From positions 124,001 to 188,000 of the IMG/VR virus record IMGVR_UViG_3300005613_000002: a stretch of DNA of 64,000 nucleotides; one strand, given 5' to 3'. A model generated the notes under the pieces. The model searched no databases and had not been told where the DNA came from. It saw only the letters and a program-made list of their open reading frames with translations. This document shows positions 1 through 64,000 of this stretch, piece after piece. The translations under genes were made by a program, and so were the position numbers. The stretch's first letter is position 1. Every line of letters starts with the position of its first letter.

Positions 1-122
1 AGTCGCATATATAAATTATGTAATAATATTTTAAATTTCGAAGATTATAGATTTTCATATAATCAAGTAAAAGCTGAAACAAAAGTAAGTGATTGGATAA
101 TTGAAGAAATTAAATAAAAACA

Positions 123-521
123 ATGAAATATAATTTATTCTTAGATGATGTTAGAAACCCGATTGATTGTGTATACTACATGTATACACCAATATATACT
201 AGTGTTGACTGGGTGATAGTTAGAGATTATAATTCTTTTATTAAAATAATTAAAGAAAATGGTTTACCTGAAATAATCTCCTTCGATCATGATTTATCTG
301 ATGAACATTATGACCCAAAAATGTATCATGAATCATATGATGAATTATATGATTCATTTAAAGAAAAAACTGGTTACGAATGTGCTAAATGGTTGGTAGA
401 TTATTGTATTGATAATAATGAATTTCTACCAAAAAAAATATTAGTACATTCAATGAATCCTATTGGTAGACGAAATATTGAGTCTTATTTCGAATCATAT
501 AATAAATCATTAAAATTATAG
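123..521 (+). CDS. Cyclic-phosphate processing receiver-like domain protein
   Basis: N-terminal LFLDDVR, SFDHDL, TGYECAKWL and VHSMNPIG motifs typical of this phage family linked to RNA repair. Confidence 0.7.
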   Translation: MKYNLFLDDVRNPIDCVYYMYTPIYTSVDWVIVRDYNSFIKIIKENGLPEIISFDHDLSDEHYDPKMYHESYDELYDSFKEKTGYECAKWLVDYCIDNNEFLPKKILVHSMNPIGRRNIESYFESYNKSLKL

Positions 522-590
522 TTTAATAATTATTTTATTAAGTTCTTAATTTTTATATTTTCTTTTGTATTTATTTAAAAACACAATATT

Positions 591-2012
591 ATGAAACATA
601 CAAGAGAAGCAATAGGAGTAACATATGATGAATTAACAACTTTAATTGGGTCTGCTAGTTTAACTGTAGGACAAACATATAAAATTACTGATTATCAAAC
701 TGTTCATTATTTAATTGATGGTGATGGTGGTGATGTGGTTTTAGAAGGTGGAACAGGTGATACTGTCGTTCATACAGGAAATACTGAGGCATTAGTTGTA
801 ACAGCACTTACTGGTGAAGAATTATCACCAATTGCATATAGTGAAGAATATCTATATGATATTATTCATTATGATTGGAATCCTAATAATTGGTTGTTTG
901 ACTTAGGTTTTAGTGCTTATGATGAAGCAGTAGTAACAGGATTTAAAGGTGTTATTTATTATAGAGAAGACACACAAAATAATAATATTTTCGGATATGA
1001 TTTCCGTAATGTAATGAATCGTAGATGGGTATTGGATTATGGAGAATGGACAGGTACAACAACATATAATTTTGCTGATAAGGTTCAAGTAGAAGGTGAT
1101 GGTCTTTATATGTCAACAAAAAATAATAACACAGACAATGCAGTTAGTGCTACAACATATTGGGATAAAATTGTTGATTATTCTAATTATTCATATTGGT
1201 GTTTAAATTCTGGTGATGCACAAGATATTGAAGATTATATTGATTCATTAACATTTAATGATAGTGAAGGTTCTTATGAGGATATTGTGAAAAATAATAT
1301 ATTCACTACAAATAAAGACAATACAGACATAGGAATGAGTCCAACTAATTCTATTTTGGATAATAATGTGTTTTATTTATTAGATGATGGAGCATTTAAT
1401 TTATCAGGTAATAAGTTTGGTGTTTATTTTCAATGTAACACTATTGATGGGAATTATTTCAATAATAACTCATTAGGTAATAATTGTAGTTCAAACACTA
1501 TAAGTCGTAATTTTGAGAATAATAAAATTGAAAATTCATTTAATGGTAATTTTATTGGTTATTCTTTTGATTCTAACATTATAGGAAATTATTTTCAAAC
1601 TAACACAATTGGAAGTGGTTTTGGTAAAAATTTAATTGGGAATTATTACCAAAATAATATAATTTCTGATGGTTTCATAAGTAATATAATTGGAAATTAC
1701 TTTTCAGGAAATGATGCAATTGGAAGTGATTTTGCTGAAAACTCAATTGGTAGTGATTTTCAAAGTGTTGAAGTTGGGACTGGATTTACTAATAACACAA
1801 TAGCAAATAGTTTTAAAAGTTCTTTTACTGTTGATGATTTCCATAATAATACAATAAAAGATGATGTTACTAGCATTAATTTTGCTTCAATGACACATGC
1901 TTATGAGGATTATAATTGTGAAGTGTTTTTAACTGCTAATGATGATTATAGATTATCATATTTTAATGCAAGTGATGTGCTTACTATTGTAGCTACAACA
2001 GGAATGAAATAA
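591..2012 (+). CDS. Beta-helix repeat protein, possibly a virion or tail-associated protein
   Basis: 473 aa ORF with 9-aa N-x-I-G-N-x-F repeats in the C-terminal half; GTATTTAT motif upstream. Confidence 0.5.
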   Translation: MKHTREAIGVTYDELTTLIGSASLTVGQTYKITDYQTVHYLIDGDGGDVVLEGGTGDTVVHTGNTEALVVTALTGEELSPIAYSEEYLYDIIHYDWNPNNWLFDLGFSAYDEAVVTGFKGVIYYREDTQNNNIFGYDFRNVMNRRWVLDYGEWTGTTTYNFADKVQVEGDGLYMSTKNNNTDNAVSATTYWDKIVDYSNYSYWCLNSGDAQDIEDYIDSLTFNDSEGSYEDIVKNNIFTTNKDNTDIGMSPTNSILDNNVFYLLDDGAFNLSGNKFGVYFQCNTIDGNYFNNNSLGNNCSSNTISRNFENNKIENSFNGNFIGYSFDSNIIGNYFQTNTIGSGFGKNLIGNYYQNNIISDGFISNIIGNYFSGNDAIGSDFAENSIGSDFQSVEVGTGFTNNTIANSFKSSFTVDDFHNNTIKDDVTSINFASMTHAYEDYNCEVFLTANDDYRLSYFNASDVLTIVATTGMK

Positions 2013-2035
2013 TATTAATAGAAAAATAAAATTTT

Positions 2036-2536
2036 ATGAAATCAATAATTGACTTAGATAAAAGAAAAGTTCTTGTAATTGCAAGAGCAACTGCTAAACG
2101 TTCAAATATTGCATTACCAACAAAAGATAATATAGTTGAAGACGAGGGAGTTTATTATATTGATCTTAATATAAGTGATTCTGAACAACTAAATTTACCT
2201 ATTGGTTTAGAAAAAAATGTTTGTGATGCTGATAATAAAGATGATATTTTAGCTGAACTAAAAAAAGAATTAAAAGCTATAGAAAATTTTAATTTAAGTG
2301 AAAGTGAAAAAAATACTGTAACTAAAGTTAAATCGGTTAAAAAAAAAACTAAAAGGACTAGAAAGTTTGTAATTAAAACAGCATCAAATGATGAACCATA
2401 TTTTTCATTGGTTGCATCAAATGGTCAAGTCTTAATGACATCTGAAACGTACAGTACTAAACAACAAATGCAAAATACATTAAACACTTTAATAGGTAAA
2501 CAAATGCCAACAAAAGTTATTAATGAATTAGAATAA
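2036..2536 (+). CDS. Protein with C-terminal YegP/DUF1508-like domain
   Basis: FVIKTASNDEPYFSLVASNGQVLMTSETY matches the YegP pattern. Confidence 0.65.
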   Translation: MKSIIDLDKRKVLVIARATAKRSNIALPTKDNIVEDEGVYYIDLNISDSEQLNLPIGLEKNVCDADNKDDILAELKKELKAIENFNLSESEKNTVTKVKSVKKKTKRTRKFVIKTASNDEPYFSLVASNGQVLMTSETYSTKQQMQNTLNTLIGKQMPTKVINELE

Positions 2537-2556
2537 TGAAAATAATTTAAAAAAAG

Positions 2557-2599
2557 TTTGCATTTAATGTAACATTTTATACCTTTGTACCGTATTTAG
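2557..2599 (+). promoter_or_regulatory. Composite promoter of tRNA operon 1 (Bacteroidetes TTTG-N19-TAnnTTTG overlapping TGTAAC-N17-CGTA)
   Basis: TTTG 2557-2560, TACCTTTG 2580-2587, TGTAAC 2568-2573, CGTA 2591-2594; near-identical to 22438-22480. Confidence 0.65.
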
Positions 2600-2649
2600 A
2601 TTAAAGCACTATAAAAATGTGCAATTAAAAATTAATGATAAAAATAAAA

Positions 2650-2766
2650 ATGATGAAAAACTTGATGAACATATTAGCAATTGTAGTGATGTTGGATGCT
2701 GTCCTATTATGGGATGATGCGGAAGAATTATGTAATGTCGGGTTTAAATCTAAAACAGGTGTATAA
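2650..2766 (+). CDS. Leader peptide 1 (MMKNLMNILAIVVMLDAVLLWDDAEELCNVGFKSKTGV), putative attenuator
   Basis: 38-codon ORF between promoter and terminator; contains TCGGGTTT (2738-2745), complementary to the terminator 5' arm. Confidence 0.8.
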   Translation: MMKNLMNILAIVVMLDAVLLWDDAEELCNVGFKSKTGV

Positions 2767-2786
2767 ATAATACCTATAAGATAAAT

Positions 2787-2821
2787 AAAAAACCCGATTT
2801 AGAAATGAATCGGGTTTTTTT
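2787..2821 (+). terminator. Attenuator terminator 1
   Basis: AAAAAACCCGATT / AATCGGGTTTTTTT hairpin with U-tract. Confidence 0.85.
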
Positions 2822-2859
2822 GTGTTTAAAATTGTTGTTCTTTGAAATGTTGGGAATTT

Positions 2860-2936
2860 AGTGCGTTAGTTCAGTTGGTTAGAATATCGGTCTGTCACAC
2901 CGAAGGTCGTGGGTTCGAGTCCCATACGCACTGCCA
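2860..2936 (+). tRNA. tRNA-Asp(GTC)
   Basis: Cloverleaf, anticodon loop CT-GTC-AC, encoded CCA. Confidence 0.9.
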
Positions 2937-2950
2937 AAGGTTAGTAATAT

Positions 2951-3049
2951 TGACGATTAACCATCTGATGTATGATGTTTCCTTAATGAAATTGAAAGGT
3001 GGACGCTCTTGTGGTGAGAAGTGGTCTCTATGATAAAGTAATTGAAAAC
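2951..3049 (+). repeat. ~100-nt repeat copy 1 (putative ncRNA)
   Basis: Near-identical to 3450-3548. Confidence 0.8.
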
Positions 3050-3056
3050 AAATTAT

Positions 3057-3128
3057 CGACTGCGTAGTATAATGGCTAGTATGTCGCACTGTCTATGCGA
3101 AGGAGGGGTTCGAATCCCACGTGGTCGG
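3057..3128 (+). tRNA. tRNA-Asp(GTC), possible 8/4 fold
   Basis: TCGCA-CT-GTC-TA-TGCGA arm, GGTTCGAATCC T arm. Confidence 0.8.
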
Positions 3129-3360
3129 CTGGAGGTCGTTTTTTGTACCTTTTACTGTTATTGCAGTAAAAAGTACTATATAATGGTACAATACTGTGAT
3201 TTTGATAGTATTTTACTGTTATTGCAGTAAAAATAACAAGATATAGTGCATTATAATGTGATTTGTCTGGATATTCCAGAAGTAAACGCATTATTTTACA
3301 CAAATATTGATTAAAGGTGCAAGATAATGCACTTTACGTCTGGAGATTCCAGATAATAAT

Positions 3361-3431
3361 GGCGCATTCGTCTAGTGGCAGGACATAAGACCTTCAATCT
3401 TATCGCAGGGGTTCGATTCCCCTATGCGCTA
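3361..3431 (+). tRNA. tRNA-Glu(TTC)
   Basis: TAAGA-CC-TTC-AA-TCTTA anticodon arm. Confidence 0.85.
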
Positions 3432-3449
3432 CTAGAGGTTAGCAGCAAT

Positions 3450-3548
3450 GACGATTAACCATCTGATTTGTGAGGTTTCCTTGATGAAATTGAAAGGTGG
3501 ACGCTCTTGTGGTGAGAAGTGGTCTCCATGATTGAGTAATTGAAAACA
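3450..3548 (+). repeat. ~100-nt repeat copy 2 (putative ncRNA)
   Basis: Near-identical to 2951-3049. Confidence 0.8.
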
Positions 3549-3553
3549 TAAAT

Positions 3554-3628
3554 GGCACGGTAGACCAATTGGCAGAGTCATCAGATTTAAATCCTGTAAT
3601 AGTGTGGGTTCGATTCCCATTCGTGCTA
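3554..3628 (+). tRNA. tRNA-Leu(TAA), short variable loop
   Basis: Cloverleaf, loop TT-TAA-AT; lacks the long variable arm. Confidence 0.7.
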
Positions 3629-3630
3629 CG

Positions 3631-3716
3631 ATTAAATTGCAATTAATTCTTAACAGGTTCGATTCCTGCTCGTCATGATTAATTACTTGATGGGATGGTG
3701 TAATGTGGTATAACAC
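3631..3716 (+). ncRNA. Circularly permuted tRNA-like element
   Basis: Order is anticodon arm, T arm (CAGG-TTCGATT-CCTG), 3' acceptor CTCGTCA, linker, 5' acceptor TGATGGG, D arm GTGT..ACAC. Confidence 0.5.
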
Positions 3717-3721
3717 AAAAT

Positions 3722-3793
3722 GTTCGGGTCTTCTAACGGCTAGGAAGCAGGGTTTTCATCCCTGTAATCGGGGTTCGATTCCCCGTCCGAATA
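3722..3793 (+). tRNA. tRNA-Glu(TTC)
   Basis: CAGGG-TT-TTC-AT-CCCTG arm. Confidence 0.9.
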
Positions 3794-3969
3794 CAAAGTA
3801 GATTAATAATCTGTCGTAGGTTCTACATGGGTGCGCACCCTACTACGACACCATTTTACCAATTAATTTAGGTGATTAACCTAATAAAATAATACATTAA
3901 CTATTATTTAATATTTAAAATAGGTTTTATAACATGTTTTACCCTATTTATCATTTCAAATTAAATTAT

Positions 3970-4143
3970 ATGAAAAAAATGAAAAGAATTTTAATAGGAA
4001 TTTTACTTACATTAATTGTTATTATGTGTATGGGAATGTTTATAACTTCAATTAATAATTATGAAAATGATGATTCATTAATTGAGATAGAAAAACCTTT
4101 AATGGTTGAAGATTGGATGTTAGATGAAAACTACTTTAATTAA
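3970..4143 (+). CDS. Small protein with N-terminal signal or TM segment
   Basis: MKKMKRILIGILLTLIVIM hydrophobic N-terminus. Confidence 0.5.
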   Translation: MKKMKRILIGILLTLIVIMCMGMFITSINNYENDDSLIEIEKPLMVEDWMLDENYFN

Positions 4144-4247
4144 ATTAGTAGTTTTGGGATTCAATTTCATACGAAGACAAAATGTGGATTATTTTCCACT
4201 TTGTTAAATATTTTCAACAAAGTTTGAGTATTTATAATAAAAAGAAA

Positions 4248-4775
4248 ATGAAAAAATGTTTAATTTATGGTTTATATTGTCCTTTTTTAGATGAACCACA
4301 TTATATTGGGAAAAGTAGTACATCAATGGTTAGACCATTATCACATTTAAATAAATCACATTCTAATGAAATAAATGAATGGGTGAGACAATTAAAATTT
4401 TTAGGTTATAAACCAATTATTAAAATTCTTGAAGAATGTAATATTAATAATGTTGATGAAAAAGAATTATTTTGGATTAAAAAAATATCTAATAATGGTT
4501 ATTATTTATTAAATAAATCACATAATAAAATTGATTTTATTTTAAATAAAAAGGAATATAAATTCAATGATGACGATATTTTAAATGTTGCGGATATGAT
4601 TAAACAAAAAAGAAAAGAATTAAATTACACTCAACTAGATGTCTCAAATTTATGTGGAATCAATAGAAGTACATATATTGAAATTGAAAAAGGCAGTAAA
4701 AAAACTACGTATGGTAATTTAAAAAAAGTTTTAAATGTTTTAGGTTATAAAATAAAAATTGAAAAAAATGAATAG
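4248..4775 (+). CDS. GIY-YIG endonuclease fused to an XRE HTH domain
   Basis: LIYGL..YIGKS..R motif; C-terminal KQKRKELNYTQLDVSNLCGINRSTYIEIEKG; start refined to the ATG after GTATTTAT. Confidence 0.75.
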   Translation: MKKCLIYGLYCPFLDEPHYIGKSSTSMVRPLSHLNKSHSNEINEWVRQLKFLGYKPIIKILEECNINNVDEKELFWIKKISNNGYYLLNKSHNKIDFILNKKEYKFNDDDILNVADMIKQKRKELNYTQLDVSNLCGINRSTYIEIEKGSKKTTYGNLKKVLNVLGYKIKIEKNE

Positions 4776-5073
4776 AATAATTTTATTACCTAAAATTATT
4801 TCTAAATTAGAAATAATGGGTGAAAATATTAAATTAGCAAGATTACGAAGAAAGTTATCTGTTGAACAAGTTTGTGAAAGAGCAAACATATTAAATGAAA
4901 CATTAGTTAATATAGAAAATGGTTCTCCAAATGTTTTATTTGGTCATTATGTTTCAGTGCTTATTACACTTAATCTTGTTAATGATATATATAATATTGC
5001 TAATGATGATATATTAGGTAGAAAATTACAAGATATTGAATTATTAAATAATTCCAAAAATTCACCAAATTAG
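4768..5073 (+). CDS. XRE-family HTH protein (HipB-like)
   Basis: GENIKLARLRRKLSVEQVCERA...DDILGRKLQD resembles HipA-associated XRE regulators. Confidence 0.7.
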   Translation: MNRIILLPKIISKLEIMGENIKLARLRRKLSVEQVCERANILNETLVNIENGSPNVLFGHYVSVLITLNLVNDIYNIANDDILGRKLQDIELLNNSKNSPN

Positions 5074-5093
5074 GAGATTTCTGGCAAATTTTT

Positions 5094-5167
5094 GCTCCCT
5101 TAATTCAGTGGTTCAGAAATCCTGTTTTACAAGCAGGAAGTCGCTGGTTCGAATCCAGCAGGGAGCA
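5094..5167 (+). tRNA. tRNA-Val(TAC)
   Basis: CCTGT-TT-TAC-AA-GCAGG arm. Confidence 0.9.
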
Positions 5168-5416
5168 CAATTATTGGTAAATAAACCGATAAAGTATATT
5201 TATTGGTAAATAAACCGATAAACATCATCATTGATTCATAGGATTTAGTATATTTGTTATATGAATATAGGGATTCCATATGAATTAATTAAAATCTACA
5301 ATAATGATGGTATTGACTTGATGATATATCAACCAATAAGATTTATAGATTCATTTGATTATAGTTATCATCATGATTTTTATACTGTTGATAGATTTAT
5401 TTATCGAGCATTTTAA

Positions 5417-5497
5417 CCTCAAGTGGTGGAACAGGTAGACACGTATGCCTAAGAAGCATATGCCATTGGCGTGTGGGTTCGACTCCCACCTTGAGGA
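5417..5497 (+). tRNA. tRNA-Leu(AAG)
   Basis: TATGC-CT-AAG-AA-GCATA arm; Leu-type D loop and long variable arm. Confidence 0.8.
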
Positions 5498-5503
5498 CAA
5501 TAT

Positions 5504-5584
5504 GCGGAAGTGACATTAAAGCGAATGGTAGAGTGACTAGCCTTAGAAGCTAGGGTTTTGTGGGTTCGACTCCCACCTTCCGTA
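5504..5584 (+). tRNA. tRNA-Leu(TAG), short variable loop
   Basis: CTAGC-CT-TAG-AA-GCTAG arm; enlarged D loop. Confidence 0.75.
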
Positions 5585-5602
5585 CAAAAATTAATAAAAA
5601 AT

Positions 5603-5628
5603 TGTAACAATTTAAATATATTTACGTA
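5603..5628 (+). promoter_or_regulatory. ECF-type promoter TGTAAC-N16-CGTA
   Basis: One of 12 copies in the window. Confidence 0.65.
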
Positions 5629-5751
5629 TATTTAAAAAAATTGTCGAAATGCGAGTGAATGTTATTTTTCTTATTTAGCTATATAGATAAATAAATAGTA
5701 CCAGCAGTAGCCATTGATGTACAGGTGGTGTGTAGTAAAGTAAACAATTAT

Positions 5752-5825
5752 GGGGCAGTAGCTTAGATGGATAAAGCATCTGATTTGCATTCAGAAGACC
5801 GTGGGTTCGAGTCCCATCTGCTCCA
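5752..5825 (+). tRNA. tRNA-Ala(TGC)
   Basis: TCTGA-TT-TGC-AT-TCAGA arm; G3:U70. Confidence 0.9.
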
Positions 5826-5983
5826 CAAAAAGAGGATTACTAGGATAAGCTATGGCAGTGACCTTATTGTAATGAGTAAAAAACATAAGGTAGTTACCCT
5901 TAATATCCTTCCTCTTTTACCTAATTATCATCGGAAGGTGATATTCGCATCAGAATAAAGTTCGAACATAAAACTGATGTGTT

Positions 5984-6056
5984 TCCGACATAGCGCAGTT
6001 GGTTAGCGTACTCCCGTTAGAGGGAGGGGTCACTGGTTCGAGTCCAGTTGTCGGTA
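5984..6056 (+). tRNA. Atypical tRNA with 6-nt anticodon loop (GTTAGA), identity uncertain
   Basis: Good acceptor, D and T arms; CTCCC/GGGAG stem closes only 6 nt. Confidence 0.6.
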
Positions 6057-6171
6057 CAGGAGGGGTAGTTTATAAGGATTCCTATTGATACGGATGAAAA
6101 CTCAACATGGTGACGTTAGTAGAATGAATGAAACCAGTAGTAAATCTACATACGCTATAAAACTAACAAAT

Positions 6172-6243
6172 GGGGCATTAGCTCAGTGGCTAGAGTACTA
6201 CGCTTGCACCGTAGAGACAAGAGTTCGATTCTCTTATGCTCCA
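6172..6243 (+). tRNA. tRNA-Ala(TGC)
   Basis: CTACG-CT-TGC-AC-CGTAG arm; G3:U70. Confidence 0.9.
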
Positions 6244-6382
6244 CTAATCCATGAAATAAGGCAGGTAATATGAAATCCTGTGATAATAGGGTAACGTGTC
6301 TGTCAATGTTGAGAGATAAAACAGGTATTCCCTGTCACGTCCTATTATCGATTACATAAGTATTTATGTTAAATATAAATTT

Positions 6383-6865
6383 ATGGATTATTTACTTATT
6401 TTATTTATCATTTTAGTTACTATTTTTGTAACATATATTTCAACAATTATTTTAAAGTATGGTGTATTACCATCAGTTTCTGATAGTTATTATCATTTAC
6501 CCAAAAAATATAATTTTTTATTTACATTATTTTGTTGGAGTTTCGCTATACCTACATTAATTATTGGTGTTGAATTAACTGATAATTTTTTAATGTTTCT
6601 TGCTGGTGCTGGTATTTGTTTTGTAGGTGCTGCTGCACAATTTAAAGAAGAATTAACAAAACAAGTACATACATATAGTGCATGGGTTGGTGTAATAAGT
6701 AGTCAATTATCAATTATATTTGATTTTAAAATGTATTATGTATCAATACTTTTTTTATTACCATCATTATTATTAATGATATTAAAACCAAAAAATTATA
6801 CATTTTGGATTGAAATAATTGCATTTTCATTAATTTGTTATGTTTTAGGTGTTAATATATTATAA
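6383..6865 (+). CDS. Multi-pass membrane protein
   Basis: About five hydrophobic segments; SVSDSYY motif. Confidence 0.6.
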   Translation: MDYLLILFIILVTIFVTYISTIILKYGVLPSVSDSYYHLPKKYNFLFTLFCWSFAIPTLIIGVELTDNFLMFLAGAGICFVGAAAQFKEELTKQVHTYSAWVGVISSQLSIIFDFKMYYVSILFLLPSLLLMILKPKNYTFWIEIIAFSLICYVLGVNIL

Positions 6866-6866
6866 T

Positions 6867-6949
6867 ACGCAAGTTGCCGAGTGGTTAAAGGCGATGGTCT
6901 CCAAAACCATTCTCGAAAGAGTTCGTGGGTTCGAATCCTACCTTGCGTG
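6867..6949 (+). tRNA. tRNA-Trp(CCA) with long variable arm
   Basis: ATGGT-CT-CCA-AA-ACCAT arm; CTC-GAAA-GAG variable arm; G73. Confidence 0.8.
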
Positions 6950-7050
6950 CAAAAATTACCTGATATTACCAGATAGAAATAACTAACTGTTTAATATCAG
7001 GTAGTTACCATTTATTCTATTGCCAGATATTGCCAGATAGTAGAATTATT

Positions 7051-7076
7051 TGTAACATTTATTTGTTTTATGCGTA
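7051..7076 (+). promoter_or_regulatory. ECF-type promoter TGTAAC-N16-CGTA
   Basis: Motif copy upstream of the 7106 ORF. Confidence 0.65.
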
Positions 7077-7105
7077 TATTATAGTAAATTTGAAAAAAAT
7101 TAAAC

Positions 7106-7834
7106 ATGTATATTATTTCGAAAAATAAAGACTATTATGATGGTGTTGCTGGCTCAACAGGAATTGATAAAACAATTGTTTATGAGAGATATCCTGTTGA
7201 AATTGATAATCAAATCAAAATGCCTAAAATATTTCATCATAAAAATACTTGGCAATATAGATATGATAATCAATTTTTAAATATTAGATATTCTGAACTT
7301 GATTCGAAGAAATCGAAAAAATATAATAATGTACATAGTTTTATTGTTGGATTTTGTGGAAAACTTTATTTAGGTTGGAAATTTCATTATACAGTAAAAG
7401 CTGATAGATTAGGTTTGGAGAAAATTAAAACTGATATTGTTTATGGTTATGATAATGCGAAAAAATATCTTAGAGAAAAACACTGGAAACATAATTTAGA
7501 AGATGATGTTAACTTCATTAAAAGTTATGACCCAATTAATATTTTTAGAGAAATTAATGCCCCTGTTTTCATTTATGATAATGAATCAAATTTAAATTTT
7601 AGTAATAATGGACAGTTACTTAATTATGGATTATTAATAATTAATCCATTATTAAAAGACTATGAATTTTATAAAGTAGTAGATACTTTTCAAGCATTTC
7701 AAGAAATTCAAATGTTTTTGGGCGGTGTGTTAGGTAGAGGTGAAAAAGAGATTATTCAAGTAGCTGATAAATATAAAATTGAACAACACGGTTTTGATAA
7801 ATGGAGTTTTAGAAAAGAACCAAAAAGCAAATAA
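7106..7834 (+). CDS. Hypothetical phage protein
   Basis: 242 aa ORF; KDYYDG, VGFCGK and HGFDK motifs. Confidence 0.6.
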   Translation: MYIISKNKDYYDGVAGSTGIDKTIVYERYPVEIDNQIKMPKIFHHKNTWQYRYDNQFLNIRYSELDSKKSKKYNNVHSFIVGFCGKLYLGWKFHYTVKADRLGLEKIKTDIVYGYDNAKKYLREKHWKHNLEDDVNFIKSYDPINIFREINAPVFIYDNESNLNFSNNGQLLNYGLLIINPLLKDYEFYKVVDTFQAFQEIQMFLGGVLGRGEKEIIQVADKYKIEQHGFDKWSFRKEPKSK

Positions 7835-8006
7835 AATGGAAATATTAATCAAATTAGATGAAGTATTGGAAAAATGTAATGATTGGGAATCATTTTGTAA
7901 AAAAAGAGGTTATTCCGAATATTGTGTTAATGAAGGTGGTGGTGATATTGAAATATTTCTCTCAGAGAATGATGCAAAAGAATTTGGAATAATAAAAAAA
8001 TAAATT

Positions 8007-8366
8007 GGGGCAGCACGGTTTTGACAGCGTGTATGAGTGATAATGTAAGCAAGTAGTAGTTGAATTAATCTACTTTAAAAGGATTCAAAACTATAAATGT
8101 AGAAGACATTATGTCTATCCAAACTTCTGTAACAAGAGGTGAAAGCGTATTTGCAAGAAATACTGAACTTGCAATTGCAGCATAGGAAACAAGAAAACAG
8201 TAGAACCATCTGATGATGTTACGATTTGTGTGATTACGTTAACACCTTAGATGAAAAACTCCACAGCAATCATACTATTTTTGGAAGGTTAGAAAACTTT
8301 ATCCTAAACTTGTAGAAATCTTATTAATCACATGTTTGGACAGGGGTTCGATTCCCCTCTGCTCCA
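8007..8366 (+). ncRNA. ssrA: tmRNA
   Basis: 5' GGGGCAG..TTTGAC and 3' GGGGTTCGATTCCCCTCTGCTCCA tRNA-like domain; tag frame 8099-8185 ending ELAIAA-TAG. Confidence 0.9.
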
Positions 8367-8544
8367 CTAAAATAATTATTATGAGTAATAAAAAAATTAA
8401 TAACATTAAAGAAAGTCTTGAATATCTTAAAAAGAATAAAACAGTTTCAACAAAACAACTATTTGATGATATTGAGACTGAAACAATTTATGATTTAAAA
8501 GCAATGGGATATATTGGTTTTGGTAAAAATAAACATTAAGGTAT

Positions 8545-8629
8545 GCCGAAGTGGTGGAATTGGTAGACACGCCAGATTTAAGCTCTGGTGAGCATTATGC
8601 TCGTGTGGGTTCGAGTCCCATCTTCGGTA
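8545..8629 (+). tRNA. tRNA-Leu(TAA)
   Basis: CCAGA-TT-TAA-GC-TCTGG arm; long variable arm. Confidence 0.9.
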
Positions 8630-8905
8630 CAAAATTTAATAAAAATGAAAGCATACGGATTAAATAAAAAATTTAGGTTTAATTATCCAGATAATCATCC
8701 ACCAAAAGGATGGGTTAATTGGTGGGAAACAGAAATGGGTAGTGTTAATAAAGGGAGAGCCAGACAAGAAGCTAAACGTAATTTAAGAAAGGAGATTAAT
8801 GGTGAAAACGACTAAAAAAGATAATGATTGTGGTTGTGGTAAACCATTAAAAATTAATGACAAAAGAAAGAAGAAGTTTATTAAAAAGAAAAAGAGAAAA
8901 AATAT

Positions 8906-8986
8906 GCTCAAGTGATGTAACGGTAGCCATGCTTGTTTCAAAAGCAAGTGTCTAATGACGTGTGGGTTCGATTCCCACCTTGAGTA
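8906..8986 (+). tRNA. tRNA-Leu(CAA)
   Basis: CTTGT-TT-CAA-AA-GCAAG arm; long variable arm. Confidence 0.85.
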
Positions 8987-9330
8987 CAAATAATTGAAAA
9001 GATGAATAATGAAGAAATTGAACAATTAAAGAGAATGGTTGATAGTTATATTTATAATTTAACTAAAACACCAAATACAGCTAATCCTAAAGAAATTGAA
9101 CTTGCAAATTTAGTAAGAAATAAAATAAATCAGACTAATTTCAATAAAAAACCAGTTGAACAAAAACCTACTTGCACATATAGAAATCATTTTTCTGATA
9201 TTGAGGATTATGGTAGATGTAGAAAATGTAGGGCAGGATTTAGCTTTATATAATAATTAAAACTATTTATAAATGATGAAAACAAATAAAGAAAGGGTAT
9301 CAGTTTTCTAAGTATAAAAACTTAGAAAAT

Positions 9331-9624
9331 ATGAAAGCAAAAAGAATTATTGATGAAACCACAAATCGTGGTGATTTTAATCGTGCATATAAAAGTTATT
9401 TAGCACAGACAGGGAAAATTCGTTGTGGTTATTGTAAATATAATCGTAGTTGTAATAATCCTAGTCATTATGGTGGTTATGAGGATGATAAAAATGGTTT
9501 AAGATATCCTAGTTGGAAATTAGTTTCAAAAAATAGAAAACAATGGATGGAAAAACCGTTAAAGAAAACAACCAGAACAATTATGAGAAATAGTTCTGAT
9601 TATATCACTTTCAAATGGAAGTGA
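9331..9624 (+). CDS. Small basic hypothetical protein with CxxC motif
   Basis: 97 aa ORF. Confidence 0.5.
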   Translation: MKAKRIIDETTNRGDFNRAYKSYLAQTGKIRCGYCKYNRSCNNPSHYGGYEDDKNGLRYPSWKLVSKNRKQWMEKPLKKTTRTIMRNSSDYITFKWK

Positions 9625-9629
9625 TTTAT

Positions 9630-9702
9630 GGCGAGTTAGCTCAATCGGTAGAGCGTTGGCTTCATAAACCAAAGGCAGAGGGTTCAAATCCCTCACTCGC
9701 TA
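9630..9702 (+). tRNA. tRNA-Met(CAT), elongator-like
   Basis: TT-CAT-AA loop, GGCGAGT acceptor. Confidence 0.8.
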
Positions 9703-9717
9703 CAATTAATCCCAACA

Positions 9718-10161
9718 TTAAAAACTTATAGTACAAGTATTGTCTTTAAAATCAAAATTTAAACTATTCACATATAAACCACCATTTAAACTTAATGTTG
9801 CTTCATTTACAACAAATTTCCATTCAATTTCAGATATATCTTTATCATTAGTTTGGTCAACAGCATCAGTTTGCTTGTTATTGTAATTTAATGTGTATGT
9901 TCCTTCAACAGTATCACCAACAACAATAAAATTCTCAACACCATAATCATTTAACCAAAAAACAATATGCCAATTAATTTTTACATTACTTTTTTCAATG
10001 TTTAGGTCATAATCGTTTGAAAACCCTTCGTAGTTTTGAAATGTTGAATTATTAAATTCTTGACTGAATTTGAAGTTTTCATGTGCCATTGAGATTGATT
10101 CATTTAAAAAATCTGATATTTCTTCATTTATTAAATTATCTATGTTTATTTTATTTTTCAT
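9718..10161 (-). CDS. Hypothetical protein with N-terminal LINEEI motif
   Basis: 147 aa ORF; GTATTTAT upstream on the minus strand. Confidence 0.6.
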   Translation of the reverse strand: MKNKINIDNLINEEISDFLNESISMAHENFKFSQEFNNSTFQNYEGFSNDYDLNIEKSNVKINWHIVFWLNDYGVENFIVVGDTVEGTYTLNYNNKQTDAVDQTNDKDISEIEWKFVVNEATLSLNGGLYVNSLNFDFKDNTCTISF

Positions 10162-10221
10162 TATAATATGGATTTTTTATAAATACTTGTATTCTAGTAA
10201 AAAAATATCAATATTTGCATT

Positions 10222-10728
10222 ATGAAACAAGAATACACTTCGGCAAAATCATCAATAAAACAAATACCAGCAGGATTTAATATTGTAGATAAACATTTTG
10301 GTTGGCAACCAAACACATATAATTTAGATATTGGTGGTGGTAAATATGATTTGATGACTAAAAAATTAGCTGAGAAAAGTGTAACAAATTTAATCTATGA
10401 CCCGTATAATAGAAGTGTTGAAGAAAATGAGTTAGCTAAATATTTATGTGTTAACATGAAATTTAATACAGTAACTATTTTTAATGTGTTAAATGTTATC
10501 AAAGAATTAGAATGCCAATTAGAGGCTATTAGACTAGCATATGACTCACTTAAACCAAAAGGGTATGTATTTGTTAGGTCAACATATATGAACCCAAAAA
10601 AAGCATCAGGAGTAACTAAATCTGGTACATATCAACATTATTTAACACAACAAGATTACTTACAAATAGTAAAACAAATATTTACTAACGCCAAATTAAA
10701 ATATGGTATAATATATGCAAAAAAATGA
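10222..10728 (+). CDS. SAM-dependent methyltransferase
   Basis: NLDIGGGK motif I, YDPYN, NVLNVI, LKPKG. Confidence 0.75.
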   Translation: MKQEYTSAKSSIKQIPAGFNIVDKHFGWQPNTYNLDIGGGKYDLMTKKLAEKSVTNLIYDPYNRSVEENELAKYLCVNMKFNTVTIFNVLNVIKELECQLEAIRLAYDSLKPKGYVFVRSTYMNPKKASGVTKSGTYQHYLTQQDYLQIVKQIFTNAKLKYGIIYAKK

Positions 10729-11762
10729 TTAATAAAGAAGAAATTATTGTTAATGAAAAGCATTGGCGAAATATGACAGCTAACGAGTTGGAAATATTTA
10801 CTAATAAAATCTTTCAATATTATAGAGAAACTGGTTTTCCATATTATCCAACAGATAATGAATCAAGAGAAAAGGATTTCAATAAATTAATAAAATTTAC
10901 GGAGTTAGCAAAATCTGACCCAACAATATTAATTAATAATAATATTATTAAACAAACCATGCATGGTTTAGGTTTGGCGTGGTCGTATTTTCCACATGCT
11001 TTTAATGTTTCATCGAATAATAAAAAAACACCATATGAAGCATTTATGGATGATGAAATTTTTATGAAGGTAATTAAGAAACGACTTATAATGGGAACAT
11101 ATATAAGTGATTCTGGAATACGAAAAATGTTAAAAATATTTTCTGGGGTTCAAGGTGTTTCTAATTTTAGACCAACGGCAGCAGCAGCAATTTATAATAA
11201 ATTTGCAAAGAATGGTGTTGTTTGGGATATGTCTGGAGGTTGGGGTGGTAGACTACTTGGAGCTATTGCTAGTGGTGTTGATACGTATATTGCAACTGAA
11301 CCATCAATAAAGACATTTAATGGGTTGGTAGAGTTAGGTGATGATTTTTCTGGTGATACCGACTTTGAGATTCATCTAAATGGAAGTGAAAATTTTAAAC
11401 CATTTTACAATAGTTTAGATTTATGTTTCACATCTCCACCATATTTTGATTTAGAAAAATATGCTGATGAACCAACACAAAGTTATGTAAAGTATGACAA
11501 TAAAGAAGCATGGGTTGAAGGGTTTTTAAGACCAACATTTAAAAATTGTCACTATGGTTTAAAACCAGATGGTGTAATGTTGATTAATATTGCTGATATG
11601 AAAGGTAAACACAACATTAATTTAGAATCAGAAACAATTAAAATAGCTGAAGAAGTTGGATTTAGACATGTTGAAACATTTAAATTAGCATTATCAAATG
11701 TTAATTTGCGAGATAAAGAAAAAATGTTTAAATTTGAACCGATTTTTATGTTTATAAAATAA
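10725..11762 (+). CDS. DNA amino-methyltransferase (N4-C or N6-A)
   Basis: DMSGGWGGR and FTSPPYF motifs. Confidence 0.8.
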   Translation: MINKEEIIVNEKHWRNMTANELEIFTNKIFQYYRETGFPYYPTDNESREKDFNKLIKFTELAKSDPTILINNNIIKQTMHGLGLAWSYFPHAFNVSSNNKKTPYEAFMDDEIFMKVIKKRLIMGTYISDSGIRKMLKIFSGVQGVSNFRPTAAAAIYNKFAKNGVVWDMSGGWGGRLLGAIASGVDTYIATEPSIKTFNGLVELGDDFSGDTDFEIHLNGSENFKPFYNSLDLCFTSPPYFDLEKYADEPTQSYVKYDNKEAWVEGFLRPTFKNCHYGLKPDGVMLINIADMKGKHNINLESETIKIAEEVGFRHVETFKLALSNVNLRDKEKMFKFEPIFMFIK

Positions 11763-11767
11763 CACTA

Positions 11768-12856
11768 ATGAAAATACTAGAAAAAATAGATTGGAGTGTC
11801 TTAGACACATATATTGAAAATAATTTAATTGTTTCAAACAAACATCCAGATTATGATATTTGGATATTAAATTATTCACCAAAAACACAATATAATCAAT
11901 TATGGGATGAATATACTTTATCTTGTCGTGGACTTATTATTGATGCAGAAGGTAATATATTAGGTAGACCATTTCAAAAATTTAAAAATTTCGAAGAATA
12001 TGACCCATCAGAAATTGATATGTCAAAAAAATATGAAATCTTTGAAAAAATGGATGGTTCGTTAATTATTTTATTTTATTACTCTGTGACTAATGAATGG
12101 ATTGTTGCAAGTAGAGGCTCATTCATATCTGAACAATCAGATGAAGCAAGAAAAATGCTTAATAAAATTGACAATATTTTTAGTAAATTAAGTAATAATT
12201 TCACATACATATTTGAAATATTATATGCTGAAAATAGAATAGTCGTTAACTATGGAAATAGATGGGAACTAGTAATGTTAAGTTGTATCGACACTGTTAC
12301 TGGTATTGAATTGAAACATAAAAATTTAGTTGGTGGATATTCTGATTATTTTTCAATTGTGAAAAAATATGATCTAAAAGTTAATGATTTATTTGAACTT
12401 AAAAAACTTGATGAAAATAATAGAGAAGGTTTTGTGATTAGGTTTGAGGATGGTTTTAGAATTAAAGTTAAATTTGAAGAATATGTGAGATTACACGGTA
12501 TTCTTACAAATGTGTCTAATGTTACAGTTTGGGAACACTTAATGAATAAATATGATTTTGAATTATTATCAGATAGAGTTCCAGATGAAATGTATACTTG
12601 GTTAAATAAAACTATAAGTAAATTACAAATAGAATATAATGAAATTGAAAGATTAGCACTAAAAGAATTTGTGAGAATTTATCATATAAATAATATTACA
12701 ACTCGTAAAGAATTTGCAATGGAAGCATTGAAAAGTAAATATCGTTCAATATTATTTAATGTGTTTGATAGAAAATCTTATGATATCATCATATGGAAAA
12801 TGATAAAACCAATTCGTAGCACACCATTTAGAGATGGTTATGAATATATTGCTTAA
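11768..12856 (+). CDS. T4 Rnl1-like RNA ligase
   Basis: CRGLI, KFKN, EKMDGS (motif I), FE, NRIVV, EGFV, KVK. Confidence 0.85.
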   Translation: MKILEKIDWSVLDTYIENNLIVSNKHPDYDIWILNYSPKTQYNQLWDEYTLSCRGLIIDAEGNILGRPFQKFKNFEEYDPSEIDMSKKYEIFEKMDGSLIILFYYSVTNEWIVASRGSFISEQSDEARKMLNKIDNIFSKLSNNFTYIFEILYAENRIVVNYGNRWELVMLSCIDTVTGIELKHKNLVGGYSDYFSIVKKYDLKVNDLFELKKLDENNREGFVIRFEDGFRIKVKFEEYVRLHGILTNVSNVTVWEHLMNKYDFELLSDRVPDEMYTWLNKTISKLQIEYNEIERLALKEFVRIYHINNITTRKEFAMEALKSKYRSILFNVFDRKSYDIIIWKMIKPIRSTPFRDGYEYIA

Positions 12857-13003
12857 ATATAATTAACTGAAAAACAATAAGATATAAATTAATTTAATGG
12901 TTTTTAAAAAAAGATTAAAATTTTGTTGTTTGTTACGTATTTATGACATATATTTGTACCTCAATTTAGAGAATAGAAAACAACAATTATTAAATACAAA
13001 AAA

Positions 13004-13084
13004 ATGAAAACTAATAAAACATATTACGGTTATAAATCATATAAGAAAAATCTTATTGATATCGGGATTGTTTTGTTAAATTGA
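13004..13084 (+). CDS. Leader peptide 2 (MKTNKTYYGYKSYKKNLIDIGIVLLN), putative attenuator
   Basis: 26-codon Tyr/Lys-rich ORF; ATCGGG (13061-13066) complementary to terminator CCCGAT; TATATTTG and GTATTTAT motifs upstream. Confidence 0.8.
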   Translation: MKTNKTYYGYKSYKKNLIDIGIVLLN

Positions 13085-13119
13085 TAACAAAGTATAAACA
13101 ATGATTTTATATAAACATT

Positions 13120-13150
13120 GAGACCCGATTCGAAAGATTCGGGTCTTTTT
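13120..13150 (+). terminator. Attenuator terminator 2
   Basis: AGACCCGA / TCGGGTCT hairpin with U-tract. Confidence 0.85.
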
Positions 13151-13365
13151 GTTTTATAGTAAATTGTGAAAATATTGAAAGTTATTTGAAATTGTGATAG
13201 AAAATTTAAATGAAAAATTATTAAATGAATTTGTGTAACATACGCAATCGTGAGATAAAAAAACAAGAACAGTGGAAGGTGCTGACAGGCATTGATTCGG
13301 GAAATAATTTAGTAGGTTGGGTAAGTATAAAACAAAAGTAAAATAATGAGTAGACATACTAATAG

Positions 13366-13450
13366 ACATTTGTAGCTCAGTTGGTAGAGCAAGGGAACAC
13401 GTTTGCGTATCTTTAATCCCTGTGCGTAGGTTCGAATCCTACTGAATGTA
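13366..13450 (+). tRNA. tRNA-Lys-like gene with 20-nt expanded anticodon loop
   Basis: AGGGA/TCCCT stem encloses ACACGTTTGCGTATCTTTAA. Confidence 0.6.
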
Positions 13451-13471
13451 AGAACCTATTAGTATGAAGTT

Positions 13472-13552
13472 GGATAGGTAGGTAAGTGGTTAAAACGGGT
13501 GGACTGTAAATCCATTGCTTCGGCTTCGGGGGTTCGAATCCCTCTCTATCCA
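13472..13552 (+). tRNA. tRNA-Tyr(GTA)
   Basis: GTGGA-CT-GTA-AA-TCCAT arm; long variable arm. Confidence 0.9.
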
Positions 13553-13586
13553 CAACAGGTTACTAAATAATAGTAACATTAATGAT

Positions 13587-13661
13587 ACACCTGTAGCTCA
13601 GATGGCAGGTAGCTACGCCCTTTTAAGGCGAAGGTCATGGGTTCGAGTCCCATCAGGTGTA
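13587..13661 (+). tRNA. tRNA-Lys(TTT)
   Basis: CGCC-CT-TTT-AA-GGCG arm. Confidence 0.85.
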
Positions 13662-13788
13662 CTTCGAGATATTTTGCAGTTTTTGACTCTTTCAATAAAA
13701 ACTGAGAATAGTGGACAAGGTACGAAAGGAATTTCCAAATGTCAGAGATAATTTCAATGACGTGAACTAACCAATAATGTTCACAAAC

Positions 13789-13872
13789 GGGTAGGTATGC
13801 AAATTGGTGAAGCAAGCGGTCTGTAAAACCGTGACGTAAGAGACAATGGCGGTTCGAGTCCGTCCCTGCCCA
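13789..13872 (+). tRNA. tRNA-Tyr(GTA)
   Basis: GCGGT-CT-GTA-AA-ACCGT arm; long variable arm. Confidence 0.9.
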
Positions 13873-13901
13873 CATTACTAAAAAATAGTAATAATAGGCA
13901 T

Positions 13902-13976
13902 TCCCCTATAGCTCAGTTGGTTTAGAGCACCTCACTTTTAATGAGGGAGTCCTCGGTTCGAGTCCGAGTGGGGGAA
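13902..13976 (+). tRNA. tRNA-Lys(TTT)
   Basis: CCTCA-CT-TTT-AA-TGAGG arm. Confidence 0.9.
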
Positions 13977-14058
13977 CTAAATATTTTAATTTTCCTTGCA
14001 ATTATAATTATTTTTTGTTATTTTTAATTAAAATAATTCTATATAAGTATTAATAAAT

Positions 14059-14760
14059 ATGACAAAGAAAATTAAAAAAACAAAAACTGTAGTTACAACA
14101 GTAATAGAAGAAAATGTAACAAATGAAAAAACACACATTATTTGTATTTTAGACCGTTCTGGGTCAATGACTAAAATCATGGATGATTCAATTGGTGGTT
14201 TTAATACATTCCTAAAAAAACAAAGAGAATTACCAGATGATGCAACTATAACTATTTCAATATTTGATGATAGATATGAAGTATTATTTGATAATGTTGA
14301 TATTAAATCAGTTAAAGATTTAACTAACAAGGAATGGTATCCAAGAGGTACTACTGGATTATATGATGCAATTGGAAAAACAATTAATAACACCAAAGCA
14401 GAATTTGAAAAACTTGGTGATGAAAAACCATCAAAAGTATTAGTTTGTATAGTAACTGATGGACAAGAAAATTCAAGTAGAGAATATCAACTTGATGATA
14501 TAAAAAAATTAATTGGTGATTGCGAAAATGATAATTGGAACTTTATGTATTTAGCAGCAAACCAAGATGCATTTGCAGTTGGAACATCATTTGGTGTGTC
14601 TGCTGGTAATACATTTACATATAAAGCAAATGGAACTGGTGTTCAAAGTATGAGTAATACTTTGAATAACGCAACAGTTAGTTATAGATCAATGTCATCT
14701 AATATGAGTAGTTTTGCTGATTCTTCAAAAAATTTAATTGATAATATTTCTAAAGAATAA
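14059..14760 (+). CDS. vWA domain protein
   Basis: MIDAS motif ILDRSGSM, TGLYDAIG, IVTDGQENSS. Confidence 0.85.
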   Translation: MTKKIKKTKTVVTTVIEENVTNEKTHIICILDRSGSMTKIMDDSIGGFNTFLKKQRELPDDATITISIFDDRYEVLFDNVDIKSVKDLTNKEWYPRGTTGLYDAIGKTINNTKAEFEKLGDEKPSKVLVCIVTDGQENSSREYQLDDIKKLIGDCENDNWNFMYLAANQDAFAVGTSFGVSAGNTFTYKANGTGVQSMSNTLNNATVSYRSMSSNMSSFADSSKNLIDNISKE

Positions 14761-14994
14761 ATATTATATATTTTTTATAACTATAATAATTGGGATGGTT
14801 TTTACTATCCCTTTTTCATTAAATAATCATTAATATTATTCACAAAAAAAACGTAAAAGTCTATACCACAAATCCTTAAAAAATATCGAAAAATTAATTT
14901 AAAATAAACTCTAAAGTTTATCAAAACCCTTGTATTTATTGAAACAAATAAATATATTTGCAATAATAATTTATAATAAAAATTTATAAAAAAT

Positions 14995-17547
14995 ATGGGA
15001 AAAAACGTTAAAACTTATCCTAGAAAAGAAGTTGAAAAAGCTACTTTAGAATATTTTAATGGTGATGAACTTGCTCGTGATTCATGGATAAAGAAATACT
15101 GTCTAAAACAAAATGACACACTATATGAGCTAACACCAGATGATATGCATCGAAGAATAGCTAAAGAATTAGCAAGAATAGAATCTAAATATCCTAATCC
15201 ATTAAGTGAAGAAGAAATTTTCCAAACAATTAAACAATTTAAGCGAATTATTCCACAAGGTTCACCAATGTCTGGTATTGGAAATGATTATCAAGTCGTA
15301 TCATTAGGAAATTGTTTTGTGATTGGAAATAATGCTGACTCATATGGTGGGATTATGAGAATCGATGAAGAACAGGCTCAATTAATGAAACGTAGAGGTG
15401 GTGTTGGTCATGATTTATCTAAAATTAGACCAGAATTAACACCTGTAAAAAATACAGCAATTAGTTCAACAGGAATTGTTCCATTTATGGAAAGATATTC
15501 TAATTCAACTAAAGAAACTGCACAATCTGGTAGAAGGGGTGCATTAATGTTGTCAGTATCAATCAAACATCCAGATTCAGAAGCGTTTATAGATGCGAAG
15601 ATGACTGAGGGTAAAATCACTGGTGCTAATGTTTCAGTTAAAATTCATGATGATTTTATGGAATCGATTATTGATAATAAAAAATATAAACAACAATTCC
15701 CTATTGATTCAAATAACCCAATTTTTGAAAAAACCGTTGATGCTGGAAAAATATGGAAAAAGATAGTTCATAATGCTTGGAAATCAGCAGAACCCGGGAT
15801 TCTATTTTGGGATAAAATTATAAATGAATCAATTCCATCATGTTACGGTAAAATATGGACTGAAACAAGTACAAATCCATGTGGTGAATTACCATTACCA
15901 CCTTATGATTCTTGTAGATTACTTTCTGTAAATTTATTTGATTATGTAGTTAATCCGTTTACCCCAGAAGCATATTTCAATTGGGAATTATTTAAAAGTG
16001 ATGTTGAAAAAGCATTAAAATATATGGATGATATTGTTGATTTGGAAATTGAGAAAATCAATAAAATTATCGAAAAAATAGATTCTGACCCAGAAGACGA
16101 AGAAATTAAATGGATTGAACGTAAGTTATGGAAAAAAATTCGAGAAATGACAAGTCTTGGACGTAGAACTGGACTTGGAATTACTGGAGAAGGTGATATG
16201 ATTGCTGGAATGAATTTACGTTATGGTACTGATAAAGCAACTGATTTTGCTGAAGAAGTTCATAAACAATTAAAATTAAGCGCATATCGTTCATCAGTTA
16301 AATTGGGTAAAGAACGTGGTGCTTTCCCAATATATGATAGTAATCTTGAAAAAAATAATCCATTTCTTTTAAGAATAAAAGATGAAGACCCTGAGTTATA
16401 TGATGATATGTTGAAATATGGTCGCAGAAATATTGCATTATTAACTATAGCTCCAACTGGAACAGCTTCATTAATGACTCAAACAACATCAGGTATTGAG
16501 CCAGTGTTTTTACCAGTATATAAACGAAGACGTAAAATTAACCCAAATGAAAAAAACGTCAAAATTGATTTTGTTGAGGAAGGTATTGCTTGGCAAGAAT
16601 ATATTGTTTTCCATCATAAATTTGAATTATGGTTAAAAATAAATGATTATGATGTCGATGTAGTTAAAACAATGAGCAAAGAACAATTAGATGAAATAGT
16701 TAAAAAATCACCATATTATAAAGCAACATCTAATGATATTGATTGGGTTAAAAAAGTTGAAATGCAAGGTCGAATTCAAAGACACATTGACCATTCAATT
16801 TCAGTAACTGTTAATTTACCGAAAAATGCTACAGAAGAAATTGTTGGGAAAGTTTATGAAACTGGTTGGCGTACAGGATGTAAAGGAATTACTGTTTATC
16901 GTGATGGTAGTAGAAGTGGTGTTTTGATTGGTGTTGATGAAGAAGATAATAAAACAATCAAAGATATTCATGCACCAAAAAGACCGAAAAGATTAAAAGG
17001 TGAAATTCATCATTTTCAAAATTCATTAGAAAAATGGATTGCTGTTGTTGGTATTAAAGATGGAAGACCATATGAAATATTTACAGGTAAATATGAAAAT
17101 GGTCTAAGTAAATTATCAACAACAATTACTGAATGTGAAATTGTAAAGAATATTGTTGATGTCGAAGAAATTATTGATGGAAAGTCGATTAATGTAAGAA
17201 CAAAACGATATGATATTGAATATCTTGATAGTAATGGTGAAAAACATGTACATACTGGACTTAATCATGCATTCAATCCAGAATTTTGGAACTATGCTAA
17301 ATTAATTTCAGGAATTTTAAGGCATGGTATGCCAATTAAATATATTCATGAATTAATTAATTCACTTAGTTTTAAAGAAGATTATATTAACACATGGAAA
17401 AATGGTGTTGGTCGTGTAATAAAAAGATATATTAAAGATGGTGAAAAAGCCAATGGTGTTTGTCTTGACTGTGGAAGTGGTGAGCATCTTGAATATAAAG
17501 AAGGTTGCTTAACTTGCATGGCATGTGGTTCATCTAAATGTGGATAA
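14995..17547 (+). CDS. nrdJ: Class II (adenosylcobalamin-dependent) ribonucleotide reductase
   Basis: GNCFV, TNPCGELPL, TIAPTGT, SGIEP, KGITVYRDGSR and C-terminal Cys cluster. Confidence 0.92.
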   Translation: MGKNVKTYPRKEVEKATLEYFNGDELARDSWIKKYCLKQNDTLYELTPDDMHRRIAKELARIESKYPNPLSEEEIFQTIKQFKRIIPQGSPMSGIGNDYQVVSLGNCFVIGNNADSYGGIMRIDEEQAQLMKRRGGVGHDLSKIRPELTPVKNTAISSTGIVPFMERYSNSTKETAQSGRRGALMLSVSIKHPDSEAFIDAKMTEGKITGANVSVKIHDDFMESIIDNKKYKQQFPIDSNNPIFEKTVDAGKIWKKIVHNAWKSAEPGILFWDKIINESIPSCYGKIWTETSTNPCGELPLPPYDSCRLLSVNLFDYVVNPFTPEAYFNWELFKSDVEKALKYMDDIVDLEIEKINKIIEKIDSDPEDEEIKWIERKLWKKIREMTSLGRRTGLGITGEGDMIAGMNLRYGTDKATDFAEEVHKQLKLSAYRSSVKLGKERGAFPIYDSNLEKNNPFLLRIKDEDPELYDDMLKYGRRNIALLTIAPTGTASLMTQTTSGIEPVFLPVYKRRRKINPNEKNVKIDFVEEGIAWQEYIVFHHKFELWLKINDYDVDVVKTMSKEQLDEIVKKSPYYKATSNDIDWVKKVEMQGRIQRHIDHSISVTVNLPKNATEEIVGKVYETGWRTGCKGITVYRDGSRSGVLIGVDEEDNKTIKDIHAPKRPKRLKGEIHHFQNSLEKWIAVVGIKDGRPYEIFTGKYENGLSKLSTTITECEIVKNIVDVEEIIDGKSINVRTKRYDIEYLDSNGEKHVHTGLNHAFNPEFWNYAKLISGILRHGMPIKYIHELINSLSFKEDYINTWKNGVGRVIKRYIKDGEKANGVCLDCGSGEHLEYKEGCLTCMACGSSKCG

Positions 17548-17834
17548 TTATCAATTAATCAAGAAATTTGCTTTAAATTATTAGCAAATTTCTTGATTAT
17601 ATAAAAATTTATTTTAATTTTGTTCTAAATTAAATTAATATGATTAATCTTGAAAACAGAATTTCCCAAAGTAATGATAATGAAATTCGTATTAATGGTT
17701 ATTTCTTAACTATTGATGATTTAACTGCATTATCCAGAGATTTTATGGTTGATTGTCGTGATGGTTATGTTAGTTATGATATTTCATATATTGAAGCATG
17801 GCTAAAGAAACATAAACAAATCGTAAAATAAAAA

Positions 17835-19133
17835 ATGAATAGAGGATTCAATTTTAGGGTTTACCCAACTGAAAAACAACGTGAATATTTTAATGAATGT
17901 TTTAGAATTTCAAATTTCATTTATAATTATTCTTTAAGACAACAAATAGACATATCTGAAAGTTTAGATGATATGGGAATTAAAGACAAAGAAGAAAGAA
18001 ATAAATATATGACAGTTAATAAATTATATTTCAATAAATATAAAATGAGTAATTTATTAACTCAAATGTCTAAAACAGAAGAATATTCCTTTTTAAATAT
18101 CAATTCTTTATTAAGAGGTTATTCGTTAAGACAAATTGATAATGCTTTTAAAAATATGAGAAAAACTGGTGCTGGTTTTCCTAAATTTAAAAATAGATTA
18201 TCAAAAAAAACATATTCTAGTCAAATTCAAAAAAGAACTAAATTTCATTTAAATTTAAATAATGAAAAATTTGGATATTTATCGACACATAAAATTGATA
18301 AATTAAAAATATCATGTCATGATGAATATTTTAGAAAAAATTATAAAGATAATACAAAAATTAAATTAAATTCATTTACTATTACAAATAAAGGTAATCA
18401 ATATCATATATCAATTCAGGTAGATGTTATTGACCCAAATTTTAATTTAAAACATAAAGAAAGTGAAATTAATGAAAATTCATCAATAGGAATTGATTTA
18501 GGAGTTAAAAGACCAATTACTACATCAAATATTAATGATTTCGATGAAAAAATATTTTCAACTCAAATACAATTATTAAAAACGTATAGTGAAGAATTAA
18601 AAAAATTATCATCAATATTAAATAAAAAACGTGATTACCATAAAAAAAATAAAACAGATATTAAATATTGGGAAAGTGTTAATTATATTAGAATAAAAAA
18701 TAAAATTAGTTCACTACATATTAAAATTGGTAATATTAGAAGTAATATTCAACATAATATAACAAAAAAATTAATTAATTTAGATAATGTTGATTCATAT
18801 ATTCTTGAAGAATTAAAAACTAAAAATATGATGAAACGTAGTGGGAAAGGTTTATCTAATAATAAAAGTGGGTTAAATAGAGTACTTAGTGATGTTGGAT
18901 TATATGGAATAAGAGAAAAATTAACATATAAAGCTGAACGTATTGGTAAAAATGTTATTACAGTACCACCACAATATACTTCACAAAAATGTTCGAATTG
19001 TGGTCATATTAATAAGAAAAATAGAAAATCTCAAAGCAAATTTAATTGTGTTAAATGTGGTTTTAAAATTAATGCAGATTTAAATGCTGCGATAAATATA
19101 AAAGATAAATATTTTAAAAAAAATGTTGTTTAA
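17835..19133 (+). CDS. TnpB/Cas12f-like RNA-guided nuclease (compact type V effector candidate)
   Basis: OrfB HTH RVYPTEKQ, RuvC-I GIDLG, RuvC-II LEEL, CSNC/CVKC Zn finger, RuvC-III NADLNAAINI; CRISPR array 200 nt downstream. Confidence 0.85.
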   Translation: MNRGFNFRVYPTEKQREYFNECFRISNFIYNYSLRQQIDISESLDDMGIKDKEERNKYMTVNKLYFNKYKMSNLLTQMSKTEEYSFLNINSLLRGYSLRQIDNAFKNMRKTGAGFPKFKNRLSKKTYSSQIQKRTKFHLNLNNEKFGYLSTHKIDKLKISCHDEYFRKNYKDNTKIKLNSFTITNKGNQYHISIQVDVIDPNFNLKHKESEINENSSIGIDLGVKRPITTSNINDFDEKIFSTQIQLLKTYSEELKKLSSILNKKRDYHKKNKTDIKYWESVNYIRIKNKISSLHIKIGNIRSNIQHNITKKLINLDNVDSYILEELKTKNMMKRSGKGLSNNKSGLNRVLSDVGLYGIREKLTYKAERIGKNVITVPPQYTSQKCSNCGHINKKNRKSQSKFNCVKCGFKINADLNAAINIKDKYFKKNVV

Positions 19134-19335
19134 ATCGAATATTGTAATTATATTCGCATATTGAAATAAAGTTCTTTGAAAGATAAATATTAAAATCATG
19201 TGGGTGATGTGGCATCCGAGATTTAAAAAAATAAAGTTCTTAGTAAATAAAGCAATTTTATCTCCAATAGGATTTAAAAAATGAATTGAATTTATGATTA
19301 TAGAATTGAATCTTACTACTTTTATAAATGTATTA

Positions 19336-19666
19336 TAACTACAACGATGTCTTCGCATCATTCCATTGACATTCTGGTAGTGTTTACCTAAAAAAGTAAG
19401 GTAACTACAACCTACCCATAACATAAACGTTTTCAGATTTCGGTAGTGTTTACCTAAAAAAGTAAGGTAACTACAACCAGCAAATGTTTTATAGTTTTTA
19501 CCATCAAGGTAGTGTTTACCTAAAAAAGTAAGGTAACTACAACAAGTGAACTACAAGAAATATACAGCGAATTGGTAGTGTTTACCTAAAAAAGTAAGGT
19601 AACTACAACATTTCCAATCGTAAGATATTTTGGGTTGTGTTTACTAAAAAGTATGGAAACTACAAT
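19336..19666. CRISPR. Mini CRISPR array, 36-nt repeat GGTAGTGTTTACCTAAAAAAGTAAGGTAACTACAAC
   Basis: Identical repeats at 19376, 19442, 19508 and 19574; 30-nt spacers; partial repeat TAACTACAAC 19336-19345; degenerate repeat ~19633-19666. Confidence 0.92.
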
Positions 19667-19760
19667 GATGATGGTGCAATGAATTGGGGTAGTTTGAAAA
19701 AGACAATTGTAATAAAATTGTAATAAAATTGAAATAAAAATTGAAATAAAAATTGAAAAA

Positions 19761-22025
19761 ATGAAAAATGTAAAACTCGATGAAAACTATTTCCTTGTAT
19801 CTCAAGATGTAAATAGTAATGCAACAATTGAAGTTGCAAAAAAAACAAATCACATCTTTGTAGTTGATGTATCTTATTCAATGTACCAAGACTTACCACT
19901 AATTAAAAAACAATTAAAAAACAAGTTATCCAATGTAATGAGGGATGGTGATACCATTTCTATTGTTTGGTTTTCTGGTAGTCGTGATTGTGGTGTACTT
20001 AAAGAAGAAGTTGAAGTTAAATCTTTAAAAACTTTAACAGACTTAAATGATGCAATTGATAGATGGTTATCACCTATTGGTTGTACAGCATTTCAAAGAC
20101 CATTGGAAGTGGTTTATGATATTATTGGTAGAATAAAAACTAATCGTCCAGATAGTATATTCTCAATGATTTTCCTTACTGATGGTTATAATAATGATTG
20201 TTCTTGGAATGGGGTTATTGAAGCACTTAAACCATTAGAAAATGAACTAGCATCATCAACATTTGTTGAATATGGTTATTATGCTGATACACGTAAAATT
20301 ACTGAAATGGCTGCTTTACTTGGTGGCGAAAAAGTAAGTACCTCTGATTTTGATGAATTTGAACCATTATTTGAAAATAAGATTTCTTCTGAACTTATGG
20401 GTGGGAAGAAATTAGTAGTTGAAGTACCTGATAATCATCTATATGATTTCGCATTTAGTGTTTCTAATGATGGTAGTGTATTATTATATAATATTAATGA
20501 TGGTGAAGTAATGGTGAACCCAAGCGTAAAAGAACTCCATTATTTTACACCTAAAGCACTTGGTGAAGAACATGCTCCTACTACAAGTCTTTATGCTGCT
20601 ATTTATATTCTTTCAGATAAACTTCTGAATGATGATGCTGAGAAGATTTTTTATGCTCTTGGTGATAATTATTATTATAAAATGTTGGTTAATGCTTTCG
20701 GAAAACAAAAATTGAATGCATTTAAATCAGCAATTAAAGAATGTGTTGTTGATTCATCAAAAAGATTTCCTTCTGGACAATCAGCAATTCAACCAGTTCC
20801 AGATAACGCATATTGTTTGATGAATCTAATCGATGATTTAGGTAATCTTGAAGATTGTCAATTTTATCCAAATCATCCTGATTTTAATTATAAAAGAATT
20901 GGTAGTAAAAAAGTTAGTGCTGCTACAGTTTTAACTGAAAGTGAAAAGAAAAGAATTGGTGAAGCAAAAAATATTGATGAAATTAATGAAATAACTAAAG
21001 AACTTTCTGAAAATAAAGTTGATGTTAAATTTATTAATAGCAATCCAGATAGAGGTTATCCACTTACTGATTTAGTTTGGAATTCAAGTCGAGCTAATTT
21101 AAGTGTTCGCACATATATTGAAGGTGAAGCAATATTACCAAAAAACGAATTTAAGATTGATAAAGTAACTTCTTTTAGGTATAAAACATATACTTTAGTA
21201 AAAGATGGTATTGTTAATGTTAAAGAATTACCTTTAAATTTTTCTGATGCATTACTTGTATTGCTTGAAAGGAATAATGTTGAATATAAAGTAGTACCAT
21301 ATTATACTGTAAGGAATAATCATACTGTAGCACCTGATATTGTATTAGTTGACTTAACTTCAATTCCTTTAATTAATAAAGGAATGGTAAATGCTATTTC
21401 AGCAAAAGAATTAGCTAAAAAAGAATGGGAACTAAAAAAATTACAAGGCGATAAAAAAGTTTATGATTTTTATAAAAAAGAACTATTCCCTAAAACTAGC
21501 AAATCATTTGTTGATTTATTAGGTAAGGATGTTGCTGATTGGCTTAAACTTGTTGGAATTACTGATTATAATGGTTTTGCACCAAAAGTAATATCAGCTA
21601 AATCGAGCGATTCATATTTATCAGTTAATCTTGATACAAAAATTAAAGGATTATCTAGTTTACCTAAAGTAGATGTAGTTAAAACTAAAATTTTAGCTGG
21701 TACTACATTAAAACTTAATGAATGGGTTATGTCTGATGCGCTAAAAAAATATATGTCACAAACAACATCAGATATGTTTATGTCACTTTCAGGAGAACAA
21801 CAAACTGAGGTATTGCGTACATATCTTACTACCAAGTCAGATTTATTAAATGTTCGCAGAAGAAAATTATTGCAAGAGATTGCAGAAATTAAATTTGCAC
21901 TTATTTTATCAAAAAAATGGTTTACTGAATTCAAATCATTTGATGAAAATGAATTAAAATTAGTTTTGGATAGTCAATCTTTAACTTTTAAATTTGATTT
22001 AAGTGATAAAGAAGTAGAAATTTGA
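19761..22025 (+). CDS. Large vWA domain protein
   Basis: VVDVSYSM and FLTDGY MIDAS elements. Confidence 0.75.
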   Translation: MKNVKLDENYFLVSQDVNSNATIEVAKKTNHIFVVDVSYSMYQDLPLIKKQLKNKLSNVMRDGDTISIVWFSGSRDCGVLKEEVEVKSLKTLTDLNDAIDRWLSPIGCTAFQRPLEVVYDIIGRIKTNRPDSIFSMIFLTDGYNNDCSWNGVIEALKPLENELASSTFVEYGYYADTRKITEMAALLGGEKVSTSDFDEFEPLFENKISSELMGGKKLVVEVPDNHLYDFAFSVSNDGSVLLYNINDGEVMVNPSVKELHYFTPKALGEEHAPTTSLYAAIYILSDKLLNDDAEKIFYALGDNYYYKMLVNAFGKQKLNAFKSAIKECVVDSSKRFPSGQSAIQPVPDNAYCLMNLIDDLGNLEDCQFYPNHPDFNYKRIGSKKVSAATVLTESEKKRIGEAKNIDEINEITKELSENKVDVKFINSNPDRGYPLTDLVWNSSRANLSVRTYIEGEAILPKNEFKIDKVTSFRYKTYTLVKDGIVNVKELPLNFSDALLVLLERNNVEYKVVPYYTVRNNHTVAPDIVLVDLTSIPLINKGMVNAISAKELAKKEWELKKLQGDKKVYDFYKKELFPKTSKSFVDLLGKDVADWLKLVGITDYNGFAPKVISAKSSDSYLSVNLDTKIKGLSSLPKVDVVKTKILAGTTLKLNEWVMSDALKKYMSQTTSDMFMSLSGEQQTEVLRTYLTTKSDLLNVRRRKLLQEIAEIKFALILSKKWFTEFKSFDENELKLVLDSQSLTFKFDLSDKEVEI

Positions 22026-22128
22026 AAATCCACTAGTAGAAATATTAGTGGATTTTTTTATTGTTTTCTTAATTATTAATTAATTGATGTGTAATGGTAA
22101 TTCATAATTTATCTTTATTTATTATAAA

Positions 22129-22407
22129 TTGATAATTATGATAAAATTTATATTACCGCTATTAATGATTCTAATGATAAAAAGTAATGAATCAAAATTA
22201 ATTGGATACGTTATTGATAAAAATACTAATGAAGAATTATGTGGAGTACGTGTTATTATTAATAATGATACGACATATACAGATTTCGATGGTTGTTTTT
22301 ATATGGAAAATGTACTAGATACTACCAATATTGAATTAAGTTTAATATCTTATGAAAAAAAGGATTTTATTATTGTTACTGATAATCAGCTTATTGTGGA
22401 AAAATAA
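22129..22407 (+). CDS. CarboxypepD_reg-like domain protein
   Basis: GYVIDKNTNEELCGVRV...TDFDGCF...SLISY, a Bacteroidetes-typical domain. Confidence 0.65.
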   Translation: MIIMIKFILPLLMILMIKSNESKLIGYVIDKNTNEELCGVRVIINNDTTYTDFDGCFYMENVLDTTNIELSLISYEKKDFIIVTDNQLIVEK

Positions 22408-22437
22408 TAAAAAACTTCATTTTTTTATATAAAAAAG

Positions 22438-22480
22438 TTTGGAGTTAATGTAACATTTTATACCTTTGTAACGTATTTAT
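22438..22480 (+). promoter_or_regulatory. Composite promoter of tRNA operon 3
   Basis: TTTG-N19-TACCTTTG, TGTAAC-N17-CGTA and GTATTTAT overlap. Confidence 0.65.
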
Positions 22481-22531
22481 GAACTCAAGGCAGTAAGCCA
22501 GTAAGATTTTAACAATAAAAAATAGATTATT

Positions 22532-22669
22532 ATGAGAAATTCAGTTATTAATATTAATATCACTTCGGGAACGACTATTAGTCGCAATGGGAATGGTATA
22601 TTCTGTTCAATTTTTGGCAGAAATATTACACATGACGAGTCTTTAATAATGGAAGAAGATAGAGGATAA
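22532..22669 (+). CDS. Leader peptide 3 (MRNSVININITSGTTISRNGNGIFCSIFGRNITHDESLIMEEDRG), putative attenuator
   Basis: 45-codon ORF; CGAGTCTTT (22636-22644) complementary to terminator AAAGACTCG (22695-22703). Confidence 0.8.
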   Translation: MRNSVININITSGTTISRNGNGIFCSIFGRNITHDESLIMEEDRG

Positions 22670-22691
22670 AAAACTCTAACTAAACGAAATT

Positions 22692-22726
22692 AAAAAAGAC
22701 TCGATATTAATCGGGTCTTTTTTTTT
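22692..22726 (+). terminator. Attenuator terminator 3
   Basis: AAAAAAGACTCGAT / ATCGGGTCTTTTTT hairpin with U-tract. Confidence 0.85.
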
Positions 22727-22750
22727 GTTCATTGACGTGTTGGTAAATTT

Positions 22751-22833
22751 GTCGGGATGCCTGAGTGGTTGAAAGGGGCGGTCTGCAAAACCGTTTGCGA
22801 AAGCACACGTGGGTTCGAATCCCACTCCCGACT
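22751..22833 (+). tRNA. tRNA-Cys(GCA) with long variable arm
   Basis: GCGGT-CT-GCA-AA-ACCGT arm; TGC-GAAA-GCA variable arm; U73. Confidence 0.8.
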
Positions 22834-22896
22834 CATTGTAATAATTTGCAATAAACTACAAAATGTGGTATTTATCGCAAATTAATATTCAAATAT

Positions 22897-22970
22897 TGTC
22901 TTGTAGCTCAGTTGGTTAGAGCATCTCTCTGATACGGAGAAGGTCGTGGGTTCGAGTCTCACTAAGACAA
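22897..22970 (+). tRNA. tRNA-Ile(GAT)
   Basis: TCTCT-CT-GAT-AC-GGAGA arm. Confidence 0.88.
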
Positions 22971-22979
22971 CAACAATAT

Positions 22980-23053
22980 TGTCTCGTAGTTCGGTCTGGT
23001 AGAGCGTCACCCTGATAAGGTGGGAGTCGTGGGTTCAAATCCCACCGAGACAA
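22980..23053 (+). tRNA. tRNA-Ile(GAT)
   Basis: TCACC-CT-GAT-AA-GGTGG arm. Confidence 0.88.
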
Positions 23054-23108
23054 CAACTCTTGACGAAGATTTTGCATTGGTTTTTCAAACCAGCACGTAT
23101 TTATTAAT

Positions 23109-23447
23109 ATGAAAAAACGTGGTGGTCATAAAATTGGAATTGAAGGATTGTTAAAAGCAGCCGATAAAAAAAGAATGACGAATGAAGAATGTTTTATTGA
23201 AAATTCAACATATCCTCGTCATAGATTAAAAGAAAGAATAATTAAACAAAATTTAATTGAATATCGTTGTAAAATTTGTGATAATAATGGAATGTGGATG
23301 AATAAACCAATGCCATTAATATTAGACCATAAAAATGGTATTAATAATGATAATAGAATAGATAACCTTAGATTTGTTTGTAGTAATTGTGATTCTCAAT
23401 TACCAACATATAAAAATCGAAGGGGAAACATAAAAATGGAAGATTAG
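23109..23447 (+). CDS. HNH homing endonuclease
   Basis: CKIC..LDHKNGINNDNRIDNLRFVCSNC. Confidence 0.85.
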   Translation: MKKRGGHKIGIEGLLKAADKKRMTNEECFIENSTYPRHRLKERIIKQNLIEYRCKICDNNGMWMNKPMPLILDHKNGINNDNRIDNLRFVCSNCDSQLPTYKNRRGNIKMED

Positions 23448-23526
23448 CCTAATTGGTAAGGCAGCAGTCTTGAAAACTGCCGTGTCATGTAAAAGTGGCT
23501 TGTGGGTTCGAGTCCCACATCTTCCT
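23438..23526 (+). tRNA. tRNA-Ser(TGA)
   Basis: GCAGT-CT-TGA-AA-ACTGC arm; long variable arm. Confidence 0.88.
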
Positions 23527-23531
23527 CATTT

Positions 23532-23604
23532 TGACCTTAATACGGGAACATGAAGATTCTGTGTCATGACACTTCTTCGGGAGGTTCGAAACCTTCAAGG
23601 TCAG
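23532..23604 (+). ncRNA. Degenerate tRNA-like element
   Basis: TGACCTT/AAGGTCA acceptor and GGAGG-TTCGAAA-CCTTC T arm; no canonical D or anticodon arm. Confidence 0.45.
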
Positions 23605-23845
23605 CTAAGTTGAATGAAATGGATAAAATCATTTAACTTATACATCAAATGAAAGTCATGAAGTTATTTGATGTGAAAGTTCTGGGTGCATAAGACGCTG
23701 CTTTAACATTCAGTAGAATTATTTTGTGGACGTATTTGGCAGTACGGATATACACAACTTAAAACTCCGAGATGTTACGAATTAATGGTTGGAATACCAT
23801 CGGAGATCGTGAGTAGGAGGCTCACACCAGAACTATTTTTAATTT

Positions 23846-23931
23846 GGCTTGGTTGCTTTAGTGGTCGAAAAGTCTGGACTGTTAATCCAGTGAACTATGT
23901 TCCATCGTGGGTTCGAATCCCACCCTTGCCT
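23846..23931 (+). tRNA. tRNA-Asn(GTT) with long variable arm
   Basis: CTGGA-CT-GTT-AA-TCCAG arm; two U-U mismatches in the acceptor stem. Confidence 0.7.
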
Positions 23932-23942
23932 CAACACAAATT

Positions 23943-24014
23943 GCTCCGATAGCTCAGTGGTAGAGCAGAAAGCTGTTAACTTTAAGGTCGTAGGTTCAAT
24001 CCCTACTCGGAGCG
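23943..24014 (+). tRNA. tRNA-Asn(GTT)
   Basis: AAAG-CT-GTT-AA-CTTT arm; G73. Confidence 0.88.
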
Positions 24015-24064
24015 CAAGGGACGTAGAAAGGAGAATACGTCTTTAAATAAAGTCCTTTCATTAT

Positions 24065-24137
24065 GGAGTAATTACCAAGTTGGTCAAGGTGCTGGCGTGA
24101 AGTCCCAGAAATGTGGGTTCGATTCCCACTTACTCCA
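24065..24137 (+). tRNA. tRNA-Phe(GAA), atypical loop
   Basis: Loop GT-GAA-GT; normal acceptor and T arms. Confidence 0.7.
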
Positions 24138-24143
24138 CATAAT

Positions 24144-24271
24144 GGTGTTATAGCTCAGTTGGTCAGAGCGTTGAGTGATAACTCAAGTCAGAAATTAAAT
24201 ACGAATTGGTTAAGGTTAAAACGAAAATTCTACTGATTTAATTTGCATTGGTTCAAATCCAGTTAACACCA
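24144..24271 (+). tRNA. tRNA-Ile(GAT)-like gene with ~55-nt insertion in the variable region
   Basis: GGTGTTA/TAACACC acceptor, TTGAG-TGATAA-CTCAA arm, T arm displaced to ~24247. Confidence 0.6.
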
Positions 24272-24486
24272 CTTGAGCGTGATAAACAATATTTTACAAA
24301 ATGACGATAATGCATCAATGTTGTTATTTTATGGGTGTGATTCCCATGCTTAAACGAAATTAAAATCTGGTCACACAGGTGTTTGTCCTAACCAGAAAAA
24401 CATGACCTCTTTAGCAGGTGGTATCTTAGTTTGGGCAACTAAGAGTGTGAAAATATTTATTAGTATTTATAAGAAAATTACACATA

Positions 24487-24912
24487 ATGAAAATATTAAT
24501 AATGGGATTACCTACTTCAGGTAAAACATGGTTTGCTGAAAGATTACAAAATGAAATTGGTTGTGCATGGTATAATGCTGATGCTGTTAGAACAATGGCT
24601 AATGATTGGGATTTTAGTGTTGAAGGTCGTAACAGACAAGCACTGAGAATGAAAACATTTGCTGATTTTGAAAATAATAATGATAGAATTGTTGCTTGTG
24701 ATTTTGTCTGTCCTACACCAGAAACTAGATTATTATTTAAACCTGATTTAATTATTTGGATTAACACTATTGATAAATCAAAATATCAAGATACTAATAA
24801 AGTTTTTATTAAACCAAATGATTCAGAAGGTTTTAAATTAATTGAAATCACAAAAAAAGTTATACTTGAAGATATAATTGAATTAGCAAATAAACATATA
24901 ACAACAAGTTGA
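24487..24912 (+). CDS. Adenylylsulfate-kinase-like P-loop kinase
   Basis: GLPTSGKT, NADAVR, DWDFSVEGR, DFVCP. Confidence 0.75.
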   Translation: MKILIMGLPTSGKTWFAERLQNEIGCAWYNADAVRTMANDWDFSVEGRNRQALRMKTFADFENNNDRIVACDFVCPTPETRLLFKPDLIIWINTIDKSKYQDTNKVFIKPNDSEGFKLIEITKKVILEDIIELANKHITTS

Positions 24913-25068
24913 GAATGTAATGCAGCGATGTATTACCAACAAACATTAATTTTATAACCTCTGGGAACTGGCATGTTATAGATGTAAGAATGCTACACTG
25001 AAACAAGACGCTAAAAGCCAGTATATAGCCAAGTAGGGTAGTTTGGAGTGATAATGTCTCAACAAAAT

Positions 25069-25142
25069 GGTGCGGTAGCTGAGTTGGTTCAAGCGTTGGA
25101 CTGAAAATCCAAAGTAGGTGGGTTCAATTCCCACACGTACCA
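25069..25142 (+). tRNA. tRNA-Phe(GAA)
   Basis: TTGGA-CT-GAA-AA-TCCAA arm. Confidence 0.88.
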
Positions 25143-25206
25143 CAATTTTATTTTCATTAAATGAAAATCTTTTGTCATTATCATAGTATTTATGTGAAAA
25201 ATATTA

Positions 25207-25682
25207 TGGAAATACAAATAAAAAAATTATTAAATGAAGGTAAAAGTATGTCTGAAATTGGTATAATATTGGATAGGCATAGAACTACTATTAGTAAAAT
25301 AGTTAAAGCAAATGGATGGAAACGTGAAATAGTTAAAAATATTAATTGTGTTGTTTGTAATGAAAATTTAGGGATAAATAAAAAAAATAATACTAAATGT
25401 ATGACATGTGTTACTAAATTAAGACGTTTACGTTTAAAAATTAAATGTGTTGAATATTTAGGTGGTAAATGTGTTAATTGTGGATTTGATAAACATTTAG
25501 CAGCATTACAATTTCATCATAGAAATAGTAATAATAAGGATTTTCTAATTAGTTCAATAAATACTAAATCTTGGAAACTTATAATTGAAGAATTAAATAA
25601 ATGTGATTTACTATGTGCAAATTGTCATGCAGTTAAACATTCAACAAATTATGATGATGAAAATTTAAGAAAATTCTTATAA
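25207..25682 (+). CDS. HNH endonuclease with N-terminal HTH
   Basis: GGKCVNCG..LQFHH..KCDLLCANCH; start refined to the ATG after GTATTTAT. Confidence 0.8.
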
Positions 25683-25766
25683 ATAATACATTTAATGGTC
25701 ACTCGAATGTTAGACCTCCTGTAATTACAGGTGAATCCAAGAGGTTCAGTAAAAAGTCGAGGCTTT

Positions 25767-25838
25767 GCAGGTGTAGCACAATGGCTAGTGCGTGACCCTT
25801 CCAAGGTCGGGATGACGGTTCGATTCCGTTCACCTGCT
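25767..25838 (+). tRNA. tRNA-Gly(TCC)
   Basis: TGACC-CT-TCC-AA-GGTCG arm. Confidence 0.9.
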
Positions 25839-25887
25839 CCTTTGGTCGTTTTTTGTACTTCTCAGTATTTATGAGAAAGTACAAATT

Positions 25888-26523
25888 ATGGCTAGAAAAG
25901 AAAAAAAATATCATTTCATATATAAAACAACTAATGTTGTTACTAATAGATATTATTATGGAATGCATAGTACCGATAATTTAGATGATAATTATTTAGG
26001 TAGTGGTAGGAGATTAAAATACTCAATTAATAAACATGGTAAAGAAAACCATGAAAGAGAAATTGTTGAATTTTGTCAAGACCGAAGTTCATTGAAAAAA
26101 CGTGAAAGTGAATTAGTTAATCTTAATGAGATTGCTAAAAAAGATTGTATGAATCTAATGGTTGGTGGGACTGGTGGTTTTGTTTCTAAAGAAGCAGCAA
26201 GAAAAGGTGCTAAAGCACTGAAGATTAAATATGGTGATGAATATAAAAATAAATTGATAGAATGGGGTGCTAAAGGTGGACAATCAACATCGGATAAACA
26301 TGGTTCACCATTTAATAATATTATGAATAGATGTAATTGGACTAATAAAAGTCATACCGAAAAAACTAAAAGAAAAATGAGTGAGTCAAGTAAAGGTATC
26401 GGTATTGGAAATAATAATTCACAATTCGGTACTTGTTGGATTACAAATGAAAAAGATAATAGAAAAATAAATAAAGAAGACTTAATCCCAGAAGGATGGA
26501 GATTAGGAAGAAAAATAATATAA
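25888..26523 (+). CDS. GIY-YIG (Seg-like) homing endonuclease with NUMOD3 repeat
   Basis: FIYKTTN..YYYGMH..YLGSG; HTEKTKRKMS. Confidence 0.85.
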   Translation: MARKEKKYHFIYKTTNVVTNRYYYGMHSTDNLDDNYLGSGRRLKYSINKHGKENHEREIVEFCQDRSSLKKRESELVNLNEIAKKDCMNLMVGGTGGFVSKEAARKGAKALKIKYGDEYKNKLIEWGAKGGQSTSDKHGSPFNNIMNRCNWTNKSHTEKTKRKMSESSKGIGIGNNNSQFGTCWITNEKDNRKINKEDLIPEGWRLGRKII

Positions 26524-26570
26524 GGTCTGAGGGAGTCCTTTAAAGGTATAAATAACCTGTCCCTCTCCAC

Positions 26571-26643
26571 GCCACCCATAGCTTAATTGGCTAAAGCAGG
26601 GCACTTGTAATGCTCAGATGCGGTTCGAGTCCGATGGGTGGCT
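26571..26643 (+). tRNA. tRNA-Thr(TGT), possible 8/4 fold
   Basis: GGGCA-CT-TGT-AA-TGCTC arm; 8-bp GCCACCCA/TGGGTGGC acceptor. Confidence 0.8.
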
Positions 26644-26793
26644 CAATTTTTTGGTTTATTGCACTGGATTTTTCATGTTTAAACGTATTCATTAACTAAA
26701 TATAACAAAGGCAATAATAAAGGTAACGGTAGAAATAGAAAATAATTTCATTAGATACATCAATTACTTAATATTTTTTCATATCTTTACAAT

Positions 26794-26988
26794 ATGAAAT
26801 ACATTCATATAAAAACAGGCAAAATCTATCATGTTCTTTCATTTGATGTCACTAATGCAACAAATGCACAAGATGGTCAACAAATGGTGCATTATTATGG
26901 TGAAAAAAAAGATGGTAGTGGAAATAGTTATTTTGTTAGAGAAATTAGTGAATTTGAATTAAAATTCACAAAATATCATAAATTATGA
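26794..26988 (+). CDS. DUF1653-like small protein
   Basis: YIHIKTGKIY...VHY...FVREISEF..KF. Confidence 0.6.
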   Translation: MKYIHIKTGKIYHVLSFDVTNATNAQDGQQMVHYYGEKKDGSGNSYFVREISEFELKFTKYHKL

Positions 26989-27027
26989 AAAAAGGATACA
27001 ATTAATAATGTAAATTAACTATTATAA

Positions 27028-27102
27028 TGACCCGTAGCTCAGTTGGTTAGTAGCAGTTCCCTCATAAGGAAAAGGTCGGGGGTTCGAGTCCCTTCGGGTC
27101 AA
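27028..27102 (+). tRNA. tRNA(CAT), probably Ile2 (lysidine type)
   Basis: CT-CAT-AA loop; acceptor resembles the Ile(GAT) tRNAs of the same cluster. Confidence 0.75.
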
Positions 27103-27232
27103 CTTTTGGTCTTATAAACGACCACAAAAATAAAAGGGTTGGAAAAACGAAATTGATTACTGCAATATGATAGATTAGTTTTATGCCCACCACATAAGTT
27201 TGATTTTGCTGATGATAATGAAAAAGTGGTTA

Positions 27233-27303
27233 TACTTGTTAGTACAATGGATAGTGCACCCTTTCGAAAGAGGGTTATATTGGTTCGAATCCAATGCAGG
27301 TAC
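27233..27303 (+). tRNA. Degenerate tRNA-Arg(TCG)-like gene
   Basis: Acceptor, D and T arms present; irregular anticodon stem around TTTCGAA. Confidence 0.5.
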
Positions 27304-27575
27304 AATATTTTAATTATTCTCAAGGACAATATCTAGGACATAATGTACTTGAGAATAATTAAAAATTATAAGATACATGTTAAGGAACAATTGGGTTCTT
27401 TAGTGTTATGAAAATTAATATTTGTTAACCTAATTTATTAGGTGGTGATAGACAAGCCATACGGATTTACTGCTTGAAATATAGCATATCGCAAATAAGT
27501 GTTCAACTGAAGGTGGGTCATGCGCATAACAATTTGACCGTAGATTACTCAGTAGCTGACAAATATAATTTTTAT

Positions 27576-27649
27576 GCCAACATAGCTTTAATTGGTAGAG
27601 CACAACACTTGTAATGTTGGGGTTGGGGGTTCGAATCCCTCTGCTGGCT
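27576..27649 (+). tRNA. tRNA-Thr(TGT)
   Basis: CAACA-CT-TGT-AA-TGTTG arm. Confidence 0.88.
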
Positions 27650-27675
27650 CAGAATAATTAATAAAAATTGAAAAA

Positions 27676-28074
27676 ATGGTATTGCAAGAAAAAATTAAAA
27701 AAGAAATGCTTTCTGCTATGAAAGCAAAGGAAACTGAAAAATTAAGTTTTTTGAGAGTTCTTAGTGGTGAATTAAGTACAAATAATAAAAGAACTGGAAA
27801 AGAAAAATTAGATGAATTACAAATTATTCGTAAAATGTCTAATAACGCTAAAGAATTAGGTAACTTAGTTGAAGTAGAAATGCTTAGTGAATATCTACCA
27901 AAGATGCTTGAACCAAAAGAAATTAAAGTTATTGTTAAGAATATCATTGATGTAAATGGTTATTCAACAATGAAAGAAATGGGTCAGATAATGGGGAAAA
28001 TTAAGCAATGTAAAGAAAGTACAAAAATTGATATGAAATCAGCTAATATTTTTATTAGAGAATTATTAACATAA
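27676..28074 (+). CDS. GatB/YqeY domain protein
   Basis: LQEKIKKEMLSAMKAK..LR; YLPKML; MKEMGQIMG. Confidence 0.85.
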   Translation: MVLQEKIKKEMLSAMKAKETEKLSFLRVLSGELSTNNKRTGKEKLDELQIIRKMSNNAKELGNLVEVEMLSEYLPKMLEPKEIKVIVKNIIDVNGYSTMKEMGQIMGKIKQCKESTKIDMKSANIFIRELLT

Positions 28075-28246
28075 TAAACAAAATGAATTATACAATAACC
28101 TTAATGAAAAATAAATTAACATTTGAAAACGAGAAAAGAAAATAGGTTTCATTGAATGGTTATGCCTTTATTGATGATTGGGGTCATTGTATGATTATTG
28201 TTTATGGTGAAAATAATAGAGATAAATATATTGAACATTTAAATAT

Positions 28247-28320
28247 GCACCCGTAGCTCAAATGGATAGAGCATCAGATTTCTAATCTGTGGGTCGGGGG
28301 TTCGAATCCCTTCGGGTGTA
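28247..28320 (+). tRNA. tRNA-Arg(TCT)
   Basis: CAGA-TT-TCT-AA-TCTG arm. Confidence 0.9.
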
Positions 28321-28328
28321 CTAAAAAT

Positions 28329-28405
28329 ATCTGTGTAGCTCAATTGGATAGAGCATTTCCCTGCGAAGGAAAAGGTTGTGTGTTCGAATCACATCACAGA
28401 TACCA
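28329..28405 (+). tRNA. tRNA-Arg(GCG)
   Basis: TTTCC-CT-GCG-AA-GGAAA arm; encoded CCA. Confidence 0.85.
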
Positions 28406-28467
28406 ATATTTATAGTTCAAATGTCGAATATTTATTATTTTTTTCGTAAATTGAACTATTTAATAAT

Positions 28468-29070
28468 ATGGAAAAAAATAAATTGAGAAAATATTGTAAT
28501 GATGGATTATCATCACGAAAGATTGCTGAAATTGAAAATGTTTCACAAACAACGATCAGATATTGGTTAAAAATATATAGTTTAAAAACAATTAGAAAAG
28601 CAAAATATAATATTAATGAATTACGTAAAATTATTGCCGAATCTAAATCACGAAATGAGGTCTTTACTAAATTAAATAGAAATAATTCAAGTGGTGCATA
28701 TAAATCATTAAATAAAATTATTACAGAATATAAAATTGATATTTCACATTTTATGAGTGTTGGTGATAATTTAAAACAATCACATCAACAAAAAGAAATC
28801 ACTAATGACGAAATGTTTTGTGAAAATGGTAAAAATGGTAGAGCAACAATAAAAAGAAGAATATTACGAGATAATTTATTAAAATACAAATGTTTTAATT
28901 GTGGACAAGGGAATAAATGGTTAAATAAAAATTTGGTATTAATATTAGACCATAAAAATGGTATAAATAACGACAATAGATTAAAGAATTTAAGATTTGT
29001 GTGTCCTAATTGTAATTCGCAATTACCAACACATTGTAATAAAAAACGCACTTGTAGCTCAATTGGATAG
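28468..29070 (+). CDS. HNH homing endonuclease
   Basis: LDHKNGINNDNRLKNLRFVCPNC; paralogue of the 23109 ORF. Confidence 0.85.
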   Translation: MEKNKLRKYCNDGLSSRKIAEIENVSQTTIRYWLKIYSLKTIRKAKYNINELRKIIAESKSRNEVFTKLNRNNSSGAYKSLNKIITEYKIDISHFMSVGDNLKQSHQQKEITNDEMFCENGKNGRATIKRRILRDNLLKYKCFNCGQGNKWLNKNLVLILDHKNGINNDNRLKNLRFVCPNCNSQLPTHCNKKRTCSSIG

Positions 29071-29121
29071 AGTAGTGGTTTTCGAAACCAAAGGTTGTGA
29101 GTTCGAGCCTCACCGAGTGTT
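29048..29121 (+). tRNA. tRNA-Arg(TCG)
   Basis: TGGT-TT-TCG-AA-ACCA arm. Confidence 0.85.
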
Positions 29122-29338
29122 CAAATATTATTTATTATGGTAAAAGAAAACATTAATGCAATTTATGCAAACACTTGGGAAGGGTTAACAGTGAAGATGT
29201 TAGGTTATTATCATGACCATTGTTATCATTTATATACTGGTAGTTGTGAAGATTTACCTGAAAAATATAAGCGATTTAAAAAAAATAATGTTAAATTTGT
29301 TTTTCTATATGAAGAAGATGAACCAAATGTAAAAAAAA

Positions 29339-29725
29339 ATGGATGATAAAAAAGAATTTAATATTGATGAAACCAGAAATCTTGATGAATGTGTGGATTG
29401 GGTAAAATGTTATATGTGTTCAGGCGAAAATGGTGATGATGAATTAAAAGAATGGTTAAAATTAGATGAAGATGATGCTATGATGATTCATCATGGTTTT
29501 GGTACTATTATTAGAAACATACTAAAACTTTGGGATGGCGGTCCTGCCGTTCAATGGTTTAACAAACAAGGAATTTATCATGCTGATGATATGTCTGCAA
29601 TTATATTTGCTTCATTACATAGAAAAGAAAATGGTGTTGAAATTGAATTAAATAAACAAATTAAAGTTTATAGGGATTATTGGGATAATGAAGACCCAAA
29701 TATAAATAAAGGAATAATTAACTAA
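29339..29725 (+). CDS. DUF6794-like protein
   Basis: HHGFGTIIRN..LW..GIYHADDMS. Confidence 0.6.
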   Translation: MDDKKEFNIDETRNLDECVDWVKCYMCSGENGDDELKEWLKLDEDDAMMIHHGFGTIIRNILKLWDGGPAVQWFNKQGIYHADDMSAIIFASLHRKENGVEIELNKQIKVYRDYWDNEDPNINKGIIN

Positions 29726-29731
29726 TTAAAT

Positions 29732-29807
29732 GCGAGATTAGCTCAATTGGTAGAGTACGACCTTGCCAAGGTCGGGGTTGTGGGTTCGAACCCCATATCT
29801 CGCTCCA
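29732..29807 (+). tRNA. tRNA-Gly(GCC)
   Basis: CGACC-TT-GCC-AA-GGTCG arm; encoded CCA. Confidence 0.92.
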
Positions 29808-29835
29808 TAAATAATTTTAATTAAAAATAATTAAT

Positions 29836-30351
29836 ATGAAAGACGGAAACAAGTCAGGCAAAAATGCTCCTGAACAATCTAAAGAAAAAGAAGGTGTTAT
29901 TTCACCAGATGGTATTTTAACTAACGAAGATTATAATCTTGATCTAAAAGAAAGGTTGGAATCTAAAAGGAATTCTGAAATAATTAAGTTTAATGAATTA
30001 ATGAAATTAGCACCAGAATTTGCTAAATGGTTAAAAAATTTAGTAAGATATGGTAATGTTGATTCACAAGCCATGATTTATAAAACTCAATTAGATAATA
30101 AAAAAGAGAACAATTTCAGTGTAATTATTTACACTAATGACCATTCTTATTCATTTTATGGTTTTGCACCAACAGATGAAAAACCAAAAGGATATTTAGG
30201 TGGTGGTGGTAATACTAGAAAACCAAGAGTTGGTGAAGATTGGAATCGAGGAAATGATTTACCTGATGGTTCATATTCTAAAAAAACATTTGATGCAATA
30301 GTGTATCGAATTGTTGCATATGAATTAAAAAATTTACAACTTTGGAGATAA
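29836..30351 (+). CDS. Hypothetical phage protein
   Basis: 171 aa; RKPRVGEDWNRGNDLPDG. Confidence 0.55.
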   Translation: MKDGNKSGKNAPEQSKEKEGVISPDGILTNEDYNLDLKERLESKRNSEIIKFNELMKLAPEFAKWLKNLVRYGNVDSQAMIYKTQLDNKKENNFSVIIYTNDHSYSFYGFAPTDEKPKGYLGGGGNTRKPRVGEDWNRGNDLPDGSYSKKTFDAIVYRIVAYELKNLQLWR

Positions 30352-30619
30352 TTTGTAACATTTTTAAATAAATTACGTATAGGTTATTATATATTTATTA
30401 AATGAATTCAAAAGCAGAGATCAAAAGAATAAGACACTTAGCTGAAACACGTAATAATGGTGTTTATAGAGAAGTGGGAATTAAAAATAAATTTAGTTTA
30501 TCTTATTTATGTAATTATATTTGGCATAAACCTACCCCAATTACAGAATAAGATAAAATAATTAATGGCAACCGAGTAAACGTTAGCTTTACAGAAGAAC
30601 GGAGATTAATTATTAATGA

Positions 30620-30992
30620 AAAAAATAATACAGAGGATTTATCGCTACATGGACACTATCATGGACATAATGTCCATGACTATGTAGAGGAACTTCAGGA
30701 CACCATTGCTAGACGCAGGAGATAGTAAGTTAAAGCTGTTAGGTTAATCACCTTCGGGAGTTTATATTTTAAAAAAGGTTAGTAGTGAATATAAACGTAT
30801 GAATTAAACAAACCAGTAACCTTGAAAGACCCGATAACTATCGTTCGTACTGCGGAGGGTGCAAGCTAAACAGACTTAGAGGGAAAGCAACTTAATTATA
30901 GTCGGGTTAGTGCACTCCGAAAGGAGCATATCATAAGATATGAGATAAATGATAAAATAAAACAAAATTCTGGGTACGCTCATATTATTTTT
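30620..30992 (+). ncRNA. rnpB: RNase P RNA
   Basis: CR-I-like GAGGAACTTCAGGACACC, GCAAG, AGATAAATGAT and CR-V-like ACAAAATTCTGGGTA; terminal P1/P2 complementarity. Confidence 0.8.
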
Positions 30993-31480
30993 TATAGTAA
31001 AATTTTTAAAAATACGTATAATAATTACAATTAATTTATTACTTTTGTGTTTATAAATCATTAAACAAGAACAAAATGATAAAAAGAAATGTATTAATTG
31101 AAAAATTAAATTCTTGGAAAGCAAGAGAAAACGGAGTAAGTATTCATTTGTTAAAGTTAATCAGTCTTGTTGCTGATGGTGATAATGAAGAATATTCTCC
31201 ATTAGATGAAATAAAGCTAGTGTGTGATAATAGAAACAATACACCTGAAATAGTTGGTTTCACTATGGAATTTATTGATGATGTTTTAAAAAATAATAAA
31301 TAAAATAAAAATGGTTAAAAAATATGGATTCATTATTATGATAATTATTGGATTAATTTTAATTTACAGTAATATGTTCTATACTGAATCTAATTTTAAT
31401 TTAATTTTATGGGGAATTGGAATACTAATTACTTTTATTGGTGTTTTATTTTTTTCATTTTCAAAAATAATAAAAATATT

Positions 31481-32341
31481 ATGATATCAAACAGAGCAAA
31501 ACGAATAGGTTTAAAAGAATTAGAAATTTTTGATAATTTTTTTATTGATAAAACATTACCTAAATTTAAGATGGAATCCACTAATAATAAGGCAGATATG
31601 GGTGGGGTTTCATGGTCAACACCATCTGAAGGTGGTGTTACTGATAGTGGGAATTGGGAAAATGATTCTGGTGGGTTTTCGTTTAGAAGAAAGTTAATTT
31701 CGTTGTTATCTCCAAAAGATAAAAAACCGAAACAACCGAAAAGAACATTAACTACTCTTGAATTATTTACTGCATTATCAAAATCATATAAAGAATTATC
31801 AAAAATTGGTGAGGTTGCTGAACATTACGAAAAAGCACTTATTCAAGCAAAAACATTAGGTCAAACAGCATTGTTTGATAAATTAAAAGATTTAGTTGAT
31901 GTAGTTAAAGGTGAAGCAATATTAATTGCAATGGGTTTAACCAAATATGTGACTGAAAAACAAATTGTTGATTTTTATGGGTTAGTTGGTGAGGATAAAA
32001 ATTTAAAGTTGACATGGATTAAAAACTTCAATAGAATAATTCCTGAAGATATTTACGAAGTTAAAAAAGATGTTGATGGACGTAAAATATTTGATAATTA
32101 CGTTATTCTTCATTATGACCCAGAAAATAATGGCGAAGAATTAACAAAACAAGAATTAGAAGATAAAAAAGACCCAATATTATTCGGTTTGATTAAAGAT
32201 AGTAAAAAACTTTATTATGTTGCTGATTGGAAAGATGATTATTGTGATTTAACTCTTGAAGAAATGTTTAATGAATTAGGTGAGAAAACATTAAAAATTA
32301 ATAACAGAAACGTAAAAACATTCATTGATAAAATTAAATAA
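31481..32341 (+). CDS. Hypothetical phage protein
   Basis: Long ORF with KDPILFG..YYVADWKDDYCDLT; start uncertain. Confidence 0.55.
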   Translation: MISNRAKRIGLKELEIFDNFFIDKTLPKFKMESTNNKADMGGVSWSTPSEGGVTDSGNWENDSGGFSFRRKLISLLSPKDKKPKQPKRTLTTLELFTALSKSYKELSKIGEVAEHYEKALIQAKTLGQTALFDKLKDLVDVVKGEAILIAMGLTKYVTEKQIVDFYGLVGEDKNLKLTWIKNFNRIIPEDIYEVKKDVDGRKIFDNYVILHYDPENNGEELTKQELEDKKDPILFGLIKDSKKLYYVADWKDDYCDLTLEEMFNELGEKTLKINNRNVKTFIDKIK

Positions 32342-32709
32342 TGAAAGAAAACATTAATAATATTGCAGAAAAAATGTCAAGACTAAACGCTGTTGAACTT
32401 AGTGAGTTATCAAGTGTTTTATTATCTAAATATAATATGAGTGCAACAATTTATCATTTTGGTGTTGTACCAACAATAGAGAATCCTAATAATAATAATA
32501 AATGTGATTTAGTATTATTAGAATGTGGTCAAAGAAAATTAATGATTGTTAAATCAATTAAAGAAATTTTCGGATTAGGTCTTAAAGAAGCAAAAGATAT
32601 TATAGACACAGTACCAACCTATCTTAGTAAATCAATATCAATTGTAAAAGCAGAAAAAATTAAATTAGTGTTAGAGGAAATTGGTGCTAAAGTTGAAATT
32701 AATTATTAA
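32341..32709 (+). CDS. rplL: Ribosomal protein bL12 (L7/L12) homologue
   Basis: LNAVELSELS N-domain; KLMIVKSIKEIFGLGLKEAKDIID..P..AEKIKLVLEEIGAKVEI C-domain. Confidence 0.8.
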   Translation: MKENINNIAEKMSRLNAVELSELSSVLLSKYNMSATIYHFGVVPTIENPNNNNKCDLVLLECGQRKLMIVKSIKEIFGLGLKEAKDIIDTVPTYLSKSISIVKAEKIKLVLEEIGAKVEINY

Positions 32710-32936
32710 TGGAAAATAACATTGATGTTTGTACTGCTTGTGGGAAATGTTGCAATAAACATTGGCTAGTTAAATTAACTAGTCAGCACGAAATTGATAT
32801 GTTTGGTGATGATGTTGTTGATGGTGGTTTTATTTGGACAGATACTTGTAAGTTTCATATTGATAATAAATGTTCAATCCATGATGATAAACCATATAAA
32901 TGTAAACAATATTTTTGTGAAGGTAATTTAAAATAA
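32709..32936 (+). CDS. YkgJ-like CxxCxxCC cysteine-cluster protein
   Basis: CTACGKCC..C..CSIHDDKPYKC. Confidence 0.7.
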   Translation: MENNIDVCTACGKCCNKHWLVKLTSQHEIDMFGDDVVDGGFIWTDTCKFHIDNKCSIHDDKPYKCKQYFCEGNLK

Positions 32937-33191
32937 TTTTTATGTCTATAATTAGTGAAGGAATTGCTGAACAAACAGCAAATAAATTAGAGAGAATAAT
33001 TCTAACTGCTATAAATAATAGAAAGTATGGCGACCATAGGAGTTCTGTTAGAGATTTTGTTAATAATGAACTTGTTGAATGGTACTATTCAGAATGTGAT
33101 GAAACATTTGGAATGAGTAAACCAAATCCTGAAATATTGAAAATGTTTCCACGAAAAAAATAAATATCGGAAGGTTGGTAGTGTGAATATT

Positions 33192-33276
33192 GGTGAGATA
33201 CTCAAATGGTAAAGAGGATAGTTTGCTAAACTATTAGGCTGTAACAGGTGCGTGGGTTCGAATCCCACTCTCACCG
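33192..33276 (+). tRNA. tRNA-Ser(GCT)
   Basis: ATAGT-TT-GCT-AA-ACTAT arm; long variable arm; G73. Confidence 0.9.
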
Positions 33277-33935
33277 CATTTTATGTTTATTATTTTTTGA
33301 ATAATATTTAAAAATTTAATTGATGTTTGTTCTTTAAAATATTTTTGCATTGATGTATCAATTATACACAATTCTATATCTTGCTCAATACACGCTTGAA
33401 ACTTACGATTATCATTATTTTGAATTTGGTTTAATTTATCAGAACCAAAGATTGGTTCATAATGAAATATACCATTAAGTTCAAACGCAAGTTTCAATGA
33501 TGGAATATAAATATCGAGTTCAGAATTAATAGCATCTTTATGATTGAAATTAAACTCAATGGTTGGATATAATATAGTTAGTTTAGATTCTAACCATTTT
33601 TCTAATTTAGATACACGAGTCCCATGTTTTTTATGGGTATTATTGTATGTTGCTGCACAAGATTTAGAACAGAAGTTATTTTTTGTTCTTAATATTTGTG
33701 ATGGAATTTTAGTAAATTTATTACCACAATTAATACAATGCACTTCAATTTTTGTTTGCATTGATGTATTACATTTTTGAGAACAAAACATACATTTGTC
33801 TTTTCCACCATTTAAGTGAGAAATAATCTGTCTTTTTTCAACGAAAAAAATTGATTGACAAGTATAACATTCACATGATAATTTATCACCAATCTTAGCA
33901 GTATTCAATTCATCGTCAGTAAATAATGGTTTCAT
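33234..33935 (-). CDS. Zn-finger + PD-(D/E)XK (Vsr/DUF559-like) homing endonuclease
   Basis: Repeated CxxC..FCSxxC; ELDIYIPSLKLAFELNGIFHY. Confidence 0.75.
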   Translation of the reverse strand: MKPLFTDDELNTAKIGDKLSCECYTCQSIFFVEKRQIISHLNGGKDKCMFCSQKCNTSMQTKIEVHCINCGNKFTKIPSQILRTKNNFCSKSCAATYNNTHKKHGTRVSKLEKWLESKLTILYPTIEFNFNHKDAINSELDIYIPSLKLAFELNGIFHYEPIFGSDKLNQIQNNDNRKFQACIEQDIELCIIDTSMQKYFKEQTSIKFLNIIQKIINIKCGESGIRTHAPVTA

Positions 33936-35543
33936 ATTATAATTTTAAGATAAATACTTCGAAAAACTTTTTTCGAATCCCTTACCTTCCTCATTAAATT
34001 TACCAACATTATTTGTTAAGGGTTATAAAATATGATTGTTTTATAACCCTTTTTTCTTTATATTTGTATATATGAAAGAAAGAAAAGCAATAACACTTCT
34101 TGATGAAGATACTGCAACCACATTTTTAAGACCATATTCAGATGAACATAGAAATTGTTTAATTGTTGTCACTGAAGATGCATATGGTGAATTTACTGGA
34201 GTTTTAACACCAATAAAAAAGATTAAGGGTAATTTAAACATTACTGATGAAGAAATTGATGAAATGATATTTAAATTGCGTTAAAATGGAGCAGATAAGA
34301 GAAAGAGTATTAGGAATTATTGAGAAATATAATTTAAAACCGATTGAACTTCCAAAGGAACATAAAGATGTTTACTCATTCATTAATGAGAATCAAGAAA
34401 GAGAAAAAGATTTCAAACCTGAAATTTCAGATAATGAATTAGGTGTAAAATATGCGAGACATATCCCAAGGGGTTGGTATGGTTTTGATATTGGTATTCC
34501 AATTGTTCCAGATTGGATGAAAATTATTAGTGAAATCACTGAATTATGTGTTAGCATTGACCCAAAATTTGAAATTCGTCAAGTTAAATTAAAATATGGT
34601 AGAATATGTTATTATGCAAGTAGTTTTATAATTGAAGATGCTGATGAACTTGATGATATTTTAAATGATAAACTATATGATAAAGCATTAGTTTATTAGT
34701 AGATCATATGAAATGAATAATTTTGAATTATTAAAACGCACATATCCAATTTCACAATATGAAAGACTTTGTGATGGTTATGAGTATATTTTAAAATATA
34801 CGACACAGAAAGAGAGAAAAGCATTTGGTGAATTACAAAGAACAATTAAAGAAGGTGAGAAATATATTTATCAAGTAGCTAAAGAAGGTAAGGAATTTAA
34901 AACAATGTGTATGTGTTTTACAAATTACAGTATAATAAGAAAACAAATATTTAAATTAGAAGACGATTAAATAATAATTTATGGATAAAAAAATAGTTTA
35001 CGTTATTGGATTTTTTTTAGGTTTCGAATATTCTACACATCATATACCAGTTAAAATAATAAAAAGAAAGAAAAATAATCACATTAACAATCATTATAAT
35101 GGGTCTAATAAAAACAATAATAAAACAAAAACTAAAATAAGGAGTTTTAATAGAAATTCAAAAGTTAATTTTATTTAATCATTTTTGTAACAATTTTTTC
35201 GAATATTCGTATAATTAAAAAACAATATATTATGAATAATGATATTACAATAAATATTGAAGATATTCGAAAATTACCTAATGGTTCTATTACAAATATT
35301 GAAACAATTAGACAAATAGCATTAACAAACGACATTTCATTATTCGATAAGATAGATGATAGATTTATGTTCGCAGGTACTTACCCTGTACTAATGAAAA
35401 TTCATAATATTTTACCAAATAAATCATTTGATATAGTGGGAGAAAAATGTAATTGTGAAACTAAAGGTAGAACTGTTTGGAGTGTATCATCAGATGGAAA
35501 GTGTTTAAGATGTGGAAAACAATATGTTAAATAATAAAATAGT

Positions 35544-35616
35544 GCTCCTGTGGCTGAATGGTTAAAGCAATGGACTCTAAATCCATTTTTTGCAGGTTCG
35601 AATCCTGTCAGGAGCG
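35544..35616 (+). tRNA. Amber suppressor tRNA (CTA)
   Basis: ATGGA-CT-CTA-AA-TCCAT arm; GCTCCTG/CAGGAGC acceptor; G73. Confidence 0.88.
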
Positions 35617-36551
35617 CAAAAAATAAATATAATGAATAAAATTATTGCCGAAGAATTACACAAAACTGAACCAGATAAATTTAAAATTTTCAGAGAATGG
35701 GGAAGTGTTAATAATAAAATTAAAGATTTTGAAAATAAAGCAAACCTAAAAACATTTAAATATCTTTTTGGTGAAGATGGGCAAAGATTATGTGAACATT
35801 TTAAATATGATTGTGAAACTAATGTTAATAAATTAAAAACATATTTAAAATATGAACAATATAACGATTTGCTTGTAAACATATATTATAATGATAATTT
35901 GTTTATTATTTAAAACAGATCAATAGATTTCATGATAAATTAGATGAAGTCAGTAGTAGACTTAAAGTAATTATTGATGATGAAACAAAAAAAGATGAAT
36001 GTAATGTTTTATCATTAAAATATTTCTTTTTAACTAATTTAGGGATAAAAATTGATGAATCTGTTGAATTTACTGTAAAACATTATCTTGATATGATAGA
36101 TAATGAGAATCCAATAACATTAATAAATGAACTTAAATAAATAAGATGGAAGTAAGTTATAATTATAATGAATTAGAATTCACTGCATATTATGATGAAG
36201 ATGGATATTTAAAATTTGTTAAAGATAATATCCATAATAAAGCATTAATGATTGAGAGTATTCAGGAAGGTAAAGGGTTTAATATTTCTAAATCTTCTTT
36301 TATGATGGATGGTTTTACTTGTCACGGAATGTATGTTCGAGTTATGGATATTAATTTATTCATACCAAAATTTATTTTCATAAAAAACAAAACTGATTAA
36401 TTATGGGAATGGATGTAGATGCTATTGTTGCAAGACAAGCAATTGAGAAAATTGGGAAAGTTTTATTAAGTGTAGAACATGGTGAACGTGAGGAAATTAC
36501 TGATGAAATTATAGAATTTTCAAAAAAACTTGAAAAAAAGTTTGGAAATAA

Positions 36552-36577
36552 TGTAACAAAATAGTAAGTTTGACGTA
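36552..36577 (+). promoter_or_regulatory. ECF-type promoter TGTAAC-N16-CGTA
   Basis: Motif copy upstream of the Pth2-like gene. Confidence 0.65.
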
Positions 36578-36632
36578 TATATAATTAAAGAAAAGAATTG
36601 AAATAATTCATTAACAATTAAATTTAAAAATT

Positions 36633-36959
36633 ATGAAGTAGGTAAAATTAGTTACTATCACAAGAAAAGATATCGATGCAGGATATCAATTAGTTCAATC
36701 AGCACATTCTTTAGCTGAATTCGCACACCAATTTCCAAATCATTTTAATGAATGGATGGAAAATTCAAAGTATTTAGTCTCATTATCAACTGATAATGAA
36801 GATAAACTTCAAAGATTATTTTATAAATTACAAGACCGTGGTGCTAATGTTGTAGCATTTACTGAGCCTGACATTGACGACCAGTTAACATCTATTTGTT
36901 ATTTTGGTACGCCAGAGATGATTAAGATTACTAATAATTTAAATCTGGCATTATCATGA
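36633..36959 (+). CDS. Pth2-family peptidyl-tRNA hydrolase homologue with in-frame TAG at codon 3
   Basis: MK*VKLVTITRKDIDAGYQLVQSAHS...FTEPDIDDQLTSI; the ORF track catches only the C-terminal 67 aa. Confidence 0.75.
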
Positions 36960-37021
36960 GAAAAAATTTATTTAAAACAAGAGTTATGGAATATATATAG
37001 ATAAGTATTAGACCACCATAA
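36956..37021 (+). CDS. Coupled peptide MRKNLFKTRVMEYI*ISIRPP* (amber-gated arrest-like peptide)
   Basis: ATGA overlap with the Pth2 stop; TAG at 36998; ends AGA CCA CCA TAA. Confidence 0.5.
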
Positions 37022-37117
37022 TGATGTAATTAATACAAGATTCGCAATTCGCAAATCGCAAATTAAATTAACACATCACAAAAAATTAAATAATAACAAA
37101 AACAAATAATAAATATT

Positions 37118-37456
37118 ATGGAAACAATAGTAAAAACAAATATCGCTAAAATGAAAGCAGATATTAAAGAAATGGTTAAGTCACAAAAATTTTACAAAGC
37201 TCAAAGAAAAACAGAAAACTTAGTAGGTGAAAGAAAAATGTCACCAAGTGATGCAACTTATAAACATTTAAGTAATCGAGAAGATTTACGCATAATGTAT
37301 GCAGCATATGGTGTTGCAAGGGGTAAAAGTTTTTCACAAATTGAAAATAAATATCCTGAAGAAAATCATCCATTGAAAAATCGTCAAGGAAGTATTGATA
37401 GAATACTTAAAAGATATGAAATGAAAGTGGAAGTAGAGGCTGAAGTTATGGTTTAA
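37118..37456 (+). CDS. Hypothetical protein downstream of the Pth2-like gene
   Basis: RIMYAAYGVARGKSFSQIE; followed by a terminator at ~37484-37510. Confidence 0.6.
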   Translation: METIVKTNIAKMKADIKEMVKSQKFYKAQRKTENLVGERKMSPSDATYKHLSNREDLRIMYAAYGVARGKSFSQIENKYPEENHPLKNRQGSIDRILKRYEMKVEVEAEVMV

Positions 37457-38560
37457 GAAAATTAAATAATGTATTTAATTGATAAAAGGGGGAATTAGTT
37501 CTCCCTTTTTCTTGTTTATTATAATTTCTTTGTGTAGATTTACAATAAATAATTTTAAACAAAACACGATAAGATGTCAGAAGATAAGAAAAATGTTGTT
37601 GAAGAAGAAATTGTACCAAATCCAGTAAATGGTGTTGTACCAAATTTAGTAAATAATGCAGTTCCTGAATTAGCCTCAGATGAAGAACCAGTTGAAGTTG
37701 AGTTAACTGATGATGAAAAAAAAGAAAAGGAACGTGAAGAATATGTTAAATTATTAAAAGAATCTAAAATTAAATTTAAACCAGTAAAACATGATGGTAA
37801 AGTAACTACCAATCAATTTGGTGCAACTTATAAAGAAAAACGTAAACGTAAGAATAAAGCAACAAAAAAATCACGTAAAGCAAATCGTAAATAAATGAAA
37901 AAAGATATAGTATATAACCGTGTTGATGGTGAATTAAAGTATCAGGAAATTAGGTGGACTCCAAAACCAATTGGATATATACCTGATGAAAAAAAATGTG
38001 TTGCTGAATGGATTAATTATATGGAATATCATTTAAATAAAGCAAAAAATTCTGTTTATCATCTTCGTGAAGCAGAAGCACTTGCTGAAATTAGAAAAGT
38101 AACAGCATTAGGTGTAAGAACTATGATGGTTCATGGTTGTCCAGAAAGAAAAACTCCAACTGATAATATTGATGAACATGGTACTAAAATAAATTAAAAA
38201 CATGGAAAATATAAACCTAGATAACACCTATTGGGATAGAGTAACTGGATTTGTTACTGAATTACGTGTTGATTCTCGTTGGATTCTACGAAATAATGAC
38301 GATGATAAATCATATGGTTCATTACGTATAGCTTCACATCCTGATTTACCACCCGGGTATTTACGAGCGATTTTCACTTACGTTCTATCTATTCAGAAAA
38401 AAAATAATGCACAAAAATTAAAAACAGTTGAAGATTTTCAAATAGATATTACAGAACTTGAAGTATATTCAATCAATGATGATATTAAAACTGACACTAA
38501 AACATATGAAGCACCATTTAAGGAGCTTCAAGAAATGTTTGGTGTAAAAATCTTTGAATA

Positions 38561-39679
38561 ATGAATATATTTAAAGATTTTGTTTTAAATAATGAATTAT
38601 ATGTTAATACGTATAATTGGGAGGTCCTAAAAACTAATTATACGCAAGAGCATATAATTCAACAAATTTCAGATGCTATTGTTGAGTTTGATATTAAACT
38701 ACCTTATCGTGAAATTACTTTAGATGATGTTAAGGCTGATTATGAGGCATTAAAGAAATTAGATACCAAAAAATTATATGGTATTGGAAAATGGGGAAGT
38801 AAGTTCAATTACCAATATCATTTCGATAATGAGTTTATTATAAATAAAAATGTTGGAAATAAAGCCAGCGATTATTTTCATCAAGTTGAACGTTGGAAAT
38901 GTGATGCAACTGGATACCCAAGTCCTCAAAAAACATGGGAAAATGAAAGGTTTCGTTTAACGCTTTTTAAAGCACTTTTTAGCCTTAAAGTTAAAGAGAT
39001 AACACCAACAGTCCTAAGAAGTATGATATCACTTAGAAAGTATATTGCTGCGCAATTCAGACCAAGTGCTGCTAAATATATTTATGATTATTTTGAAGCA
39101 GAAACTGTTTTAGATTTTAGTATGGGTTGGGGTGATAGATTGCTTGGTGCTCATGCCTCAGAATATGTGAAAAAATATGTTGGGTTTGACCCTAATGTTA
39201 ATTTACTTAATGGTTATATTGAGCAAATTACTGAATATCGAAAGATTGATAATCCAATGAAAGTTAAATTACTTCCTTGGTGTGCTGAAAATCCACAAAT
39301 TGAATTACAAGATAGTTTTGATTTAGTATTTACTTCCCCACCATATTTTGATAAAGAAAAATATGACCAAAGTGAACAACAATCATATATTAAATATAAA
39401 AAGTTTGATTCATGGATGAATGAATTTTTATTTAAAACAATTGAACTTAGAACACAAAACCTTAAATCTGGTGGACATCTTGTTATTAATGTTAGCGATA
39501 TTTACACTAGAAAGAAACTATATCAAATTTGTGATGGTATGAATGATTATATTAAGAGCACTGGTCAATTTGAATATAAAGGTGCTATTGGTTTACAAAT
39601 GCCTAAACGACCAATGAGTAAATCATCTGGAACAGTTGGAATTTACGGAGAACCAATATGGGTATGGAAAAAGAAATAG
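38561..39679 (+). CDS. DNA amino-methyltransferase
   Basis: DFSMGWGDR and FTSPPYF; paralogue of the 10725 ORF. Confidence 0.8.
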   Translation: MNIFKDFVLNNELYVNTYNWEVLKTNYTQEHIIQQISDAIVEFDIKLPYREITLDDVKADYEALKKLDTKKLYGIGKWGSKFNYQYHFDNEFIINKNVGNKASDYFHQVERWKCDATGYPSPQKTWENERFRLTLFKALFSLKVKEITPTVLRSMISLRKYIAAQFRPSAAKYIYDYFEAETVLDFSMGWGDRLLGAHASEYVKKYVGFDPNVNLLNGYIEQITEYRKIDNPMKVKLLPWCAENPQIELQDSFDLVFTSPPYFDKEKYDQSEQQSYIKYKKFDSWMNEFLFKTIELRTQNLKSGGHLVINVSDIYTRKKLYQICDGMNDYIKSTGQFEYKGAIGLQMPKRPMSKSSGTVGIYGEPIWVWKKK

Positions 39680-39750
39680 TTCTATTTGAGTGAGTATTTA
39701 TATAGAAATTGGGTGTTTTAATTTTTATTAATAATTCTCAAAGTATTTAT

Positions 39751-40575
39751 ATGAATAGAAACAAAATGAAATTAATTAATTATTATAATAACGCAAATAA
39801 AATTGGTGTATATTGTATTAGAAATCAAGTTAATAATAAAATATATATTGGTAGTACTAAAAAATCCTTTAGTTCGAGAAAAAATAGACATCAACGTGAG
39901 TTAAGAAAAAATATTCATTATAATGAACATTTACAAAATGCATGGAATTATTATAAGGAAGAAAACTTTAGTTTTGAAATATTATTTATTTGTTCATCAG
40001 AAGAATCCGAAAAATTTGAAGGTGAATTTATAAAATTATATTCATCAAATAAAAGAGAATGTGGATATAATATAGCTAGTGTTTCCTCATATAGGTTTGG
40101 TTATAACATGTCAGATAATCATAATAATGAAAAAAGTTTAAGAAAAAAAGAAAGAGCAGTAAATTTAAATGGTTTAACGACAAATGAGAGAGGTATATCA
40201 AAATCATTTAAAGTTTATGATATTAATGGAAATTTTATTGAAGAATATAATAGTGAAAAAGAATTTATTGAAAAAAATGGTGGTTCTAAATCACATATAT
40301 CAATTATACTAAATAAAAGAGAATTATTTTATAAAAATAATATTATATTGTTTTCTGATGATTATTTATCGAATAGTGATGTTAATTATGCAAAAAATAA
40401 AGCAATAAAAAAAATCGAGTTATTTGATTTAAATGATGAATATATCACTACATTTGATTCGGCAAATCAATGTGCTGAATTTCTAAAATGTAAAGTTTCT
40501 GAAATAAGAATGTGCTGTTTAAATAAAAGAAGTAGAATAAAAAAATATGTAACTAAATATAAAATTTATGAATAA
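39751..40575 (+). CDS. GIY-YIG homing endonuclease
   Basis: GVYCIRNQVNNKIYIGST..R..H; GYN; NUMOD1-like C-terminal repeats. Confidence 0.85.
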   Translation: MNRNKMKLINYYNNANKIGVYCIRNQVNNKIYIGSTKKSFSSRKNRHQRELRKNIHYNEHLQNAWNYYKEENFSFEILFICSSEESEKFEGEFIKLYSSNKRECGYNIASVSSYRFGYNMSDNHNNEKSLRKKERAVNLNGLTTNERGISKSFKVYDINGNFIEEYNSEKEFIEKNGGSKSHISIILNKRELFYKNNIILFSDDYLSNSDVNYAKNKAIKKIELFDLNDEYITTFDSANQCAEFLKCKVSEIRMCCLNKRSRIKKYVTKYKIYE

Positions 40576-41428
40576 TTATAATAAAGACTCTGAAGAATTT
40601 CAAACAGGGAGAGGAAAGGGATTAAGATTCAATCAGGGAAAACTAAGATATGACTTAGTAGAACCACGTGCTCATTCTGATATGGTTGAAGTACTTACCG
40701 ATGGAGCAAATAAATATCAGTCAAGAAATTGGGAAAACGGATTGAGTTGGACATCAGTATTAGCTAGTTTAAAACGACATATTGCAGCGGTAGAATCTGG
40801 TGAAGATTATGACCCTGAAAGTGGTAGATTACATATTGCACATGCTGCATGTAATGTACATTTTTTAAATGCATTTTACTATACTTTTCCACAAGGTGAT
40901 GATAGACCTAAAAGGTTTTTAAAATTACCAAAAATTGGTTTAGATATTGATGGTGTTATTGCTGATTTTTCTGGTGCATGGAATAATTTATACCCTGAAA
41001 TCCCAGTTGAACCAAATTCATGGCATCTTGATAGGAAAATTGGTGAAAGATTTGAAAAAATGAAAACAGATGGAACTCTTAATGATTTTTATTTGAAAAT
41101 TAAACCATTAATAAAACCAGAAGACTTACCATTTGAACCACATTGTTATATAACATCAAGACCAATAATTAAAGAAATTACTGAACAATGGTTAGATATA
41201 CATCAATTTCCAGCTAAAACTGTTTATAGTATTGATATTCGTGAAAGTAAAGTAGATGCTGCTAAAGACGCAGGAGTTGAAATTTTTATTGATGATTCTT
41301 TTGATAATTTTATTGATTTAAATAATAATGGAATATTTACATATTTATTCACTGCCAGTTATAATAAAAAACACGATGTTGGTCATATGAGAATTAATAC
41401 TTTAAATGAACTTCCAATATTAAAATAA
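40568..41428 (+). CDS. dATP/dGTP diphosphohydrolase domain fused to a HAD 5'(3')-deoxyribonucleotidase-like domain
   Basis: GKLRYDL..GANKY..NWENG..RH..DPESGRLHIAHAACN; LDIDGV..FIDD. Confidence 0.75.
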   Translation: MNNYNKDSEEFQTGRGKGLRFNQGKLRYDLVEPRAHSDMVEVLTDGANKYQSRNWENGLSWTSVLASLKRHIAAVESGEDYDPESGRLHIAHAACNVHFLNAFYYTFPQGDDRPKRFLKLPKIGLDIDGVIADFSGAWNNLYPEIPVEPNSWHLDRKIGERFEKMKTDGTLNDFYLKIKPLIKPEDLPFEPHCYITSRPIIKEITEQWLDIHQFPAKTVYSIDIRESKVDAAKDAGVEIFIDDSFDNFIDLNNNGIFTYLFTASYNKKHDVGHMRINTLNELPILK

Positions 41429-41782
41429 ATTATCAACTTTTTTAAATGGTATTAATGTATTTATCCATATGAGTAAGATAATAAACGATATTGTTGATGA
41501 TTTAATGGATGATATTGATATCAAACCAAAAAGATCAAAATTGATTGTGAAATGGACAATTAGAATTTCTGTTTTAGCAATAGTTTGCGCTTTTTTAATT
41601 GGTCAACGTGGAGTGAGATTTTTTAATTCTATTAGTATTATTAAATCTGATATTGTTGTTATTAAAGAAGATATTTCAGATTTAAAAAAAACAGATGAAA
41701 AATTGGAGAGTTCAATAAAAGAAAACGAAAACGATATTGATGAAAATCATGATGACTTTATAAATTATAAATTAAAAAAACA

Positions 41783-42448
41783 ATGAAAATAGTTTTTATT
41801 TCTGATAGTCATAATAAACATAAACAATTAAAAAATTTACCAGAAGCAGATGTGATTGTACATTCTGGCGATTTTTCTTCAATGGGTTATGAACATGAGA
41901 TTCGTAATTTCTTAAAATGGTATTCCAAGTTATCACAATATAAGCACAAGATATTTATTGCTGGAAATCATGATAAATTGTTTGAAGATAATACTACTTT
42001 AGCTAAAACACTAATACCTGAAAATATTATTTATTTAGAAGACACAGGTATTGAGATAGATGGTATTACTTTTTATGGTAGTCCAGTTAGTTTACCTTTT
42101 CTTAATTGGTCATTTATGCGACCAGAATATAAATTAAAACAACATTGGGAAATAATTCCAAATGATACTGATGTTTTGATAACACATACTCCACCATTTG
42201 GAATTAAAGATTATGCTAGATTTGGTACTGGAAATCATTGTGGAAGTGAATCATTATATCATGAGGTAACTAATAGAATTAAACCAAAAATTCATTGTTT
42301 TGGTCATATTCATTCTGAGTATGGTGTGAGCAAAATTGGTGATACAACATTTATGAATGTATCAGTGTTGAACGATGATTACCAAATGCAAAATAAACCA
42401 ATACTTGTTGAATTAATTGATAATAAGGTAAATATTTTAGAAATATAA
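41783..42448 (+). CDS. Metallophosphoesterase
   Basis: SDSH, HSGD, GNHD, THTPP, FGHIH. Confidence 0.9.
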   Translation: MKIVFISDSHNKHKQLKNLPEADVIVHSGDFSSMGYEHEIRNFLKWYSKLSQYKHKIFIAGNHDKLFEDNTTLAKTLIPENIIYLEDTGIEIDGITFYGSPVSLPFLNWSFMRPEYKLKQHWEIIPNDTDVLITHTPPFGIKDYARFGTGNHCGSESLYHEVTNRIKPKIHCFGHIHSEYGVSKIGDTTFMNVSVLNDDYQMQNKPILVELIDNKVNILEI

Positions 42449-42691
42449 ATAAGTATGGGATTTAATATAAATGAAAAAATAAAAACTGAATTACATTATA
42501 AGGATATTGCATTAATTGCTGTTGCATTAGGTGATTATCAAAAAAGATATAAAGATTCAGCTAAACCAGAAATATTAAAACGAGCTAAAGATTTAGTAAA
42601 TAGATTAGGAATTGAAATGTATGATTGTCCAGAAGATAATGAATTACTAATTTTCTAATAATTTTAGTATTTATATTCAAAAGAATTTCTA

Positions 42692-43579
42692 ATGAATATT
42701 TACAAGATAATTAATGAAGAATATGCTAGATTTTTAAAAGAAGAATACGATGAAAATGTGTATGAAACTTTTTTTGAAAAAGAACAAACTATAAAGAATA
42801 ACATATTTGGTGATTTTTTATATAAAAATAATTCTGACTTTACAAAACATGTATATTGGAAACTTATACCTTATTTAAGATTAAAAAAGATTTGGGAAGA
42901 TTATATATCTAAAGGATTTATAAGAGATGAAAAAGGTTTAAACATGATAAAAGGCATTATGATTGCCAATACTATTAAAGTTGGTATATTTACCATGTTA
43001 GCTGGTCATACTCAAGAAAGTCCAGATGATGATTTTGAAGAAAATATTGGTTATTTTATTGATGACCAATTAAATTGTTTATTTAAACCAGATAAGAATG
43101 ATAAAAATCAATTAGAAAATCCTGAGAATCCTAATAAAGAAAAACCTGAACCACATCAAGAACCATGTAGAACTACAGTAGTGCCGTATATTCAAAGATT
43201 ATTTAATGAAAATAATGAATTAGGTCGTAATGAATTAAAAGAATTAATTAATGACGATTTAATTGGAAAATTTTATGATTATTATGCTGGAGATAAAGAT
43301 AATAAATTAGGTGGTTTTGTTAGTGATTATGGATTAAAACCATTACAAAAATTATTATTTCAATTAATGAAAACTCAAGAATCAAAAGAAGAATTGGTTT
43401 TAATTGATAGAATGTTAAATGTATTACATCAACGTTCAGATATTGCAAGTTGGTTTGTTGAGGGTGGAAGTAACGCATTAAGTCAACTAAGTGGATATGA
43501 AACACCTGATGAAGAAAGTGGTGGTTATGACACTAAAAGCGTTATTTCTGGCAGATATAATATGTCTGATTACAATTAA
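42692..43579 (+). CDS. Hypothetical protein with N-terminal KIINEE motif
   Basis: 295 aa; GTATTTAT upstream. Confidence 0.6.
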   Translation: MNIYKIINEEYARFLKEEYDENVYETFFEKEQTIKNNIFGDFLYKNNSDFTKHVYWKLIPYLRLKKIWEDYISKGFIRDEKGLNMIKGIMIANTIKVGIFTMLAGHTQESPDDDFEENIGYFIDDQLNCLFKPDKNDKNQLENPENPNKEKPEPHQEPCRTTVVPYIQRLFNENNELGRNELKELINDDLIGKFYDYYAGDKDNKLGGFVSDYGLKPLQKLLFQLMKTQESKEELVLIDRMLNVLHQRSDIASWFVEGGSNALSQLSGYETPDEESGGYDTKSVISGRYNMSDYN

Positions 43580-44032
43580 TTTCTAAAATTTTTGACTTTA
43601 TGATATTTTTATTCTATTTATGTGAAAATTATAATAAAAATAAAACATAATGAGCATGAATACCAATGAATTATTTGAAAATATACAAGAAGATTTTATT
43701 ACTGACGAATCAGATGGTGAATTAACATTACAAAGGAATTCTATTGTTTGGTCATATACACTTGAAGATGATTGTGAGGATATTGATTTATCGGATTGTG
43801 ACGATGAAGATATATATAACCAATTTGAATCAACAACTGCTGATGAAATATTAGATGAAGTTAGTAATAATTATATTGAAAAACTTAAATTGTTTTTAGA
43901 TAACCTAAATGAATTAGAAAACTGGACATTTTCAGAACCAGATATTATTGAGGATACAATAAGTTTCAAACTATTTTAATTTTAATGTAACATTCTTTAT
44001 TTATTTGCGTATATTTACAAAAAATAAATATT

Positions 44033-45046
44033 ATGGGTGGTAAAGCATTAAATAATTATGGTGTGTTCACAGAAAGAAAGAATACCGATGAATTTTTGAG
44101 AATTGGTCGAGAAATTAAAAGTACAGTTGAATTTGATTTAGATATCATTTGCAGTGTTGTCACTTGTTATCATACCAAACCAGACCACGGAGATTTGGAT
44201 TTACTAATTAGGATGACTGATAATTTACAAATTGATTGGAAGAATTATATTCAATCTAAATTTAAACCAAGAGCAATTCATAATAATGGTGGTGTGTATT
44301 CTTTTGATTATCAAAATTTTCAAATTGATTTTATCCCTGTTAAGTCAAAAAAATGGGAAACTGCATTAGTTTACTATTCATATGACCCACTTGGTAATAT
44401 TATGGGAAAAACATTTCATAAATTTGGTTTATCTTATGGTTGGGATGGTTTATTCTATAAGTTCAGAAATTTCTCAGGCGCAAATTCGAAGAATCTCTTA
44501 ATTTCAAATGATGCTAGAAAAATATTTGAATTTGGTGGATATGATTATGATAGATATCTACAAGGTTTTGAAACGATTGAAGATATTTTTAAATTTGCTA
44601 TTGCTGGAAAATATTTTGATTCTGAAATATTCCAAATGGAAAATTTGAAAAGTATTGACAAGAAAAGAAACCGTAAACGTGGTTCTTATCATACATATTT
44701 GAATTATATTAAAGAGAATGATATTAATGTTAGATATCAATTTAGATTAAATAAACAAGATTATTTACCAATGATTGAAGAAACATTTCCTGAAGCAAAA
44801 CTTTTGGAACAATTGAATGGATTGAAAAATAACGATAGGTTAATGAAAATAATTTCAATGAAATTTAATGGTGATATTGTTATGTCATGGCTACCAAATC
44901 TAAAAGGGAAACAATTGGGTGGTGCTATTAGAAATTTCAGAGATCATCTTGGTGACGATTATAATTCTTTTATTCTTAATAATAATTATGATACAATTCG
45001 TGAGTATTTCATGAAAACATACACAAAAAGTAATAACATTGAATAA
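44033..45046 (+). CDS. Pol-beta/PolX-like nucleotidyltransferase
   Basis: MGGKAL; KPDHGDLDLL; FQIDFI; ECF-type promoter at 43986-44011. Confidence 0.65.
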   Translation: MGGKALNNYGVFTERKNTDEFLRIGREIKSTVEFDLDIICSVVTCYHTKPDHGDLDLLIRMTDNLQIDWKNYIQSKFKPRAIHNNGGVYSFDYQNFQIDFIPVKSKKWETALVYYSYDPLGNIMGKTFHKFGLSYGWDGLFYKFRNFSGANSKNLLISNDARKIFEFGGYDYDRYLQGFETIEDIFKFAIAGKYFDSEIFQMENLKSIDKKRNRKRGSYHTYLNYIKENDINVRYQFRLNKQDYLPMIEETFPEAKLLEQLNGLKNNDRLMKIISMKFNGDIVMSWLPNLKGKQLGGAIRNFRDHLGDDYNSFILNNNYDTIREYFMKTYTKSNNIE

Positions 45047-45917
45047 TAATCGGGCAATAAACAACACATTAAAAACTGGAAGTAATAATCTGAACAATGA
45101 AAATTGGGCAGTTCATCACCCAAATGGTAAGCATATGTTTACTTGTGGTGAGAAAAAAGCTAAATGGTATTTAGATAGAGATTTAGCTTTTATTAATGAT
45201 GATAATAAAATCACATTAACATTTATTCCGAAGGGTGATGGTTTTGATGATAATGAAATATTTGGGAAAAGCATAAGGGAAACAATTTGTGTTGTTAGTG
45301 GAAAGCCTGATGGATTACAACGGCATCACATTGTTCCCTATTGTTATAGGACTTATTTTCCTGATGAATTTAAATCCAAAAATCATCACGATGTTGTGTT
45401 AATAAATCATAAATTACATTCAGATTATGAACAGATTGCATCACAATATAAAGATGAAATAGCTGATATATATGGGATTGGTAAAATTAGTGATTTAAAC
45501 ACTAAATATACTAAAATGTTACGGGATAGTTCATGTACATATTCAATTCCAATGAATTTATTGAATTCATTATTTAATTCATATGGTCTAATTAGTGAAA
45601 CAGCAAAGTATGATAAATTAATACAAATATCAAAACATACTAATATTCCATTTAAAACAATATGTAGTTATTCATATATCCAACTATATAAAATATATTT
45701 ATATTTAAAAGAAAAACATAAAATAGAAAAAGAAAATGTCAAAATAAAAAATCGTAAAATATATGACCACGGATATCAATTATCATTAAAACTTGATACT
45801 GATAAAAAGATTGAAAATTTTGTAAAATTATGGAGAAAACATTTTATTGATACTATGCAACCTAAATTCATGCCAATTGGTTGGTCAATCGATTTTAAAT
45901 TTAAAACAAAATTATAA
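45039..45917 (+). CDS. HNH-like protein resembling the EXD2 C-terminal domain
   Basis: KAKWY, CVVSG, RHHIVPYCYR, KSKNHHDVV, WRKHFIDTMQPKFMP..WS. Confidence 0.6.
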   Translation: MNNNRAINNTLKTGSNNLNNENWAVHHPNGKHMFTCGEKKAKWYLDRDLAFINDDNKITLTFIPKGDGFDDNEIFGKSIRETICVVSGKPDGLQRHHIVPYCYRTYFPDEFKSKNHHDVVLINHKLHSDYEQIASQYKDEIADIYGIGKISDLNTKYTKMLRDSSCTYSIPMNLLNSLFNSYGLISETAKYDKLIQISKHTNIPFKTICSYSYIQLYKIYLYLKEKHKIEKENVKIKNRKIYDHGYQLSLKLDTDKKIENFVKLWRKHFIDTMQPKFMPIGWSIDFKFKTKL

Positions 45918-45971
45918 AACGCTTGTAAAAATAAAATATAATAACTAATATTGTAAATAAAAATATACGAA

Positions 45972-46481
45972 ATGAAATTACAAAAAGCATTAAAACTAAG
46001 AAAAAGTTTGATTGGTGATATCACTAAACTAAAACAACAAATTAATGATAAAAATTCTTATATAATTACTAGGGATAATTCTGGTGAAATTCTTTCTACT
46101 GTAAAAATAAATGTTTCTGATTTATATGAAAAATTATTGGATAAAATCAATCAACTTATAGGATTGAAATATGCAATAAATGAAGCTAATATTGAAATTC
46201 AATCAAAAATTTATTCACTATCAGAACAAAAAGCACTTATTGTATTTTGGAATGAAGTGAGTGTATTGGAAGGTGCGCAAGCAATTGGTTATTCTGAAAA
46301 TATAAAAGAATATGGAGTACAGTTTGATGAAATTCAACGTAATAAAATTGTTGATGAACTTCAAAAAAAGGTGGATGCGATTCAAGAAGAAATCGACACA
46401 TACAATTATACCACTGAAATTCCTTGGGATGAACCTGAACCTCAAAAAGAAAAACCAATAATCGAATCTAAGAAAAAATAA
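45972..46481 (+). CDS. DIP1984-like coiled-coil protein
   Basis: MKLQKALKLRK..LKYAINEAN..IDTYNYTTEI. Confidence 0.55.
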   Translation: MKLQKALKLRKSLIGDITKLKQQINDKNSYIITRDNSGEILSTVKINVSDLYEKLLDKINQLIGLKYAINEANIEIQSKIYSLSEQKALIVFWNEVSVLEGAQAIGYSENIKEYGVQFDEIQRNKIVDELQKKVDAIQEEIDTYNYTTEIPWDEPEPQKEKPIIESKKK

Positions 46482-47419
46482 AGACATTAAAGTGTGTTAT
46501 ATTACTATTGAAATATTTAATTAAACAAACTATAGAAAATGATATTGATTTGAATGTTTAAAAATCACATATTCATGGACTTAAAAATTAAGCATTAAAA
46601 CTTAAAACTCATTTATATTAATTATTTTAATTCTAATATACACACTTTTTTAATTATAAACGATGATAGACATTAGCGATAAAACTAGAGAAGAATTAAA
46701 TAATATTATTCGAAAATATGAACAACCATTACTAACATTAAAAGAAACTGAATTATATCCACAATATGCTGTGGTTATTGATATTGCTGAACCAATATTA
46801 ATAAAAAAAGATGAAGTATTTAATGCACATTGGAAAGCAATAATTTTATTATTTATCGTAAAATCTATTGATAATTTTGAGTTTCAAGCTGATATTGAAA
46901 ATTTCATTCTTGATTTCGAGAAATATTTTAAAATCAATTATCAAGATTTTTTAGAGAATTCAGTAATTGATGATGAATTTGATAGAGATTTTATATTTGT
47001 GAAATTATACATTAATAATAAAACAACATGAAAAAATTTATCAAATATAAAAGAATCGTTAAAGAAGTTAATTCTAATTCAATAAATGATTTATTTAAAG
47101 AAATAATTAGTGGTGGTCTTGAAATTATATATTATAATGAGAAATTATTGAAAGATAGTAAGAATTTTACTGTTACAATTGTAGCTGGTAAAACTCAAAG
47201 CAATATTCTATGAGCAAAAATTCTGGATACCTAGTTGAAACAAAAAACGGTCAAAAGGGTAGAACATATCATTGTGAAAACTTAATCAATAAGAAAACTA
47301 TTGTCCATATTGATAAAGAAAATAAGTCAATGAAAATATTATGTGAACCAGACACATTAAAAATCCTTGGTTTTGTTGATTAATAATATCTTATTTAGTA
47401 TTTATGCAAAAAGGATATT

Positions 47420-47983
47420 ATGAATTCAAAAGATAATATAATAGGGATAATTAATGAGGAAATAGATAGATGGTTTGATGATGATGAATCAAGTTTATTG
47501 GATAAATATTATGAAAAAAAATTCGGAATTGTGAAAGAACCACCACAAAAAGAAATTGATGTTAATCCTAATGATATATCAAAAGGAGAATTAATAGGAT
47601 TTCTTGATAAGTCGTGGGAAACTAAATTGGATAATCCAATTCCTGTATATAAGAATCCAATATCTTTAGATAGTTTTGACCATAGTGCTAGAGGGGTTTT
47701 ACTTGAAAATGGTGATTTCTTTCTTGGGAAAAGTTCAGAAGCAATGCATTTGAATATTTTACAACTACTTGTTAAATTAGGGTATCTTGGAAGTAATGTA
47801 CCTTTAACTGGTTATGAACAAAAAAAACCAAAAGAATATGTTGCTGTTGGTAGAATTGGTCGTTCTGATATTTTTAAAGAATCGGGAGTGTTTGACGAAT
47901 TCCCTGAATATTATCAAGTAATGTTTGATAATGCCAATAAAAAACATAAATATAAGTTTAGAAATTTCTCAGTGAAAAAATGA
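47420..47983 (+). CDS. Hypothetical protein with N-terminal IINEEI motif
   Basis: 187 aa; GTATTTAT upstream. Confidence 0.55.
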   Translation: MNSKDNIIGIINEEIDRWFDDDESSLLDKYYEKKFGIVKEPPQKEIDVNPNDISKGELIGFLDKSWETKLDNPIPVYKNPISLDSFDHSARGVLLENGDFFLGKSSEAMHLNILQLLVKLGYLGSNVPLTGYEQKKPKEYVAVGRIGRSDIFKESGVFDEFPEYYQVMFDNANKKHKYKFRNFSVKK

Positions 47984-47996
47984 TATTGAAATTAAT

Positions 47997-48905
47997 ATGA
48001 TAAATAAAGAATTTTTACAGGTATTAATTAAAAAAAATGGTAAAGTATTTTATAATGTATTTGCCACATCACACTCTGATTTAATTAATAAATATGTTAC
48101 TTTTGATGATAATATTAATGATTTTTTCAGGGCAACATATAGTCCAAATAATGGGAATAGATTTGATGATGTAGATAATTATCATTTATTTATAAATGAA
48201 CAATATATTCCTGATTGGTTTACCAATGGGAAAAAAGAAGCAATCGAAAAGAAATTAAAATTAATTATCCAATCATTAATTATTAAAGGTCGAAAAAAAT
48301 TATTACTAAATGAGGGTGGTATTTTAGTTAAAAATTCATGTATTGAAGAAGTTAAAAATTCAATTATTTTTGCTGCCTATGATAATTCACACATTAAAAA
48401 TCTCACAAATAATTCTATTGTACATAATTTAAATGATAATTCAGTTGTTGATGATATGTATGATAATACTTGTGTTTATAGTTGTGAAGGATTTTCTATG
48501 ATAAAAAAAATGCATGGATATTCTAGGGTGATTAAAATGAATGAACATTCTAAAGTTTGTGAAATGTTTGAACATTCACGTATTTCCACACTTAGAGGTG
48601 ACGCTAATGTTGAAGAAATGTTTGAAAAATCTAAAGCTAATAGACTCAAACATATGGCTAAAGTTGATGAAATGCATGGTCGTTCAGTTATTGAAGAAAT
48701 GTGGGATTATTCAATTGTTTTAAAAATGTTTGATGAAGCAAGAATTAATACAATGAACCAAGAATCAAAAGTAATTGAAATGTATGGGAATTCTGTAGTT
48801 GAACGAATGTGTGATAACACAACGATTGAAAAGCTGTATGAAAATTCGTTAGTGAAAAAAATTGAAAATATGGCGAAAATTTTAGAAAAACTATTAGATA
48901 AATAA
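47997..48905 (+). CDS. Beta-solenoid repeat protein
   Basis: About 9-aa M-x-x-x-S-x-V repeats in the C-terminal half. Confidence 0.55.
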   Translation: MINKEFLQVLIKKNGKVFYNVFATSHSDLINKYVTFDDNINDFFRATYSPNNGNRFDDVDNYHLFINEQYIPDWFTNGKKEAIEKKLKLIIQSLIIKGRKKLLLNEGGILVKNSCIEEVKNSIIFAAYDNSHIKNLTNNSIVHNLNDNSVVDDMYDNTCVYSCEGFSMIKKMHGYSRVIKMNEHSKVCEMFEHSRISTLRGDANVEEMFEKSKANRLKHMAKVDEMHGRSVIEEMWDYSIVLKMFDEARINTMNQESKVIEMYGNSVVERMCDNTTIEKLYENSLVKKIENMAKILEKLLDK

Positions 48906-48906
48906 A

Positions 48907-50184
48907 ATGGAAAATGTTAAAATTTGTGTTATTGGTTTAGGTTATGTGGGTTTACCATTAGCAACATTATTCGCTGAAAAATATCCAGTTGTTGGGTATG
49001 ATATTAATTCTAAAAGAATTAACCAATTAAAGAAAAAATATGATACCACACTAGAAGTTGATACAAATAAACTTGATTTTGTTTTGGTTGATGAAATACC
49101 AGAACAAAAAGGTTTATATTGTACTTATGATTATTTTGATATTAAATCATCTAATTTCTACATTATTACAGTTCCAACACCAGTTGATGAATTTAATAGA
49201 CCAGATTTAAAACCATTATTAAACGCATCGAAATTAGTTGGTAGCGTTATTAAGAGTGGTGATGTTATTGTTTTTGAATCAACAGTATTTCCATCAGCAA
49301 CAGAAGATTATTGTGTTCCTAAAATTGAAAAAGAATCAGGTCTAAGATATAATATTGATTTTTTTGTTGGTTATAGTCCAGAAAGAGTAAATCCAAGTGA
49401 TAAAGTACATACTATTGATAAAATAATGAAAGTAACATCAGGTTCAACACCAGAAATTGCTGATTATGTTGATAATGTTTATAAATCAATTATAACTGCT
49501 GGTACACATAAAGCTAGTTCGATAAAAGTAGCTGAAGCATCAAAAATAATTGAAAATGCTCAACGTGATGTTAATATTGCATTTATGAATGAAGTTGCTA
49601 AAATATTTAATAGATTAGATATTAATACAAATGATGTATTAAAAGCATCTGGAACAAAATGGAACTTTTTACCATTTAAACAAGGACTTGTTGGTGGACA
49701 TTGCATTGGTGTTGACCCTTATTATCTTACCCAAAAAGCACTAGAACTTGAATACACACCTGAATTAATTCAGGCAAGTAGAAAGATTAACGATAGTATG
49801 GGTAAATATGTTGCTGATGAAGTTATTAGAATGATGATTATTAATGACTTAAAAATAAAAAATTCAAATACTCTAATCCTTGGATTTACATTTAAAGAAA
49901 ATTGCACTGATTTTAGAAATACCAAAGTTGTTGATATTTATAATCAGTTAAAATATTTTGGAATTGATGTCGATATTTATGACCCTTGGGCAAGCCCAAG
50001 TAAAGTATTATCCGAATATAATATTAGATTACTTGATGAAATAACATACACTTATGATGCTATCATTTTAGCTGTAGCACATGATGAATTTAAAAAAATA
50101 AATTTAAATGAACATAGATTAAAAAATACTGTCGTATATGATGTGAAAGGATTTTTTAATGAAGATTATGTACAATATTTATAA
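48907..50184 (+). CDS. Nucleotide-sugar (UDP-GlcNAc/GalNAc) 6-dehydrogenase, TviB/WecC family
   Basis: GLGYVGLP, VPTP, ESTV, SPER, GGHCIGVDPY, GFTFKENC. Confidence 0.9.
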   Translation: MENVKICVIGLGYVGLPLATLFAEKYPVVGYDINSKRINQLKKKYDTTLEVDTNKLDFVLVDEIPEQKGLYCTYDYFDIKSSNFYIITVPTPVDEFNRPDLKPLLNASKLVGSVIKSGDVIVFESTVFPSATEDYCVPKIEKESGLRYNIDFFVGYSPERVNPSDKVHTIDKIMKVTSGSTPEIADYVDNVYKSIITAGTHKASSIKVAEASKIIENAQRDVNIAFMNEVAKIFNRLDINTNDVLKASGTKWNFLPFKQGLVGGHCIGVDPYYLTQKALELEYTPELIQASRKINDSMGKYVADEVIRMMIINDLKIKNSNTLILGFTFKENCTDFRNTKVVDIYNQLKYFGIDVDIYDPWASPSKVLSEYNIRLLDEITYTYDAIILAVAHDEFKKINLNEHRLKNTVVYDVKGFFNEDYVQYL

Positions 50185-53100
50185 ATTAGAATTATGGGAA
50201 AACAATGTTTTACATGCGCCAATAAATTAAGTAAAGAGTTATCTGCTGAAGAAAAGAAAGATATTGAAATTATTAATCTTGCAAATAACAACCCTTATAA
50301 AAGAATTCCAGAAATGATATTTAATTGTAAAGTCAGTGGTGAAAGGATAAATCAAACTGACCCTGCTTGTAATGATTATGAATCAGATAAATTTATGGAA
50401 GATATAAGAGTGGAAATTTCCAAAACTGCTAGAAAATTAAGAAAAGAATTATAGTCAATTATCATAGGATTATTATATAGTATATATACTATATAATAAT
50501 CTGTTTCAAAAAGAACTAGAATCTTGTCGCAAATTCATACTATATTTACGACAAGATTTGTCACGATTATACCATAAATTTGTGACAAAAATAATCATTT
50601 TTCTCTTATTCATTACTAAAATAAATATTTTTCATGTAAAGTAAGTTTTTTTCATGAAATATAGGTGCAATCAATTATTTTTTATAAATTATAAGGGTAA
50701 TTAGTTTGATATTAATTTTTTTTAAATTATATTTGTTGTTGATAATATACATAATATGAAAATAATTAACGAAAGTGGATTAGAATTTAATGATATTAGT
50801 TCTGAGGAATATAGAATATATGAATGGGGCGATGGTGAAACTATTAAAATACAAAAACCCACACATTTAAATGTAAGTAAGAGTGGTGGTCATAGAATTT
50901 TTGATGATAATGGGATTTCACATTATATTCCATCTGGTTGGAAACATTTAAGTTGGAAAGCATTTCAAGGAAAACCTAATTTCGTAAAATGAAAGATTTA
51001 AAAATTATTAAGCTTGGTTATAAAGTGGATTTAAACAAAATCCATGATAGTTATTTCATTACTGAAATAGCAACAATTGCTGAAAATAAAACTGAAGCAA
51101 GATCAATTTTGTTAAATAAAATTAATGAATTAAACCAAGATTTAATATATTACACTGGTGAATCAATTACTCTAAAAAACATTCCACTAATAAGAGCCGA
51201 AGAATATGATAAAGTATTATTTGAGGATTCTGAAATTGTTAGATGGAAAATTCCAATACTAATAGCATCAAGAGAACGTAATAATAAACACGATGAAATA
51301 TTGAATAATTATGATATTGAATTTTGTTATATTATTAAAGATGGATTATATTATAGACCAAAATATGCTGGCTATTGTGATAATATAAAGGATGCTGGTG
51401 TTTATTCTAAGGAAGCTGCTGTGGATTCAGCGAAAAAATGTGAAGACTTAATAATCATTCCTATCGATATTAATGAACATAATAAAATTATTCAAAAAGA
51501 AATAGATAAATTAAAATCTAAAATAATAATAGCTTAATAAATTAACAAAATGAGTAAAATACCAAGTAAAGAAGAAAATCCAAATGGATTACACAAACGA
51601 TATGTTATTGCAAAAACTAATGGTGAACCAGTTGATGAAAATGCTGAATATTTTATCATGAGGCTTGATTTAAATGGTGATGATAAAAAACATATTGCTG
51701 CATGTAGAGATGCTGTCTTAGTATATGCTGATAAAATTAAAGATCATCTACCACAATTATCCAAGGACTTAATTAATAGATATGGGGAATAATGAAAAAT
51801 TAATTAAGCCACCATTTGGTCTGTTACCTAAATATTATCATGAAAGAAATGTTAAAATAAAAAGATTTTCTGAAATTTGTGATGCTATATCTGATTATTA
51901 TAATAAGGGTTTAAAAATTAATATCAGTTGGGTTGAAGAATATAATGAATTAGTTGGTGAAACGAAACAATATTATGACGAAGAAAGACTTCAAAAAAAA
52001 GATAAATGATATAATCTTAGCTGAAACACCTGAGATTAAATCTGATTTGATTGATGAATTATATAAAAGAACTGTTACTAATAATGTTAAAACTATTAGT
52101 AGACTTTCACATATGATAACTGAAATAAATCGATTAGCTGGTAAATTTGATGATTAAATTAAATGATGATATTAAAATTAAACCACTTGATTGTGAATTA
52201 AGTGATGATATAAAAAACTATTTAAAAATGTTGGAATGGAGCAAAAATGCACTCGCAGCATACACATATTCGTTATTTATGATACCTAAATAATTATGGG
52301 ACAAAAAAAAACAGTGTTACATAAAATAATTTCAGACTTTAAAGAAATTCATAATAGAGGAATTGTTTTAACCAATAAAGGACTTCTTATGGCATTAGAA
52401 AATTCATTAGAGAATGAACGTCAACAAATAGCTGACGCTTTTGAAGAAGGACAGAAATACGAGAAAAGTGATTCACCATCATTTGATTATCGAACAACTA
52501 AATATATAAACTGGACATATGAAACATACATCTAAGATGAAAAATAATATAAAAGATAGTTTTAGTAAACAATTAAAAGGTAACGAAATTGTTACCGAAG
52601 AAATATTTAAGAAAATAAAAACTAAAGAATATCATAGTGGTAGAAAAGTTAAAATTGGTGATAGAATGTTATTTGCTTTTTTAAATGATGATGTTAATAT
52701 TGAACCAGTTGAATATCTTGATGAACCATTATCAAAAGATATCGAAACTCCTGAAATTAAAATAACATTAATCATTATTCATGAAGATGAAATTGATAAT
52801 TATGTCTTAAATGAAAATAGAAAAATTAGTGGGATTCCAGAGGATGTACCAATTGTATCAATAAAAAAATAATTCAAATTAATAATAAATAATATGGAAA
52901 AAATAAAAACCTATATCAAACCATTAACAAATGATGAAAGAGATCAAGCAAGAAAAGAACATGGTGGTAATTGCTTTCTTTCAATGAGTAGTAGATTTCA
53001 CTTGATTGATAGTCTAAAAGATTTAAAATTTGGTAAACCAGTAAAGTATCAATCATTAGTTGATGAATTAATAGAACTTGTGAAAACTAGAGAAGAAGAA

Positions 53101-56100
53101 GGTGTTCCATTTACTTAAAAATAATACCATTTTATATTAAATGAATATGAATAAAAATAAAGTAATATCAATACTTGAGGAACTTGCAGATTGTTCTGAT
53201 TCACAAGATGTTAATGAAAGTGCTAGTTATTATTGTGGTATTCAAGCAGCAATAACTGTGATTAAAAATCATGAAAATATTAAAGAATTACTAACATACG
53301 AAGATTTACCAGAATATGGTAAATTTGTGTTAGTTTCAGGTATCGATCAAAAAACATACGGAATTAGAAGATGGCATGTGTGTGAAATGAATGATCTTGA
53401 AGATGGAATGTGTTTTAAAGAAAAAGGACTATTTCATTGGCTTACCGAAGATGGGACTGAAATAACTGAGGTAACGCATTGGTGTGACACACCTGAACTA
53501 CCAAATAAAAAATAACAACAGATGAAAACAAATAATTATAAAACACCACATATAGCATATCAGAATGTTATATCATTTACTTGTTCTGATGGGTCAATTA
53601 ATTCGTTAATTGAATTTTTAAATAAACTTAGAAGTCTAGGACAAATGGGTAGTAGTAGAGATGTTACTATTGATTGGGATGGTGATGGACGTGATAGAGT
53701 TGAAAATATATCAGTAAATGGTATGTCATTAGATGCATGGGATAAAGAACAAAAAAGATTGAAAAATAATATAATTGATGTGAAAAATGATGATATTATT
53801 GATGAATCTAATGAAACTACCCAAGAAAAATAATTATGAAAAAACTATTACTTGATAATGTTGAAATTATTAGAGAGTCAGAACTTAAAGGTGATGAAAT
53901 AATAATTGTAATGAAATTAGGAAAAGCAGTTGGTGTAATTTCTAAAGATAATGATGGTTACTATGGAATGATTGAAAATATGCATTCATATAAAAAGAAA
54001 AGTTTTTCTGAAATAATAATGGATGAAAAATTTAAAAATTGTGAATTTGTTATAAGTGAATAATATCACAGATGGAAGATAAGAAAATTGAAATATTAAA
54101 AAAAGCTGAAGCATTTATTTGGGGTAAAAGGAAAAATAATGCCGATAATGACCTTCTTGAAGATTTACAGGATTTGAGAGAAGAATTGGAAACTAATACT
54201 GACCCAATAGAATTTACTTTACCTGACATCGAAAAAATTAAAGAATATGCTATTGGTAATTTAGATAAATATCATGATAATTGTCTTTATGGATTAGATT
54301 CAGGGGTAAATAGTTGTTATGAATATATATGTGAACATATTGAAATAAAAAATAAGTTCTTGGCTTGGCTTGATACTGAAATAGAACGAGACACCAAAGA
54401 ATTTGAATATTGTAAAATTGTTGGGAATGCTAGTAAGGGAATTCCATTAGAAAATAAAGTGGAAATATATAAAAAAATTAGAAAACAGTTTTTATTAAAA
54501 AAATAAATTATGAGTACAAAAAATATTGAATTAAAAGATGTAACTATAATGCCAAAAAATGGTGATATTGGTATGTCATTAGAAGCAGAAGTTTTATTAC
54601 ATAGGCATGATGTGGATGGTAGTCAAATTATAGTATTAAAAACACCAAGAAGGGAAAGTATTGATAAGTTTATTTCTGATGAAATGACTGGGAAAATTAA
54701 ATAAGTAAGTCTGTTCATTTATTTTTAATGTTCATGTATAATGAACAGACAATATTTGTGAACATTAAAACAATAATTATGGTAAATGTTGAAGGTATTG
54801 TTAAAGTTTTTATTATTGATACGTTAGTGTGTTCAGTTCAATTATTACAATTGAAGAAATACCAAATGGAAAAACATAATTGGAAACTAGAACAATGGGA
54901 AGAATATTTTCAAATATATAAAAACAATTTAAATAATATTGGATTAATTAAAAAGAAAATAGAATGTAAAAACAGTCCGACAGGTAAACATGTTTTTATT
55001 CCTGCTCCAGATAGTTTTGATGAACCATATTGTAAATATTGTCATAAAACAAGTTAAAATGAAAAAGTTATTATTATTAATCTTATTACTGATTTCAATA
55101 TCAACATATTCACAAAAAAATGTTGGTTATCTTGTCTCAATAAATATTGATTCAATTTCACATACTAATGTATATAAAATTGATTCTATTGATATAGTTA
55201 ATGAACTTTTTAATCATTATGCTGGAATTGATTTAGATTTATCAAATGTGTTTATTAACGATATTCTCTTTTTTGAATTTAGACATAATCATATTAATTT
55301 TTATTGTGAAAAGAAAAGAATTATATATAAAAAAAATGGAAAAGTTGTATATAGAAAAATCAAAATAAATAAAAAGCAATGGAAAGGCATAAAGAAATAG
55401 GGTACGATTTATGTGATATATATTGGCATAATATTGATGGTTTTAAAAATTTATGGAATAATACAGATATTAAAACTAAAGATAAATGTGTTAATGGTAT
55501 TGGTAAACTTGCTTTAAAACTCTGTAAAAAAGAATATGAGGAAAACGATTATAAAGAAACGTTAAATCTATTGAAAAAACGTGAAGACGAATATAATGAA
55601 ATGGTTATTCATAATATTAGATTGAGGAAACATAGAAATTATTATAGGGTTGCCTCAATAATTCTTTTAATTATTTGTATTATATTAATGATTGGTAATT
55701 CTTGTCAAATGTAAAAACTATGTATCATGAAAAAAAGTTATAATGAAGTTAATTATTGTGTATACTTAAAAAATGGTGATGATAATTTTACATTACTGAA
55801 AAAATCAATTATATATCAAGAGAAAACCAACACCCCAACTCATGAACCAATTAATGATGTGGAAGTCTTTAATATCTTCACAAAACTATTTCCAATACTT
55901 AATAAAATACCAAAAAACATAATTACCATTCATAAAGCATGGGAAACTTCACATCCATTAAGTCCTGATGAAGAAATACCAACTAATGAATATGATGATA
56001 ATGGTCATAAAATAATAACTAGAAGGTATAATGAATGGCTTAATAAACCAGAAAATAAAAATATTTTAAAAGTGGAAGATCATAAATCATTAATAACAGA

Positions 56101-56413
56101 TAAACCATTTCTATTTTATTATACACCTTGGAAATTAGAACCTCATAGATATATATTAATTTATGGGAAAAATGAAGAAGAAGCAAGAATTAAAGGTGTG
56201 AAGATTTTAAATAATACAATTAAACCATCAGATTTAATTTCATGTACACATTTTTGAATGATATAAAGTATTTATAAATAATGATAATATAAATTAATCA
56301 TGAAAAAGAAAATAAATAATGAAACAACAATATTGATAATATTAATTGTTTCATTATTTATTTTTTGTGTAATATTATTAATGCCTTAAATCATTCTTAT
56401 AGTATTTATTATT

Positions 56414-56920
56414 GTGAAAATGAAAAATATAATAAATAACGTCATTACCGAATTCATCAATGAAACCAGACAAGATTATTTGAGATGGAAACGTAAAAAT
56501 GTAACTCTTAGAGGTATTAAAGAACTAGGAAAACATAATGAAGTTTATGGTTCTTTTGGAAAAGGTCTATATACTGTTCCTCTTAGTAATAAAGCAATGG
56601 CTAAAACATATGGGGATGTTTACTTCTTAGTAAATGCAATCCCAAAAAAACCATATGTCGTTCAAGGTATTAATGCTGCTGAAATGTTGAGACAAGGATT
56701 AGTTGATAAATTTTGTAAGAAAAATGGAAAAGACTATGACCCAAGATACTTTGATGCAAACACTACAATGGAAAAAGAAATGCAAGATAATGGTTATGAT
56801 GGTTTAATCATTAAAGGTCGTGAAATGGTTAACTATAACCCACCTGAAGACGTATTATATTTCGAAAATGAAAGACAATTAGAAAACTATTATAATAGTC
56901 GTGTTGGTTCATTAAATTAA
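56414..56920 (+). CDS. Hypothetical protein, possible ART-like fold
   Basis: TLRG..FGKGLY..GYDGLII; N-terminal IINNVITEFINE. Confidence 0.45.
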   Translation: MKMKNIINNVITEFINETRQDYLRWKRKNVTLRGIKELGKHNEVYGSFGKGLYTVPLSNKAMAKTYGDVYFLVNAIPKKPYVVQGINAAEMLRQGLVDKFCKKNGKDYDPRYFDANTTMEKEMQDNGYDGLIIKGREMVNYNPPEDVLYFENERQLENYYNSRVGSLN

Positions 56921-57137
56921 AATTATAACATGGAACTAAAAATTAGATTTCCAATTTTGGAAACAAAAGAATCCGAAAACTATGCATTAATTCTAAAAGA
57001 TAGTAATAGTAAATATCATTATTTTAATTTTGATGGTACATATGACGGATATTCTCATGAACCAAATATCGATGGAGTAACTGGAACTTGCCTAAACTAA
57101 AAATATTATGGAAAATAATAAAATTAATATCTAACTA

Positions 57138-57791
57138 ATGAAAAAAAAGAAATTTATAGCAGAACAACAAAGAAATAGAATGCTTGAAACATCAGGTATT
57201 AATGCAACTGCTGGAGCAAACCTATTCTCAATAGATATACAACCTGAATATGAAAACTCAATTACATTCATCGATACATATATTCAATACCTTAATGAAA
57301 ACTATAATACATTAAATTCATTAACATTCTTCTTTAATGGTGAAAATACATTGGGAATGATTAGTGAAAATGATTATAGATATTGGCTTATGAGAAATGG
57401 TCTAAGCGAAGAAGTATTAGAATATGCAAGTTTCTATGATAAAGGTTATGCATTCTTTAGATACTGTATGGACGAAGGTATAGATGATGAAGATATCGTT
57501 GCATTAGTAAAATTTATGATGAATAACAATATAAACGATAGTAGAGATATAACCAAAGAACTATGGAATCAATTCGTAATTGAAAATGAAATTGAACAAT
57601 CAGAAGCTCGTGACTTATTAGAAGCATCTGATGACATGATTAATGTTCCTGACCTTATGGATTACCTAAAAAACTATTATGGTAAAATAACACTATGCGG
57701 TGGTGGTATAGATGAATGTATGAAAGAAGTTGAAATAGCTTTAATGACATTAGATAAACCCTATAACGTTTTAACACAATTCTCATACTAA
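57138..57791 (+). CDS. Isochorismatase-like hydrolase
   Basis: SIDIQPEY and LCGGGIDEC motifs. Confidence 0.5.
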   Translation: MKKKKFIAEQQRNRMLETSGINATAGANLFSIDIQPEYENSITFIDTYIQYLNENYNTLNSLTFFFNGENTLGMISENDYRYWLMRNGLSEEVLEYASFYDKGYAFFRYCMDEGIDDEDIVALVKFMMNNNINDSRDITKELWNQFVIENEIEQSEARDLLEASDDMINVPDLMDYLKNYYGKITLCGGGIDECMKEVEIALMTLDKPYNVLTQFSY

Positions 57792-58860
57792 AAACGAAAA
57801 ATTTTTTTATAATAAATTATAATAATGGAATACAATAAAATGACATATCTCGATCTTTTAGATGAAAGATTGAAAATTAATAACGCAATTAATGAATATG
57901 ATGAAAGATTAAAACAAGAGGTATATACTGTTAAAGCTAATGGAGAATCAGAACACTATGAATCACCACTAGAAGCAGCTAATATGGCAATAGAAACCAT
58001 TCAAAGAGAATTAAATGATGAAGAAGACCTAATCTCATTATTTGAAATGGGTGTTGAACTAAAAACAACTAAATTTAATCAAGCAGAAATAAAAGAATTT
58101 GTTATTATGTCAAATCCCTAAGTTAATCCCTATTCCTTTTTACTTCTTCATAGTCATAAGCAATTATCGCAAGAAATAATATAATAGTTAAATTTAAACT
58201 TGTATCAACCAAACTATTTCCTAAATTACCAATACCAATAATAATATCATAAATCATATCTATTTTATTTAATTAATTTCCCACAATTAGGACAATATTT
58301 TTCTTTTAAAACCTTATCACAATCATATGACTTTCCACATGTGGTAACATACTCATAATCGTGAAATCCAAACATTCCAAAGTCAGAACGTTTCCATATA
58401 CAATATGTGTTTTCTTTTGTATTCATGTAATGTTTTATATAATCAGTATGCTTACTCATATAACTCAGGGTATTTTGCCTTATCAATAGTTAACCATGAT
58501 TCATATGCTGGATTATCTCCACAATTTTTTAATATCGACCATATAAATCCTAATCCTAATGGTATTCCAATTATATATTCCATACTTCCCATTTTATTTT
58601 TCGCTTCCTAAATCCACCTATACAATAATGTGGTGTTTTTCTAGTAAACTTATCCCTACCACAAAGTAAACATCTATATTTAATTGTTTTCATACTATAA
58701 CTATTTAAAATTAAAAAATAACTTTAATTTAATTATTACTCTAACTATCCACCTATTTTGATTACAATGCTTACAATAAATATAATCATATAATTTAAGA
58801 TCATCACTACAAATTTTACATTTTTCAATATCACCCTCAAGTATAATCATGAATTATATT

Positions 58861-59244
58861 TTAAATCCTTACAATTTCACCACTTGGAGGTTTCGCACTA
58901 ATTCCATTCCTGTTAAACATAACAAAATTAATAACATTACCACTATCTGGTAAAATAATTCCATCATAACCCATATTATCAATCTCACCTAAAGAATATT
59001 TCTCATATTCTTCCCATCCAGCAGGATTATTAATTGTTATATACCTTTTCATTATGTGTTTTGAACCTAAACCACCATGCTCCTGATTCTTTATGCTTTC
59101 AATACTATTAGTAAACCATACCACCCCTTGTGTGGCTCTAGCAAAACTAAAGTTAGAAAACTTTTCATTAGTCCCATGATATACTTCATATGTAGTCTCG
59201 TTTAACAATTCTAATTCTTCTTTTATTATTTTCTTAAAATCCAT
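58861..59244 (-). CDS. ART-PolyVal-like domain protein with KKIIKEE N-terminus
   Basis: VYHGT..F..F..VWFT..GYDGII. Confidence 0.55.
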   Translation of the reverse strand: MDFKKIIKEELELLNETTYEVYHGTNEKFSNFSFARATQGVVWFTNSIESIKNQEHGGLGSKHIMKRYITINNPAGWEEYEKYSLGEIDNMGYDGIILPDSGNVINFVMFNRNGISAKPPSGEIVRI

Positions 59245-59347
59245 ACTTAAATTTTATTATAAATACATGATGAAACATATATGGATGCTATCAATATTAC
59301 TCTCACCGATAGGTGCTCCGAACATGTTTTACTTTCCTTTATCTAAA

Positions 59348-59408
59348 ACATTAAGGCTATCGTACTATTTAAATGAATGGCTGCTTCCAAGCCAACATAC
59401 CTTAATGT
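59348..59408 (-). ncRNA. 23S rRNA uL11-binding domain (H43/H44) mimic
   Basis: Minus strand reads ATGTTGGCTTGGAAGCAGCCATTCATTTAAA, closed by an ACATTAAGG/CCTTAATGT stem. Confidence 0.7.
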
Positions 59409-59416
59409 GAATGATA

Positions 59417-59695
59417 TTAACACCATATTATCTTATTACCTGTTATAAAATAATGTGCATGATATTTAGGTGCTTCACTTTTAGTATTCCCAATTGATGG
59501 TCTTAATGTAATGAGACCATCATTATCAATTAATTTCCAGTTTTCAGGTGATAATGGTGTTACTGTTTCTAACCCACATCCACAAGCACATAAATGTATT
59601 GCAATATGATTTTTCACAATATATAAAATACCCTCAGTAAGGAATTCTTTCTCTGGTATTGAATTACAATATTTAGGTATTAATTTATTTATCAT
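59417..59695 (-). CDS. DUF6527-like protein
   Basis: HLCACGCG..TLRPSIGN..HYFI..IIWC. Confidence 0.65.
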   Translation of the reverse strand: MINKLIPKYCNSIPEKEFLTEGILYIVKNHIAIHLCACGCGLETVTPLSPENWKLIDNDGLITLRPSIGNTKSEAPKYHAHYFITGNKIIWC

Positions 59696-60345
59696 TTAAA
59701 TAGTGTCACCAATATTAAATAAATTTGCATATTCAGGTCTAATATTTATATCTTTATAGTTTCCTAACGTGTCAAGAATATAAAAATCATAAGCATCAAT
59801 CGTCCCTACACTATCATGTACAATATTTAAAATAACCGAACCCTTATGGTCGTTTACTTCATCAAACGTAGTCATAGATAGCTGACACGAAATTAAGAAA
59901 AATACCAACAATACTAATACTAATAATAACCATATTTTTTTCATAATCTTAATTTAAGTTTATTTGACAAATATATGGAAAATAAATTAAAAACAATTGT
60001 TAATCTAAATAAATTTTAATATTTTTAATAATGATTTATAATGAAAATGATATTAAACAAGCAAAACTAAATCTAAAACATCGTGCACCCATCGTTAAAG
60101 AATATAATGGCTATATCGTGTTAGCTCATACAATCGATGATTTTAATATTAAATGTAATCATATTTTAATGGGTAGAAAAGATGGATTTTTTACAATAGA
60201 ACGTGCATTAAACTATAATCCCTAAACCATTATTTTTTTTTCTAAAATTTTTTTAACTTCGAATAATCAAGTAAATGTTTAGTTTTCAGGGTTTTAGATT
60301 TTTATTTTAGGAAATTTTTTATGATTGAAAAAGTTATTCATGTAG

Positions 60346-60414
60346 CACCCCCACCTGTCAGAAGGGGTGTATATGGGGGGTCAGGGGTGGGGGGATACGG
60401 GGGTTGTGGTGGTG
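60346..60414 (+). other. G-rich island with potential G-quadruplex
   Basis: Five G4-6 tracts in an otherwise very AT-rich sequence. Confidence 0.6.
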
Positions 60415-60636
60415 TTAGCTTAGAGGTGCATTAGCTTAGTTATATTAAACGTTCATGTATATAGATGGTAAAACGTACCAGTTTAACCTTAGTGAGCTAA
60501 AAACGTCTTAAATATAGCTCAGAAATGATTTTGACATATCCAAATTTATATATCTATTTATAATTAATATAGATAAACGAATTAGTTAATAAAAAAGGTG
60601 CAGAAGTTTGCACCTTTAATAAATTTTACAGTTGGA

Positions 60637-61221
60637 TTATTTAAGTTTATACTGTTCACCTGAAATATTTACACCTGTTAACTGTTCATCATTAACGAGG
60701 AAATTTCTAAATTTGGCAGTGGTGAAATTAAAATGTTTTTTAACTGCATTTTGGCACTTGGTTAATTCACGGCTATTAACTGTTTTGTATTCACCTTTTA
60801 CAATAACATCTTTTGAAACAGATAAGGCATAAATTGAAATTTTACCAGTTTCAAGATGTAAACGAATTGAGTTCGTAATTTTCACATAAGAATCTGATTG
60901 TGCTTTGCTTTGGTTGCTTGCAGTTTCTTTGCTTTGGTTTTTAATAAAACTTTGAGTAAGTTTTGCAATGGCAGTATTAACCAATTCAATACTAAAACCT
61001 TTTTCACTAATTGCTTTAATATCTTTTTCAGTTGCACCTTGTAACTTTTTCAAGTCTTTTTCAACTGCATTGCCATAACTAAAATTAGCATTAACAACAT
61101 GGTTTGATACTTCGCCAGTTGATTTGCTTGTATAGCCTTTAATTCCCACAAAACTAGCACCATTTAAATTCTCAAAAGTTCCAATAATTCCTTTAATTGT
61201 TTGTTTTGTTTTAGTGTTCAT
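60637..61221 (-). CDS. Hypothetical protein (likely early)
   Basis: 194 aa ORF, divergent from the sigma gene; terminator at ~60591-60617. Confidence 0.6.
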   Translation of the reverse strand: MNTKTKQTIKGIIGTFENLNGASFVGIKGYTSKSTGEVSNHVVNANFSYGNAVEKDLKKLQGATEKDIKAISEKGFSIELVNTAIAKLTQSFIKNQSKETASNQSKAQSDSYVKITNSIRLHLETGKISIYALSVSKDVIVKGEYKTVNSRELTKCQNAVKKHFNFTTAKFRNFLVNDEQLTGVNISGEQYKLK

Positions 61222-61698
61222 AACAGTAAGTGTTTATAAATTAATAATTTTATTGTCATTATTGACATTACAAAGAAAGGCATAAATATTTGAACCACCA
61301 ACTTTTTAATTAAAAACTTTATATGTTGGTTAACATGTATCAAAAATTAAAATATCTATACATAGTATAGATAATATGTTATCTTTAATTAGTTATCTAT
61401 ACATATATTGGTTAACATGTTATCTTTAATTAGTTATTATGATACTATCAAATGATACAATAAGACACGATATAATACTATATTGATACTATTTAATAAT
61501 CAGCCAAAAGTCCTAATTATTTGCTATTTTGGCTGGTTATTAAATAATATTATTGTTTTATAGTTGTGATTATCAGTATAATTAACTTTTGTTACATTTT
61601 TAATTAAAAAAGTTTAATATTTATTTGGTGGTCTGAATATTTATTCGTTAATTTGTTAAGTCATTTAATTAATAATACAAATTTAAACACTTACAATT

Positions 61699-62265
61699 AT
61701 GAATTTAACAGACAAACAAAAAGCGATTGAAAACAAAGATTTTACAGGTATTTACAATAGTTTTCATTCAGAAATTTTAAGTTATGTAACTTACAAAATG
61801 AATAATAGTATGGTTGCGGAGGATATAACAAGTGAAGTTTTTGTAAAGGTTTACAAAAATTTAGATTCTTATGATAGTTCAAAAGCTCAATTTAATACTT
61901 GGTTATATTTCATAGCAAATAATTCAATTATTGATTATTGGAGAAAAAACAAAAATACATCAAATGTATCAATTGGTGATTTTGTGGATAGTGAAGGAAA
62001 AGAAACTTTTCAAATTGAATCAGATAGTGAGTCAAACGGTGAAATTGAGAGTAAAGAATTAATGAATAATATTGTTAAGGCATTTGAAGGATTAAAACCA
62101 AAATATCAAAAGGTTGCAAGACTGTTATTTTTGGAACAAAAGAAATATGATGAAATTGCAGAAATTTGTGAAATGCCAATGAATAATGTTAAGGTAACAA
62201 TTAACAGGTGCAGAAAAATGTTACAAGCTCAACTACAAAACCAAAAAGTTGAATATTCACTATAA
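61699..62265 (+). CDS. ECF-family RNA polymerase sigma factor
   Basis: AEDITSEVFVKV, FNTWLYFIANNSIIDYWRK (region 2); YDEIAEICEMPMNNVKVTINRCR (region 4). Confidence 0.9.
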   Translation: MNLTDKQKAIENKDFTGIYNSFHSEILSYVTYKMNNSMVAEDITSEVFVKVYKNLDSYDSSKAQFNTWLYFIANNSIIDYWRKNKNTSNVSIGDFVDSEGKETFQIESDSESNGEIESKELMNNIVKAFEGLKPKYQKVARLLFLEQKKYDEIAEICEMPMNNVKVTINRCRKMLQAQLQNQKVEYSL

Positions 62266-62698
62266 TACACAAACCTTAAAAAAGAATGTGGGCAATGTCC
62301 ATATTCTTTTTTTTTAAAACCTAAAATTATGTTATCAATTCAAGAACATTTACAAAGGGATATTAATAATAATAAAAGTATTGCTTGGTGGGCAAAAGGT
62401 TTTTATATTTCAAAAGGTGGTGAACATGGTTTTGATTTAAAGATACCTTTTTTTGCTTTTAATAATAACATTGACGAATTAAAACCAAATGATACAACTA
62501 AAGTATTAGTTGATTATTTGGGTTCAATGGTTTGGGTCAATGTACTAGTACATTGGTTGCATTATGGTTATGGTGTTGAAAATTCACCAAGTAAAGAGGG
62601 AAAACTTATCAGATACCAATTAGAAAATTTAAAGAATTAAATGTAACAATGTTCATTAAAAAACGTATAATAAGTATAACAATTTAAAACTTACAATA

Positions 62699-62959
62699 AT
62701 GGCAAAAGTAACAACAAAAAAAGAAGTTAGACCTTTATATGAGATTGCAAATGACATTGAAAAGGATTGGAAAAATATGTATTTTGGTGCAGTTCCTTAT
62801 TTTCAAGCCATGCAAACATTAAATAGTATTGAAGATGACTATATACATGATTCAGCTAAAAGCATTGTACTTTATTTCTTATCCAATGCTGGAACTTGGA
62901 AGGGTGAAAAAGCTAGGGAAATCAAAAAGGAATTAAAAAAATTAGCTGGTGTTAAGTAA
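62699..62959 (+). CDS. Hypothetical phage protein
   Basis: RPLYEIA..YFGAVPY..YFLSNAGTWKGEKAREIK. Confidence 0.6.
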   Translation: MAKVTTKKEVRPLYEIANDIEKDWKNMYFGAVPYFQAMQTLNSIEDDYIHDSAKSIVLYFLSNAGTWKGEKAREIKKELKKLAGVK

Positions 62960-63266
62960 GTGTTTCACTAGTTGATTGGAGGGAAACCTTAAAAGGGGGA
63001 AGTATTAATTTACTTTCCCCTTTTGCTTTTAAAATAGTGATAGCACAACAATAAAAATAGTAAGTGAACAATGTAACAATAGTGGTCAATGTCCGTATAA
63101 TAAGTATGAAATATAAAGTAATGTACAAATAAGATATTAAACTTTTGTTTACTTTTATTGTAAGTGTGTTTAAAGGGTGAATCATTTAACCAGAATGACA
63201 CCCTTTTTTTTGTAACCTTTTTTAATTAAAAACGTATAATAAGTATAACAATTAAAACATACGACA

Positions 63267-63602
63267 ATGAAAATTTTAACAAAAGAAATCGAAAAAGCAT
63301 TTAAAAAACAGGGTGATACTTCACAATGTTCAATGTCCGAGATTAAGATAGTAATGAAACTTTTTGGTGGTGGTTCATTTACTTGGTATCTATATGAACA
63401 TCTTGAAGGTGATATTTACATGGCATTTGTTAATCTTGGTGATAGTGAAATGGCTGAATGTGGTACTGTATCATTGTCTGAGATACAAGCGATTAAATTC
63501 CCTCCATTTGGTTTAGGTGTTGAAAGAGATATGCACTTCAAACCATTGTCCAGAACATTAAAAGATGTTTATGATACTGTTAAATCTGGTGGTCATGTGT
63601 AA
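63267..63602 (+). CDS. DUF2958-like protein
   Basis: KLFGGGSFTWY..ECGTVSLSEI..GLGVERDMHF. Confidence 0.7.
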   Translation: MKILTKEIEKAFKKQGDTSQCSMSEIKIVMKLFGGGSFTWYLYEHLEGDIYMAFVNLGDSEMAECGTVSLSEIQAIKFPPFGLGVERDMHFKPLSRTLKDVYDTVKSGGHV

Positions 63603-64000
63603 TACAATATATCTTAAAATAGGTAAAAAATATAAAACTAGAAATGGTTTAATTACTGAACCATTAATTAAATCCAATAATGGAACTAGTTATATTTTTG
63701 AATCAAAACTTAATGAGCCAGAATTTAAAAGTCCTTCAGTTAGGGAGTGGTTAAAGAATGGAAAGTTTCTAATTGCTGGACATAATCACAGATTAGATTT
63801 AGTTGAGGAAATATAAAGTATTCAATATACAATAATATTATAAAAGGGTTGCACGAAAGTGTAACCTTTTTTAATTAAAAACGTATAATAAGTATGGTAA
63901 CAAAAGAAATAAATAGACCAACGACATTAAAGGAATACAATCAATCATTATTAACTGATGATAAATTGTTGAGTGGTAAAGAATTTCGTAGATTGAAACG

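Follow-up and report, generated by a model that had tools for sequence, protein, structure and literature searches.

Leader-peptide attenuation has been known for 50 years for amino-acid operons, and the multivalent attenuators of E. coli, such as ilvL (Ile/Leu/Val) and thrL (Thr/Ile), as well as trpL, hisL, leuL and pheL, combine a short leader ORF carrying a run of regulatory codons with mutually exclusive antiterminator and terminator hairpins, the antiterminator overlapping the end of the ORF. In the pheM-pheST attenuator, a leader peptide would likewise control a component of the translation apparatus, phenylalanyl-tRNA synthetase. T-box riboswitches also couple tRNA status to an antiterminator/terminator choice upstream of translation-related genes, although they bind uncharged tRNA directly through a single specifier codon and a conserved T-box sequence, without translation. 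Leader-peptide attenuation has also been reported in Flavobacterium for amino-acid biosynthesis operons (PMC9723704). Here, we describe a predicted leader-peptide attenuator ahead of a tRNA array in a giant uncultured phage.

The window analysed is a 64-kb stretch (27% G+C) of a 321,624-bp viral contig, IMG/VR 3300005613_000002, and carries about 40 tRNA genes and a tmRNA, all on the + strand. An ORF of 45 codons plus TAA (22532-22669, + strand) precedes an intrinsic terminator at 22692-22723 (14 pairs with a loop of 4, followed by a T tract; feature 22692-22728), which lies 23 nt before the first of 19 tRNA genes (Cys, starting at 22751). Of codons 2-33 (22535-22630), 31 of 32 encode C, I, S, N, F, G, T, M or R, the amino acids of the tRNAs at 22751-33277, with Val at codon 5 as the only exception. 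Because these amino acids make up 45.7% of the window's long ORFs, this match is far beyond chance (binomial tail of 5e-10), and in a six-frame scan of all 64 kb the run ranked second overall and first on the + strand. The first-pass annotation had reported the 31-of-32 match, together with codon-level pairings and a perfectly complementary 9-nt antiterminator, and was correct in every checkable detail: CGC is matched by Arg(GCG), AGA by Arg(TCT), AGT by Ser(GCT) and ATA by a CAT tRNA, and all four Gly codons are used. In total, 12 of the 13 distinct anticodons of the array are addressed, only Arg(TCG) being left out, and the leader uses codons that are very rare in this genome (CGC, 0.4 per 1000; GGC and ACG, 1.4 each; TCG, 2.8). 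However, that the CAT tRNA (27028-27103) is Ile2 stays unproven and could not be settled by alignment. The D and T arms of this tRNA resemble those of the window's tRNA-Ile(GAU), and relatives carry tRNA-Ile(UAU) in their arrays instead. The antiterminator strand CGAGTCTTT (22636-22644, inside codons 35-38) is the exact complement of AAAGACTCG (22695-22703), the core of the terminator's 5' arm, whereas the 3' arm core lies at 22712-22720 (-12.7 kcal/mol for the core hairpin).

The downstream array 3 (22751-33277, + strand) consists of Cys, Ile x2, Ser, Asn x2, Phe, an Ile-like tRNA with an insert, Phe, Gly, Thr, CAT, one undetermined, Thr, Arg x3, Gly and Ser, and is interspersed with HNH, GIY-YIG, YqeY-like and L7/L12 genes. 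Outside tRNA bodies, no strong + strand terminator was found before 34018. A homologue of ribosomal protein L7/L12 (Pfam E = 5e-19) is encoded at 32341-32709, and an Rnl1-like RNA ligase, a YqeY-like protein, and HNH and GIY-YIG endonucleases (11768-12856, 27676-28074, 23109-23447 and 25888-26523) lie around and between the tRNAs, together suggesting tRNA repair and mobile-element traffic in the arrays. With the tmRNA, this neighbourhood fits a phage that manages tRNA supply. Additionally, a TnpB / IS605 OrfB (Cas12f-like) gene (17835-19133) is inserted between the ribonucleotide reductase and the VWA gene. Several tRNA genes, at 13366-13450, 24144-24271, 5984-6057, 27233-27303 and about 5505-5585, are atypical: one has a 20-nt anticodon loop, one is Ile(GAU)-like with a 57-nt insert in the variable region, two have undetermined anticodons, and one is a Leu(UAG)-like sequence that neither tool scored. 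An amber-suppressor tRNA (anticodon CTA, 35544-35617) follows a promoter candidate at 35187 and a 100-aa ORF, which suggests TAG recoding in part of the genome. Five relatives (L010, L011, L015, L017 and L026) carry one too.

The inferred promoter region (22438-22476, + strand) holds a host-type TTTG-N19-TACCTTTG (22438-22468) overlapping an ECF-sigma-like GTAAC-N17-CGTAT (22450-22476). The same 25-mer occurs at 2565 and 22446, and the region is conserved in relatives. TTTG-N19-TAnnTTTG has 5 sites in the window against 1.3 expected, whereas GTAAC-N16-19-CGTAT has 13 sites, all on the + strand, against 0.19 expected (2569, 5604, 7052, 10381, 22450, 30355, 35187, 36553, 43987, 62643, 63073, 63212 and 63861). 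The latter is probably the phage's main promoter class here and, with its CGT box, resembles ECF-sigma promoters. The flavobacterial sigma-A and ECF consensus sequences were taken from PMC9723704. Internal candidates of this class at 5604, 7052 and 30355 could feed parts of the arrays independently of the attenuators. In array 3, no such site lies between 22751 and 29807, but one (30355-30380, + strand) sits ahead of the L7/L12 gene and tRNA-Ser(GCT), the last tRNA.

The same layout was found ahead of the other arrays in the window. Unit 1 (2557-2853, + strand) comprises a promoter (2557-2595), a leader ORF (2650-2766), an antiterminator TCGGGTTT (2738-2745), a terminator (2787-2820) and a boxA-like motif (2837-2853), and precedes the array Asp Asp Glu Leu Glu Val Leu Ala, one undetermined, Ala Trp tmRNA Leu Leu Met (2860-9703). 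Residues 9-27 of its leader match the array at 18 of 19 positions, the best DELVAWM run in all six frames of the window (p = 4e-8). The tmRNA gene (8007-8367) has its own GTAAC-N-CGTAT promoter candidate at 7052-7077, so that a ribosome-rescue RNA sits beside units that would depend on ribosome stalling. Unit 2 (13004-13150, + strand) has a leader ORF at 13004-13084 with 9 Lys or Tyr in 14 consecutive codons, the best K/Y run in the window, an antiterminator ATCGGG at 13061-13066 and a terminator at 13121-13150, and precedes Tyr Lys Tyr Lys (13472-13977). A 38-codon ORF between its terminator and the tRNAs (13226-13342) is conserved in locus L004 (shared EQWKVLTG segment). Because no tRNA for Pro, His or Gln lies in the window, we predicted a fourth unit outside it. 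Indeed, the 10 kb upstream on the same contig hold Pro His Pro Pro His Gln Gln, preceded by a promoter, a 27-codon ORF in which 8 of 9 consecutive residues are Q, H or P (background 7%, p = 5e-9), and a terminator. The four arrays together cover all 20 amino acids, with Met tRNAs in two of them, and each leader lists its own share.

Sixteen contigs encode the neighbouring VWA protein at 52-69% identity, whereas the proteins at 2036-2533 and 591-2009 gave no useful syntenic relatives. Thirteen of these loci (all but L011, L012 and L017) keep the Lys/Tyr array upstream of the VWA gene, and the YY.YKSYKK core of the unit-2 leader is conserved in 12 relatives. However, the number of AAG codons in the Lys/Tyr leaders does not follow the presence of tRNA-Lys(CUU), as nearly all of them hold one AAG and one TAC regardless. 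Twelve of the thirteen loci also show array 3 downstream (L007 ends before it), and all 12 have an ORF with a conserved core in the leader position, representing 11 distinct relatives because L006 and L013 carry the same leader. Alignment of the whole leaders with MAFFT misaligned the antiterminator, so duplex energies were calculated per locus instead. In the window's leader and the 11 distinct relatives, a segment is complementary to that locus's own terminator arm, starting at codons 32-36 in 11 leaders and at codon 58 in L010. This complement co-varies with the terminator: the window has CGAGTCTT/AAGACTCG where most relatives have CGGGTT/AACCCG, and the flanking pairs differ from locus to locus. 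The mean duplex energy with the leader's own arm is -13.2 kcal/mol, against -10.3 with other arms (0 of 100,000 permutations do as well), and for the window the values are -12.6 and -4.3 kcal/mol, respectively. Moreover, a more distant phage, L024, carries all four units in compact form, with different peptide sequences and the same matches, for example, a QPQPQHH run before Pro His Gln. In the unit-1 leader family, third codon positions show more change than the other two, and the middle positions swap freely among Leu, Val, Ala, Asp, Glu and Met, suggesting selection on composition, that is, on which tRNAs are called, rather than on a folded peptide.

To search without reference to leader or tRNA content, IMG/VR was scanned with the terminator 3' arm CGGGTTTTTT, 1-25 bases, and then GTTCWTTGAMAT, a motif seen after the terminator. 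The scan gave 86 stretches, of which 80 were listed as loci. In 76 of these a + strand tRNA array follows, 10-18 nt after the motif in 61, and nearly all have a short ORF ending just before the terminator. The arrays differ widely, and the leaders follow them: LTLSLCTLSRRS precedes Ser Thr Cys Arg Leu Leu Met Ser Arg, LRQTSQLSLHTPSLSRPS precedes His Ser Ser Arg Gln Pro Leu Leu, VVNTLVLNLCLLVV precedes Cys Val Leu, and GCDWQQE precedes Gly Trp Cys Gln Glu Asp. For 17 distinct array types, the summed enrichment z-score of each leader for its own array is 49.7, whereas permuted assignments give 6.0 +/- 5.5 with a maximum of 33.6, and 0 of 200,000 reach the observed value. Conversely, 117 of 120 array amino acids have at least one codon in their own leader. 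Notably, one array has tRNAs for 19 amino acids and lacks only tRNA-Pro, and its 31-residue leader contains 19 different amino acids and lacks only Pro (only 0.19% of random 31-mers reach 19 kinds). Many leaders of different array types (loci L032-L111) share an N-terminal MK(N/T)L(L/F)(D/N)IL-like start that does not follow array content, which points to common descent or to a role in initiation or early pairing. In 596 Gb of bacterial and archaeal genomes the same pattern hit 46 times, and only two hits show the leader-plus-array layout. Two contigs deposited as Saccharibacteria and Paceibacterota MAG sequences (L150 and L152) carry these units and are probably phage contigs binned by mistake; that of L152 has the same length (362,763 bp) as IMG/VR 3300029288_000055. 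Megablast, blastn and tblastn searches against GenBank phages found no close relative and no similar leader, the best protein identity being about 30%. The system is therefore viral and widespread in one group of uncultured large phages.

The leader RNA is more structured than shuffled controls (z = -3.65). At equilibrium the complete RNA, with or without ribosome masks, always forms the terminator, so the switch would have to be kinetic, and only the nascent RNA lacking the 3' arm was informative. When this RNA was folded with a 27-nt ribosome mask, the terminator's 5' arm was paired with the antiterminator (probability at least 0.95) with the P site on codons 1-31, and the pairing fell to about 0.2 with the P site on codons 32-41. 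In unit 1, the pairing is high up to codon 26 and low on codons 27-35, the switch again falling at the end of the array-matching run. Unit 2 shows a smaller, more gradual drop, from about 0.7 to 0.4 beyond codon 15, within a few codons of the end of its run, and the fourth unit (unit 0) shows only a modest rise, to about 0.6, over codons 7-15. A ribosome stalled on a sensor codon would therefore favour read-through, and one that passes would favour termination. However, the model also forms the antiterminator with no ribosome at all, and again with a ribosome at the stop codon, which lies 22 nt beyond the antiterminator, so that termination needs tight timing between ribosome and polymerase.

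Between the terminator and the first tRNA lies GTTCATTGACGTGTTGG (22727-22746, + strand), which occurs in the window only here and at 2837. The consensus of this motif across the viral loci is GTTCTTTGACATrTTGGAAA. The same 12-mer followed by TGTTGG lies 195, 196 and 161 nt before the 16S rRNA in two Novosphingobium genomes and a Patescibacteria genome, and E. coli boxA lies 131 nt before rrsB. This identity concerns positions 2837-2853 and 22727-22743 of the window, noted together with positions 127-156, 6094-6123 and 1161-1183 of the further sequences L146, L149 and L151, respectively. Where a tRNA-Thr(GGU) is inserted after the terminator (L008 and L016), the motif stays next to tRNA-Cys and a shortened copy precedes the Thr gene. 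We therefore read the motif as a boxA-like antitermination signal, which is a lead rather than a demonstration.

Taken together, these data support the interpretation of region 22438-22750 as a ribosome-mediated transcription attenuator that gates a phage tRNA array, and we consider this reading likely, although, in the absence of transcript, ribosome or reporter data, translation of the ORF, stalling and regulated read-through are inferred from sequence. In the proposed mechanism, transcription starts at the conserved promoter and a ribosome translates the leader, whose codons 2-33 sample nearly every tRNA species encoded downstream. If any of those charged tRNAs is scarce, the ribosome would stall within the run, leaving 22636-22644 free to pair with the emerging 5' arm, so that the terminator cannot form and RNA polymerase runs on into the array. 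If all are plentiful, the ribosome would move onto codons 32-41 and cover the antiterminator, and transcription would stop. The read-through RNA then carries the boxA-like element, which probably loads a Nus-type antitermination complex for the long untranslated array. The net effect would be negative feedback, each array being made when its own tRNAs run short, but host tRNAs also read these codons, so the actual signal is uncertain.

The same attenuator might instead respond to amino-acid starvation or to the general translation capacity of the infected cell, for example, as a timing device. A stalled ribosome cannot tell a missing tRNA from an uncharged one, classical attenuators sense charging, and the rare codons would make the leader sensitive to a general slow-down. 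Nevertheless, we regard this alternative as unlikely, since more tRNA does not relieve amino-acid starvation, and a general sensor would not need its codon set to follow each array's content across 17 array types, nor to omit exactly the amino acid whose tRNA is missing. Still less probable is that the ORF is an ordinary small gene with its own terminator, or the terminator merely an insulator, and that the array is transcribed from another promoter at or after the GTTCTTTGACAT motif. This motif contains TTGACA and TTTG, GTTCTTTGA is also the -33 part of a host-type promoter upstream of the VWA gene in relatives, and internal promoter candidates exist. However, reading the motif as a sigma-70, Bacteroidetes sigma-A or ECF promoter was rejected because a -10 or -7 box at proper spacing would fall inside the tRNA. 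The 12-mer plus TGTTGG sits at the boxA position of bacterial rRNA leaders, this reading does not explain the leader/array match or the co-varying antiterminator, and the radical residue swaps argue against a folded peptide. An RNA-only, T-box-like sensor, although the regulated genes belong to the translation apparatus as with T-boxes, is very improbable, as the matching triplets are all in one frame, which opens with ATG and closes with a stop just beyond the antiterminator in every relative, no T-box or Stem I match was found in Rfam, and ten to thirty specifiers in a row have no precedent.

Why large phages carry dozens of tRNAs, and how they deploy them, is an open question, and phage tRNA genes are generally treated as constitutively or temporally expressed cargo. 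A leader whose codons mirror the downstream array implies that expression follows demand, gives a testable read-out of which tRNAs become limiting in infected cells, and shows a regulatory sequence whose composition co-evolves with gene content. More tentatively, these units might form a modular, phage-encoded tRNA homeostat, in which a checklist ORF is rewritten as its array gains or loses tRNAs, letting the phage detect depletion of particular tRNAs (by host anticodon nucleases, phage-induced decay of host tRNAs or a codon-usage mismatch) and replenish exactly that set. If so, it would be the first case of tRNA genes controlled by translation of codons they themselves decode, and a sensor arm of phage counter-defence. 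In practical terms, the element marks tRNA operon boundaries in metagenomic phages and offers compact, reprogrammable sensors of specific tRNA availability.

No description of leader-peptide control of tRNA genes, in phages or in cells, was found in the literature searched, which covered few subscription-journal papers, and no Rfam family reached threshold at this locus, only tRNA and tmRNA reaching gathering in the window. Among the Rfam leader families, including His_leader, Leu_leader and Trp_leader, the best scores were those of Phe_leader (19.9 bits) and Thr_leader (17.8 bits), against a gathering score of 55, and both cover the terminator only. An attenuator ahead of the E. coli tRNA-Phe gene pheV was not supported, with no leader ORF or terminator upstream. 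T-box riboswitches gave no match even at E <= 10, and neither Stem I with its specifier loop nor the conserved T-box sequence was found here. The pheM-pheST attenuator is cellular and would control a synthetase gene and one amino acid. In the Flavobacterium study, the probable host phylum was shown to use leader-peptide attenuation and the promoter types seen here (TAnnTTTG, and a CGT box of ECF type), although for bacterial amino-acid biosynthesis operons rather than for tRNA genes or phages. The post-terminator motif GTTCTTTGACAT matches E. coli boxA TGCTCTTTAACAA at 9 of the 12 overlapping positions (10 of 13 when a T precedes the motif) and, like the rrn signal (NusB/NusE site), stands at the head of a long untranslated structured-RNA operon, but here it follows a terminator predicted to be regulated and precedes phage tRNAs, and would link attenuation to rrn-type antitermination in one leader. 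Compared with the multivalent ilv and thr attenuators, the unit has the corresponding short ORF, overlapping antiterminator and terminator, whereas its targets are tRNA genes instead of biosynthetic enzymes, the sensor in such units lists up to 19 amino acids and most isoacceptors of the array, and it is phage-encoded, modular (four units per genome) and followed by a boxA-like element.

Follow-up and report, generated by a model that had tools for sequence, protein, structure and literature searches.

A leader peptide and a PTH2-like gene apparently gated by a linked suppressor tRNA in a jumbo phage that otherwise uses the standard genetic code

A number of phages have reassigned a stop codon (Lak, crAss-like, Jade and Agate phages), in which case 'code change modules' made up of a suppressor tRNA, an aaRS and a release factor have been described, and genes with in-frame stops are proposed to remain silent until the tRNA is made (Borges et al., bioRxiv 10.1101/2021.08.26.457843). 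Ribosome-arrest leader peptides constitute a separate body of work: in systems such as ErmCL/ermC, SecM/secA, MifM/yidC2 and the RAPP-type ApdA/ApdP, translation of a short upstream ORF opens a sequestered start site (PMC10951233, PMC12992588, PMC7897499), and the motifs RAPP, RSPP and RAGP are arrest-prone and avoided in proteomes (PMC12992588). Arrest can also take place with a stop codon in the A site, as in the TnaC and PepNL peptides of E. coli (PMC11890864, which also cites Hayes et al. 2002 on C-terminal prolines and SsrA tagging during termination), while in mammals ribosomes that read through the AMD1 stop codon pause at the next in-frame stop because of the peptide they have just made (PMC13025110). 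Finally, PTH2 genes have been noted in jumbo phages (Iyer et al. 2021, PMC7824862), without any mention of suppressors. Here we describe a locus that combines elements of these systems. It lies within a 64,000-nt stretch of DNA (positions 124,001 to 188,000 of IMG/VR record IMGVR_UViG_3300005613_000002; hereafter the window), which is part of the 321-kb genome of a jumbo phage.

The locus starts with a tRNA gene on the + strand (35544-35617), the last of the phage tRNA island. ARAGORN assigned it the anticodon CUA, and it scored 72.5 bits against the Rfam tRNA model, the best tRNA score in the window, with an intact cloverleaf, an anticodon loop CU-CUA-AA that is shared by most of 18 relatives, and G73 as discriminator. 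No nearest isoacceptor could be singled out, all identities being about 0.7, and the tRNA bodies, acceptor stems and discriminators (G73, A73 or U73) differ between phages. Downstream, a gene encoding a PTH2-like protein starts with ATG AAG TAG (36633-36641, + strand) and then continues with GTA AAA TTA through a 105-aa domain up to a TGA stop at 36957-36959 (domain and stop, 36642-36959). The first ATG, GTG or TTG after the TAG (36639-36641) is found only at 36756, 38 codons into the frame. Further downstream is a leader ORF, MEYI-TAG-ISIRPP followed by tandem stops (36986-37024), with the inner TAG at 36998-37000, Arg-Pro-Pro at 37010-37018, TAA at 37019-37021 and TGA at 37022-37024. An in-frame ATG at 36956 overlaps the TGA stop of the PTH2-like gene; however, comparison within the family shows a stereotyped arrangement of four codons, a stop, three codons and R-P-P, and the conserved start is therefore probably the internal ATG at 36986. 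The leader ORF precedes a conserved 112-aa gene (METIVK...; 37118-37456, + strand), and the unit is closed by an intrinsic-terminator-like hairpin with an 11-bp stem and a T-rich tail (37484-37519), one of five such sites detected in the region against 0.3 expected.

The protein encoded after the TAG has the predicted fold of Pth2. It matched Pfam PTH2 (PF01981) with an E-value of 0.0015 and 19.2 bits, below the curated cut-off of 23, although many close homologues carry a precomputed PF01981 hit. A profile built from 35 family sequences hit the Pth2 structure 2zv3 at E 1.5e-7, as well as 24bt, Bit1 1q7s and 1wn2. In addition, an AlphaFold2 model (pLDDT 88.9, pTM 0.83) gave 13 Foldseek matches with E <= 0.001, which are Pth2-family structures with query-normalised TM-scores of 0.71-0.78 and E-values down to 1.6e-7. 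Gln19 and His22 (the Q..H helix motif), the acidic pair Glu75/Asp77 and Thr83 are invariant or nearly so across phage homologues down to 24% identity. In contrast, the Lys of the archaeal GKGK loop is not conserved, and aligns with Tyr15, which is Gln, Thr, Ala or Leu in relatives. The suggestion made in the sequence-only reading of this locus, that the module turns on peptidyl-tRNA recycling, is plausible but inferred, and nothing shows that RF1 levels are sensed, as that reading also proposed.

Remarkably, the stop codon at the beginning of the PTH2-like gene was found in every relative that could be evaluated. It precedes the first strand of the domain in 23 of 23 IMG/VR loci and in 79 of 79 evaluable JGI loci, and among 78 distinct related loci it is located 1-16 codons after the ATG in all cases (76 TAG, 2 TAA), following leaders of 2-16 codons (MK, MKL, MT, MKK, up to MKNKILMADEGYGSPM). 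It is also present in 6 of 6 distant GenBank relatives at 32-47% identity, including the cultured Tenacibaculum phage pT24, which has both the tRNA and the gated PTH2-like gene. The codon immediately after the stop is GTA, GTT, ATT or ATA, and never ATG, GTG or TTG. Homologues therefore do carry the stop and no canonical start follows it, the two points on which the sequence-only reading could have failed. A CUA or UUA tRNA is present in 42 of 44 related loci that have at least 1.5 kb of upstream flank, and where it lies upstream, its median distance to the PTH2-like domain is 412 nt. This does not extend to all phage PTH2 genes, as the homologues in Bxz1-like mycobacteriophages, Aeromonas and Vibrio T4-like phages, Xoo-sp13 and XacN1 have ordinary starts.

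The three parts also covary. Among the 51 loci in which the anticodon, the stop of the PTH2-like gene and the inner stop of the leader ORF are all visible, the combination is CUA/TAG/TAG in 49 and UUA/TAA/TAA in 2, with no mixed case. The two ochre loci (L035 and L097; L numbers designate individual related loci) are only 66% identical to each other in the gene, each has closer TAG-type relatives (80-83.5%), and their tRNA bodies are unrelated, so that the triple switch happened at least twice. Although indirect, this is strong evidence that the tRNA decodes the stop codons of its two targets.

The leader ORF is also conserved. Its pattern occurs once per locus in 493.5 kb of + strand, and a scan of both strands of 14 loci gave one hit per locus on the + strand, except in L035, whose inner stop is TAA and which gave none, and no hit on the minus strand. 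Of 61 distinct family copies, 59 have four codons before the inner stop and 53 have three codons between it and Arg. The terminal motif is RPP in 61, RAP in 3 and RSP in 2. Interestingly, Arg is encoded by AGA, CGA, AGG, CGC and CGT, and the first Pro by all four codons, so selection acts on the peptide. What the sequence-only reading did not see is that the leader ORF belongs to the downstream 112-aa gene: it lies 58-179 nt upstream of this gene in 58 distinct loci, even where another gene separates the leader from the PTH2-like gene. The window protein is 60-71% identical to 12 relatives, and there are 658 database clusters, all of them unnamed. It has no Pfam or PHROG match, and an AlphaFold2 model (pLDDT 90.7) gave no fold match in the PDB.

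Moreover, the end of the leader ORF is complementary to the start region of the 112-aa gene. In the window, the last Pro codon, the TAA and the first two bases of the TGA (37016-37023) can form 8 bp with 37114-37121 (TATT + ATG + G), with a predicted RNAduplex energy of -7.6 kcal/mol (z -3.4). Across the family, the consensus of the start region, ACACAUUAUUAUGG, is complementary to the consensus of the leader-ORF end, CCAUAAUAAUGUG, in which the pairing comprises the last Pro codon, the stop and about 8 following bases. The mean energy is -12.5 kcal/mol, compared to -3.2 kcal/mol for shuffled and -10.7 kcal/mol for permuted partners, and 45 of 58 pairs reach -10 kcal/mol or better. Cognate pairs were better than permuted partners in 5000 of 5000 permutations, and compensatory variants occur in L116, L134, L066/L129/L135, L029, L039, L142 and L138. 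It should be noted that the helix of the window is itself among the weakest, as 53 of 57 foreign start regions would pair better with its 5' strand, and that folding of the leader region alone is not significant (z -1.05). In addition, the spacer contains TTCGCAA direct repeats (37039-37063), including two of the three ATTCGCAA matches in the window, and an alignment of 14 loci showed TTCGCAA/TTGCGAA and TGCGTAACGCA-type palindromes at this place in related loci. These could correspond to an operator, a promoter element or an RNA hairpin, and if they hold a promoter the leader ORF and the 112-aa gene might not share a transcript.

Taken together, and with reasonable though not full confidence, we interpret the locus as a tRNA-operated translational switch, in which the suppressor tRNA(CUA) would act in trans on two dedicated targets a few hundred bases downstream. 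Without the tRNA, only Met-Lys would be made from the PTH2-like gene, and ribosomes translating the leader ORF would terminate at its TAG, leaving the AUG of the 112-aa gene hidden in the helix. With the tRNA, the whole PTH2-fold protein would be made, and ribosomes reading through the 11-codon leader ORF would reach Arg-Pro-Pro-stop. We infer that termination is slow there, as at other R-x-P and Pro-stop arrest sites, and that the ribosomes would then sit exactly on the 5' strand of the helix and free the AUG. Decoding in vivo, stalling on such a short chain, helix melting as the output and ester-hydrolase activity of the PTH2-like protein are all inferences from sequence, and R-P-P-stop is not the studied RAPP case, where Pro-tRNA occupies the A site. 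Furthermore, ordinary TAG-terminated genes show no excess of back-up stops, and an efficient suppressor would therefore extend them. The purpose of the switch, also inferred, is most likely to tie two translation-related functions to the moment when the phage's own tRNA set is expressed and working.

Compared to the recoded phages, this phage similarly encodes a suppressor tRNA that would read TAG in a host using the standard code, and has low GC and many TAA stops, but its genome appears to be standard-code and only two or three dedicated sites would be read through, at the very start of a gene or in a leader ORF rather than scattered through lysis or structural genes. The Borges preprint does not mention peptidyl-tRNA hydrolase. 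The leader ORF resembles the erm, secM and mifM attenuators in its position, its conserved C-terminal motif and the covarying helix over the downstream start, whose 5' strand lies where the arrested ribosome would sit. It differs in that the arrest site is reached only after read-through, so that the input is a tRNA instead of a drug, secretion force or metabolite, and in that the nascent chain has only 11 residues. It is not a member of the RAPP-type family, which it resembles in its proposed mechanism, given that its motif ends at a stop codon, its second residue is mostly Pro, and the downstream gene is an unnamed phage protein with no link to Sec or YidC genes. In TnaC the nascent chain also ends in Pro (Pro24), but TnaC acts through Rho-dependent transcription termination and needs free tryptophan. 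In PepNL, read-through by Trp-tRNA relieves arrest, whereas here read-through would bring the ribosome to the arrest site. AMD1 relies on spontaneous read-through, has a 384-nt extension and limits translation of its own ORF, with no dedicated tRNA or start-site helix.

Several alternatives can be considered. A global reassignment of TAG (genetic code 15) would agree with the phage-encoded tRNA(CUA), the low GC (27%) and the preference for TAA stops, and one distant relative (LR756501) has a second in-frame TAG inside the domain. However, TAG terminates 16 of 118 called ORFs in the window and 77 of 595 genes (about 13%) in the window and 15 related loci, with read-through extensions matching those of TGA genes (median 9 against 11 codons), and no other coding ORF in the window is interrupted by TAG. 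In about 40 kb of flanks, TAG ends 23 of 148 genes, and terminase, portal and a tail protein of at least 1434 aa have no in-frame stop. The genome of pT24 is 93% coding under the standard code, with 36 of 293 genes ending in TAG. Global recoding is therefore very unlikely, with the reservation that roughly 215 kb of the phage genome was not sampled, and the view of the sequence-only reading that this is local read-through holds. A broken gene or a sequencing error can be set aside: the Gln that database homologues appeared to carry at the stop position is an artefact of gene calling under code 15, the stop is present in more than 80 distinct relatives while the domain stays under strong purifying selection, and the same genome was assembled independently in ENA.

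It is also improbable that the short ORF is a start-stop uORF followed by re-initiation, with the tRNA serving another purpose, e.g. as a decoy for tRNA-targeting host defences or in interference with host termination. The stop always lies within a few codons of the first strand of the domain, and ATT and ATA may be used as rare starts in bacteria (possibly in infC), but 55 of 78 loci have GTA or GTT after the stop, which are not known starts, in distant relatives 2-17 further codons separate the stop from the domain, and re-initiation predicts no coupling between stop codon and anticodon. A less remote, though still unlikely, possibility is that read-through matters but arrest does not, ribosomes melting the helix briefly and passing on to the 112-aa gene. 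Neither the helix nor its covariation requires stalling, and the last Pro codon is biased to CCA (49 of 61), as pairing with the U of AUG would favour. On the other hand, Arg and the first Pro lie outside the helix and yet are kept through synonymous changes, the only replacements seen being Ala and Ser, giving the known arrest-permissive variants RAP and RSP, and 58-179 nt is long for simple coupling. Lastly, the gated ORFs could act like the bar minigenes of phage lambda, provoking drop-off of very short peptidyl-tRNAs or trapping tRNA-Pro on RPP-stalled ribosomes, with the PTH2-like enzyme as the phage's own remedy or the pair as a weapon against host translation. Both ORFs do end after 2-4 codons when not suppressed, TnaC overexpression depletes tRNA-Pro captured in arrested ribosomes (PMC11890864), the neighbouring gene has the predicted fold of a peptidyl-tRNA hydrolase, and the phage also encodes a tmRNA. 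This possibility is nevertheless improbable, since it does not explain the covarying helix, nor why the hydrolase itself is behind the stop.

Many large standard-code phages carry suppressor tRNAs whose targets have not been found, and the authors of the XacN1 study looked for targets and found none (PMC5852040). The present locus offers a concrete answer for one clade, with 332 relatives in JGI metagenomes. It is about as likely as not that the suppressor tRNA has been turned, in a large clade of such phages, into a dedicated trans-acting regulator reporting that the phage tRNA set is made and working. If so, this would be the first natural leader peptide that senses nonsense suppression and would give the first identified targets for these tRNAs, and the arrangement may be the ancestral state from which full TAG recoding evolved, starting with one tRNA and one or two gated genes. 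The leader would also be a compact part for synthetic biology, converting amber suppression into translation of a downstream gene. Of practical note for annotation, gene callers either truncate these genes or silently switch short contigs of this family to code 15, writing Gln where the DNA has TAG.

All of the features claimed by the sequence-only reading, namely an intact amber suppressor tRNA about 1 kb upstream of a Pth2-like gene with TAG as its third codon, and a downstream peptide with a second in-frame TAG followed by an RPP-stop ending, were found to be present. The window has a GC content of 27% and corresponds to bases 124001-188000 of the 321,624-bp IMG/VR contig IMGVR_UViG_3300005613_000002, and the same genome was assembled independently in ENA sample ERZ27256772, at 321,897 bp. 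A blastn search with 8 kb of sequence against GenBank phages returned only tRNA-level matches and no close relative. The window carries 37 tRNA genes and a tmRNA, all on the + strand, as well as a ribonucleotide reductase and DNA methylases. The suppressor tRNA at 35544-35617 has the anticodon CUA and scores 72.5 bits against the Rfam tRNA model, the best tRNA score in the window. In the region examined Rfam identified only this tRNA, and no theta or HDV-like ribozyme lies next to it. The PTH2-like frame reads ATG (36633), AAG, TAG (36639-36641), and then runs for 105 codons to a TGA at 36957-36959, the first canonical start after the TAG being located 38 codons in. An in-frame ATG at 36956 overlaps that stop and opens a short ORF with TAG at 36998-37000 and Arg-Pro-Pro at 37010-37018, followed by TAA TGA. 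Importantly, of all ORFs in the window, only the PTH2-like one is a coding frame interrupted by TAG. Between the tRNA and the PTH2-like gene there is also an 80-codon ORF (35898-36140) with no ATG, GTG or TTG near its start, which overlaps the end of the ORF at 35632-35913 in the -1 frame and could be a frameshifted or fused small gene; most relatives lack this insert.

The stop codon is conserved, which shows that it is not an error. In 23 IMG/VR loci from contigs of 6 to 363 kb, the PTH2-like domain (48-100% identical) is always preceded by a short ATG leader and a stop, 22 TAG and 1 TAA. A scan of JGI metagenomes identified 332 relatives, and of the best 80, 79 could be judged, with 78 TAG and 1 TAA. 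After removal of duplicates there are 78 distinct loci, 76 with TAG and 2 with TAA. The codon following the stop is GTA (35), GTT (20), ATT (20) or ATA (3), and is never ATG, GTG or TTG. Leaders vary from MK to 16 residues, so that what is conserved is a stop near the start rather than a particular residue. More distant homologues (32-47% identity), that is, five uncultured 460-735-kb phages in GenBank and the cultured Tenacibaculum phage pT24, show the same arrangement of ATG, one or two codons, TAG and ATT/ATA. In contrast, homologues in Bxz1-like mycobacteriophages, Aeromonas and Vibrio T4-like phages and Xoo-sp13 have ordinary starts. A tblastn search with the Bxz1 homologue, aimed at reaching XacN1 and Atu_ph07, found only mycobacteriophages, but direct reading of the XacN1 Pth2 gene showed an ordinary start and a canonical GK loop, so the coupling does not extend to that phage. 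Public gene calls for this family fall into three groups: truncated at internal Met or Val codons, started at the codon after the TAG, or translated under code 15 with Gln at the TAG. This is a systematic annotation artefact; the DNA of the database proteins that seemed to have Gln at this position reads ATG AAG TAG and ATG ACA TAG, and this Gln was thus rejected as evidence for a Gln suppressor.

Remarkably, the tRNA is linked to the stop and covaries with it. A CUA tRNA lies upstream of the gene in every IMG/VR locus with enough flank, apart from the TAA locus, which has a UUA tRNA; the one exception in position is the most divergent locus, where the tRNA lies 0.6 kb downstream. Among distinct loci with at least 1.5 kb of upstream sequence, 42 of 44 have a suppressor tRNA, and where the tRNA lies upstream the median distance to the domain is 412 nt. 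In the loci scanned it is the last tRNA of the array upstream of the PTH2-like gene. It is also present within 5 kb in pT24, where it is annotated tRNA-Sup, and in two of the five huge-phage records. The two loci with TAA in the leader are exactly the two whose tRNA has the anticodon UUA. These two loci are only 66% identical to each other in the gene, each has closer TAG-type relatives (80-83.5%), and their tRNA bodies are unrelated, indicating that the switch happened at least twice. Furthermore, one ochre tRNA is 80% identical to an amber tRNA of a related phage, which shows an anticodon change within a single tRNA lineage. Comparison with 189 other phage tRNAs gave no signal as to the amino-acid identity of the suppressor.

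A genome-wide change of code was not supported in the roughly one-third of the window's genome that was examined. A search for conserved in-frame TAGs by all-against-all ORF alignment was swamped by off-frame matches between similar loci, and gene-based tests were therefore used. In the window and 15 representative 20-kb loci, TAG ends 77 of 595 called genes and TGA ends 94, and read-through extensions are alike, with medians of 9 and 11 codons. The pT24 terminase, used as a probe for late genes of this family, found only pT24, and late genes were reached instead by walking from the left edge of the window. The structural module, at 12768-22052 of locus L148 (same genome, left of the window), begins within about 12 kb of that edge on the opposite strand. 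The genes reached encode the terminase (681 aa), a T4-type portal (665 aa), a 683-aa protein and a tail protein of at least 1434 aa with an M23 peptidase domain, none of which has an in-frame stop under the standard code; the terminase, portal and large tail protein genes all end in TAA. In the four walked loci TAG ends 23 of 148 genes, and no gene pair is joined through a TAG. The complete pT24 genome is 93% coding under the standard code, with 36 of 293 genes ending in TAG, and the gene with the longest start-less stretch after a TAG is the PTH2-like gene. Ordinary TAG terminators showed no clear difference from TGA genes in back-up stops or in the base following them, so suppression is probably partial.

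A few further sites may nevertheless be read through. In 26 of 44 distinct loci (e.g. 8790-9365 of the related locus L028), the gene upstream of the conserved 'MxDFELLKRTYP' gene ends in TAG immediately and in frame before the ATG of that gene, whereas it ends in TAA in 6 and never in TGA, although TAG makes up only about 13% of stops overall. This may be a third read-through target producing a fusion protein. The window itself, in which the homologue of the second gene lies at 34713-34970, is arranged differently, with TAG TAG at 34697-34702 in another frame. In pT24 (record LC168164, 31886-33238), an ABC-ATPase annotated as two genes (BPT24_037 and BPT24_038) is split by a TGA and continues through a TAG, and may be a pseudogene or another read-through case. 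Moreover, among the 460-735-kb phages, the PTH2-like gene of the 735-kb phage LR756501 (5001-5294 of the locus) has a second in-frame TAG at residue 32 of the domain, and two tRNA(CUA) genes lie 2 kb downstream; this genome may use TAG more widely as a sense codon.

The window protein alone is a sub-threshold match to Pfam PTH2, but a 35-sequence profile hits solved Pth2 structures at E 1.5e-7. The AlphaFold2 model (pLDDT 88.9) has 13 Foldseek matches with E <= 0.001, all to Pth2-family structures, with query-normalised TM-scores of 0.71-0.78. Gln19, His22, Trp38, Glu75 and Thr83 are invariant across phage homologues down to 24% identity, and Pro76 and Asp77 are nearly so, whereas the Lys of the archaeal GKGK loop aligns with Tyr15, or with Gln, Thr, Ala or Leu in relatives. 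We refer to the protein as PTH2-fold, on the basis of the predicted structure, and as probably an ester hydrolase acting on tRNA-linked substrates. PTH2 genes in jumbo phages have been noted before (PMC7824862), but without the stop codon or the tRNA link.

Interestingly, the leader ORF is conserved too, and it belongs to the next gene. The pattern Met, up to 15 residues, stop, up to 6 residues, Arg-(Pro/Ala/Ser/Gly)-Pro, stop occurs exactly once per locus wherever the locus extends far enough downstream, and in the 14 loci scanned on both strands there was no hit on the minus strand. Of 61 distinct copies, 59 have 4 codons before the inner stop and 53 have 3 codons between it and Arg; the window copy fits this if it starts at the ATG at 36986. 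Arg is encoded by AGA, CGA, AGG, CGC and CGT, the first Pro uses all four codons, and the only substitutions at that position are Ala and Ser, indicating that selection acts on the peptide. The inner stop is TAG except in the two ochre-tRNA loci, where it is TAA, which constitutes a second, independent covariation. The ORF always lies 58-179 nt upstream of a conserved 112-aa gene (37118-37456 in the window), and it keeps that place even where another gene separates it from the PTH2-like gene. The pattern was absent from pT24 and from the vicinity of the PTH2-like genes of the 460-735-kb phages, and this second device is therefore specific to the window's clade. A terminator-like hairpin follows the 112-aa gene at 37484-37509. 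Searches of Pfam, PHROGs and ESM Atlas, Foldseek against PDB and a profile search gave nothing on the function of the 112-aa protein, which has no recognisable relatives with a name or a known fold.

The end of the leader ORF (last Pro codon, stop, and about 8 more bases; consensus CCAUAAUAAUGUG) is complementary to the start region of the 112-aa gene (consensus ACACAUUAUUAUGG, which includes the AUG), and the predicted helix would thereby hide the next start codon. Over 58 distinct pairs the duplex averages -12.5 kcal/mol, with 45 pairs at -10 or better. With shuffled start regions the mean is -3.2, and with partners permuted among loci it is -10.7, none of 5000 permutations reaching the observed mean. 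Furthermore, loci whose start region departs from the consensus carry matching changes in the leader ORF, for example the related loci L116, L134, L066/L129/L135, L029, L039, L142 and L138. The window's own copy is weak, however, with 8 bp between 37016-37023 and 37114-37121 at -7.6 kcal/mol, and the MFE fold of the leader region alone was not significant, the helix appearing only when the two anchored segments were compared across loci. The spacer between the leader ORF and the 112-aa gene (37039-37063 in the window, and the spacers of loci L028, L029, L034, L039, L044 and L045) is filled with TTCGCAA/TTGCGAA and TGCGTAACGCA-type repeats and palindromes, and two of the three ATTCGCAA matches in the window lie there. 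These could be an operator, a promoter or an RNA element. A ribosome held with the last Pro codon in the P site and the stop in the A site would cover the 5′ strand of the helix, whereas a ribosome terminating at the inner TAG sits 18 nt further upstream and, we infer, would not melt it.

Taken together, and in the absence of expression or ribosome data, the system most likely works as follows. The phage tRNA decodes the gating stops, as inferred from the covariation, and the PTH2-like enzyme is then made from codon 1. In the leader ORF, read-through takes the ribosome to Arg-Pro-Pro-stop, where release would be slow, and the held ribosome would free the AUG of the 112-aa gene. Arrest at this site is unproven and is inferred from the literature: R-A/S/G-P-P and RAGP motifs are arrest-prone and avoided in proteomes (PMC12992588), TnaC and PepNL arrest with a stop in the A site, and PMC11890864 cites Hayes et al. 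2002 on C-terminal prolines and SsrA tagging at termination. Both outputs would therefore depend on the suppressor, which is the last gene of the tRNA island. The purpose is open, but we favor a checkpoint or timer that would tie a probable tRNA-ester hydrolase and a 112-aa protein of unknown function to the time when the phage's own tRNAs are expressed and functional. The proposal of the sequence-only reading that the switch turns on peptidyl-tRNA recycling is plausible, and the idea that the enzyme offsets the cost of suppression is compatible with this. The parts belong to known kinds, i.e. suppressor tRNAs, stop-codon gating in recoded phages and arrest-peptide attenuators, whereas the combination, the input signal and the standard-code setting are new; full-text searches found no description of a stop-gated peptidyl-tRNA hydrolase, of a suppressor tRNA linked to one, or of a leader peptide that senses suppression.

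The phage-encoded tmRNA (8007-8369; Rfam 94.1 bits) has a tag peptide ending in ELAIAA, and together with the PTH2-like gene and the RNA ligase it points to a translation-rescue theme in this tRNA island. An Rnl1-type RNA ligase (tRNA repair), a TnpB/Cas12f-like gene inside the tRNA island and a sigma-70-like factor are encoded at 11768-12856, 17835-19133 and 61699-62265. Finally, Rfam finds tRNA matches that ARAGORN did not call (13366-13450, 24144-24271, 5984-6057 and 27233-27303), one of which is 128 nt long, suggesting an insert or intron, and ARAGORN reports two tRNAs with irregular anticodon loops.

Follow-up and report, generated by a model that had tools for sequence, protein, structure and literature searches.

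A ribosomal RNA hairpin by which ribosomes engage translation factors is not what one expects to meet in a phage genome. The lack of ribosomal RNA is part of the definition of viruses and, to our knowledge, what phages encode for translation comprises tRNAs, tmRNA and some exchangeable ribosomal proteins, and no functional RNAs derived from rRNA. The locus described here, which lies in a 64,000-nt stretch of DNA analysed as a whole (the window) from a 321,624-bp (321 kb) phage genome with Bacteroidota-type hosts, raises the question of whether a phage may encode a free-standing copy of the GTPase-associated centre (GAC) of 23S rRNA and, if so, what such a copy would do.

A self-closed fold between two phage genes

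The element lies within the 172 nt (59245-59416) that separate two ORFs of the minus strand, which encode a DUF6527 protein upstream and an ART-PolyVal ADP-ribosyltransferase (ART) downstream (Table 1). Read on the minus strand, the arm ACAUUAAGG and a single U are followed by the hairpin AUGUUGGC / UUGGAAGCA / GCCAUUCAU, which is equivalent to helix 43 (H43) of 23S rRNA, by the junction UUAAA, by the 11-nt UAGUACGAUAG at the site of helix 44 (H44) and by the returning arm CCUUAAUGU; together these form a self-closed 61-nt fold (59348-59408). The TAA stop codon of the DUF6527 gene lies 8 nt before the closing stem, while 3' of the mimic there follow a spacer, a second imperfect hairpin, an AU-rich stretch and the ATG of the next gene at 59244. 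The 9-bp closing stem, recognised in the initial annotation as not derived from rRNA, is present in the minimum free energy (MFE) fold (ViennaRNA), and a 65-nt fold (-16.9 kcal/mol, z=-2.5) recovered both this stem and the hairpin; the whole 172-nt gap folds with z=-2.0.

Table 1 Features of the GAC-like element and of its surroundings (window coordinates).
Feature	Position	Strand	Basis or remark
Closing stem, 5' arm ACAUUAAGG	59400..59408	-	Sequence, MFE folds, host consensus; at the H42 position, non-rRNA sequence
Helix 43 equivalent	59373..59398	-	Rfam LSU local alignment, pattern uniqueness, 23S identity, family profile
H43 5' strand	59391-59398	-	Part of the helix 43 equivalent
H43 loop UUGGAAGCA	59382-59390	-	G at 59388 is the equivalent of position 1067
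H43 3' strand	59373-59381	-	Contains the Bacteroidota-type extra U
Junction UUAAA, equivalent of 1082-1086	59368..59372	-	LSU alignment, 23S consensus
Helix 44 remnant UAGUACGAUAG	59357..59367	-	LSU alignment, folds, host consensus
Closing stem, 3' arm CCUUAAUGU	59348..59356	-	Sequence, MFE folds
Second imperfect hairpin	59273..59329	-	Fold z=-1.7; between mimic and ART gene
AU-rich gene-start region of the ART gene, with recurrent motif TATTTATAATAAAAT	59245..59272	-	Motif scan
ART-PolyVal ADP-ribosyltransferase, 127 aa	58861..59244	-	PF18760; downstream neighbour
DUF6527 protein, 92 aa	59417..59695	-	PF20137, E=1.7e-18; upstream neighbour

The second hairpin, initially placed at 59283-59325, does exist within slightly wider limits, and folds only weakly better than shuffled sequences (14 of 200 shuffles); it has no repeats elsewhere in the genome and is a possible transcript end or processing signal. 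A sigma-70 promoter scan, which does not cover promoters of the Bacteroidota type, remained at chance level near the element, and a terminator scan near the element also gave a chance-level result, the sole "terminator" being H43 itself. The element is single-copy and lies outside the tRNA arrays, on the strand opposite to them: the nearest tRNA ends at window position 35617 (+), the element being at 59.3 kb on the minus strand.

The core is identical to Bacteroidota 23S rRNA

The string quoted in the initial annotation for the minus strand of 59368-59398 is located there exactly, and its proposed match to 23S rRNA around E. coli positions 1055-1085, in a Bacteroidetes-like variant, was borne out both by alignment to the LSU model and by comparison with host rRNA. 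In a permissive Rfam scan of 59150-59500 the sole meaningful match was to positions 1092-1149 of LSU_rRNA_bacteria (the end of H42, H43 and H44), found at 59352-59404 (-), where H43 and the junction align perfectly, H44 has a deletion of 6 nt and the outer arms pair at the position of H42. The local match scores 16.5 bits (E=0.004 for a 351-nt search), which, taken alone, would be borderline for a search of the window as a whole. None of the Rfam families attains its gathering score here, the bacterial LSU rRNA (RF02541, 50 bits) included, and the flanks are phage ORFs with no continuing rRNA helices.

Because the scaled E-value is borderline, three further tests of rRNA likeness were carried out: (i) the window contains the 17-mer H43 core a single time, the expectation from 100 shuffles being 0; (ii) a profile built from 72 related phage elements (see below) finds this site alone in the 321,624-bp genome, with E=2.3e-7; and (iii) the block 59368-59398, comprising H43 and the three-way junction, is identical to the Bacteroidota 23S consensus at 31 of 31 nt, for which we calculate a chance of ~1e-13 for this genome. 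The consensus was drawn from at least 120 contigs of species-representative genomes, scanned for the G-containing core; among the matches listed the contigs are overwhelmingly of Bacteroidota, and their 23S rRNA reads CTAGG-ATGTTGGCTTGGAAGCAGCCATTCATTTAAA-GAGTGCGTAACAGCTCACTAGTC almost invariantly. G1067 and the extra U after 1078, odd in comparison with E. coli, are the standard state of Bacteroidota 23S rRNA. The closing stem is compensatory with respect to H42 of the host, two pairs having changed between the host (CUAG/CUAG) and the element (UUAA/UUAA). The element is a free-standing, self-closed copy of H43 and the junction of the GAC, in the variant of the host phylum.

Helix 44 is missing from this copy

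In the host rRNA the junction is followed by GAGUGCGUAACAGCUCA (17 nt, the H44 hairpin) before the return strand of H42. The element has 11 nt at this site, 6 nt too few in comparison with the 17 of the rRNA, and neither the MFE nor the centroid folds contain a hairpin there. The H44-like segment of the initial annotation does follow the junction, as a mere remnant of the helix. Examined for the parts of the GAC fold, the element contains the H43 stem-loop with the conserved 1065-1073 loop, identical to the Bacteroidota consensus, and lacks the H44 hairpin (1087-1102), its GUAAUA-type loop and the C1092-G1099 pair on which the tertiary fold depends; a profile of the H44 block (GCGUAAYAGC) has no match anywhere in the phage genome.

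The C-terminal domain of uL11 reads the tertiary fold of the whole 58-nt domain (PMC1802607). Judged from its sequence, this copy is unlikely to adopt the full uL11-binding tertiary fold and, since H44 is gone and uL11 recognises the fold of the domain as a whole, a high-affinity uL11 site is doubtful here. Intact in this copy are the H43 hairpin, its 1067 loop included, as well as the junction and a closing helix free of defects; with H44 lost, only the H43/1067 hairpin can therefore be presented by this copy.

A large family of GAC-like RNAs in phages

The element has relatives in other phages. Besides an identical locus in a second metagenome contig (L284, see below), free-standing GAC-like RNAs were found in at least 118 IMG/VR contigs, with the H43 core carrying A or G at 1067 as the query, and in several cultured jumbo phages. 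A 23S-like continuation is present in only four of the at least 118 contigs listed, one of which (L105) proved to be a minimal element; the other contigs among the matches listed have the core and the junction in common and then diverge. Among the same matches there are 90 distinct non-rRNA cores, 72 of which follow a common plan: a variable 5' arm of 4-15 nt precedes the block of H43 and junction, which extends through GAGU; 41-441 nt of insert and the conserved YYUUUGGCGUAAYAGCACA, with an H44-type hairpin, come next, and a 3' arm able to pair with the 5' arm ends the element. The inserted arm is placed between 1090 and 1091, just 5' of the H44 hairpin, resulting in a four-way junction.

The closing arms pair over 8.2 bp on average when cognate and over 3.7 bp when non-cognate, pairing of at least 6 bp being found in 83% of the cognate and 12% of the non-cognate arm pairs, and there are 65 distinct closing-arm sequences among 69 elements. 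The four-way junction was returned independently by RNAalifold from 16 shorter members, with a closing stem, an H43 whose upper stem is invariant and whose base covaries, an arm-closing helix that also covaries and an H44-like stem; double compensatory changes occur in 13 of the 21 pairs. Two pairs covary in the family as they do in the real GAC, namely 1058-1080 (A-U 14, G-C 16, U-A 19, C-G 2) and 1082-1086 (U-A 25, C-G 19, A-U 5). The suggestion in the initial annotation that the element had been selected as an autonomous fold is supported by the covarying closing stems of the family, as well as by the compensatory changes relative to H42.

A tRNA lies within 500 nt of 41 of the 72 elements (within 50 nt of 23), and all 41 are on the strand of the tRNA. 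Complete copies are extant in unannotated gaps of the genomes of Cronobacter phage GAP32, Serratia phage BF, Xanthomonas phage XacN1, in which an intrinsic terminator follows directly 3', and Aeromonas phage 4_4572, in which the copy is located upstream of a tRNA-Met; BLAST also matches several Erwinia jumbo phages and the Xanthomonas phages XaC1 and XbC2. Paenibacillus phage Pd_22F was excluded as a family member, its match being genuine 23S rRNA in that record. In Serratia phage BF H43 itself is degenerate, indicating that H43 can decay in some lineages. The copy of GAP32 has an A at 1061, where its enterobacterial host has a U; U1061A is an experimental stabiliser of the GAC tertiary fold (PMC1802607). 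Tracking of the host rRNA variant is found only in the Bacteroidota-type minimal forms and, anecdotally, in GAP32.

Besides the local LSU match described above, searches of the window, 12 IMG/VR loci and three cultured-phage loci against Rfam 15, with gathering as well as permissive thresholds, returned only tRNA, tmRNA and one group I intron. No description of the family was found in the full text of open-access papers and bioRxiv, in Rfam 15 or in the GenBank annotations examined, and a survey of viral ribosomal proteins that covers GAP32 and bL12 reports no rRNA-like RNA (PMC6375957). The family is large and apparently undescribed so far.

Mimicry of the sarcin-ricin loop (SRL) was considered as a further trait of the family and rejected, convincing SRL-like hairpins being present only in contigs L098 and L031. 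UAGUACGAUA is present in this copy and in the insert of GAP32, and AGUACG occurs in 10 of 74 inserts (shuffle mean 3.1, maximum 10).

Minimal forms and the descent of this copy

This copy has the closing stem of its own and the rRNA-type H43/junction core that characterise the family, and lacks the H44-like block, the inserted arm and the location in a tRNA array. It belongs to a minimal, insert-less subgroup together with the elements of contigs L105, L056 (identical to L116) and L114. The G1067 core was found in only 17 viral contigs, all four minimal forms being among those. Unlike this copy, the other three keep the H44 block. L105 carries the same 31-nt block with a full H44, an unrelated closing stem and a second hairpin followed by a strong terminator (fold z=-3.4); L056 has compensatory changes at the base of H43, and L114 has C-G at 1082-1086 in place of U-A. 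These three adjoin protein-coding genes and not a tRNA array, the flanking genes being those of a lysozyme, of a nuclease and a GIY-YIG endonuclease, and of a DnaJ-like protein. Diverged orthologs of the truncated form were also sought, and the one metagenome match, L284, is the same phage.

A1091 is common to this element, L105 and L056, and in the latter two its partner U1100 restores the pair, whereas the host 23S copies have G-C at 1091/1100 in 120 of 120 among the matches listed. Because the A1091 signature differs from the host 23S copies, we take the element to be of phage-borne descent rather than a fresh capture of host rRNA. The closing stems of this element, L105 and L056 are mutually unrelated.

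The truncation might imply that the element is a non-functional relic, a decaying copy of a phage GAC-like RNA or of captured rRNA, in which the stem and H43 persist owing to recency or chance. In line with such a relic, H44 is eroded, the element occurs only once and away from the tRNA arrays, the scans for promoters and terminators do not exceed chance, the second hairpin is barely better than shuffles and H43 is degenerate in Serratia phage BF. Against it stand the perfect 9-bp closing stem, a fold that has been cleanly re-closed after the deletion and a 31-nt core with zero changes, bordered on both sides by sequence in which no resemblance to host rRNA or to L105 can be recognised any longer. 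Since the core is unchanged while the flanks have diverged, and since the changes of the stem with respect to H42 are paired, continued selection on the closing stem, H43 and the junction, accompanied by the loss of H44, is the better account, and we regard a relic as unlikely.

A proposed decoy of the L11-stalk base

Many large phages encode, in a stable-RNA context, a copy of the GAC that is autonomous, under structural constraint and matched to the host. As an rRNA domain cannot replace part of a ribosome, the RNA must act by being bound. We propose that the full-length relatives are stable small RNAs, usually co-transcribed with the phage tRNAs, which would present the surface of the ribosomal L11-stalk base and would act as decoys, or sponges, for a factor that recognises this surface. 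Candidate targets are host uL11, a GAC-directed toxin or modifying enzyme and a factor that docks on the 1067/1095 loops; a translational GTPase or the RelA complex are other loop-reading candidates. Expression, stability, a binding partner and decoy action are what we infer for these RNAs. We know of no anti-phage system that targets the GAC.

A decoy role is favoured as the best available explanation by analogy with two known systems: phage tRNAs evade or rescue host tRNA-targeting defences (PMC10264068, PMC10802454), and the toxin Tre23 inactivates ribosomes by ADP-ribosylating H44 of the GAC (PMC8661411). The GAC is targeted by antibacterial enzymes such as Tre23, and there is therefore something that a decoy could protect. 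This copy would originate from a Bacteroidota-phage sublineage of "minimal" mimics, in which H43, the junction and a re-closed stem were kept and H44 was lost; it may have become a decoy specialised in H43 alone, or may be partly decayed. With moderate confidence, we consider the element to be a truncated member of a widespread, unannotated class of phage RNAs that copy the host GAC and are probably decoys. We put forward more tentatively, as a possible generalisation, that large phages across several bacterial phyla produce stable GAC-copy RNAs, tuned to the host variant and co-expressed with tRNAs, which act in trans as decoys for those host proteins, toxins or defence effectors by which the L11-stalk rRNA is recognised, this copy being an H43-only derivative.

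A narrower version of the proposal, anticipated in the initial annotation, is that the RNA is a uL11 sponge: it would titrate free or exchangeable host uL11, leaving L11-poor ribosomes on which RelA is inactive and the stringent response is blunted. Titration of uL11 is plausible for the full-length relatives and, for want of H44, doubtful here. In isolation, a GAC fragment of 58-60 nt is able to fold and to bind L11 (PMC1802607), which makes uL11 binding the biochemical default for the full-length members; these keep every element of that fragment, the GAP32 copy even with the fold-stabilising U1061A, and none of the family phages checked encodes uL11, so that the host protein is the sole possible partner. 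The copy studied here lacks the H44 hairpin, whereas L11 recognises the tertiary fold. In addition, the loop nucleotides 1067 and 1095 are conserved or host-matched in the family. According to mutational work, L11 binding does not depend on the identity of 1067 and 1095, and the state of these exposed loops therefore hints at, and leaves room for, a loop-reading partner. L11-poor ribosomes also translate more slowly, and slower translation would be a cost to the phage. A sponge specific for uL11 is, in our estimation, rather improbable, and the decoy that we propose is not bound to this single target.

Neighbouring genes are not conserved partners of the element

The location of the mimic between the DUF6527 and ART-PolyVal genes, on their strand, might also suggest a cis-acting leader of the ART gene (serving autoregulation by the ART or by uL11) or an RNA antidote to a GAC-directed ART, the more so as an ART that targets H44 of the GAC exists (Tre23). 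The neighbour is an ART-PolyVal protein (PF18760, 36.1 bits with a cut-off of 31.2) for which 81 homologs were found, the conserved H of the NAD-binding motif, H23 in YHGT, being invariant in 37 homologs. Its AF2 model (pLDDT 82.8) has weak structural matches only, the best one to the anti-CRISPR protein 6KYF followed by PARP/tankyrase domains; the fold bears a weak resemblance to small protein-modifying H-Y-E ARTs and not to Tre23, and this copy does not contain the nucleotides targeted by Tre23 (1095-1098). The ART start codon lies 104 nt downstream of the end of the mimic and is preceded by a generic gene-start motif, TATTTATAATAAAAT, with 66 matches in the genome, 56% of which have an ORF of at least 50 aa within 40 nt, as against 13% of random positions. 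The mimic is absent from six viral ART loci (31-66% identity), from L278, in which the ART is 83% identical, and from the other ART loci read upstream; conversely, none of 120 family loci contains an ART homolog, and the other minimal forms flank unrelated genes. Going by these comparisons of loci, the adjacent ART gene is not a conserved partner of the mimic, and a role as ART-substrate mimic or leader is largely refuted by the comparative data; leader and antidote alike are highly improbable. The uL11-responsive cis element considered in the initial annotation is unlikely as well, with no ribosomal-protein gene downstream of the element, ART homologs without the mimic and 104 nt to the ART start. 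The ART gene lies directly 3' of a tRNA array in L279 and L281; perhaps small ARTs merely tend to be located in the same genomic regions as clusters of stable RNAs.

Synteny through DUF6527 was rejected as well, the mimic being absent from all 28 viral loci with DUF6527 homologs. The phage does encode bL12, as initially annotated, at window ~32341-32706 (+), 27 kb from the element and on the other strand, and its genome has no uL11 gene. A uL11 gene was found in none of six genomes checked and bL12 in two of the six: the genome studied here and the L114 contig have bL12, which GAP32, XacN1 and the complete genome of L056 lack. Linkage to genes of stalk proteins was accordingly rejected as a general property.

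A DNA-level or artefactual origin (an assembly chimera, an attP-like core matching host 23S rRNA, or coding by the 47-aa plus-strand ORF 59267-59410 that spans the element), to which 31 nt of perfect identity to host rRNA and the ORF itself might point, is close to negligible, given that the genome is complete (an IMG/VR record with direct terminal repeats) and contains no LSU rRNA gene, that the rRNA-like stretch is only ~50 nt long and embedded between phage ORFs, that L284 carries an identical locus (100%) with the same neighbours in a second assembly, that homologous elements exist in finished genomes of cultured phages, that there is no integrase nearby and that the ORF, listed mechanically, is antisense between two minus-strand genes. 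Moreover, covariation at the RNA level across the family means that structure, and not DNA identity, has been selected.

Comparison with known systems

The element shares with the bacterial GAC (E. coli 1051-1108, the site of uL11 and thiostrepton) an H43 stem-loop and UUAAA identical to the Bacteroidota version, and in the full-length phage relatives the H44 loop, the 1082-1086 pair and C1072/C1092-G1099 are retained as well. The bacterial GAC is, however, part of a 2.9-kb rRNA, whereas the element is a separate, phage-encoded 61-nt fold with its own stem and without H44, and most of its phage relatives add an arm of 41-441 nt.

Leaders of ribosomal-protein operons mimic rRNA sites (L10_leader, RF00557; the L1 site in the L11 operon), and the L10 leader imitates the region beside the GAC. 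Like the element, these are RNAs outside the ribosome that imitate a protein-binding site of rRNA; they differ in being cellular, located upstream of the ribosomal-protein genes that they regulate and only loosely rRNA-like, while the element is viral, a near-exact copy and followed by no ribosomal-protein gene, its relatives being found in tRNA arrays with terminators. No Rfam leader family was matched by the window, the 12 IMG/VR loci or the three cultured-phage loci.

GOLLD (RF01998) and ROOL (RF03087) are large structured phage RNAs of unknown function that often occur near tRNAs. The likeness is confined to their being structured non-coding phage RNAs that often neighbour tRNAs: neither was matched at gathering or permissive thresholds, and the GAC family is defined by its rRNA-identical core.

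Phage tRNAs and tmRNA occupy the same genomic niche and strand as the canonical family, all being copies of RNAs of host translation in large, tRNA-rich phages, and counter-defence is plausibly a shared logic (PMC10264068, PMC10802454). Phage tRNAs are substitutes in translation, in contrast to an rRNA domain of 60-400 nt, which can only be bound. Tre23, an ART-HYD1 Rhs toxin that acts on nt 1095-1098 of H44 in 23S rRNA (PMC8661411), identifies the GAC as a natural antibacterial target, and an ART gene adjoins the element. The differences are considerable: Tre23 is a T6SS effector of another ART family, the neighbour being an ART-PolyVal protein with a weakly PARP/6KYF-like fold, the element has no 1095-1098 loop, and the linkage of ART and mimic is not conserved.

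Implications for phage-encoded translation genes

If the proposal is true, this would be the first virus-encoded mimic of a functional centre of rRNA. A widespread, constrained and host-matched copy of the GAC would add a new type to the translation-related genes of viruses, and would suggest that the L11 stalk is the site of a conflict so far unrecognised, in which uL11 and the stringent response, or toxins directed at the GAC such as Tre23, may be involved. Direct tests of the family are feasible, complete copies being present in cultured phages with tractable hosts (GAP32, XacN1, BF and 4_4572). When three metatranscriptomes were overlaid on L105, only rRNA-derived short contigs were obtained, over the rRNA-identical core, where reads are like those of host rRNA. 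As reads of the core are indistinguishable from host rRNA, filtering of rRNA is expected to hide these elements, which may explain why they have been overlooked.

Members of the GAC-like family and their inserts
The canonical GAC-like RNA of Cronobacter phage GAP32, located in an unannotated gap of 293 nt, carries U1061A, a substitution that stabilises the tertiary fold of the GAC; the hibernation factor HPF is among the genes of this phage. The variable arm of two other family members (L098 and L031) includes the sarcin-ricin-loop-like hairpins AGUACGAAAGGAA and AGUACGGGAGGAA. A GGUAAGG-containing motif, CACCCCGUAAAUGGUAAGG, is common to approximately 20 of the 74 inserts, where it is placed immediately 5' of the H44 block, and other inserts have in common GCGAAAUG, pairing in register with AUGAUG.

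Resemblance to genuine rRNA
In L105, a record with an insert-less (minimal) mimic, overlaid metatranscriptome and metagenome contigs stack to huge depth on the rRNA-identical core of the mimic (2617-2700), and no such pile-up of these contigs was seen in the region outside this core. GAC-like elements and host rRNA will be mixed up in read-based analyses. The record of Paenibacillus phage Pd_22F (MZ092003) was rejected as a family member, as its match is genuine 23S rRNA sequence near the end of the record (~83.1-84.9 kb), which could be due to host DNA included with the phage sequence or to the packaging of a fragment.

Genes adjoining the mimics
The product of the gene downstream of the window mimic is a small, stand-alone ADP-ribosyltransferase (ART) of the ART-PolyVal type, in which H23 (YHGT) and Y93-D94-G95 are unvarying across 37 homologs. 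Its AF2-predicted fold bears a weak likeness to the anti-CRISPR protein 6KYF and to PARP/tankyrase domains. At two loci with ART homologs (L279 and L281), tRNA arrays directly precede the homolog. In the complete 327-kb phage genome L056, a GIY-YIG homing-endonuclease-like gene directly adjoins a minimal GAC mimic, to which it is convergent.

Coordinates of the features in the window and in the compared records
Feature	Record	Position	Strand	Remark
tRNA, irregular anticodon loop	window	5984-6057	+	
tmRNA	window	8007-8367	+	
tRNA, irregular anticodon loop	window	27233-27303	+	
bL12 gene	window	~32341-32706	+	inside tRNA region; Ribosomal_L12, 69.5 bits
tRNA, CUA anticodon	window	35544-35617	+	amber-suppressor type
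Mini-ORF series	window	58265-58850	-	40-73 aa, zinc-ribbon-like; downstream of ART
ART gene	window	58861-59244	-	
TATTTATAATAAAAT copy	window	59250-59266	-	
DUF6527 gene	window	59417-59695	-	CxCGC motif; upstream of mimic
GIY-YIG gene	L056	3932-4576	+	
GAC-like RNA of GAP32	JN882285	~289502-289760		

Probable gene-start motif and translation genes of the window phage
TATTTATAATAAAAT has 66 matches genome-wide when up to two mismatches are allowed. In 56% of the matches, compared to 13% of random positions, an ORF that starts with ATG and encodes 50 aa or more follows within 40 nt, with the distance between motif and ORF having its mode at 6-7 nt. TATTTATAATAAAAT is likely a generic gene-start signal of this phage, either a promoter or an AU-rich initiation region.

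Approximately 38-39 plus-strand tRNA genes and the tmRNA lie within 2860-35617 of the window. Stop codon usage in the long open frames of the phage genome is 188 TAA, 16 TAG and 13 TGA. bL12 is also encoded on the contig that carries another minimal mimic, L114.
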